From Octopus bimaculoides (taxonomy: Eukaryota), in NCBI RefSeq assembly GCF_001194135.2, contig NC_068987.1, forward strand, positions 65,033,255-65,097,254: DNA of 64,000 nucleotides, written 5' to 3'. A program made the translations under genes and the position numbers. The notes below the pieces were generated by a model. It was not told the origin of the DNA, searched no databases, and was given only the letters and a program-made list of their open reading frames with translations. Positions 1-64,000 of this stretch are shown one piece after another; position 1 is the first letter of the stretch; every line of letters begins with the position of its first letter.

Positions 1-13972: not shown

Positions 13973-14737
13973 AATTTTTGTTTTAATAATTATATTGATT
14001 TTGTTTTTGACTTTTCAAGATTTGGTAAAGTACATAAGCTACATTTTTTTATGTGGTTAAATTCTTCAATGTCAGTATCTCAGAAATAATCTCTAATACA
14101 GTTGACTTGATTACAGCTAACTGAATCCATTACATGAACTGTGTTTGAGCACTTAGACATTTATTTTTGTTTATTTTTACTTGCCACTATATTTTTGTCA
14201 TTCTATGTATCTTGGTAATATCTTAGGAAATAATATTCTGAGTTTCCTAGAAGGTACTTAAGGAGCATCTTAATTATGTTATATATTAATTGAATTGCTT
14301 ACAAGTATACTGTAATCATTTTTTGGTTGGTGCATAAAATATATTTTCTTCTTGATGTTGGAAACTATTTCTGATTGATTTTTATTCATAGTTTGTGACC
14401 TTTGCCTTGACATACCGACAGTTAGTTTATTTGGTTATTTTACTGTTCATTGTAGATATTTCTTACATTTGCACCCTACCACACACAAATAAATAAAATT
14501 TCTGTTAGAGACTCCCAAGTTATTTTCTTGGTTTGTTTCTCTGATTGGTGTTTATTAGAAGCTAGACTGGAATATATAATTACATAAGTGCAGGTATGAC
14601 TGTGGTTATGAAGATTTTGTAATCACATGGCCTCAGGTTTAGTCCTGTTGTTACAGCACATTGGACAAATGTCTTTTATTATATCCATGGGTCAGCCAAT
14701 GTCTTGAGTAAATTTGGCCGATAGAAACTGCTAGATC

Positions 14738-14785
<48 letters not shown>

Positions 14786-15080
14786 CAATGCTTGTCAATC
14801 AGTGTAGGCTTGCTTATGGGCCCTTTAGTCTCTTTTTGCCAAACTGCTAAGTAGTACTACATAGAATAAGTAGCAATAGACTTTTGAATAAGTACTGGAT
14901 TTGATTTGATTGACTAAATCCTTCAAGCAGATGCTCCAGCATGGTCACAGACTGATCTGTGAGAAAAGTAAAAAAATAAAGGGGTATAGTCAATCTGGTT
15001 AGAGTTTTTGAAAAATGCTAATTACTGAGTTAATATTTTAGGATGAATTCTTATCTTTTTAAAGTTGTATATTTAAGAGA

Positions 15081-15329
15081 ACTATGCCATATGCCCACGG
15101 ACATATAGTGTAGTGGTTAAGAGTGCAAGCTACTAAGCCCAAGATTCAGAGTTCGATTCCAGGCAGTGATCTTAATAATAATTACATCAAAAAATACCTT
15201 AGGAATGAGAACCCGTGTTCAAAATTTCCCCAAGACACTTGATGAAGGCTGGAAGGTCTATCAGCCGAAACGTTGTTGTAACAACAAACAAGATGAGGAC
15301 AAATATCCGTCAAATATAAATAATGTAAA
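15081..15329 (+). mobile_element. Single-arm copy of the tRNA-headed hammerhead element
   Basis: Retains the palindromic centre (actatgccatatgccc-ac-ggacatatag), tRNA-like head, hammerhead-like core and ...ccgtcaaat(a)taaataatgta end. Confidence 0.85.
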
Positions 15330-18300
15330 TGATATATAATTTTATGTTTTTGTTGAGAGTCTCACACAGATAAAGTGTTATATTTTTGTGCTTTGCAGTG
15401 AATTGCATCATTTTTGCTACCCTGGTGCACATTTTCACATATTCTAGAATTGAAATTTCTCTTAGTTTACAAACATGTTCAGATAAAGCATTTTATTTGC
15501 TAATGTAATAAAGAAGCTGAGTATTGTTCATAGGCAGGGATTTTTGTAGTGAAAGAACCTGGCGTTTTGTCTGCCATAGTTAATGAATGTATTCTTGTGT
15601 TAATCAGAAATAGCTTTCCTTGTAACCCTTGATTGACATTTCCTTAGCATTTATTTTCTAGGCATTCACTTTTGAGTGAGTAGGTGTTTGTTTTATTGCT
15701 ACAACATAAATATAAAGTTTTAACTTGTTTATCCAGTGACCAAATATGTTTAGATAAAACTGTTATGTTCTTATTTATATGATGAAAAGTTTTGGTGTGT
15801 TATGTATAATGACTTTTGCACTTTCTCTGATTGTAGTGTATATTCTTCTTTTCTTTTTACTGGAGATTTCTTTACCCAGATATATGTGTACTGTTTCTTA
15901 ATCATTCACCATTTAGTAGGCATTGGTTTATCTAACTATGGTTGCAGTAAAGTTCTAAAATGTTGATTCTTTTTTTTGTTTTCAGTGAGAATATTCTATT
16001 GAAATGGATTGTTGTAATGTTGTCTATGTTTATGCTGAATTTCTAGCTAACCTTTATATTGTACCAAATGAATACTGCATAGTATTTGTAACAGGTATGG
16101 AAGAGTTAGTTGTTCAGTATGGAAACCATCTCAGGAACCCTTGTTTCTACATTCCTACTGTATAGTGGAGTAAATAGATGTAGCATTGTTTGTCCATTTT
16201 TGTTATTGTTGCTCACATTCATGCAGGAATTTGATTTCGTTGTTCAACTTAGCAATTCATTGTGAAATCACTATAGATGTATAGCATAATCAGTTAAGCT
16301 TTTTTTTTTTAAGCAGTGGATACAATCTAATAATGGAAAATTCTTCAAAGGTTTTAACATTTCTATAAAATCTAATTCACAGAGTAAACATCTTTGATCC
16401 ATTGATTGCTGCTAACCATATAGAAAACCAAACAAGTTGCTAACAAATATAAATATACTTTAGAATCATCCATTGAACATCTTACAGAATGGGTTTAGAC
16501 ATGAATATAATTAAAAGATTCTAATATTAGTAAAATGTTTTTGTTAGTTATCCCATAACCCTAATGGGACAACTGTGAATACAGTCTTCATATTGGAGCT
16601 CAGAGAAGAAATAACTTAGGGTGGTTTCCTATTTTGCTTTCCAGACCCCTTGTAAAATCTGTCTCACCAACACATTACATACTATCTCTGTACTCTGCTA
16701 AATTCCCTCACTACTAGCTCCTCTGAGCTAGCTACTTGTATACCTTTTTCACTTTGACTCACCTGGCCCTCTTGTCTCTCTTTGTTACCCTACCTAATTT
16801 TCCCTACTTTCCTGAACTTACATTAGCCATAGTTTCCAATTCTTCTTCCTCAGACTGTCAACTCATAGAGAATCCCCTCCTAAATGATTTTTTTCTCCTG
16901 CAGAAGCTGACTTACATTTTCAAACTGGTCATCAGCCATATTAATCTTGCCACTCTTGGAGGGCCTGCAAAATGACAAGGGTGCTACCCTCCTTCCTAAG
17001 TAAACAGTTTTTAAAATTAATCCTTCAGTTTAGCCACTACAATCTAACAAAACATTTGTTAATTTTACACTAACATCGCTGCTACTTTCAGTGTGGAACT
17101 ATACCACTCTGTAGGGCTAGGTATAATTAGTTGTAGAGATCTTGATTACAGGCACAACACAATGGCAGTCTCAAGATAAACTACTGACTTCTTGGTTGAG
17201 TGTTCAATACTTTATCAATTTGCCCAGTGAGCCCCTCCCACCATCCCTTGACAACCGATGTTGGTGTGTTTATGTCCCCGAAACTTAGCGGTTCAGCAAA
17301 AGAGACCAATAGAATAAGTACTAAGCTTACAAAGAATAAGTCCTGGGGGCAATTTCTATAAGTAAAGGCAGTGCTCCAGCATGGCTGCTGTCAAATGATT
17401 GAAATGTGTAAAAGAGTAGAAAGAGTAACTCTCCCTCAAATTGAGCCTTAACCTCTGAAGGAAAAAAATGCACTGGATAATGTGGTCTTAGATACATTTT
17501 GACCAGGAAAAAAGAAAAAAAAGAAAGATAAAGTGCTCACATTTGAAATACTTTAGATCATAAGATTGCTCAGATGCTAAATAACAACAACAACAACAAC
17601 AGATATCTGGTATGAAAGGAGGCTCTAAATAGCTACTGTACTTGTAATGAATAGCAGCTATATCACACCCTATTTTCTCTTCCTCTTCTTACATGTGTTT
17701 TCTTTGCTGGCATAGATTGAATTGGTTGTCAGTCCAAATCATTTCCTATTCAAAATCATTGCTCTCCTTGGTAGGTTGGCTTTCGGAGTGGTGGGCTAAA
17801 ATTGTGCATATCTTTCATTTGATGTGGTTTCTATATCTGGATACCCTTCTTCACATCAACCACCAAGCAGAGTTCACAGTGTGCATTTTATTGAAGCAAC
17901 AGTAACACTGAGGGGTTGTTGCGTTAACAAGACTCACTGTCCAACATAATCTCTGTTCATTTTCCTGTCAGTTTACTGAGGATATTGGGTACAAGGCACC
18001 AACATTAGAGAAGCAAGTGTCCTCAGCTAAACAAAAGAGTCTTCTCAATCTTATGGTGTCTATATTCATTCACCAACCACTTCCCTCTGTATACTGGGTT
18101 ATGTAATACACATATGTATGTGTGTGTTATCATTGTCATCATCATTTAATGTTTGTCTTTCATGCTGCTATGGGTTGGATAGTTTGACAAGAGCTGGCTA
18201 GATAGAAGACTACACCAGGCTACCGTGTCTGTTTTGGCATGGTTTTTTACATATATATGTGTGTGTGAATATATGCAAGTGTATACATGTGTATGTTTAT

Positions 18301-19144
18301 ATGTATTTGGGCATGTACATGTGTGTATGTTGAGAGAGAGAGAGAGAGAGAAACAGTGTTATTGGTGTTGTATATTAGGCATGATTTAATATGATCAAAG
18401 GTGTTTCAGCCATGACCATCCCATTTTTATTTACTGATGGTGTGTCTTAGACATTATCTACATTGCCTTATATACACTTACTCTAGGTGCTATTTAGCCT
18501 CACGTCAGCTCTGACTGAATATACTTATGAACTAAGACAATCCAGTTGTGATTATCCTATCTTTTACTCTGATGGTGTTTTTAATACTATTTTATTCAGT
18601 GCATCCATCCTTTTTTTTAAAGACATAATAATATATAAACTAAACACAAGGTGAGGAAGCCATAGCTAGAATGTTTTGATCTTGTGAGCATGGATCTACT
18701 TTATCACAGCTAACCTGGGGCTAAACAACAACAAGGACTGTGTGCATATATGTTTTCTTGTTGCTGTTGTTTGTTATTAGTTTCTGTCTTCTTCTTTGGT
18801 TTTACTACAATAAAACAGGAAATCCTAACTGGCTTTTGTTTAGATGTTCAAAGTTCTGGCCTTTCACTACTCACAGCTTCTATGGAAATCAACAGAAACC
18901 AGTCAAGGCTGTATTGCTCATTAAATTACTTGAGTTAATCTTTCTATTATATGCTTCTGATGTTTTATTGAGCGTTATGATATGTAGGTGTTTGTGTTTT
19001 AATGTGTGTGTCTGTGTCTGTGTATATTTATGTATGTATATATAACATTTATTTACATATATTTGTGTGCATATGTCTGTATAATATATGTAAATAGATA
19101 TAGATATATATTTGAGTGTGTGTGTGTGTGCATATATATACATA

Positions 19145-19209
<65 letters not shown>

Positions 19210-19254
19210 NNNNNNNNNNNNNNNNNNNNNNNNNNNNNNNNNNNNNNNNNNNNN

Positions 19255-19310
<56 letters not shown>

Positions 19311-20916
19311 GTTTGTGTGTATGTGTGTGTGGGTATATATATGTGTGTATGCATTGAAAGAGGGAGTAAAGAAAGAATATCATTTATGTTGTATATCAGG
19401 TGTGATTTTGAGAAGCTTGTCAGGCAAGAGTCCTTAGGAACTGATATGGTCAGTTGATAGGATAAAATGCCAGTGTGTGTGTGGTAAAAGGTTTGCTTCC
19501 CAACCACATAGTTCTGAGTTCTGTGCCATTGTGTGGCACCTTGAGTTCAGTGCATTGTGTGGCAAGTGTCTTCTGCTGTAGCCCTGAGTCTGACTAAAAC
19601 CTTGTGAGTGGATTTGGTAGACAGAAACTGAAAGAAGCCCATTATATCTATACACATATCAAACAAAAGACTGGATAAGTCTGCAATTTCTGTTTTGAAA
19701 TGTAAATATCTAATTACACTCTGCAAATAGAATTCACTAGAAATTTCAATTGCTCTGTACATCTCATTCAAAATAAAACATCTATCGTCTTGAGGGCTGG
19801 CAATAGCAAGTGCTTCTGGTCATAGAATATCTGCCACAAATTCTGTCTGACTGATGTGAACATGGAAAAGTGAGTGTTAAAATGAGGATGATGATGATGA
19901 TATTGTAAATGGACCAACTGGCTGATAGACAATCCACATTTAGTCACCCACACTCAGCAACTACTAGTTAACTCTCAAGATATGTCTGTGTTCACTCTGT
20001 TTCTCTGTCTTTTCTGTTAGAGACTATATCAGTGATTACAATGACATGTACTTAGCTGAGGGTAAGTCAAAGGTAAATAATGGAGTGGGCAGGGACTGTC
20101 TGTGCATAGTTTTGGTTTACATTCATTGTATACGTTTCATTGTGTTTATATATTTTAGCTATTCAGTTAATTTTTCATGCTTCAGTTCACTTGTCAGGTG
20201 AGCCAATAAAATAGGAGTGGGGTAACTCATAGACTTCATGTGTAAATTCATTCACATAATTTTGAGATCACTCACTGTGAAAGTTTCTAAAAACTAATAT
20301 GAAAGAAATGGTTTAGACCTGACTATGTCATAAAATCAAGGAGAGTTAAACAACTGCTCATAACAAGCTATTGGTTTTTCTATCAGAGGTAAGTGACTAT
20401 CCATCTATCCATCTCCACTATTAAAAGTAGATGAAATAGAAAATATTGATTGTACTCCGTATGATATTAATGGTAATCTCTATTGTAAGTGACTTAGGGG
20501 TTTTTAATCCCCTCTTCTCACATCTTTTTTCTCCACTATTTAGAAAAAAGAAAAGGAAAGTAGAGTTGATTGTTTATGTAGTTCCTAAATGTTTAAGTGA
20601 CAATGTAGTTTTATTTCAAGTTACGTTGCATTGATAATTTCCAAAAAAAAAAAAAAGAATGAAATTAATTTAAATTTATCTGCATCTACTTGAAAAAAAA
20701 CAAAACAAATAAGAATGAATTATATAGAAACATAAACTATCAAATAGAAAAAAAAAAGTATATCTCTCTCAGCGATTCTCTTCTCTCGAGGGAAATTTCT
20801 CCCTCACTTTTATTTCTTAGCAAACCCTATTTTCTCTCTGCTTCCTACACTAAAAACAACTGCAAGATGACAGCAGGGGTCGTTACTGTCAAATTTCATG
20901 TGTGTATGTATATATA

Positions 20917-21255
20917 CCATATTTGATGGCCTATAAGACGCACAAGTGCATAGGATGCACCCTAGCCTAGGCTAAACTTTTGTAAAATAAATTACCAATA
21001 AAATAATGTTTTAATTCCTCCACTTACCTGTATAACTTTGTTATTACCGGTAATTATAAGCAATTTATTGCATCCACATTCGATATAAACATACCATAGG
21101 CAACTGTTCACCAATAGATGGCAGCACATGTTTTGTAAACATACATAGCGTTTTGAGCGAGTATTGAGTCTACATTGAGTGCATTGGACACAGGGGGATT
21201 TTTAAAGCCATTTTTAGGTAAAAAAAAGGTGCGTCTTATAGGCCATCAAATATGG
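20917..21255. mobile_element. Tc1/mariner-superfamily MITE (Tc2/pogo-like TIR), 339 bp
   Basis: Perfect 27-bp TIRs CCATATTTGATGGCCTATAAGACGCAC (20917-20943, 21229-21255), TA on both sides. Confidence 0.92.
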
Positions 21256-23002
21256 TATATATATATATATNNNNNNNNNNNNNNNNNNNNNNNNNNNNNN
21301 NNNNNNNNNNNNNNNNNNNNNNNNNNNNNNNNNNNNNNNNNNNNNNNNNNNNNNNNNNNNNNNNNNNNNNNNNNNNNNNNNNNNNNNNNNNNNNNNNNNN
21401 NNNNNNNNNNNNNNNNNNNNNNNNNNNNNNNNNNNNNNNNNNNNNNNNNNNNNNNNNNNNNNNNNNNNNNNNNNNNNNNNNNNNNNNNNNNNNNNNNNNN
21501 NNNNNNNNNNNNNNNNNNNNNNNNNNNNNNNNNNNNNNNNNNNNNNNNNNNNNNNNNNNNNNNNNNNNNNNNNNNNNNNNNNNNNNNNNNNNNNNNNNNN
21601 NNNNNNNNNNNNNNNNNNNNNNNNNNNNNNNNNNNNNNNNNNNNNNNNNNNNNNNNNNNNNNNNNNNNNNNNNNNNNNNNNNNNNNNNNNNNNNNNNNNN
21701 NNNNNNNNNNNNNNNNNNNNNNNNNNNNNNNNNNNNNNNNNTAAGCTTAGTACTTATTCTATGGGTCTCTTTTGCCGAACTAAGTTATGGGGACATAAAC
21801 GCACCAGCATTAGTTGTCAAGTGATGTTGGGACTTTTGAGTTGGATAAGCTATTTGACCGGAAAAATAATTCTAACAGGGCACCACCTGGAAGGTCATGT
21901 GCTGTTTATCTTGATAGGATATCATCATGTCACGCACATACGTTTCTGATGCATGTGCCTGATGTACCCTTATCAGATGGGTAGTCATAATAGGTATATT
22001 GGGCTTTGTATGTTTGTGCCCCAGTGTCACTTTGATGGCATGTGCTGCTCTCTCACTCAATAATGATAATAATAATAATAATAATAATAATCATGTAAAA
22101 TTTTGGCATAAGGCCAGCAATTTCAGAGAAGGGGACAATTTGATTACAATCAGTCCCAGTGCTCAACTAGTAGTTATTTTATTGATCCTGAAAGGAAGAA
22201 AGATAAAGTCAGTCTCAGCAGAATTTGGACTCCGAACTTAAAAAGCCAGAAGAAATGTAATTTGTCTAGAGTGCCAATAATTCTGTTAGCTAACCACATT
22301 CTATTTCAACTGTAGGCACAAGGCCTGAAAGTTTTGAGTGGAGGGTTTAGTCAATTACGTTAACCCTAGTGCTCAACTGGTACTTATTTTATCAATCCTG
22401 AAAGGATGAATGGTAACATTGACCTTGGTAAGATTTGAACTCAAATAATAATAATTATAAGACGTGGGGGCTGCATTGCATTTTGTGCAAGGACATAAAA
22501 CATGTCCTTTTCCAATATTCCTAATTGTAGAACTGCCAGTTACCTGGGCATTGACACACGCATATATTTTAGTAACTTACAATACTGAGAGTCAATGATC
22601 CCTTCAAACAAGAATGAGTGACAGTTGCAATGCTTCATATGTTTCTTATGAAGCTACTTTGAAGTGTTATATTGTCATTATGTATTTTACTAGAATAACA
22701 GTGTAATTAGTTTTCATTCTGAAAATTGTATGTGAGTAGTGTGAGAGAAAAGATAAGGTTATCTAGGACCATATTACCTAATGTGTCTTTCCCTTTTTAA
22801 AATAATAGTATATGATTGGAGAGAGATTTGGCTGCTGTTTGTAGTTTTCAAGCAATCACTTACAAATTTCCATTATTACAGGAGTAGAGAAGCCTGTATA
22901 TTGTGTGTTATACTTTGTATTATTTTTATTTAGGTGGAAAGGACTTCTAATTAAATTAAGCTATTTTGTTCTTGAAGTGAAATAAATAGTTTTTCTGGTT
23001 TA

Positions 23003-23375
23003 TTTTTTTACTTGTTTTAATCATTGGACTGTGGCCATACTGGGGCACTGCTTTGGAAGGTTTTAGCTAAATGAGTGAACCCCAGTACTTATTTTTTTGT
23101 TAAGTTCACTTGTTATGCTGTTGGTCTCCTGTGCTGGATTGCTAAGTTACATAAGCATGAGCAAACCAACACCATTTGTCAAGTAGTGGTAGGAGACATA
23201 CACACACACAGTGGGCTTCTTTTCAGTTTCTATCTACCAAATCCACTTGTAAGGCTTTGGTCAGCCTAGGGTTATTGTGTAGAAGACTCTTGCTCAAGGT
23301 GCCATGCAATAGCTGGACTGGACTCTGGACCTTATGGCTGGGAAGCAAACTTCTTAACACACAGCTATGCTTCTA
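23003..23375 (-). mobile_element. SINE family A copy
   Basis: Same head, body and 3' module as 13516-13972. Confidence 0.8.
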
Positions 23376-26300
23376 CCTGCACCAATTTATTTATTATATT
23401 GATTCTTTCATGCTGAATTCCTTCTTTTTTTAGAAATCTGGGACTATTTTTGTAGAGGAGAAGAACAATTGATTGGAACAACTTGATTTTTCCTGGTCCA
23501 TTTGCTTTTTATTGATTCTGAAAAGATGAAAACAAAGTTGTTTCATGTGGGACTTGAACTCTCCAAACTTGCTTCTAATAGAGAAGTTCTAACTCAATAT
23601 TCTGTTATTTAGTCATGCATTTCACTGCTCTATGGTATGTACTCCATCATACTGACAATGGCATTTGAGGATATGAGGATATTTTACTGAATTACATAGA
23701 TGGCGCAGTGGTGGAGTAAAGTCTAGAAGAAATTAGATAATATGTATACATCTTGTGTTGAGCCTTTCAGCTACTGCATATCAATATTAGGAGGAAATAA
23801 AAGAATAATGAAAGAGGAATCTAATATGTAGAAGTGTCCATGTGTGATATCCCCCTTGAGGAGAAATCATTGAAATTCATGTCACAAAAATTTACATAAC
23901 CAGCTGCCTGTAGCATAGGATATCCAAATGTCAAGTATATATGACAGGAAATTCTGCTAGCAGGATTACACTATTGTAATAAGCTCACATTCTCATGTAT
24001 GCAAACACATGTATAAATTCAGATAAGCATACTCATACATGCACACACACACGTTTGCATGCACACAGATATGTGTTGATATTAATGTATACATTAACAC
24101 ACATGAACAAACGAACCATATATTGTCATGATTTTTAATGAATAATACCTTGGTCATACTGTAAATCATGCCAGTTTCTAGCTCTTTTGGGTCATTTACG
24201 CATTTATAGTATGTCAATGTACGGCTTAACTGATTTTGTTGTTATTGCCCCACTTTGCAACCATATGGTTTCAAGTTCAATTTTGTTATCTGCTATAGAA
24301 CCAGACTGGCCAGTGTCTTGTGATTGAATTTGGTAGGTAGAAACTGTGTGGAAGCTTGTTCTGTGTGCATGCATTTGTATCTGTGTTTGTCACTCACCAT
24401 TTGAAAACAGGTGTTGGTTTGCTTGTGGTCTTATAGCCCAGCAGTTCAGCAAAGAGAGACCAAAGTATTGGACACATTTTGAAGGTGATATACCGACGTG
24501 CTTACAGTCTGATGAATGAAACATGTAAAAGACTAAAAAAATAAAGAATATAATACTATCTAGAGGTGTACATTTTCCAATGTAGTCTTCTTTTCTTGAA
24601 GTCAGCAGCATGTGTATTGAGGTGGGATTTGACTGCTTTCTAGCTCGTCAAGTGATCACATAGCGGCACCCTCATTAGATTGTAACAGATGTTGCATTTG
24701 GTGTTGATGTAACAGAGTGAATCTGTAATATTTGAAGGCAATGTTGGTTACAAATTTTGGTACAAGGCTGGATTTGAAGGCCATATCAATTCAACTTAAT
24801 TTATGCATGATCTTTTTCTTAGAAATCCTTTGGTTTTTGAAAGTTGTCCTGTGTTGTAGAGATATTTTATTAGAACTTGTTGAGGCTTTCATTGGGTTAT
24901 ATAGATTAATCTAATAAGAAAGAGTGTTAGCTTGTCAAAGGTTTTTTTTTTTTTCAAAGGGAGATTTGAAATGAGCATTATAAACTAATGACACTCTTAT
25001 CGGGTATACAGTGCTTCTACTGCCTATGACTAGAAACAAAACAGAACCAGTGAAAGTTAAGTGTCATTTTCTAGGTTGTTAGTGATATAAATGAAGTGTG
25101 GTAGTTAAAAGTAGTTGTTAAAACTGTTACACAATATCATTTAAACTATGAACTTACTGCTGTGACTCCTTTGTGTACATTATGATTTCTAGAATTGGCA
25201 CAGGACCACAGTTTTTGTGAGAGAGAACTGTTGATTAAATCAACTATGATACTTGATGAGTATAATAGTTAATTTAAGACAAGAAAGATTAAAGTCAAAG
25301 TTGAATTTTAGAAAGATTTGAACTTGGGTTCTGACATCTCCATGATAATAGTTATATTGTTATTGTTAGGAGAGAAATAATATGGATAATATTATCTCCT
25401 GGATAAGCTGCCTACCTATGGACTCTTTCCATTTCTCATCTCTTAGACTGGAAACTTGCTGTCATATTACACCATATACAAATGTGGATATCTCAGTCAC
25501 TGAGAGCCCTGTGTAACAAAATAATTTTTTTTTGTCTTTGGTCAGTAAGTGTTATTCCCTATTTGCTTCTGTCTAGAAATCAAAGGAAACGACTACTATT
25601 TTCTTCAAACTTTGCTTTTGTGACCTGAACATCAATGTTTTGAAACTGACCTATTTTCCATTACATTTCAGGCAGATTCATCTTTGAGTTGTTGAAGCAG
25701 AAATATTGTTATAGCAAATATTCTGCTCAGTACCACAGATTTGCTTGTCAGTTGTTTGATCTTAACCACTTGAGCATGTTCCTTAGTGGCTGACCATATG
25801 TGCATCTCTGATCATGAGCAGGAGTAGCTGGGGAGCACCATAGCCATGTTTTGAGAGGGTTTCTTTGGGGTTTGAATAAATGTAACAAAAACAAAGTTTG
25901 AAGGAAATATTAGCCATTTTCCATACTTTCTAGAGGTAAGCATACAGGAAATAGTAGTTGCTACCCAAGAACAAAAATTGTGTTATACATTATAATTTTT
26001 CTTGGCAATCTCAAACCACAGCATAGTAAAGAAAACTGTACCCTAAAGACTGGTCCTCTTTTCCAGAGCTTGAAAATCTTTTAACTTTGGACAACAGCTG
26101 ACAAAAAGCTCAAGAATATAAAATAAAATTTTGCTGCCATATCTTGGACAATGCTACTGTGGTATACACAAACATTTACACCACATAAAAGAATCAAAAA
26201 ATCTAGCTAATTAGCATGCAGTTATGCTGCTCTAATGCTTTGCAGTATTTAACCCATAAATGGTTTTTCTACTTCTGAAATACCACCTGTTCCACAGAGC

Positions 26301-27330
26301 CTAACTACTTGCATGCAACCACCACCCAAACAAGTCCACTTTCTCCCCCTCTTGTCACTTGTACTAAATATTCTTTCCCATGACCTTATACTAGTCACTA
26401 TTATCTTACACGATAGTCTGTGTGTGTGTGTATGTGTGTATATATGAAATACTAATTTTGCTTGTCAGTTGTAGCTCTGATTAAGAAGATTGTTTCCCAT
26501 CCATCTGGTTTTTAGTTTAGTTCTACTGTGCAGCACTTTGGGCAAGTGTCTTCTACTTATAGCGCTGGGCCGACTGAAACCTTGTGAGTGGATTTGGTAG
26601 ATGGAAACTGAAGGGAGCTTGTTGTGTGTGTTTGTGTGTATGTGTGTGAGAGTGGAGTATGCATACCATTGTCTTGACATCATGTGATGGTTGAAAACAA
26701 GTGTCACTGTTATACAAGTGGTGTTGTTTGTTTCCACTCTTCCATGAAAAATGTGTCTGCATATGGGGAAATATTACCTTACACTTCACAATCACATTGT
26801 TTCAAGATTCTATCTCACTGTATGGTATCTTAGGCATTGAGCAATGCCTTGTGAGTGAAATTTGGTATCTGGAAACTCTGCAAGCCTTTTATGTGTGTGT
26901 GTGTGTGTGTGTGTGGGTGTGCACGCGCGCATGTGTGGTATGTGTGTGTGCATGTAATTAATAGGTATTTATTTGTACATGGCACAACATGTATGGTATG
27001 AAATCTGAGACAAATTTAAATTAGTTAAATTTCTGTTTTAAGCTTTTGACTGAATTTTTAAACAGCTATTAGTACATTTTATTTGTCTCTTTATGCATAG
27101 AAAAATAAAGGAAAATTGTCCTGACACGTTTCCCATTCATTGACCATTCATCTGAGGACAAGTACCTCCTCATTCATCATCTCATGAAGATAACTATAGT
27201 AAATTGCTATAGGCATGTCTTTGTGTCTAAGAATCTTACCAAAGCCTTGTGAATGGATTTGGTTGGTAGAAACTGAATCTTATCGTGTGTGTGTGTGTGT
27301 GTATACACTTGCACATAATAATAATATTAA

Positions 27331-27797
27331 TCCTTTCTACTATCGGCACAAGGGCTGGGATTTTGTGAGGAGGTGGGTTAGTCAATTACATTAACCCCAG
27401 TGATCATCTACCACTTATTTTATCAACCCCCCTCCCCCGAAAGGCTGAAAGGCAAAGCTGGCCTTGGTGGAATTTGAGCTTTGAATGTAGAGATGGATGG
27501 AATGCTGCTAAGTATTTTGTCTGGCATGCTAATGATTCTGCCAGCTCACTTCCTTAATAATAATAATAATAATAATAATAATCTTTTCTACTATAAGCAC
27601 AAGGCCTGAAACTTTTTGGGGAAGGAGCCAGTCGATTACATCGACTCCAGTGATTCACTGGTACTTAATTTATCAACCCCAAAAGGATGAAAGGCAAAGT
27701 CGACCTTGGCAGAATTTGAACCCAGTACATGAAGACAGACGAAATGCCGCTAAGCATTTTGCTTGGTGTGCTAACAATTCTGCCAGCTCACCACCTT
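27331..27797 (-). mobile_element. Two tandem SINE family B copies separated and flanked by (AAT)n
   Basis: Copies at 27331-27555 and 27582-27797, each bounded by AAT repeats. Confidence 0.85.
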
Positions 27798-27899
27798 AAT
27801 AATAATAATAATAATGAAAAGAAGAAAAATAGTGTTTCTTAAATATATGAAAGCTTTGTATAATTTTGACTTAATACCCTATTTAGAATACCATCAGCT

Positions 27900-28200
27900 T
27901 TCTTATAAAAGTCTTGAATTGTTGGATAACATGTTCAGAGTCTACATTCTTTTGATTAAAATACACTGGCTGTTTACTTGATCAATATTGATCAACCATT
28001 TAACTCTCTTCCATCATCTGATGTCTTTCTGAAATAGCCTCTTTGACATGTTAGTGGGGCTGGTATCATCACTGTTTTACCTCTTGTGAGAACAACAGCT
28101 GTCAATAAGTGCTGCTGAAGAGAACAGGGTGGGTTGGCTTGCTTCTAAATTTCTATGGAAGAGACTGGGTACTTCCTCCAGTTTCTTGGATATCATAACC
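27900..28200 (-). mobile_element. Degenerate R4/Dong-like RT remnant
   Basis: Minus strand contains ctc aca aga ggt aaa aca gtg atg ata cca = LTRGKTVMIP, typical of the RT start in this clade. Surrounding frames are broken. Confidence 0.4.
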
Positions 28201-28297
28201 ACTTGTATGAACATTTGTTTAAAATGTGTGTGTGAGAGAGAGAGATTTTGAATCTCTTTTTATTCTTTGTATATAATTTGATAAACACACACACACA

Positions 28298-28340
<43 letters not shown>

Positions 28341-31300
28341 CCTCCCTCCCTCTGCTGAAATCAGGGAATTATGAAGTGAACTCCTTAATCACACAGTTAT
28401 GCCTGCGTCTCTAATGGAATGGCTGTATAATGTATTTAGAAATAGTACAGTTTTTGAGAACTCTTGGTGTTTTATCTATTTGGCTAACATGCTTCTCAAA
28501 GTATGTAATTATGTGACTAAATGCATAATTAAAACTGTGTACTGTCAAATCTGTGACTTTGTGACATCAGCCCAAATAAGTGGAAACACTCCCAAAACAA
28601 TCAAGGTTATATCATAAAGGTAGGTGAGAATAGCTTGTCTAGTAAAGTAAATATTTTAAATATTTTCATTTATAATTATGAACATGAATAAGGTATTGAA
28701 GAAAGGACGATAGGCAGTTTGTTATTGTTGTTGCTTATGATCAAAGACACTCTGACCATGAAAATAGCAGTGTTATTTTAGACTACATTATCCATTTAAC
28801 TTCAAAGCTGTCATTAAGAATCTTGTGGAGAAACATGGTATTTATTTAGAAGATAGCTAGAGTTTATTTATCAAATCCTCCTCCTCCTTATCATCATCAT
28901 CATCATCAACAATTAACATCCATTTTTCCATGCTTGCATGGGTCAGATCGAATTTGTTGAGACAGTTTTTCTGTGGCTGGATGCCTTTCCTGTCACCAAC
29001 CGTTATCTTTTTTGAAGCAAGGTAATATTTCCCCATGACCAGACATGTTTTCCTCCAAATTATTGGGAATGAGTAACATAACTTTAATAGATTTTTGACT
29101 TGTGTTGTCCTATATCACTGAGCCACAAAACTGACAATTTCAGTTATAATAACAGTTTTAGTTACATAGCAAACAAATTGAGAGATATGTGGATTTCAGT
29201 TAAAGTATAAAATGTTCTTCTAGTTGAAAGCCTGCCTTGCACATTGAACTCGAGCAATGTGAAATAATAGTAACTTAATCTAAAGAATATTATTTTGTTG
29301 GAATGTTTTAACCCTGTCCACATTTCTGTTAGATGTCTATCATTAAAATAAAAACTTTTTCTAATGATATAAGACACTATTGAAATTTGCATAGCCATCT
29401 AACATATGCTAGCATAAATATCAATTTATGTTATGTTTAATCTACCACTTCTTACTAGATGATTTTACAGTGTGTTATATTATTATATATTATTAGTAGT
29501 GTTGCATTACCAAAAACTAAGTCTTTAGATTTGCTTTTATTACATTCCTATAATAACAGTTATTAATTTTTAGATTTTCCTTTGACAGAGAGATTGACTA
29601 TAAACATTATATGCTTGTAGCCAGTATGTGTAGTATTTTTTGCTGACTGAGTATAAAAAAATTGGTGAAGTGTTAGCTATCTCAACCAAACAAGATTTTG
29701 GGTTCTGAAGAAGCTTAGAGCTTATCCCAGTTTTTATAGCATCAAATAGTTGAGAAACATTGCCTTACTAGATAAGAAGAAAATGATTTACAGGCTTTAC
29801 TTATAGGAAGTAATGAGCTTGGATTGTAAAATTTACAGAACACTTATTAATTACACAGTGTACCATTCTCGACAGTAGTGAGTCTCACTTTCCTGTTAAG
29901 TGGATTAGGCCATAGTGCGTTGATTTTTTTTCTTTGGGATTCAACACAATATTGGTGATAAGGACTGGTCTATCAACTTTCAGTTGGTTACTCAGTACTG
30001 CAATGACTCAGCTAATTGTAGCCCCCGATGACAAAATCTGTTAGAATATAAGTAGGTGGTTATTCTGGTTATTTTTTTAACATGTTATAAAAGAGAAAAA
30101 AAGAAAATCTTTAAAATGGTGCATTGAATGGTGTCAAAAGGCCTTACATAATTCTGCAAATATAGAAATTTATGTAATGGTTGCAACTGCAAGTAATATA
30201 GTTCAGAAGTGTAGTAGCATAACCAAATAACAAGTAGGTTATTTAATTTGGTTTTAATAATATTTCGTTTTGGTTATATTTTATTGACGGTTGAGCCTAA
30301 CCTTGAATAATATTAAGATACTCTTTTGGATGACAATCTTACATCAAAAGTATTATATTAACTCAGCTGATGAAGTCAGTAAAGCAGTCAGCTTATTGGT
30401 TGTAGGTCTGATGGTTTGTATACTGTCACCAGTGTTAGAACTGTGTCTCTGGTGGCAAAATTTTCATATTTATTAATGCTCCAGTCTTCCTAGTTTTATG
30501 TAAGTATTACAAGTAAAATTCAGCAGTATGGTTTTGGAAGCATCGTATAATTGCCCAGTGTTTTGTTTGCATACTGTGTCAAAGCCAGTCACTCTCAGGC
30601 TTGATGAAGGGTATGTGAAATCACACTTTTGAATTATTACATTTTAACATTATGAGTAAAGGAATACTAGAACTGGAAGTGAGAACTATTTATATGTTTT
30701 CCAACTAGAAAATACTTGGTCCCATAGAATATTTGGGCCTTCATTGGATGGGGAATAATGATGAATTGTTATAGTTTGTGCTATTGGTATTCAGTTTGTA
30801 GTTGAAGAAATGTGATTGGAATGGAAATTTTTGAGGACTGGACACAAGATCTGAGAAATATTGGAAGCCAAAGTATGGAGTGAATTAAATCAGTTTAAAT
30901 GTGGGTAGGAAATATAACTTCAGAACCTTTTATAATGGCATTAAAAGTCACTAGGAGATACACCTCAATGTAGGGGAAAATGTTTAAAATGAAAGTACAT
31001 CATTGGAGAGGGAATGAAATCTTACTGGTTAGAAAATAATTGATAATGAAACAGTAACTATAATTTCCCATATTTCGTATTTGACTTTGATTTCAGTTCT
31101 AGTGGGAGGCTACAAAAATCTATTGAAACCTTTTGAGAAATACAAATTTTTAGTGTTTATCACAACTTCCCAGTCTGTATGATCCTGCAGTATGATTGTA
31201 TGTGATATTATTTTGTCCTTGTCAGTTGAATGTGAAAGAGGGAGAATGACCTCTTTGTGCTTCTACTGACTTTAAAAAAAAAACTCTTGAGTACAATAAA

Positions 31301-33049
31301 ATGCAGTGATGTCTACCCTTGGCCCATAAGAAAATTTGTGCTCTGTCCTCAAGCTAATTGATCACTCATTAGTTATGCATTGCTTTCACTAACTGTGGCA
31401 TTAAGCTGTTCCTGTTTATAGCAAGCAGACTGATCCAGAAAGTGAGACCTATATGGATTGGATATGAATTGTTGACTCTTTACTGCTGTCACTCTTAAGA
31501 GAATTAAAATGTCCTGCTACTGTTATGTGTAAAATCATGCAAAGTCATCTTGTTAGGGACCAGATATCTCTAGCTTTAAAAACTTTTACTACTATTATTA
31601 TTAAAGAACTGTGTGAGTGAAAAATAAATGACTGTGTGCTAGGAATATTGGGAGGCTAATACTGTTGTGTGATGCTTACAATTCACTCTGTCCTGTGAGT
31701 GAATTGTAAATTTTGAAAGAATAGAAGATGATTTCAAATTGTTTTTTTTTTAATTATTCTTTTAAATTTTCATAAATGCTTTCATTGGAGAGTTTAATGT
31801 TAGAGAACCTGTTTTTATTTCAGTTTAAAATGTGTTTCTAGATTCTTTGTTATGTTTTCATAAGTAATTATAATAATACTGCCTCTCCTAATAGGCAACC
31901 AAATGTAATTGATTATTTTTTGTTAACTTGATGTCGAAGAATAATTTAATTAGTTACTAGGAAAATCAGCTTTGTTAGCTGTAAATAATAGGAATAGAAA
32001 TTTTCATAAGTATCCAAAACATTTTATTCCAATTTTAAAAATTTTATTGCATTTTTACTTTTTTTATGAAAGCTTTTGTAGAGTATTGTTAAAAAGATCA
32101 TGTGCAGTATTTTTTTTCTTGTTTGTTTAAATTTGTTCCTATATCAAATATATATTTTATATTATAATATCTGCTACATTAATTAACAATTAATTATATG
32201 ATATACAGTCATTATAGTAAGTCATTTACTTTAATAATATTATGGACTGAACTTTACTGATTCAATATGGTTGATATATCTGTGACTTCTAAAGTCAGAC
32301 CAGCTATACATACAAGCAGACTAAAATATGATCACTTGGGATGAAATATTAAATACACAGATAGAATTCTGGAATTTAGGCTTTGTATTCTTACTGTTCT
32401 AATATTTATTGTAGTAGATTCAAATTATAATGTTCTACTTTTTTTTTTTTTTTCACAATGCCACTTATATATAAGTGGATAAAATATAATTACATTTATG
32501 AATTTGTGTTGCAAGATTCCTGGTGTAATTCATTGTATTATTTTTTTTTATATCAACCAGTTGAGACCACCCCTGGTTCTATGATACAAACTTCCTGTTT
32601 TAAAGTGGTTTAAATTAAATCCGTTCATGAAAAGTTCATGTTAATTTACTTTCCGAGCACCAATTTAATAACAACAAAATTATTTAACTAAATAGTTTAT
32701 TATTTTCAAAATTAATTGAAAGAAAGAAAGAAATATGGTTAAGGAAATGGGTTAATACTGTTATTGTTTTTAACTTTGAATCATGATATCTACAACTGTG
32801 GAATTTAACTGAAGAACAGGAAAAAGCAGAATTAGATCCTTGTACCACTTTGAATATCAATTATAACAATGATGACAGTAGCAACAATGATGCACTACTG
32901 CCAGCCATTTCATTGTTTGATAAGAGTTTAAGAAAATTTATTTGTAGGTTATTATTAGTATTTAGCAAAAACTTAGTAAGATGAAAAATACAGTTGATCC
33001 AGATCGGTTTTGACTTGTGGAGCAGTAAGTCACCAAAATAGTTATTCTA

Positions 33050-33500
33050 ATCCTTATAAACCCATCTCCGTGAACACTCCTGTCCATGAAGAAGGCCATA
33101 TTCTTCAGCTTGAACACCTATAGGCCAACATTTGTGGGAAAAGTATGGACAGCAGTTGAATTCTAGAGGATTGCAGTTCTGGAGATGGAAGACTGGACAA
33201 AGTGTTCCTTGAGACACAGTAAGGATAATTGGAAGAGAAGACATGAATGACCTGGTAATAGGTGGTGTGTAACTCAGTAATTCAGAGAAGCAGAGGCTAA
33301 TATAGTATTATTAGAAGAATCGAAGTGAGGAAAGTATGACTTTTTGGGTTACAGGTTGTGGTATTGCTAAATATGGTCTAGGATATCTGTGTTTAGCAGT
33401 ATTGTCCCATACAAGGTGGTTGTACTTGAGTTGTACTGCTTTGTTGGGAACATGATCTGACAGTTTGGTGTTACTTCTGCAGTTGCTGATTTTTTTTTCT
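33050..33500 (-). mobile_element. Decayed CR1/L2-like RT remnant
   Basis: SSLPIILTVSQGTLCPVF resembles SSLPITSGVPQGSVLGPVLF. Confidence 0.3.
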
Positions 33501-34228
33501 TTCTGTGAACGACTTTACTAATTCATTACTAGATTGGAATAAGGTATAAACATCACAACCAGCCAAGGGTCCTCTTACAAGTCTTTATGTGTTTAAGAAA
33601 TTGTTTTGCTGATTGAGAAAATTAGGTCACAGTTACTTTCTCTTCAATAAATATTAGCCTCATGCCGTCATAAGGAATTTTACCATTATAATTTTGTTAT
33701 TAGGGTAGCTGAGTTGACTAAGATGGTACAAATTCAAAATAGATATTTTATGTTCTTTACCTTGGTGCTTCTTCCTAAATTCAAATCCTAAATAAATGTA
33801 TTGTGGTCATTTCAAGACTATACTTTCTCCCTAACCAACCATAAAAAAAAATGAGCTGGACTTGGACCTAAACTTTTTTTTTTTGCTTGGTGGGTCTGGA
33901 GGAAGGGGCAGTGCCCATAACCTATCAGGCTCTCCAACACCAGTGAGATTAATGTCATTCATGTTTCTCATGAACCTTGGTAAGTCAATACCAGAAACCA
34001 GAACTGTTTATGAATCACTGTAGAATTTATGAGAAAGCTAATATTGAGAAAAAAAAACAAACTGAAAATGGAAGCTAAAAGCAAAGTAACACAAGCAGAG
34101 AGCAGCTGATTGAGATAATATTTCATAATAATAATAGACAACAGCAATTGTTAACCTAAGATGATTCAAGTCATTATTAATGAAGCTCTATGTTGCCACA
34201 ATGCTCTAATTTCCATTTCATATTGCAG

Positions 34229-34305
34229 CTTGATGCTGACAATCAAAACAATAGCTATAACTTCCACAACTGTTTGTTCTCTTGTTCTCACTTCCATTTG
34301 GGCTG
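34229..34305 (+). other. Candidate upstream exon of the PP2C gene
   Basis: CTAAT branch-like motif, pyrimidine tract and CAG acceptor; CTG|GTAAGT donor. ATG at 34233 stays open and would join the 39365 exon in frame. Prediction only. Confidence 0.3.
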
Positions 34306-35169
34306 GTAAGTAGAGAACAACCATTTATATTTTCTCTGTTAACTTTGTGGTGAAATTAAATGGAAAGCAAATATCTGGATAAGTTGAGATAAGCTGTAGT
34401 AAATCTTAGTGTTCCACAATAGCTGTGAGGAGCATAAGCAGACCATGAGAGCCTTTTGTTCCTGTGTAATAAGGTCTGTTTAACTGAAATGATGTTGGGG
34501 TAGGGGACAGTGTTATTGTCATTCATGTTACTTAGAGATTGAAATATTTGTTCCAGTATGTTACTGGTGCTAATTATTATTTACCTTTGAGTGATGAAAA
34601 TCCTGCTTGAATTACCAATATTTGAACTCATGAATCTTCAATGCATTTGCCTACATTTTTATCACCATCATTATTATTATTATTCTATATTCTCCAGAGC
34701 TATCTATGTCACATCTCAGCTCCATTCTGCAGCTTAGAAATGCAAAACATTTTTCTCAATGCATGAGTTGTTCCAAGTATTGCTGCCAACTGAGTACTTC
34801 CCATGAAGTTTGGTATTTACAGCTTTTGATGCCAGAATATTGTTTTCTTTGAGATGGCCTGAAGTACACCAATCACAATAGGTACCACACTCACTTTTGA
34901 GGCTCTGAGGATGTGTTTCACTTCCAATGCAAGGTCTTCATACTTCCCAGCTTTATTGTTCACTGCCTTTGCAATATTCTGGTCTGCAGGTGTAGCTACA
35001 CTGATGAAGGTCCACCCTTTGGGCCCCTTCCATAGGAGAGTGATATCTGGTCAGTCATGTAGCAGCCTTTTATTTGTGTTGATTGGCACATATGTGATCA
35101 TTCTCTGTTACAAGCAAAAGTTAGTTCTCATACCACTTATTGGACCATTCTAACTCATACCTCCTGCTT

Positions 35170-35210
<41 letters not shown>

Positions 35211-35855
35211 ATGTTTGTTTTTCATGCAAAAATGGATCAGAGAGGTCATCATGGTTGGAATCGGCACATATTTGTGAGTATTTCTCGACTAGATGGGTCA
35301 AGGGATCTCATCTCATTCGCATTTCATTTTTGGTTTGGCATCTATTGCTGGATACCCTTCCTAAATATCAACCACTTCACATAGAGTGTACTGGATGCTT
35401 GTTTTCATGACACCCAGCATTAGGGAGGCGTTATGTCTTCAGCAAGATTCACACTTTATAACATGAACTAGATGCATTTTTTGTGATACTAGCACAAAAG
35501 GGAGAGCCATAGCTTTGATGTGATTAAAAGGATTCGCAGCGACATCACCTGCCAGTCTCTTTACAGAATGAGAAACATGAATGCTCAACGCATGAAAGAA
35601 TGAATAATAGTGGTTGAATTACCAATGCTGTGCTTTCTGTTAATAGGGGTGATACCTCATCACCTTGGAGCTACCTTTAATTCATTCTTTCACTTTTAAT
35701 TCTAATGTGATAACACTTAGTTCAAGATATATAAAAATGCACATTTATTATTCAATTACCAGTTAATAATTGTCCCAGCAGTTGCAAGGTTACAAGGTAT
35801 TTACAATTACATATTAACCCTTAAATTAACATTTAATACATGTACTTAATATATA

Positions 35856-36480
35856 TCTATCTATATATATAAAGATGAGAATGTGTGTCTGTGAGTCTGT
35901 CTGTGTGAATCCCTAAAACTTGAGAACTACACAACCAATTTCATTCAAATTTTACACATGCCTTACTTATGGTCCAGGTAATGTTTTAGGCCAAAAAATT
36001 TTTTAACTTCTTGTCTAGTGCAAACCCAGTGCAATATCACATCTCCTCCACTATTGCAGTATTACGTGTCAAAAGTGAAACAATAACATCTCTCTATTCT
36101 AATGTCAGACAGTTTCACTTTAATAGTTTCACTTTAATAGTTTCACTTTAATAGTTTCACTTTAATAGTTTCACTTTAATAGTTTCACTTTAATACTGAA
36201 ACTATTATCTCACATATATACATTAACTATAAAAACATTGTCTGGTAACATAAAATATAAACTGAAGCTAAAATTTATTAAAATATTCTTATTGTTTCTT
36301 CAACTTACTGAAGAAGGGCTCCTGGCTCCTTTTACTGCAGGCAAAGGAGTCAAAAACGAAGATATTTTGACTTGTCCGGGCATTGCTATTACAGACAAAT
36401 TAACAATTCGACTCGAGAGATAAACCCAAACCACCTCGTGCTGACTGCAAAACTCCTGCCAAATTAGCCAGAAACACACA
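35856..36480 (+). mobile_element. Non-autonomous Helitron-like element (3' end uncertain)
   Basis: 5' A|TCTATCTATATATATAAAG, motif aactacacaaccaatttcattcaaattt, internal minisatellite and retained CpGs. No clear hairpin-CTRR terminus found. Confidence 0.45.
36111..36194. repeat. Six perfect copies of the 14-mer AGTTTCACTTTAAT
   Basis: Units start at 36111, 36125, 36139, 36153, 36167 and 36181. Confidence 0.97.
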
Positions 36481-36751
36481 CACATGTCCATTTCATATAT
36501 CTTCTTTCAATTTTTGCTCTCTGCAAATAAAATTTTTACAGATACAACTGCTTACAAAAATGGGGATTAATGTATAATTTCTTTCTATATTCATAATTAA
36601 ATCAATGTTTTCATGATTAGTCAGAGGTCCAATAGAATAGCTCTCACAAACAGACTACGTACAAATTCATTCTTCAGGAGTTTTCAAACTACATAATAGG
36701 CAGAATCGTTGGATTAAGACAGTAGGGTGTTTTGAGGGAGATTTGGTTGCT

Positions 36752-36983
36752 ATTTCTTTATTGCCCACAAGGGGCTAAACATAGAGGGGACAAACAAGGA
36801 CAGACAAAGGGATTAAGTCAATTACATGGACCCCAGTGCGTAACTGGTACTTAATTCATCGACCCTGAAAGGATGAAAGGCAAAGTCGACCTTGGCGGAC
36901 TTTGAACTCAGAACGTAACGGCAGATGAAATACCGCTAAGCATTTCGCCTGGCATGCTAACGTTTCTGCCAGCTCACCGCCTT
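36752..36983 (-). mobile_element. tRNA-derived SINE family B, young copy with TSD
   Basis: Head aaggcggtgagctggcagaa...gttctgagttcaaag, core gtcgactttgcctttcatcctttcagggtcgatgaattaagtaccag; CpGs retained; 16-bp TSD. Other copies near 430, 655, 7640, 22100, 22310, 37845, 38756, 38985, 42195, 49283, 51848, 52113, 53310. Confidence 0.88.
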
Positions 36984-39366
36984 AGCCAGCTCACTGCCTT
37001 TGGCTGCTATTTCTACCAGGTCTAGCTACCATGTAGAGGTCTGATCTTAATTTTCATTCATATATTTGCATTTCAAAAATTAAGCATAATCTTTACCATA
37101 AATCAACTATCGTAAAACTATCTATGATAATTATTGTGGGATTTACCATTAAATTAGCAGTTCTATTTGGTTAATCTATATATATATCAAATGGTTCCAT
37201 CAAATGAAATCATACCCCACCAGTGTCAACATGTAATTTTTTTTCCATTTCAATTAAAACAATATAAAATCTTATAAGAGATAATTTTTCTATAGTCAAA
37301 TATAGTACAGGACATTTTATACCATGATGATGACGACAACATCACATTTTGTATATGAGTATGTATGTGTCTGTCAGTATGTGTGTGTGTGTATGAATCT
37401 GTATGTGTCTATCAGTGTGTGTGTGTTTCTGCATTTGATGACGTTACATTTTGTATATGAGTGTCTATGTGTCTGTGAGTGTATGAGTGTGTATGTCTCA
37501 GTGTGTGTGTGTGTTTCCATGTTAGGGATGTTATTCAACACACACACATCTACACATACATGTTGACATCTAACGTGTGAATAAATGTGGTGTGTCTCTG
37601 TCTTACTATATAGTATTACACCCCACACACGACTGTCAATATGTAATTTTTTTTCATTTCCATTAAAGCAATGTAACATTTCATAGGCATAATCTTTCTA
37701 TAGTCAGCTATAGTACAGGACATTTTATATGAGTGTGTCTGTGTGTTTGATACGTACGAGATAGTAAAGGACATTTTATACCATGATGATGATGTCACAT
37801 ATTGTATATCTGTGTGTTTATGTAAGAAATCATTTTTTGCAGATTGGCAGAATCATTAGAGCATTGGTCAAAATGCTTTGCAGTTTTTAGTTATGGCTCT
37901 TTATGTTCTAAGTTCAAATCCTGCTATGGTCAACTTTTCTTTTTATTCTTCCAGGGTTGGTGTAATAAAGTACTCAGCAAGTTCTGAGATCAATAAATTT
38001 GACTATTCATTTCCTCAAATTTATAGTTTTGCAAGAAATATTAATGCTAATTATTATAACAAGTATATTCTGAGTATTAAAACTGTTCTAAACGCCCTCA
38101 TTCAGTGTTTGAACATTGCTGAGTGGTAAAGTTATGTTGAGCAACTGTTGTCACGTGCAGGAGTGATCCACTTATTGACTGACCATCATGTAGTTTGTTC
38201 TGCTACCTTCCTTTGGCTGGGATGAGTAACCAGTTTTCCTCTGTTTGATTGTTATGATGAAAGAGGTTGTGTTATAGATAAGATTGAAAAGACTGAGGAC
38301 AGACAGATACTTTCTTCATTCGCCAAATTCTCACCAACTTGAAAAATTGATGAGAGTTTCATTCACTGAGGATGGTGCAGGTGGATAGGGAGGTGTTGCC
38401 CTCCAGTAAATTTACTGAAAGATGAGTGAGAGTGGTAAGCACAGCCTGATTGAAAGGGACTCATCTCAATATATATGTGTGTGCAGGAAAACACAGCTGG
38501 GAGAGAGCACTTGCCCTTGATTAGGGTAATATTGGATCTATAGATTTTCTTGATTGGTACCAGGTGATTGTCATTCTATCAGGATATCTCAGTTCATTCA
38601 TTTTGAGCACTGATATTTTTCATGCTTGTATTTTCATAATCAATTCTGTATAAATCTTCACTGATTTTTTTGTTAATTTGTTTTAGTAGTGTCCACTCAT
38701 CTATTACTTTGTGTCAAATAAAGATATTGCTATAACTTATCTTCTCCGTTTGTAAGATGGCAGGTTGGCAGAATTGTTAGCATGTCAGACAAGATTCTTA
38801 GGAGCGTTTCTTTTGACTCTTTTACATTCTGTGTTCAAATTCTGCAGAGGTCTACCTTGCTTTTTATCCTTTTGGGGGTTGATAAAATAAGTACCAGTTG
38901 AACTCAGGATCAATGTATTTGATTTATTCGTCCTGTAAAGTTGTTGTCCTTGTGCCAAAATTTAAAACAAATCTAGCTGTAAGTTCATTTATCAACCCTG
39001 AAAGGATGAAAGGCAAAGGTGACTTTGGAATTTGGATTCAGAACATAAAGCTAGAAGATATGCTGCTATGAATTTTGTCAGACTCGCAAATAATTCTTCC
39101 AGCTCACCATCATTATTTCCTCCACTTAGAGATTTATCATTATATGGAAGATGAAGATAGTGTTGAGAACTTCTTACCTGTAAAAGAAAAAAAAAAAAAA
39201 ACAACCTTCGACATTCCTGCTATTGAGAACATGAGTTTCATCTTCCTGAATATCCAACAAAATAATAATGATAAAAAAATTATATCCTAAAATCATTTCA
39301 AATTTCTGTATTGCCTTCTTATGTTTGTGTTATATAATTTAATATAACTTTTTTTTTCTTGCAGAC

Positions 39367-39469
39367 ATGGGTCACACATTATCAGAACCTGTGACTTCGA
39401 AGACTACGTCTAGTTGTGAAAACCATTATGTAAAAGTGGGTTCATCTTGCATGCAAGGATGGCGAATCA
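39367..39469 (+). CDS. ppm-2: PP2C/PPM phosphatase (ppm-2/T23F11.1, Ptc2/3-like), first coding exon
   Basis: Encodes MGHTLSEPVTSKTTSSCENHYVKVGSSCMQGWRI+A, matching the recalled family N-terminus MGQTLSEPV...VGSSCMQGWR. Preceded by acceptor tttttttcttgcag (exon starts 39365) and followed by GTATCCTTTTT. MGxxxS fits an N-myristoylation consensus. The symbol is the closest recalled homologue, not a verified orthologue. Confidence 0.93.
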
Positions 39470-40105
39470 GTATCCTTTTTGAACATTTTGATTTTATTTT
39501 TTCATTCATCACCACAAATGAAGTTGCTAAGATATACACATTTACCAGTGCATATATAGTCATTTATACTTTCATCTTCAATAGCATACATAGATATATA
39601 CCTTCACACACACATATGCACTATTATAATGAAAGCTACAAAAAAACCCAAAAAAACATGAAATACAGCTACCCACTCTTTCCTGGGCATCCTATTAGTT
39701 TATTTTGCATTTTTTAATGATAGAATTCATGCCTATCAATGGTTATAGATGTGCAAATTCCAATGCATCAGGCAACACTGATTCAGATGTTGGCAGGCAG
39801 AAATATTATCCCAAGAAAGATTCTTTATAATAATATCTTTACTGCCTTAACTAATCAAATACTATATATTGCTTGTTGAAAATCACCCACCCACACACAT
39901 GCACACCCCATCATCATCATCATACATCCGTTTTCCATGCTGGCATGGTATGGCTGGATGCCCTTTCTAATGCCAACCACTCCACAAAGTGTACAAGGTG
40001 CCTTTTACATGTTGCTGGCAGGGGTGTTTTCTCGAGCACAGCAAATCACCAAAGGTCTCAATCACTTGTAATCTCTCTCTCTCTCTCTCTCCCTCTCTCC
40101 CCCCC

Positions 40106-40155
<50 letters not shown>

Positions 40156-40786
40156 ATGGTGAGAGAGATTTGAGTAAATAGGAGAAATAGGGAAAAAGTA
40201 GGACTAACTACATATGTATATAAATTGGCTGTAAAGTTACACAAGTGAAACTCTTGGCAACTGAGTCACTTATGTAACTTTTGGAGGAAGTAAGTAAATC
40301 GTGATAGACCATTATTGAAAGCTAAACTTAGTCAATCCCATCTTCCACTCTTATGTTGGTGACAGCCCTGTGGTTTCACCACAGGGTCTACTTTTGCAAC
40401 AAGGCTAAATATATGTTTGGTAAACATATGGTGCTAAATCTACTTACAAATTTAATCTCTCACACACTGCATTGATGCCCTCATACATACATACATGCAT
40501 GCATGCATACATACATGTGTGTGTATACACCAATACATTCCATATCAGAAATGCTGTTTTTATGCCATTCTACTTTTCTTGTGGTAATTGCTGCAGTTTT
40601 GTTATTGCTTATTTTTTTCTTTTGCTTTTTATTTATTTATTTTTTGATAAAAAATTGGTTTCCTTTCAGGAATTTTTTCTGTTTCTGTTATTTTTTTATT
40701 TCAAATTCTACAGATTTTTAAAAAATTATTCTTGTTTATAAAATTTTCACCTTTTCTACTTTTATTTCTTTTCATGAATTTTATTT

Positions 40787-40824
<38 letters not shown>

Positions 40825-41253
40825 TATTATTATAATTTTGTTTTTTCTCTGTCTGTTCTTTGTCATTTATTTATTCGTGCTTGGAGGAAATGTATGATTT
40901 GATTGTGGCAGGGTCTGTGACTGGATCAATACATTCCTTCAGTTGCATTTCCTCTATCCTTCAGCATCTTCAGTTACATCGCACCAACCAACTATTCCAT
41001 CATTGATGTGTTATTGAGATAGATTGTATTGAGATAGATTCTAGCTAGATTCCTAATGATAACTAGCTACTCCTCTGCCCTCCCGTATATAACTTTTATT
41101 CGTCTGTGACCTACTTGAGGAGGGGTGGAGGTGGTGGAATACAATCCTTTCTCTTTCCTCCTACCTGTTCACCCATCTCCCTTCCACCTCACTCTTTTCC
41201 CTGAATTTTATCAATATATCTTCACTCTAATTCTAACAGCTATTGAAGTAATC

Positions 41254-41290
<37 letters not shown>

Positions 41291-41410
41291 TTGAGAGAGA
41301 GAGAGAGACAACCCCCCCCACACACACACACATAGGTGACCATGTAATTATACACATATTCACACATATGCATACTTTTATATGCATATATATTTTTGTT
41401 TGTGTGTATA

Positions 41411-41503
<93 letters not shown>

Positions 41504-41683
41504 GTGTAAACATTCTCAGGTACACCTACTGATACATATATTTTTAAACACCTTCATGTATAGTGATGTTCATCTAATAAATGATAAGTTAAGATATGCA
41601 ACAGCAATAACAACATTCAATTATGCATAGACTGATTTCATATGTTATTTAATACTTCTGTTACTGTTTTTCTGATATAACAT

Positions 41684-42079
41684 AAAGCATAGCTGTGTGG
41701 TTAAGAAGCTTGCTTCCAAACCATGTGGTCTTACATTCAGTCCCACTGTGTGGCATCTTGGGCAAGTGCCTTCTGCTATAGCTTCAGGCTGACCAAAGCT
41801 CTGTTGGTGCATTTAGTAGACTGAATTGAAAGAATCCTGTTATGTGTGTGTGTGTGTGTGTGTGTGTGAGCAAGTGTGTTTGTCCCTCATCACACCAACC
41901 AGTGTTGGTTTGCTTAAGTTTCGGTAACTTAGCAGTTTGGTGAAAAGCGATGGATAGAATAAGAAACAGGCTTTAAAAAGAAAATCAGTTCTGGGGTTGA
42001 TATGTTTCACTCAACCTTTAGAAACAATGCCCCAATATGTCTGCAGTCCAATGACCAAAACAAGTAAAAGAGAAAAGAT
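41684..42079 (+). mobile_element. SINE family A copy inside the U12 intron
   Basis: Head, body, (TG)n and 3' module ending acaagtaaaagagaaaagata. Confidence 0.8.
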
Positions 42080-42420
42080 ATCAATATTTTCAAATTAATT
42101 TTGAAAACAATCAAGAATTTTGAGGAATTTAGTAAAAGTGGTTTGACTGGTCTCCATTAGTCAGTATATAAGTATATATTTGCAGGCTTGGGCAAGGGTT
42201 CTGTTAGCATGCTAGGTGAAATGCTTAGCAGTATTTCGTCTGCCACTATGTTCTAAGTTCAAATTCTGCTGAGGTCAACTTTGCCTTTTGTCCTTTCAAG
42301 GTCGATAAATTAAGTACCAGTGAAATTTTAGGTCTTGTGCCTATAGTGGAAAGGATTATTATTATTTGGTGATTTGTCAGAATTGTCCAAGTGTCAGAAA
42401 AAATGCATTTGGTTGTTTGT

Positions 42421-42484
42421 GGTAGCATGTGAACTCAGAATGTAAAGAATTAGAATTCTTTACATTCTGAGTTCACATGCTACC
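42421..42484. repeat. Perfect inverted repeat, 31-bp arms, 2-nt spacer
   Basis: GGTAGCATGTGAACTCAGAATGTAAAGAATT-AG-AATTCTTTACATTCTGAGTTCACATGCTACC. Confidence 0.97.
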
Positions 42485-42533
42485 TAGGTCATCTTTGCAT
42501 TTTATTCTTCCAGGGTTGAAACTATCTCTTGTT

Positions 42534-43331
42534 CAGGGTGTCCCAAAAGTCACTGATGGGTTTCAATTTTTAATAACTTTACAAATAAATGTATGAAATT
42601 TTGATATAATATAAAGGACATAATAGAAATGAATATGCACATATCAAATTTTGCAATACGTCAATATCACGTATGAAAAATGACATCATTTAAATGGCAG
42701 TCATTTTTGGCTTCGCACGCCTGTGCTCTTTGCAAAACTTGCACCATAAAACCCTCAAGTTTTCAGATCCCACTTCTCTCATTTCCCTATTGATGTTCTC
42801 CTTCAGTTGTACCAGGGTCTCTGGTTTGTTGACGCAAACCCTCTCTTTCAGGTATCCCCACTATCCGGGTTGGTCAAGTCTGGGGAATGTGAAGGCCAAT
42901 TGACATTGCTGTAGCAGATTATTCTCTCTCCAAAGCACTGCTGTAGCAACTGCATTGTTTCTCTTGTGGTATGAGCAGTTGCCCCATCTTGCCAGAACCA
43001 TGTGTGAGGTCTACTTTGAATGGCCGGGAGCAAAAAAGTTTTAATCATGGATACCTGAAAGAGAGGGTTTATGTTAACAAACCGGAAACACTGGTGCCAC
43101 TGAAGGAGAACATCAATAGAGAAATCAGTAGTGGGGTCTGAAACTCTTGAGGGTGTTACGGTGCCATTCAAGTGATGTTATTTTTCATATGTAGTGGTGT
43201 TGCAAAATTTGTCTTGTGCATATTAATTTCCTTGATGCCCTTTATATTGTATCAAAATTTCCTGCATTTATTTGTGAAGTTAAGGAAGTTATTAAAAATT
43301 GAAACATATCAGTGACTTTTGGGATACCCTG
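42534..43331 (-). mobile_element. Non-autonomous Tc1/mariner (rosa/DD41D-like) foldback derivative
   Basis: TIR CAGGGTGTCCCAAAAGTCACTGAT... at both ends (3 mismatches in 46 bp), TA at the right flank. Transposase remnant WFWQDGATAH...WPSHSPDLTNPD (D40D spacing) and WGYLKERV...HLNDVIFHT*. Arms 42534-42857 and 43049-43331 are inverted copies of the same 3' end. Confidence 0.9.
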
Positions 43332-44690
43332 TATATACTTCTTACTAACCTCAGATGAAAAACAGGCCAACCTCAGTGGGATTTCAACTTTGAATGCAAA
43401 AGGCCAAAACAAAATGGTTATGTATTTAGTTTTCTCTACCATTTCCATTACTCTACCACTTTCATGATGGTGATAGTAATGATAATGATTTTTATTAAAA
43501 TATTTGCTGACTTTTGGATCAAACCATTCTTGCTCAAAATAGCATCCAAATCACCTTTAATAAATTCATGATTGACTTGAAAATAGGAATCCTGTTTTTG
43601 ATAAGTACTATATTTTAAGGCAATCTGTTAAAAAAGAAAATAAAGTTAGGACAATCATCTCTAATATTCTCTGATTGAATAGTAACATTCAGCTAACCCA
43701 CTCAAAAGATGTATTGTGTTTGCATGCCTTGGCTGTTGCTTCATGCATTTGATCTGCTTGCAAAAGGTTTGCTTGATGAGAGAGCTAAATGTATTTTTTC
43801 AACAGCAATAACAAGCACTTTTCATAAACTGCTTAATGCTCTGGATACCAATTACTAAGCGGTCTCCAATAACTGCACATAATTCATTTTGATCTTTCTT
43901 CTGACGTGGATACAATTGAGCATCTTCCATAATCTCAATCCAGCTCGTCCAGATCAATTTTACTATTGATTTTTATGTCCTTACTCTATCTTGGCATTTA
44001 GCATCTATCAACGTATCTCTTACTGCTGTCTTTCACTGTAAAAGCAACATTAAGTCAGTTTTTAGGGAAACTATTTGTGTGTATGTATGTGTGTGTGTGT
44101 GTGTGTAGTAACTGTTTGTATTAATTTAAAAGTGTCAAATACATATTTTGCATGTTTTAAAATCTTTGAAATTTTACTCCATAAATACTCTCATATTACC
44201 CTGTTTCTCTCTCCATGCAAAAATGTGTGCATGCACACTCACACGCATGTAAAAACATATACATGCACATTTTAAATCCTTCCGTCAATGTCAAGTAACA
44301 CTTTGATCCCACACTGTTCACTGCCTCTCCAACTCTCGCTGATTTGTTCAACCACATGTACATACGTCTTCCCCACAAACATGCAAACATGAATAAACTA
44401 GATTCTTCCTTTTTACAAGGTCTCATGCACTCACATCATGCCTCCTTTCTCCATCCTACCTCACATATCCACAAATATTAACAAACTACTTTCCTCAAGA
44501 TGTATCAGGAATCTTGGTGTATATTATTTAAAGGAAAATTCAGTTTGAATGCTGGATTATATAAAAATTTTGTCTGTTATCTATCTTGTTTCGTGAAGAT
44601 ATTATTGCAGAACAGCTGTCACTTGATGTGTTAGATTTTTAATCCTTTTAATTCCTGATTTTACCAAAATCTGCGTTAAGAGAAGAAACA

Positions 44691-44914
44691 TTAACCCTTT
44701 TATTACCATATGTCTGTTTAAATACACTGCCTTTAATTCATTTAATTTTGAAAATAGGGATTTAGTAAAATAACTTCATTATTAAGCTGGTGTTTGGTAT
44801 ATAAATTAACACGAAATTTTGATGAAAGATTTTAATTTAGCTTATTTTAAAACCAAAAGTTTGTATCATATGAATAGGGGCAGACTCAGGTGAGTTGGGG
44901 GTCAATAGAGTTAA
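44691..44914. mobile_element. Second TTAA-ended MITE family
   Basis: TTAACCCTTT start and degenerate ...GAGTTAA end; similar interior at about 59175-59385. Confidence 0.45.
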
Positions 44915-45166
44915 AAGAAGAAACAGCACTAACAAGTCTATCATTAGATCCTTATTGAAGCAAAGTGAAAATATTGTATATCAAAATAGTAATTCAGATT
45001 TCTTACTAGAGCTTAAAGCCAGTTTTTGGTGGTGATGGTGGAGTTGGGATCCTAGTAAACTAAATTAATCTCTTCCTCTCTTAAGTGGTGGTTCTATTGT
45101 AAATTTCAATTTAAGAACATATAAGCTGAAATCAGATCTAGTAGGACTGAAATTTAGATCCTAGAC

Positions 45167-45498
45167 CAGGCCTGACCAACTTCAATTACATTGCGGGCCA
45201 CTTTAATCACAGAAAGTATTTTGAGGGCTGCTTGTATACTGGTAGAATTCAAAGCATTTTGCTTTCTCATGCTATTATTACAACAATGAATGAATGATTG
45301 TTGATTCAACATGAAATATTATCATTGTGAAAACAGTGGTATCTTTCTTTTTTACTTCTCATTACGATCTTTAATTTTTGGTAAAAATTTTTTAAATGTT
45401 TGTTCAAATAAACCCATTTCAAGAAAGTATCAAGTGGGCTGCAAGATAAGAGTCTGCAGGCTGCATGCAGCTCACGGGCCTCAGGTTGGCCAGCCCTG
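45167..45498. mobile_element. hAT (Charlie-like) MITE, 332 bp
   Basis: TIRs CAGGCCTGACCAACTT and CAGGGCTGGCCAACCT (reverse complement); 8-bp TSD TCCTAGAC / ACCTAGAC; subterminal GCGGGCC-type motifs. Confidence 0.85.
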
Positions 45499-46043
45499 AC
45501 CTAGACGAAAGAGCCTAAATATTGGTCTAGTGTACTACTGCTAAGACTGGCTGATGGTCTTTTTTTGAAGTATTGAAAATTAAGAGATGAGTTATCAATA
45601 AGATTATAGTTAACAGATTTCAGATATTTGGAGATTAAAAATGTTTCTGTACTTTACATACATCAGTGGCCTATCATCATTGTCCTTGTTGTTCTTGTCA
45701 TCATCATCATTTTACATTACTATCATCATCATCATTTTACATTTGCTTTCCATGCTAGTATGTGTTGGATTGTCAGGGTTTGAGCCAGTTCTTATTCAGA
45801 ACTGTTGCCCTCCTATGTGGGTCAGAGGTTCATGTCTTGCTCATATGTTCCAGCACTTGAAGAAAATAATCATTATTATCCTTAGGGCAGAAATAAAAGT
45901 ACCCAGCTCAAATCTAACATGGTATTGTATGTCTGTTGAAAAATCTGATACATAATGATTGAAATGCAATGTAGGTGAAGATATCTGGAGAAATGTGTCA
46001 TGCATAACGGTGACATAAATAATTTTAAAATGTTTTATGAACA

Positions 46044-46708
46044 TAAAACTTTGTAAATGCTATATGGATAACATTTGGCCTCGTCAGAGAGACTGGTTAT
46101 CCTTTTCAGACATCTGAAATAATTCCAGCATTAAATAACTTCTTGCATTTTATAAAGCCCAAATGTGTCCTATACTAGGTACACATTAAGTTCACTGTAC
46201 CCATTTTAAACACAAATTCTTGACCACATCTAAGAAATGAATATGTTATCTGCTTTCAGGTAAACATTTATTTAACAACACTCTGTAAACTAATTCTCTG
46301 GTTGACCATAAAGCTGTATCATCTATCTCTTCTGCTGCTATTACTATGGCTTCAGTTTCTCTGATTACACCAGTTATAATGCATATTAACTCCATCTAAG
46401 CACACTTGATGCATTCGCATCACTTTCTTCTTATTTTTTGCTGTTTTGCTTCCAAGATACCCTAAATTGCTTTACTTTGCTATCCCTCCACCTCCCATCA
46501 AATGTAATCCATATGGAACTCACTTCTGCTTATTTTTATGCATGCATGTAAAACTTTATAAATTCTATGTGAATAACATTTGGCCTCATCAGGGAGACTG
46601 ATTATCCTTTCCAGACATCTGAAATAACTCCAGGAATGAATAACTTATTACATTTTACAAAGCCCAAATGTGTCCTATACTAGATACACATTAAGTTCAC
46701 TCTACCCA
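46044..46708 (+). repeat. Local 160-bp direct duplication
   Basis: 46044-46203 and 46549-46708 align without gaps by eye, with scattered substitutions. Confidence 0.9.
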
Positions 46709-46972
46709 GTGAAGTTTAAGTTATGTACTGGAGGTGAACAAATCAACTATATCTGGCCTAAAATAATGCAAATTCATTCATCTTGATCTGCTAGAAATAG
46801 AAGCTGAATCAAACCCCAAATTTGTGGCACGTTTTTTCTGTTTTCCTTTTCCCCTTTTACCATACTTTTTCTGTCTTGCAACTTACTTGGAGACCTCACT
46901 AACATTAATTGCAGGAAAAAATGCTTAAGGTGGTTGGTGTCAGGGAGAGCTGTAGAAAACATGTCAAATCTG

Positions 46973-47520
46973 CATTATTTACATTTGACGGATATTTGTC
47001 CGCATCTTGTTTGTTGTTAACACAACGTTTCAGTTGATATATCCTCCGGCCTTCTTCGGGTGTCTTGGGGGAAATTTCGAACCTGTGTTCTCATTCCTAA
47101 GGTATTTTTTTCAATGTTATTATCATCATTATTGTTCAGGTCACTGCTTGGAATCAAACTCGGAATCTTGGGGTTAGTAGCCCACGCTCTTGACCACTAC
47201 GCCATATGCCCGTGGGCATATGGCATAGTGGTTAAGAGCGCGGGCTACTAACCTCAAGATTCCGAGTTCAATTCTAAGCAGTGACCTGAACAGTAACGAT
47301 AATAATAACAATAACAATAATAATAATAATAATAATAACAACAACATCAAAAAATACCTTAGGAATGAGAACCCAGATTCGAAATTTCCCCAAGACATGA
47401 GATGAAGGCTGGAGGGTATATCAGCCGAAACATTGTGCTAACAACAAACCAGATGAAGACAAATGTCCGTCAAATGTAAATAATGTACATGACTCATCAT
47501 CTCTTAAATATAGAACTGTA
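46973..47520. mobile_element. Palindromic tRNA-headed, Penelope-LTR-like element (two divergent arms)
   Basis: Arms 46973-47211 and 47214-47485 are inverted copies around GCCATATGCCC-GT-GGGCATATGGC. Each arm has A/B-box-like motifs (TGGCRTAGTGG, GAGTTYRATTC), an AAT/AAC tract and a hammerhead-like segment. Confidence 0.85.
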
Positions 47521-47789
47521 CTAATAAAGATAGTAGAATGGAAATCAGTTTCCTCAGTATGAAGGGAATTTCACTCAGTTTACTTGAATATCAACAACGT
47601 ATAATGCTTTGTTTAAAGAGAGAAAATTTGATGTTGTTGCCTTTGTTTTTTTTCACACCTAATTTCTGCCTGGATTTAACAGGTCAATGATAAACTTCTT
47701 CCAAATGAATCCTAATAATTTATGATACATTTTAATGTTTTCTTTCATCGGTTCCAAGGTAAAAAAAGTAACATGCCTGATTGTTTGAT

Positions 47790-47985
47790 AATAACAATAA
47801 TGATAATAATAATAACATCGAAAAAAAACCTAAGGAATGAGAACACAGGTTCGAAATTTCCCCAAGACACCTGAAGAAGGCTGGAGGGTATATCAACCGA
47901 AACGTGTTAGCAACAAACAAGATGACAAATATCCGTCAAATGTAAATAATGTACATAATTCCTCATCTCTTAAATATAGAACTGT
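47790..47985 (+). mobile_element. Headless 3' copy of the tRNA-headed hammerhead element
   Basis: AAT tract, then aggaatgagaacacaggttcgaaatttccccaagacacCTGAAGA...GAAAC, ending cctcatctcttaaatatagaactgta like the right arm at 47490-47520. Confidence 0.85.
47866..47908 (+). ncRNA. Minimal type I hammerhead ribozyme-like motif (Penelope type), degenerate
   Basis: GACAC-CTGAAGA-A-GGCTG(gagggtatat)CAACC-GAAA-CGTGTT. Sister copies at 15234-15279 (+), 47019-47064 (-) and 47394-47439 (+). Each copy has at least one lesion. Confidence 0.6.
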
Positions 47986-48470
47986 ATGTCAAATCTGATG
48001 CTGGAGCTTGGTGCAGCTCTGCAGCTAACTAGATCATGTCAAACCATCCAACCCATACTTCCATGAAAAATGGGTATTAAATGACAATAGTGATGATGAA
48101 TTTAGGTATGAACTAAAAAAAACAAATATAATGTCATGGTATGAATGAAAACTAAAATACTGTAGTCCAGGTATAGGCTTCAGGAAAAAGGAATACAATA
48201 AGATTATGTAGTCTAGTTATGGGCTATGGTTGAGAAAAAAACAAGAAAAGATGATTGTGGTAGGAACATGCTTAATCACATGACTACTCAAACAAACAAC
48301 TGAAACATGATGTAGCCCTTGGACCCATGAAATCCTGTCAAACCCATGAAATCCTGTAAGCATGGAACTTGGTCATTGGATGATGTTGATGATGTGTTGT
48401 TGTTACTTTATGGTAAGATGTTTTTGTGAAACAGTTCTTTCTTGCAGTTTCATTATCTCCACAACAGTGA

Positions 48471-48482
48471 TTTTCCTTAACT
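48471..48482 (+). promoter_or_regulatory. U12 branch point sequence
   Basis: TTTTCCTTAACT contains the exact TTCCTTAAC consensus, with the branch A about 15 nt from the 3' splice site. Confidence 0.9.
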
Positions 48483-48494
48483 AGGTTCTAACAG

Positions 48495-48578
48495 ATATGG
48501 AAGATGCGCATACACATTTACTGTCTTTACCATCAGATAGAGAATGTTGCTATTTTGGAGTTTTTGATGGACATGGAG
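48495..48578 (+). CDS. ppm-2: PP2C phosphatase, second coding exon (metal-binding motifs)
   Basis: 84 nt, phase 1 to phase 1: (A)AT ATG GAA GAT GCG CAT... = N-MEDAHTHLLSLPSDRECCYFGVFDGHG+G. Completes the RxxMED motif and carries DGHGG. Flanked by CAG and GTAAGT. Confidence 0.96.
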
Positions 48579-48619
48579 GTAAGTTAGAATGCATGAGATA
48601 CTATCTTGAAATCTTTTTT

Positions 48620-48985
48620 TTTGTTTCTTTGGCTTGTTTCAGTCATTGAACTGCAGCCATTGAAGAGTTTAGTCAAACAAATAGATTCCAGTATTTATTT
48701 TACTGGTCTCTTTTGCCAAACTGTGAAGTTACAAGGACATAAACAACCCAACACCAGTTGTCAAGCTGTGGTAGAGGATAAAAGAATCAACACACACATG
48801 TGTGCATGTATGTATGTATGTCTTTACACACACACATACACACACACACACACAGTGGGTTTCTTTCAGTTTCTATCTACCAAATCCACTCAAAAAGTTT
48901 TGGTCAGCCTGAAGCTATAGTAGAAGTAGAAGGCTCAAGGTGCTTGCACAGTGGGGCTGAACCCAAGATCACATAGGAAGCAATT
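48620..48985 (-). mobile_element. SINE family A copy starting about 40 nt after PP2C exon 2
   Basis: Matches family A modules on the minus strand. Confidence 0.8.
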
Positions 48986-51716
48986 TAAGCTCTAATTTCT
49001 AATCCTGCAAGATCTGATTTCACATTTTAAAATTTTGGGTAGGACTGATCTAAATTTGCAACTGAGGTTAACTTTGCTGTTCATCCTTCCTCAGTTGATA
49101 ATATAAGTTTAAGTTATGTATTGGAAGTGAACAAATCAACTATATCTGGCCTAAAATGTTTATCTTTGTTTTTTTTTCTTCATCATTTTATGTAAATTGC
49201 CACATTTTATGGCTGTCGCTGTATCATCCTCATCATCCATTGCTCTGGTGGCAAAGAAGAGAAATGATGATAATAATAATAATCCTTTCTACTGGAAGTA
49301 CAAGGTCTCAAATTTAGGGGAAGGGATTGAGTCAGTTACATTGACCCCAGTGCGTAAATGGTACTTGTTTAATCGACACTGAAAGGATGAAAGACAAAGT
49401 TGATCTCGACAGAATTTGAACTCAGCACGTAGTGGCAGACAAAATACCGCCAAGCATTTTGCCCAGTGAATAATAATAATAATAATATGATCATGTGATG
49501 GAGGCTTGTGTTTGCATGTCATCAAGTCTATTCCTTCTCTTTGAGTGTCTCTTGAGCTCACTGCTGATGCATTGTAAAGGTCTTTTAACTCTGTCACCCT
49601 AATGAAATTCCTTACACATGTATACACATACACACACATATACAAACATACACTCAGTGTGAGTGATTTACATATACAGAGAAAGAGTGAAAGAGAATGT
49701 GGTAAATATATATATAGAGAAAGGGAGATGTTTACAATGAGAAAAGCATAAATAACAGAGAGAGACTGATAGATATATATATAGATAGGCACCTCTCTCC
49801 TCACTAACTTGTATTGCATATCAAGAGAGAGTGGGGAGCAGCATTCATGAGAAAGATACATATACAGAAAGTGAGAGTAGTAGTAGTAAATATATATAGA
49901 GAGGAGAAAATTTGCAATGAGAAATGTCTGAAAGACTGAAAAAGACTGATAAAGAGAGGTAGATAGACTGTTATAAGATGTGACACACACACACACACAT
50001 ACAAATATACACACACTCAGGTAATCATGAGTTTAAGATGGTGGCTTCAAAGACATTCAGTGTTGGTGATCTGAAAGTTGAGTTATTTCTTATAGAAAAT
50101 TATATTTTTTGATTACTGATAATCAAAAAACCTTCTCCTTGGGACGCAGATTTTGAAAATCAAATCTGTTTCTCTCTTGTGTACTGAGTAGAGTAGAGAG
50201 GGCCCTTTTAGATTTGATTTGCTATTGACATGACAACCTCTTTAGTGCCATTGTCACAATAAAATGCACCCAATTTACTCTGCAAATAGTTGGTTTTTGA
50301 TAGGAAGGATATCAAATCATAAAACTATGCCAAAAGCAAGACATACAAGCAAGATGAAATCCTCAAGCACTGGCTCTCAGTATGAACTGGCTTGGATTGT
50401 GACAACCCATTCAACAGATGCCAGCATGGAAAGTACACATAAAGTGATAATGATGATGGATCTTTTAAAGCAGGAGATTTTTGTATCATTTAACTAGAGG
50501 TGGTCTCAGATGGGTTGGTATTAAAAGAGTGAAATGTACTTATAAAGTTAAAGAGATATGTTTTGTCTATCATTTACTTGAATTTGGGTCCCTGTGTTTT
50601 CGATGAGAGATGGGTATTGTTTTTAGCATCACCGTAGTAACACTGATGACTAATGGTATTTTGGACCAGCTAATGTTCTTACATACTAAGTTTGGCTCAG
50701 TGTGTAGCAGCATTGTTACAGTAGACATCATCAATACCATCTTCATCATTTTTATGTCTGCTTTACCATTTAGCCATTATTTAAAATTTTTTTTACTCTT
50801 TTTTTTTCTGATAGATTCAGTGCCAGACTGTTCTTTCTGTTTTCTTAACTTGCTTTGTTGTTGTTTAACCCCGAGTCCACACTAATTGAATATGATTTTA
50901 GAACAAATGTGTTCCACCTGTGACCCTCCCATTTTTCTGTATATCTAGAACTACATTGTTTAATGTATCCATCTTTTTACTTCCATTTTTAAGACAGTAG
51001 CATGTGATTTAAAGGAATTTGGTTGCTGTTTCTAGCTGGTTGAGCAACCTCATAGAGGCTCTCCTCATTGGGTTACTTGCTTTACTTTAGTTTTAATTCA
51101 GATAAACTGACATTGTGGCTTATAACATACTGAGACACCATCACAAGATCTTCCTGTTTTTGACAGATATGCATATCCACATGATGCGTGCATGCACACA
51201 CACACACACACACACACACACCAACTTGCAATGTGCATGCAAGAAAAATGATTGTTTTCCTACTCTCAGGAAGTTTACTTCAAATCATTTCCTGTTGATT
51301 TCTCTTGTGTTGTATTTTTGAGCTTTGATTTGTATTGGGAAAGAATGGAAAAAAATATAATGCTTCTACTGTAAAGACATGGCTGTGTGATCAGGAAGAC
51401 ATTCACTTCACAGCTACATAGGTCCGGGTTCAATCCCTCTGCTTGGTAACTTGGGAAAGTATCTTCTACCACAGTACCAGTTCAACCAGAACTTTCTGAG
51501 TGAACTTGGGTTGATAGAAACTGTGTGGAACTTCATTAGAGAAGCCTTTTCTGATCTTGGGAAGTAGGCATAATCTGCTACCTCATGACTTTTGGGTGTC
51601 TTTACCAAAGTCCTTTCTGTTGCAAGCATTTGGACAAAGTCTTGTGTCTCAAGATATCTGTCTCCCTTCTTTGCACCAGGCTTTGAGGCCCTGATGAAAG
51701 TCATGTGTACTAGTCT

Positions 51717-51788
<72 letters not shown>

Positions 51789-53894
51789 TAGATAGATAGA
51801 TATCTTGGAAAGGCACTTATTAAAATTTCTTTGAAGTGCATATTGCTTTCAAATTTTGGCACAAGGCCAGCAATTTTGAGGGAGAGATAGGTTGATTAGA
51901 TTGACCCCAGTGCTCAACTGGTACTTATTTTATTGATCCTGGAAGAATGAAAGGCAAAGTTGACCTCGTAATTTGAACTCAGAATGTAAAGATGGATGAA
52001 ATGCTGCTAAGCATTTTGCCTGATGTGCTAATGATTCTGCCATCTCACACCTTAAAATTTTTTATAAGTGTATATTGAGTGTGCATTCCAAAATTATCAT
52101 CATTGTAATTGCAATGGTGGATAGGAAGAAGTACTAGCATATCAAGCAAAATGCCTTGCTATGTTTTTTCTGGTTCTGTATGTGCTGAGTTCAAATCCTG
52201 CTGTGGTCAACTTTGCCTTTTATCCTTTCAGGGTCAATAAGTAAAGTGCCATTTGAGTGCTAGGATCAATTTAATCAACTAATCCTCTTCTCCAAATTTC
52301 AGTCCTTGTGCCTATATTAGAAATAATTATCAATATAATTTTATTTTTATTGCAGTGAATTGGCGGAAATGATAGAGCATCAAGCTAGCCTTACAGTTTT
52401 TAGTCATGTCCTTTCATAAAAGTTTAAATCCTAAGAGTGTTAACTTTTAACCTTCAGGAATCAATAGAAATAAATGAGTAGCTGTAAAATGCTGAAAGTT
52501 AGTTTCAATTAACTATACCCATCGACTGTAGATGTCTTGTTTTGTGCTAATATCATCGTCATTATTACTATGAGCAAGTAGTTAGTACTGATGTAATTTA
52601 TGGTGATATGTAGTTGGGTGAGATTGTTGTGGACATACAAGTCTTCATGATTCTACAAGACTACAAAAGAATACCAGATCTATTCCCTGTAGGACTATCC
52701 CAGGCAGAAACACAAGCTGCGATACATATAGCAGTAAATATCATTTAAAGGCTTTCTGCCCAAAATATTTGAAAGCAGGAAATCAACAACAATAGCAGCA
52801 ACAAATCATGGAGACTACTGGACTACTGTTCATTAGGGGCAACTCTGAAGATACTGGAAAAAAAGTTGCCATGTGCTCTTCTTTAGGGTTTAATCAGAAG
52901 TTTGAAAGCTCTCTCCCACTAGTATAACTGTGATATAACAATGAGCAAGTGACAAAAAGAGGGAACGATTAACAGAAGCAACAGCACCAAGTAGCTGTCA
53001 TCAAAACTATGTAAGGAGCTAGAAGACTTGCCTTGTAGTCAACACAAGAAAAGTGAGGTAAGCAAGAGCGTTCATTTGTGAAGATGAAAACAAAATGCAG
53101 GCTGATGAGGACTGGCTGCTCAATACAGGAGAAATAGAAAAGTTTCCAGAATAGCACAGAAGAACTGAGAGCTCTGGCAATCATGTAAATACACAGTCCT
53201 TGTCAAAAACAATACTGAACAGGTCCAAGACCTAAAAAGAAGATATTCCCTCCAATGTATGGATAGATGAGGGGTTGGGAGTTTACAACTTATCATTGCC
53301 AAGAGTAAACTGCAAAGTTAATCTTGGCAGCATGCATTCTGAGATCACATGCCACTGAGATCAACTTTACCTTTCATCCTTTCAGAGTCAATAAAATTAG
53401 TACCAGTAGAGCACTGGGGTCAATGTAATTGACTGACCTCCTCCACTAAATTTCAGGCCTTGTGCCTATAGTAGAGAAAATTATTGTTACTATAACAATA
53501 CTCCTTATTTAATTATGTACAAGCAAGAACTTTCAAGAACTTCATAAAAACCAGTTTTCACCTATCTTGGCTGATCTTTCATGTAACAGAAAAAAACTGC
53601 TGGAAAATGCTGACAAATATTTTAACTCTGAAAAGTTGTTCTTGATCTTCTTAAGGCTCAATTCCAACAAATTTGGGATAGAGATGCTGCAACACAAACA
53701 TTTAAGACTGCATTTACAGAGGGTCTCTCATTAATCATAAATATGTGTCATCATCATCATCATCATCATCATCGTTTAACGTCCGCTTTCCATGCTAGCA
53801 TGGGTTGGACGATTTGACTGAGGACTGGTGAAACCGGATGGCAACACCAGGCTCCAGTCTGATTAAAGTTAAAATCATGAGTTTAATAAACATA

Positions 53895-54098
53895 TGAGGA
53901 GGTGCTGAAAAATTCCTAAGTTTAAAGGTACTGTGAAAGGCTTGTTGGAGGCCTACCTTCTGAGTTCTTTTACAGGGCTTAGAAAGACTGAAGGACTGCT
54001 GCAATGAGTGTGTGAATCTGAGAAGGGAACATGTTGAAGAAAATAATGATTATTGTATTTTCTTTAACCAAAGGCAGGAACTTTTCAGCACCCCTTCA
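53895..54098 (+). mobile_element. mariner-derived MITE, 204 bp
   Basis: TIRs TGAGGAGGTGCTGAAAAATTCCT and TGAAGGGGTGCTGAAAAGTTCCT (reverse complement), TA TSD. Interior reads QGLERLKDCCNECVNLRREHVE, a mariner transposase C-terminus. Confidence 0.85.
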
Positions 54099-55004
54099 TA
54101 TTTAGTCTCCCAATAAAAATAGGTTCCATGGTTAAACCTCAAAGTTTTTATCTGGTTGAAAAGATAATCATACTGGTGAGTTTCATCTTTCTTAAGATTC
54201 ACCAGAAATTGCATATCTCTTTCTTCCAAACTGCTAAGAGAAAGTAGATTAGAACTACTTGTTAAAATATTGTGAAGATTAGGAATGCAATTGTTCATTT
54301 ACATAATGATATAAAGATGCAAATTCTCACTCATCAGTATATAATAAAATCTAACCCAGCAGTGTTTTCACTCCTCCTTCCTCTCTCTCATTATTTCCTC
54401 TGCTCTTCTGAACTAGTAAGTTGTGTGACACATCTTCACAGACCTATCTTCATTCCAAATTAATTACTTTCTCATGGACCTTCTTTTAATTACAGTTAGC
54501 TCTCTTGGAGAATAAAAGTTTATTTCTGTTGAAGATGTAATTGATTGATGTGACTACTCCATTTTATTTTTAGACTATCCAGAGTTGTGTTATTCAATGT
54601 GTGATGTATTTTTGTTAATCTGGCAGAATGTGATTTGAGGGTGATTTAGCTGCTAATTCTAACAGGTCAAGCAACCACGGGGAACTCCTCTCATTGGTTC
54701 ATGGAAGGAAGAGATGGCTAGGCTTAATCTTAATTTGTTCTTGAATTATAAGTGCGTTACATTTCTATTAGTAAGTTTTAATGAACAATTTCTTCTGAAC
54801 AAATGCTTAAAAGTTTGTACATGGTATGGCTGTGCGGTAAGAAGCTTCTTTCCCAACCACATGGTTCCAGGTTCAATCCCACTGCATGGCACCTTGGGGA
54901 AGTGTTTTCTACTGTAGACTTGGGCTGACCAAAGCCTTGTGAGTGGATTTGGTAGCTGGAAACTGAAAGAAGTCTGTTGTATGTATGTGTGTGTGTGTGC
55001 CACA

Positions 55005-55720
55005 TGTCCATATCAGCACAATCGTCTCTCTTGCACACCACAACTGATGCTTCTTACGTCTAACATTTCTGTCAAGGTACTTACACTCTGTCGAGTATGC
55101 ACACTGACATTACACATCCATCGAAGCATACTGGCTTCGTTTCTTGCAAGCTTACGCATGTCATCAGCAGTCACGGCCCATGTTTCACTGCCATGAAGCA
55201 TGGCGGTTCGTACACATGCGTCATACAGTCTGCCTTTTACTCTGAGTGAGAAGCCATTTGTCAACAGCAGAAGTAAGAGCTCTCTAAACTTTTTCCAGGC
55301 TATTCTTATTCTAGCAGCTACACTTTCAGCGCACCCTCCCCCGCTACAAACTCGGTCACCTAGATAGCGGAAGCTATCAACTACTTCTAGTTTTTCTCCC
55401 TGGAGTGTGGCAAAGGTTGTTTTCTGCACATTTTCAGTGTTTATTGCTCCTGAGCATCTGCCACATACAAAAACTATCTTGCTAGTTAGCCTTCCTTTGA
55501 TATTGCTGCACCTCTTATGTGTCCATAGCTTACACTGGGTACATCTTATGGAGTTTCGACCTACGCCTTTTCTACAGATCGAGCAGGCCCATCTACCTGA
55601 AGGGGTTTGTGTTTTGTCTACCTTCCTACTTATTAGGACTTTGGTTTTAGCGAAGTTGACTCTAAGGCCATTCAATTCTAGTCCTTGCTTCCACACCTGA
55701 AACTTCTCTAGTTCTGATGG
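55005..55720 (-). mobile_element. RTEX-like LINE RT fragment with embedded PHD-type zinc finger
   Basis: 227-aa open frame: GLRVNFAKTKVL, C4HC3 finger, LEVVDSFRYLGD, RIRIAWKKFREL, KGRLYDACVRTAMLHGSETW. Same family as the 2.8-3.7 kb fragment. Confidence 0.9.
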
Positions 55721-56224
55721 CCAGGAACCTAAAACTTAGATCTTGCTTGAACTTATGAAAACTGCTTATTTTATCTATTTGATTATTCTCATTAACTTGC
55801 TGTTTTAGAGCTAACTTCAGTGTTACTTCCTGTGTCTATATTAATGTTACTGAAAATTTTCTTGACTATTGAACTATTCTTCAATGTGCATTTTTTTTAA
55901 TGTTCTGTATATTATATTTCAGCTGAAATACTAGTTCTGTGCTTTGGTGTTTATGAGAAAATTTCTTAGATATGTTTAAATTGTGGCATTTTTTAAAAAC
56001 ACCTACTTACATATAGAATGAGGAAGGTTAATTAATTTTCTTATTGGTTGTATGGTTTATTGTTGGTAAGTATGTGAGTAGAGAAATAACTTAAATATAT
56101 AGGCACAGGTGTGGCTGTGTGGTAAGAAGTTTACTTTGCACTGTGCAGGTACTTTCCTATTATAGCCTTGGGCTGACCATAGTTTTGTAAGTGAATTTAG
56201 CAGACAGAAACTGAAAGAAAACTG

Positions 56225-56263
<39 letters not shown>

Positions 56264-56282
56264 CATACATACATTCATTCCC

Positions 56283-56629
56283 ATCAAAACTTCTGTCAAA
56301 TGTAAGCATATCAGGCCAGATATTGTTTGGGACACAGGGGCAAAGGTATGTACCATCATAGAAGTTAGGTGCCCTGCAGATATAAATATCTCTTTGAAAA
56401 TCAAAGAAAAACAGGATATCTATGGACAAGCTTCTATATCTAGACTTTGAATTCATATTCATATCAATAATGATTCAAGGAGCACTAGGTTTTGTTAGTA
56501 AATGCTTAAAGGAGAATCTGGATAAACTGGGATTCTTAGAAAAAGAAACTGACTGGCTGATTTGTACAAGTCCAATCTGTGAGTGGAACAGTAAAAATAT
56601 GCAAAACTTTTCTCAAGTTCCAAATGTGA
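56283..56629 (+). mobile_element. R4/Dong-like non-LTR retrotransposon, restriction-like endonuclease C-terminus (frameshifted)
   Basis: Pieced frames give IKTSVKCKHIRPDIVWDTGAKVCTIIEVRCPADINISLKIKEKQDIYGQ / LLYLDFEFIFISIMIQGALGFVSKCL / VQSVSGTVKICKTFLKFQM*, with the RPD...EVxCP and GALG motifs of RLE domains. Confidence 0.75.
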
Positions 56630-59600
56630 ATTTGTCAATGTTAACTACAAAGATGGAGCCTTGTATCTTTGTTGGAAACTGACTCCCTCCTCAGTGGAAG
56701 ATTTATAATAATTAAAAAATAAAGGAGACATACATACCTACCTACATATATGCATACCTACATATGTACCTACATATATTCATACATACATGGGTCATGG
56801 TCTAGTGGTTAGGGTGTTGCACTCATGATCGTGAGATTGTGGCTCAGTTCTCAGACTGAGTGGTACATTGTGTTCTTGAACAAAACACTTCATCCTATGT
56901 TGCTCTACAATCACTTCAAATCCTGATGCATGGTAACATTGATTTGAAAGAAGTAGTGAGCTGATGTAGACACATACGTTTTTTCATTATAAACAAATCA
57001 TTTGAGCAGGTCATTCAGCAAAAACTAAACACTCAGAGTTCATATGTATATATACATATATATATATATATTATTTCTCCTTTATTATTAATACGTGTCA
57101 CCTAATATGATTTTTTATGCAAAGATGAGTCCTTTATATACATCATCTTCTCTCTTTAACTCATTCTCATTCCTCTATTTTTTGCTATTTATTTATGTTG
57201 ATTATCTAGTATTAGCTTCTCATATACCACTTTCTCACGCTAAACTTCATTCTTCTGTATAGATTTTTAAAAAAATACATTATACTGTATACTAATTTCA
57301 ACGGTTAGTTTTAATTTTAATTTACATTTGATATTGTCTCCCCATTGAACATTTCTACTAATTACTTGCCCTACGCTACTTATATGGAGCTATAATTCTA
57401 ATTTCCATACTCATCTATAGAGGGAACATCTCCAATACCTCTTTACTTATATCTTCAATTAACCATTGAAACCATTAGTTATGGTTCAATATCCGACATG
57501 ACTCCTATCTCTTTTTCACACGGATGCCAGTATGACTCTCTTAGATCCAATTTTTTCTGCTCTATTCCTTTTTAAGTTCCTTGTTTTATGGTTTCATTCC
57601 TTCATGCACTGAAGAGTACATTGATATTTATTTAATTTAATTTGATCATGAATTTATATTATTATATCTCTGTATGAGACGATCGTCTGCAAGAATTAAA
57701 CTTTTTATATATTTTAACAACTTGTTTCCTCCATTTTTAACAAAACTGATGGGATTTATGGAACTTCATTCTATAAATACATCATACATTATATACAAGC
57801 ACTACTTTCATATCTTCACAAATTTATGCCTGTAAACTCCCAGCAAAGTATGAAGAATCAACATTAGATATCTTTTTGGGGAAACCTCCAATTCAAGGAC
57901 AAATCCACATTCAACCTTTATACACCTATATATATATATATATATATATGTATCATCACCATCATTGTTTAATGTCCATCTTCCATGCTGGCACCAAAGG
58001 TCTCGGTCACTTGTCATTACCTCTGTGAGGCCCAATGCTTGAATGGTGATTTTTGCATGTTGGTGGCATGTAAAAAGCACTGTTTGAGTGTTGGGCTTCA
58101 CAGAGTCAGTGATAGGTGACCGAGACCTTTGGCAATATACGATGCTTGAGAAGACTTGTCAAGCCAAGTGAAATCGTAGTCATGGCTGATGCCGGTGTCA
58201 CATCAATGGCACGTAAAAAGCTCCTACTACACTCTTGGAGTGGTTGGTGTTAGGAAGGGCATCCAGTCGGAGAAACTATGCCAAATTAGATTGGGACCTG
58301 GTGCAGCTCTCTGGCTTAGCAGTTTTCGTTCAAACCGTCCAGCCCATACCAGCTTAGAAAATGGACATTAAATGACAATGATGTGTGTGTGTCTTTGTGT
58401 TTGTCCCTCACCACTGCTTGACAACGAGTATTGCTTTGTTTACATCCTTGTAATTTACCAGTTTAAACAAGTCTGATAGAATAAGTGTCAGGCTTAAAAA
58501 TAGTACTGGGGTCAATTCGTTTGACTAAAACCCTTCAAGATGGTATCCCAGTATGGTCACAATCTAATCATTAAAACAAATAAAAGATAAAAGATATATT
58601 TGGCTACAAGTGAGTGGGCCATTATATTTGCTGGTGATATACGTGCTTCACTTGTGAAAATGTACTTTTGATAATGAGAATAATTACAGATAAACCAATA
58701 ATACATATGATGAACTTTTTTCACTTTCTGTCTACTACAGAGAAATCTGAATATGTATGTATGTATGATATATTATACATTCAAAATATATCTAGGTAGA
58801 TAATGTTTTTAGAATTTGGGTAATTGGTAAGAATAAAAATAATAAACAGAAGTAGCTACACTGATTTGGCAATCCTTATGTTTAGGATATTACTTTCCCT
58901 TTTGTCCTTCTACATTTAGTATCATTTTGTTTGGTGGCCAGTGAAAATTTTTTTATTCATTTCTGGATTAATGTGCTTGTCATATCTTTTTACTTGTTTC
59001 AGCTATTAGACTGCAGCCATGCTGGGGCATTGCTGTGAAGAATTTTTTAGCTGTTGAGTCAAGTGAAGTCATTGTCATGGCCGATGACAGTACTACCTGA
59101 TTGGTACCCATGCTGGTGGCATGTAAAAAGCACCATTCGAGCGTGGTAGATGCCAGTGCCACCTGACTGGCTCCATGTATTTATTTTGAGATGCTCTGTG
59201 TTTCTTTCAATTAATTTTAAATATAACAAAGAATTTGTAAAATAACTTAATTATCATTAAGTTAGGAACATAAATTGTGACTAAGGTTTGGTGGAAGATT
59301 TTAATTCAAAACTTATGAAAACAAGACATTTGTACTACAGAGCCAGAGGCAGTTTCAGCTGGGTTGGTAACAAAAGGGTTTAGAGGAATGTCACTTAATA
59401 CATCTAATTAGCTGTAACTAGGTTTGAACTTTCAGCCATCAATCTTCTGGGTTGTGTTTCTTTTTGGGTTCAATCCCAGCTAGGGCACATGTACACACAT
59501 ATGACAGCTGATGAATAACCAAAACCAAAGCATTTGAAGCAGTGTTAACAACCCCAAGGTGGGTAAAAAGCACTGAGTCCACTTTGCAGAGTGGTTGGTG

Positions 59601-60597
59601 TTAGGAAGGGCATCCAGCTGTAAAAACCCTGCCAAACAGACACAGTAGCCTAGGGTAGTTTTCTATCTGGCTGGCTCCTGTCAACCATCCTACCCATGGA
59701 TGCATGGAAGACGGACATTAAATGATGATGATATTCTTTAGGTTTTGTTCAGGAAATGAAAAAAAAATAAAGCAATACCAACCAACTGACCAACCAGCCA
59801 TTCTCTCGTCCATCCGCCCTTTCATGTCGCTGTCAGTCTGTTACTCTATTCATCCATCCATCTATTTGTCCAGCTGGTCAGTCAACTTACCAAAATAACA
59901 AGGAGATTTATAGTCGTTGCATACAACAGCTGCAGTGGGTGCAGGCAGCAGCTGAATGCTGAGGACTGAAAACAATAACACTATTAACAGCAATTAACAA
60001 ATATCAATTAATTAATGTAATTAATAAACGTCAACTGATGGACACATTGAAGTAGGACACAATGTAAATTACAGTGAATTCGATAAATAAAATTATGAGC
60101 ACATACTCCACATCCAACCAACACCACACACACACACACACACACACATGTATGCTCACGTTTGTGCATCCATGCAATATATAGAGAGAAAGAGTCTTGA
60201 TATTGATGTTGGGGTGGAAACTGTTAAACATCTTGGTGGACTTGTTGGTTTGAATTTTCCTGTAACACAACATCATTTACTTTGAATTTTTGTTTTACTT
60301 TTCTTTTCCTTTTTGTCTGTTCTATCTTACATTTTGTTTACTCTTTCTTTCCCTTCATTTTCTCTAGCTTTTTATTTAAAACTCTCTCTCCTCTACTCCT
60401 CCCTTATGTTTAGGCTTTAAATACTCCTGAAAAAGAAAAGAAATAAATAAAAAACTATTAAAAATGTTCTTGGCTTGGGTTTTCTTTTATTGAATTTCTG
60501 ACTCTAACCCTAACCATTTTTATTTTATTCTTATTATATCTTCAACCATCACCTAAATATGCTTTCTGTTTCTTTTTTTCCATTTCTTTCAATAAAG

Positions 60598-60663
60598 GGG
60601 CTAAAGTTGCTCAGTATGCAGGGAATAACTTGCACAAAAGAATAGTTTGCAGTGAATACTACA
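60598..60663 (+). CDS. ppm-2: PP2C phosphatase, third coding exon
   Basis: 66 nt: (G)GG GCT AAA GTT... = G-AKVAQYAGNNLHKRIVCSEYY+A. In frame with exon 2, matches the helix after DGHGG. Pyrimidine tract plus AAG acceptor and GTAAGT donor. Confidence 0.93.
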
Positions 60664-60690
60664 GTAAGTATCTATACTGGTATTCTTTTC

Positions 60691-60910
60691 TTAATCCTTT
60701 AACATTCACATTACTCTTTCAAATGTAATGTTTATTTATTCACATTGTTTTGAATTAATCATGCATTATCTTCAAGATTTCAATGATATGATTGCTTAAT
60801 TTTTTGAATGACATTATAGGATAGATGTGATTGGCCAGATCTGATTAGTTTGAACATAAAACATAGAATGTCTGGGCTGGGTATGACCGGCTTAAATGCT
60901 AAAGATTTAA
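60691..60910 (-). mobile_element. piggyBac-like MITE, same family as 12744
   Basis: TTAATCCTTTAACATTC...AATGCTAAAGATTTAA; interior is the reverse complement of 12750-12960. Starts 28 nt after PP2C exon 3. Confidence 0.65.
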
Positions 60911-60914
60911 AGTT

Positions 60915-61900
60915 AGGAGGGAAGGCAGCAGTTATATTCCTTAACAGAACCTCTGAAATAAGAAGTAAGGAGGGAAAGAAGGAAGAATATTTTCATAAAC
61001 TGGAAGTATGGCTCAAATGCTTCCAACAAAGTGGTCTCCACTAAAAGTGCCAAAGGTGCCAGGTGGTGGTGTTAAATCAGGTAATGGATTAACCACTCGA
61101 GACTAAGTCTACTCCAAAATTTAATTTACCACCTGACTTCTCCAAATTTAAATCTACCTTACCGTGATTGAATTTACTATCCAAGACTAAGTCTCCATTC
61201 AAGACATTATAAGAACCATTTTGAGACAGAAAGAGCCATAGCATCCAAACTACCTATCTATAGTTTGCTGGTGAATCTGTTATTGATTACACTACAGGTA
61301 CTCTGTAGTGTGAACTTGTTGCTCTTTCTTCTCTCTAAACTCCACATGCCCTAGTTCATGTAGTTGCTGAAGAATAATTATGAGATCTTCTGAGAATGTT
61401 TGCTATGATAAACTGGCATCCTCTCTGGAGGATGAAATCATCTTGTAGATACTATTATAGTGTTTATAAATAAGAACAATAATTTGAGATACAACTGCTG
61501 GTAGTGCTGTATGTCTGAAGCCAAAGTATTCAGCTCTCAACAGGTAAGTTTATGCACTTCTTCAGTGGATACCTTGGTGTACTAAATAGCTCACCACTGT
61601 AAGTAACTGTAACACTATAATTTGCTGTTTTGTGGCTCAGTTCTTTCTGCTGGTAAAGCTATCTCCAGTGGTTCAGTATCTTATCCAGAGTGTGGTTTAT
61701 CTCTCATCCACTTAAAGTTGCAGAAGTCAGAATAAAGATCAGTACTGCAGTTCTTGGTGATCCAGAATGTGTTAGCCTTATGAGATGCTATTTGTGGAGA
61801 CATTTACCATTATCATATATTTGTTTGTGTGTGTGGCTGTTATGGATGGTTAGTTCAAAAGGTTGAGTGGATAAGCTATGGGTATTGAGTTATATTTACA
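60915..61900 (-). mobile_element. Highly decayed CR1/Jockey-like RT remnant
   Basis: Scattered minus-strand peptide echoes (YFGFRH, LVETTLLEA resembling LVRPHLEYA) with many stops. Recognition is by eye only. Confidence 0.3.
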
Positions 61901-63064
61901 GCAGGCAGTTTGTGATCTCTGAATGGAACAGTTAATTCTACATACCTCAGTTCACTTCACTGCTAAAAAAAATATATAACAGATCTTCTGGGAAGCTTTC
62001 TGTAATGGTTGTGTGATTCTAGCTGGTAGAGGATTCATTTCATATTTACTTCATGCTGTCCAGTCTTTGATTAATTAAAGATCCAATCTTTAATTAATTA
62101 AGCCACTGATTGTATAGATTTCTGTTCTGTTGTAACATGGAGAACTAACAGTCATTAAAGCATTGGATAAAAGGCCTTCTGGTTTTTGTTCTGGCGAGTT
62201 CAAATCCTGTTGATATCAGAAGTCAATTTTGACATTCATCCTTCTGGGATCAATAAATAAAATATACTTTGAGAAGGGTTATGTGAAACTACTTACAGGA
62301 TTTCTTTCTCCAGGGATGAAGAGGGATTGAGCAAAAAGATGAATTTACATCTATTAGTAAAACTGATAAGCTGTTGAAACCATCCTTGGACAGATTGATG
62401 TTCAGTATCGCTTAGAATGGAAATAAGAAGAGCAAACTGAAAAAAACTAGTTTTTATGGATGGATGCTTTTCATAGCATTAATCGCATGCATAGAACCCT
62501 CCATCACACACACACAAACACACATTCACACACAGAGTAATGTCATGACCCTGTTTTTCAGCTTGGCAAGCTGAGTATAATATACTGCTTCTAGATCAAG
62601 GTTTAAAATCATAGCCTTAGGATTAGTAAGCCATTCATGTCTTTTGTGTTTCATTTGTGTTGATTTTGCTATCACCTTTTAATTTAAGGTGATATTAACA
62701 CTATTTATTAACTTGTTGTTATTTTTCTTGCTAAGATTTTAAATATACAAACAAGCACCTGTGTTTTGTAAATATATGTTTATTTACTTATTAATCAGGA
62801 GGAGGAGGGTGGAGTTAGTTTCTTTCAGTAAAGATATAATCACTACACATTTGAAGAAAACAACCTTGTTCCGCAACATGTACACACATGAATAACATAC
62901 AAACAAAACCATGAAATTGTATAAAGCAAAACCTCAATATCTGGTCAACTTTGACAGTAACTACGGATATATAAAATTGTTAGAACTTCATCAGAAAGAC
63001 GAGATTTCATCTTTATAGGCAGAAAATACACCAGCCCTGTGTTTATGTTGTTATAATTGTCCTT

Positions 63065-63860
63065 GTAGTGTGTGTGTGCGTGTGTGAGCAACCATATGTG
63101 TGAGTGTGAGTGTGTTGTATTGATCAGGGGTTCTGTGTGTGTCTGTGTGTGTTGGGTTTATCCGGGTGGTGTGTGTGTGTACGTTCTGTGCATGTTGGTA
63201 CTGAGTATGCATTTGTGTGTGTGTGTGTGTGTGTATATGTAGGTATGGTTTATGTAGCTTCTGGGTGTGTGTGTGTGTGTGCTGTAGTTGTGAGTGATTT
63301 GTTTTGTTTGTATTGTTAGTGCAGTGTGTGTATATGTGTGGGTGTGTTTGTGAGTGTGTCTATGTGTCTTGTATTTGTCAGGGAGGTGTGTGTGCATGCT
63401 TGTGTGTACATGTGTGTGTTCGTGAGTGCTTGTTGGGATTGTATGTATATGTACATGTGTTTTTTCTTTTGAGTGTGTGTGTACATGTGTGCATATATGC
63501 GTGTGTGTGTGGGGGCTTGTGTTGTATTTGGGTGTTTGTGTGTGTGTGTGGGGGGGGGTGTTGTATTTGGGTGTTTGTGTGTGTGTATCTGTATGTGTGG
63601 GTGTGTTTGTGTGAATGTGATTTGTAATTGTGAGAGTGGTGTGTCCATGTACGTGTTTGTGTAAGTGTTGGTTATGGTTGCTAGAATCGTATTGCAAGTG
63701 TATATATATATGTATGTATTTTTTCTTGGAATGTGTGGCTTTGTGCTCTAGTGTGGGGATATTTTGTTTGTGTATATGTATGTGTGTGTGTTTTGCACGG
63801 GAGGTTTTGCATTGTAGTTGCGAGTGTGTGATTTTGTACATCTGTATGTGTTTCTGTGTG
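63065..63860. repeat. TG-rich degenerate low-complexity tract
   Basis: Interrupted (TG)n with short internal repeats such as ttgtatttgggtgtttgtgtgtgtg twice. Source of several spurious H/T- and C/V-rich ORFs. Confidence 0.85.
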
Positions 63861-64000
63861 TTTCATATGTCCGAAGAGAAATGGTGGGTTAATAATTAAA
63901 AAAAATTAATGTTTGATCGGACCATTCTCTTCGGGCATATGAAGTTAAAATGTATTATGACACAATGTATAATATAAGGTATTTTACGATGCTATATATA

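What the first reader, a model, noticed from the sequence alone, without database searches (positions are those of the whole stretch)
39470..48494. 9-kb U12 minor-spliceosome intron splitting the catalytic RxxMED motif of a PP2C
Seen: GTATCCTTTTT donor, TTTTCCTTAACT branch point and a CAG 12 nt later, in phase 1 inside the Asn codon of WRINMED. The intron holds SINEs, two DNA-transposon derivatives and three strong foldback structures. If retained, the frame reads on to a stop at 39717, giving a 116-aa product without catalytic aspartates. Known: minor introns are rare, often ancient and can be rate-limiting. Inference: an on/off control point for this phosphatase. Whether this intron position is recorded as U12 in this subfamily is unknown to me.
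Basis: partly seen in the sequence, partly recalled or inferred. Interest (0 to 1): 0.72.

Follow-up and report, generated by a model that had tools for sequence, protein, structure and literature searches.

The report
Ancient U12 intron in octopus PP2C
The 9-kb gap between the first two coding exons of an Octopus bimaculoides PP2C phosphatase gene is a textbook minor-spliceosome (U12-type) intron, found at the same site in snail-like molluscs, a tick and a starfish, so it is real and old but ordinary, and the idea that it acts as an on/off switch is untested.

Summary
Exon 1 (ATG 39367 to 39469) ends in a GTATCCTTT donor at 39470. TTTTCCTTAACT lies at 48471-48482, and CAG ends at 48494. Phase 1 rebuilds Asn35 of WRINMED. 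Read-through stops at 39715-39717 (116 aa).

The gene is Octopus bimaculoides "probable protein phosphatase 2C T23F11.1". All seven RefSeq isoforms already use this junction.

The U12 reading is strongly supported:
- Both 12-mers are identical to catalogued human or mouse minor introns.
- The donor matches the U1 consensus at only 3 of 9 positions.
- An intron with U12 signals sits at the same codon and phase in four mollusc loci (one is AT-AG), the tick Rhipicephalus sanguineus and the starfish Asterias rubens.
- It is absent from Nematostella and a beetle.

The intron therefore dates at least to the bilaterian ancestor. Its 9-kb size comes from interspersed repeats and foldback elements.

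The "on/off control point" is a generic hypothesis about minor introns and nothing here tests it. Splitting RxxMED has no shown significance.

Verdict: an ordinary new member of a known kind, of low interest.

The parts
6971..7034 (+). Alternative 5' exon of RefSeq isoform X1 (MGFNSLFVYLTISMLQNFVCL + G), followed by a U2-type donor GTAAGT at 7035. It splices over about 32 kb to the exon starting at 39365.
   Evidence: tblastn 21/21 identical to P0189; sequence.
39365..39469 (+). First common coding exon. It follows the acceptor ...ttcttgcag. ATG at 39367. It encodes MGHTLSEPVTSKTTSSCENHYVKVGSSCMQGWRI plus the first base of Asn35.
   Evidence: 100% identical to O. bimaculoides XP_052825691 and other isoforms.
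39470..39478 (+). U12-type 5' splice site GTATCCTTT.
   Evidence: Unique in the window. The 12-mer TCAGTATCCTTT is identical to the MIDB minor introns of SLC35B4 and Polr3c, which score 92.7-94.9. It matches the U1 consensus at 3 of 9 positions.
39470..48494 (+). U12-type GT-AG intron, 9025 nt, phase 1.
   Evidence: The junction is used in all RefSeq isoforms.
39715..39717 (+). First in-frame stop (TAA) if the intron is retained. The product would be 116 aa.
41368..41513 (.). (TG)n(TA)n(CA)n microsatellite palindrome inside the intron.
41685..42324 (.). Interspersed (SINE-like) repeats with several diverged copies elsewhere in the window.
   Evidence: blastn of the intron against the window.
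42534..43331 (.). Foldback element of about 800 bp with long terminal inverted repeats (a candidate DNA-transposon derivative). It contains a 107-aa ORF at 42848-43171 on the minus strand.
   Evidence: z = -30. No Pfam hit for the ORF.
46968..47490 (.). Near-perfect 520-nt foldback made of inverted copies of a repeat with a tRNA-like core. A further copy lies at 47788-47986 and a related copy at 15081-15333.
   Evidence: -345 kcal/mol, z = -33.
48473..48481 (+). U12 branch-point sequence TTCCTTAAC. The branch A (48479 or 48480) is 14-15 nt from the 3' junction.
   Evidence: The 12-mer TTTTCCTTAACT is identical to the MIDB human HTT and INSIG1 branch sites, which score 100.
48493..48494 (+). 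3' splice site AG (CAG). No strong polypyrimidine tract precedes it.
   Evidence: 65% pyrimidine in the last 20 nt, against 75-80% for the two neighbouring U2 acceptors.
48495..48578 (+). Coding exon 2 (84 nt): the last two bases of Asn35, then [27 protein letters not shown] and the first base of Gly63.
48579..60597 (+). Next intron, U2-type (GAG|GTAAGT ... pyrimidine tract ... AAAG), about 12 kb, phase 1.
   Evidence: This intron position is shared with Nematostella, starfish and mollusc loci.
60598..60663 (+). Coding exon 3 ((G)GAKVAQYAGNNLHKRIVCSEYY), followed by a GTAAGT donor. The rest of the gene lies beyond the window.

Best explanation
Positions 39470-48494 are a canonical GT-AG U12-type (minor-spliceosome) intron in the Octopus bimaculoides orthologue of C. 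elegans ppm-2/T23F11.1, a PPM1A/B-related PP2C phosphatase.

Mechanism (inferred from established knowledge of U12 splicing, not shown here):
- U11 and U6atac recognise the GTATCCTTT donor.
- U12 pairs with TTCCTTAAC.
- The CAG about 14 nt downstream is used as acceptor, rebuilding Asn35 between Arg33 and Glu37/Asp38 of motif I.

The intron is inherited from at least the last common ancestor of protostomes and deuterostomes. It was lost in insects. It is absent from Nematostella, either by loss there or by gain after the split.

Its 9-kb length is secondary, caused by insertion of interspersed repeats and foldback elements.

It is most likely spliced constitutively. Any kinetic bottleneck is the generic one shared by minor introns. 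A retained transcript would carry a premature stop 246 nt into the intron, so it would be nuclear-retained or degraded rather than make a useful 116-aa protein (inference).
For: Shown here:
- Exact consensus donor and branch site at the right places.
- Both 12-mers are identical to catalogued human or mouse minor introns with high PWM scores.
- U1 complementarity is 3/9, against 8/9 for the neighbouring U2 donor, and the pyrimidine tract is weaker.
- The spliced product equals all RefSeq O. bimaculoides isoforms.
- The product matches spliced transcripts or protein models of cuttlefish and another mollusc.

Orthologous introns at the same codon and phase with U12 signals:
- Asterias rubens: GTATCCTTT...TTTCTTAAC.
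- Rhipicephalus sanguineus: GTATCCTTT...TTCCTTGAC.
- Mollusc loci L001, L004 and L011: GTATCC donors.
- L002/L003: ATATCCTTT...TTTCTTTAAC...TAG. This GT-to-AT switch keeps the rest of the motif, which is typical of U12 introns.

Literature and repeats:
- Molluscs, ticks and starfish are reported as minor-intron-rich, and minor introns as biased away from phase 0 (PMC10639083).
- The repeat origin of the intron's length is shown.
Against: - No RNA-seq reads or minor-spliceosome perturbation data for octopus were available. Use of the sites rests on gene models, relatives' transcripts and conservation.
- The minor snRNAs of octopus were not examined here.
- The branch-to-acceptor distance in starfish (17 nt) is at the long end.
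- One locus (L007-L010) has only a degenerate branch motif, and its donor was not on the contig.
- Absence from Nematostella leaves open whether the intron predates Bilateria.
Confidence: 0.92

Rival explanations
1. The minor intron is a regulated on/off valve for this phosphatase. Under some tissues or conditions it is retained, so the mRNA is held back or degraded (or a 116-aa catalytically dead N-terminal fragment is made), and phosphatase level is set by minor-spliceosome activity.
For: - Minor introns as a class can be slowly spliced and controlled through unstable U6atac (PMC3728624, listed).
- The intron lies early in the gene, before any catalytic residue, and retention gives an early stop.
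- The type and position have been kept across more than 500 Myr of bilaterian evolution.
- An unfollowed lead: a Logan contig ORF (P0194) of another Octopus species starts exactly at the Met of MED. That is what a transcript retaining the intron's 3' end would give.
Against: - Nothing specific to this gene was found.
- All annotated Octopus bimaculoides and O. sinensis isoforms, plus an O. vulgaris entry, use the same junction. They differ only in 5' exons.
- A beetle and Nematostella do without the intron while keeping the protein motif.
- A pan-eukaryotic survey argues that much of minor-intron retention in evolution is neutral (PMC10639083).
- P0194 may simply be a 5'-truncated contig.
Confidence: 0.12
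2. It is a U2-type (or hybrid) intron whose ends merely resemble U12 signals and which is removed by the major spliceosome.
For: - The termini are GT-AG, as in U2 introns.
- A good U2-like acceptor (ttctttcttgcag, ending 48447) lies 47 nt upstream of the proposed one.
Against: - The donor matches U1 at 3 of 9 positions.
- ATCCTT at +3 to +8 and the TYCTTRAY motif 9-17 nt from the acceptor are conserved across three phyla, while the surrounding intron sequence is not.
- An orthologue begins with AT, which a U2 intron ending in AG would not tolerate.
- Use of the 48447 acceptor would add 47 nt and break the frame, and no annotated isoform does so.
Confidence: 0.03
3. Artefact: the two exons are joined only by a mis-assembly or belong to a pseudogene, so the 9-kb 'intron' is not a real transcript feature.
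For: - The window is a draft assembly with runs of N at about 10.1-10.7, 19.1 and 21.3-21.7 kb.
- The intron is repeat-rich.
Against: - No gap lies within 39470-48494.
- Exon order, phases and sequences agree with RefSeq models made on a 110-Mb chromosome-scale record.
- The starfish orthologue has an intron of similar size, 9684 nt.
Confidence: 0.01

Closest known systems
U12-type (minor, GT-AG subtype) spliceosomal introns, as catalogued in MIDB, U12DB and intronIC surveys
   Same: - Same 5'ss core (GTATCCTTT) and same branch motif (TTCCTTAAC) 14 nt from the acceptor.
- Weak pyrimidine tract and non-zero phase.
- A single minor intron among U2 introns.
- Deep conservation, with GT/AT subtype switching in an orthologue.
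- The 12-mers are letter-for-letter those of the SLC35B4/Polr3c donors and the HTT/INSIG1 branch sites.
   Different: - Nothing structural differs.
- The host gene family (PPM, T23F11.1 type) is not among the human and mouse minor-intron genes listed in MIDB.
- In the top 120 hits I saw no vertebrate orthologue, so this intron has no mammalian counterpart.
C. elegans PPM-2 (T23F11.1) and the PPM1A/PPM1B group of PP2C phosphatases
   Same: - Orthologous protein (RefSeq name; 70-80% identity among invertebrate orthologues).
- Pfam PP2C hit at E = 1e-74.
- The closest solved structures are an Anopheles PP2C (2i0o), PPM1B (2p8e) and PPM1A (1a6q).
- Same MGxxxS N-terminus, and Arg33/Glu37/Asp38 numbering as PPM1A.
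- PPM-2 is known to act on DLK-1 downstream of RPM-1 in neurons (PMC4014440).
   Different: - C. elegans has no minor spliceosome, so it cannot have this intron (established knowledge).
- From memory, human PPM1A and PPM1B encode this region in one large exon.
'Minor introns as molecular switches' model (Younis et al. 2013, PMC3728624)
   Same: The model would apply to any U12 intron, including this one: slow splicing, retention and decay of the unspliced RNA.
   Different: No evidence here that this intron is limiting or regulated. The model was established in human cells for other genes.

Membership tests
U12-type intron | 5' splice site matching /RTATCCTT directly at the exon end. | tested here: met
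   A|GTATCCTTT at 39470. The 12-mer is identical to MIDB entries scoring 92.7-94.9.
U12-type intron | Branch-point sequence TCCTTRAY about 8-20 nt upstream of the 3' splice site. | tested here: met
   TTCCTTAAC at 48473-48481, with the branch A 14 nt from the junction. The 12-mer is identical to MIDB entries scoring 100.
U12-type intron | Allowed terminal dinucleotides (GT-AG or AT-AC; rarely others such as AT-AG). | tested here: met
   GT...AG in the window. Orthologues are GT-AG, with one AT-AG.
U12-type intron | Poor fit to U2-type signals (U1 complementarity, polypyrimidine tract). | tested here: met
   3/9 matches to CAG|GTAAGT, against 8/9 for the next donor. 65% pyrimidines against 75-80% at neighbouring acceptors. 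The pyrimidine difference is modest.
U12-type intron | Intron type conserved at the orthologous position in other lineages that keep the minor spliceosome. | tested here: met
   Same codon and phase with U12 motifs in starfish, tick and four mollusc loci. Absent, not converted, in Nematostella and a beetle.
U12-type intron | The organism has minor-spliceosome snRNAs (U11, U12, U4atac, U6atac). | not testable with these tools
   No snRNA gene in the window (Rfam). The literature lists Octopus sinensis and molluscs as minor-intron-rich (PMC10639083).
U12-type intron | Excision depends on the minor spliceosome. | not testable with these tools
   Needs RNA-seq and U12/U6atac perturbation.
PP2C / PPM phosphatase (T23F11.1 = PPM-2 orthogroup) | PP2C catalytic domain with motif I (RxxMED) and motif II (DGHGG). 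| tested here: met
   Window exons give ...[10 protein letters not shown]...FDGHGG. The full RefSeq protein, identical over the window's 85 residues, hits PF00481 at 1e-74. It aligns to PDB PP2C structures.
PP2C / PPM phosphatase (T23F11.1 = PPM-2 orthogroup) | Orthology to T23F11.1 rather than to another PPM paralogue. | tested here: inconclusive
   The best named hits across phyla all carry the RefSeq name 'probable protein phosphatase 2C T23F11.1'. No tree was built.

The most novel reading that the evidence does not exclude
The minor intron, kept at the very start of the catalytic domain of a neuronal-signalling PP2C (the PPM-2 orthologue) for the whole history of Bilateria, is a true dosage valve in cephalopods. 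Slow or regulated U12 splicing across a 9-kb intron with very stable foldbacks would set phosphatase output in specific tissues or temperatures.
Probability: 0.1. Interest if true: 0.45.

Novelty: new member of a known kind. Interest (0 to 1): 0.2.

Why it matters
It adds one clean, deeply conserved example to the catalogue of minor introns. The host gene family (PPM-2/T23F11.1-type PP2C) is not among mammalian minor-intron genes. The case shows a useful loss/retention pattern:
- kept in molluscs, tick and starfish;
- absent in a beetle and a sea anemone;
- a GT-to-AT subtype switch in one snail-like lineage.

It is a good control locus for minor-intron annotation in cephalopod genomes. It does not change understanding of splicing or of PP2C regulation unless retention is shown to be regulated.

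Tried and rejected
- Rfam and ARAGORN on the whole window found nothing, so the SINE call rests on repeat copies and a tRNA-like core seen in the fold.
- Exact look-up of the 116-aa read-through ORF found nothing on record.
- Look-ups of the Octopus isoform X3 and the amphioxus isoform also found nothing.
- tblastn with a recalled human PPM1A sequence found only exons 1-2. Exon 3 was found only with mollusc sequences.
- Literature searches for PPM1 or PP2C together with minor or U12 introns gave only unrelated papers: PPM1D in clonal haematopoiesis, and maize ZmPP2C26, whose odd splice is explicitly neither U2 nor U12.
- The supplement of PMC10639083 held as text has no gene list.
- Pfam gave no hit for the ORF at 42848-43171 that I thought mariner-like.
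- The second + strand TTCCTTAAC at 60937 was considered as another U12 branch site and rejected. The intron it lies in starts with GTAAGT, and no exon follows at the right distance.
- Skipping of the 84-nt exon 2 would keep the frame. I rejected it as a likely product because it would pair a U12 donor with a U2 acceptor, and no isoform shows it.
Full report
**What is in the sequence**

The + strand carries a coding exon that follows a U2-type acceptor (ttcttgcag, ending at 39364). Its ATG is at 39367, and it reads MGHTLSEPVTSKTTSSCENHYVKVGSSCMQGWRI plus one base, ending at 39469. The next bases are GTATCCTTTTT.

At 48471-48482 lies TTTTCCTTAACT. Twelve bases later a CAG ends at 48494. After it the sequence reads AT ATG GAA GAT GCG CAT..., that is (N)[27 protein letters not shown], up to 48578, followed by a GTAAGT donor.

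Joining 39469 to 48495 gives A|AT = Asn35 in phase 1. Residue numbering is then Arg33, Glu37, Asp38, as in human PPM1A. Reading through the donor instead gives a 116-aa ORF that stops at 39715-39717. Every coordinate in the finding is therefore right.

**More than chance**

- GTATCCTTT occurs once in the 64-kb window on both strands taken together (0.69 expected). That one copy sits exactly at the exon end.
- TTCCTTAAC occurs twice on the + strand. One copy sits 13 nt before the frame-restoring AG.
- The looser donor RTATCCTY occurs only twice on the + strand.
- The joint placement has a chance probability of the order of 1e-10 (my estimate).

**Which gene and which organism**

A 63-aa query found mainly short exon-sized ORFs. 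A nearly full-length spliced transcript contig from a related mollusc (L006) was then used as a query. It found the family "probable protein phosphatase 2C T23F11.1" in molluscs, annelids, chelicerates, insects, echinoderms, hemichordates, amphioxus and cnidarians.

The Octopus bimaculoides RefSeq proteins are identical to the window over all 85 residues encoded by exons 1-3. This includes SDRECCYF, where O. sinensis and O. vulgaris have SDRDCCYF. The alternative 5' exon of isoform X1 is in the window at 6971-7034, at 21/21 identity, followed by GTAAGT. The window is therefore O. bimaculoides.

All seven RefSeq isoforms, the six O. sinensis isoforms, an O. vulgaris entry and a cuttlefish protein read ...GWRINMED.... 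The isoforms differ only upstream of the ATG exon.

The protein hits Pfam PP2C at 1e-74. It aligns best to an Anopheles PP2C structure (2i0o) and then to PPM1B and PPM1A. Its C. elegans namesake PPM-2 regulates DLK-1 with RPM-1 in neurons (PMC4014440).

Exon 3 is at 60598-60663. The rest of the gene lies beyond the window.

**Is it U12-type?**

- The 12-mer TCAGTATCCTTT is letter-for-letter the donor listed for SLC35B4 and Polr3c in the MIDB table of human and mouse minor introns. The PWM scores there are 92.7-94.9.
- TTTTCCTTAACT is the branch-site 12-mer of human HTT and INSIG1, which scores 100.
- The donor matches the U1-complementary consensus at 3 of 9 positions. The neighbouring U2 donor matches at 8 of 9.
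- The last 20 nt before the acceptor are 65% pyrimidine, against 75-80% at the two neighbouring acceptors.
- Phase 1 fits the known bias of minor introns away from phase 0 (PMC10639083).

**Conservation**

| Locus | Source | Donor | Branch site and acceptor | Intron length |
|---|---|---|---|---|
| window | Octopus bimaculoides | A\|GTATCCTTT | TTCCTTAAC, 13 nt to the junction, CAG | 9025 nt |
| L001 | ENA contig, mollusc-like | A\|GTATCCTAT | TTCTTTAAT, 10 nt to the junction, CAG | 934 nt |
| L002/L003 | two copies on one ENA contig; closest named protein Gigantopelta aegis (87% in a rough blastx sum) | A\|ATATCCTTT | TTCTTTAAC, 8 nt to the junction, TAG | 1222 nt |
| L004/L005 | Logan, mollusc-like | A\|GTATCCTTG | ATCCTTAAC, 9 nt to the junction, CAG | 965 nt |
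| L011/L012 | Logan; closest named protein Batillaria (90% in the same rough sum) | A\|GTATCCTTG | TTCCTGAC, 9 nt to the junction, TAG | 1725 nt |
| L014 | starfish Asterias rubens | A\|GTATCCTTT | TTTCTTAAC, 16 nt to the junction, TAG | 9684 nt |
| L015 | tick Rhipicephalus sanguineus | A\|GTATCCTTT | TTCCTTGAC, 14 nt to the junction, CAG | 662 nt |

All sit at the same nucleotide of the same codon.

- Outside the two motifs the intron sequences are unrelated. The motifs are therefore under selection.
- The AT start in L002/L003, with the rest of the donor intact, is a subtype switch typical of U12 introns.
- One further locus (L007-L010) has only a degenerate branch motif. Its donor was not on the contig.
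- Nematostella encodes residues 1-63 in one exon.
- A genomic contig of the beetle Gonioctena, and several unnamed contigs, read straight across WRINMED.

The simplest history is presence in the common ancestor of protostomes and deuterostomes, with loss in insects. Whether it predates Bilateria is open.

Human and mouse minor-intron gene lists contain no PPM1 gene. No vertebrate appeared among the best 120 family members.

**Why 9 kb**

The intron has no assembly gap. It contains:
- repeats with diverged copies elsewhere in the window, at 41685-42096 and 42202-42324;
- an internal duplication, 46044-46203 and 46549-46708;
- an 800-bp foldback element at 42534-43331;
- a 520-nt near-perfect foldback at 46968-47490, whose centre looks tRNA-derived, with a third copy at 47788-47986;
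- a microsatellite palindrome at 41368-41513.

As RNA, the two large foldbacks fold at -345 and -411 kcal/mol (z about -33 and -30).

Orthologous introns of 0.7-1.7 kb in the tick and the snail-like loci show that the length is not needed for function. The label 'DNA-transposon derivative' is plausible for the foldback elements but unproven, because the one ORF has no Pfam hit.

**How it most likely works**

Shown: the signals, their conservation, and the spliced product.

Inferred from established knowledge:
- U11/U12 di-snRNP recognition of the donor and the branch site.
- U6atac at the 5' splice site.
- Use of the first suitable AG 10-15 nt after the branch.
- If unspliced, a premature stop 246 nt into the intron. 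That would lead to nuclear retention or nonsense-mediated decay rather than to a stable 116-aa fragment.

The 'on/off control point' is the generic 'minor introns as switches' idea (PMC3728624). Nothing here tests it for this gene. A large survey argues that much minor-intron persistence is neutral (PMC10639083). I give it about 0.1.

That the intron lies inside the RxxMED motif is a positional fact without demonstrated consequence.

**Comparison with the known, and novelty**

This is a standard member of the U12-type GT-AG class, in a gene whose junction is already in RefSeq. I found no paper that names a U12 intron in this PP2C family. Genome-wide catalogues that include Octopus sinensis, Asterias rubens and ticks very probably contain it. 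It is a new member of a known kind, of low surprise.

**Limits**

- No octopus RNA-seq.
- No formal intronIC score.
- Taxon labels for the unnamed contigs rest on best protein similarity only.

Noticed in passing
L002 8776-10000 and L003 8776-10000: The orthologous intron in a snail-like genome (closest named protein Gigantopelta aegis) starts ATATCCTTT and ends TAG. That is the rare AT-AG boundary on an otherwise canonical U12 intron. The RefSeq G. aegis protein reads WRISMED rather than WRINMED at this junction.
   Followed up: partly
L002 and L003 (ENA ERZ25071447 ctg86751, 115037-135153 and 228273-248389 reversed): Two almost identical copies of the PP2C 5' region lie in opposite orientation about 100 kb apart on one contig. 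This is either an inverted segmental duplication or an assembly artefact.
   Followed up: no
window 6971-7034, and RefSeq isoforms X1-X6: Alternative 5' exons carry upstream in-frame ATGs. They give predicted N-terminal extensions of 22-64 residues in front of the conserved MGxxxS N-terminus (a myristoylation-type motif kept in all orthologues). If translated, they would bury that glycine. Only the X1 exon is inside the window.
   Followed up: partly
window 48435-48447: A strong U2-type acceptor-like site (ttctttcttgcag) lies 47 nt upstream of the U12 acceptor. It is a candidate cryptic 3' site if minor splicing fails. Its use would shift the frame.
   Followed up: no
window 46968-47490, 47788-47986, 15081-15333: Copies of one repeat family with a tRNA-like core (…GGCATAGTGGTTAAGAGCGCGGGCTACTAACC…GAGTTCAATTC…). 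Two copies lie head-to-head and form a 520-nt hairpin. ARAGORN and Rfam do not call it.
   Followed up: partly
window 42848-43171 (-): A 107-aa ORF in the loop of the 800-bp foldback element contains …WFWQDGATAHT…WPSHSPDLTNPD…. From memory this resembles the C-terminal DDE region of Tc1/mariner-type transposases. Pfam gives no hit at E <= 0.01.
   Followed up: partly
window 55013-55696 (-): A 227-aa ORF in the second intron has a PHD-finger hit (E = 4.7e-6). It is probably a remnant of a retroelement ORF.
   Followed up: partly
window 32738(-), 43279(-), 48473(+), 60937(+): TTCCTTAAC occurs 4 times against 0.66 expected (1 of 100 shuffles reaches 4). Apart from the real branch site, one copy lies in an arm of the foldback element. 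One lies in the third intron, with no matching U12 donor.
   Followed up: partly
L006 about 250-255: The spliced mollusc transcript contig has TAG where its 97%-identical cluster relative (P0061) and all orthologues have Gln (KVAQYAG). This is a read or assembly error or a polymorphism.
   Followed up: no
window 48579-60597; L013, L014, L015: The next intron (phase 1, after DGHG) is U2-type. It is shared by octopus, the mollusc loci, starfish and Nematostella, but is missing in the tick, where exon 2 runs on to residue 89.
   Followed up: partly
window about 10100-10700, 19100-19200, 21270-21750: Runs of N (assembly gaps) flanked by CA/TA microsatellites. The window is from a draft-quality stretch, but none of the gaps touches the PP2C exons or the U12 intron.
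   Followed up: no
P0194 (Logan contig, 1027 nt; not fetched): An ORF of another Octopus species starts exactly at the Met of MED and runs through the spliced downstream exons. This could be a transcript that retains the end of the U12 intron, or just a truncated contig.
   Followed up: no
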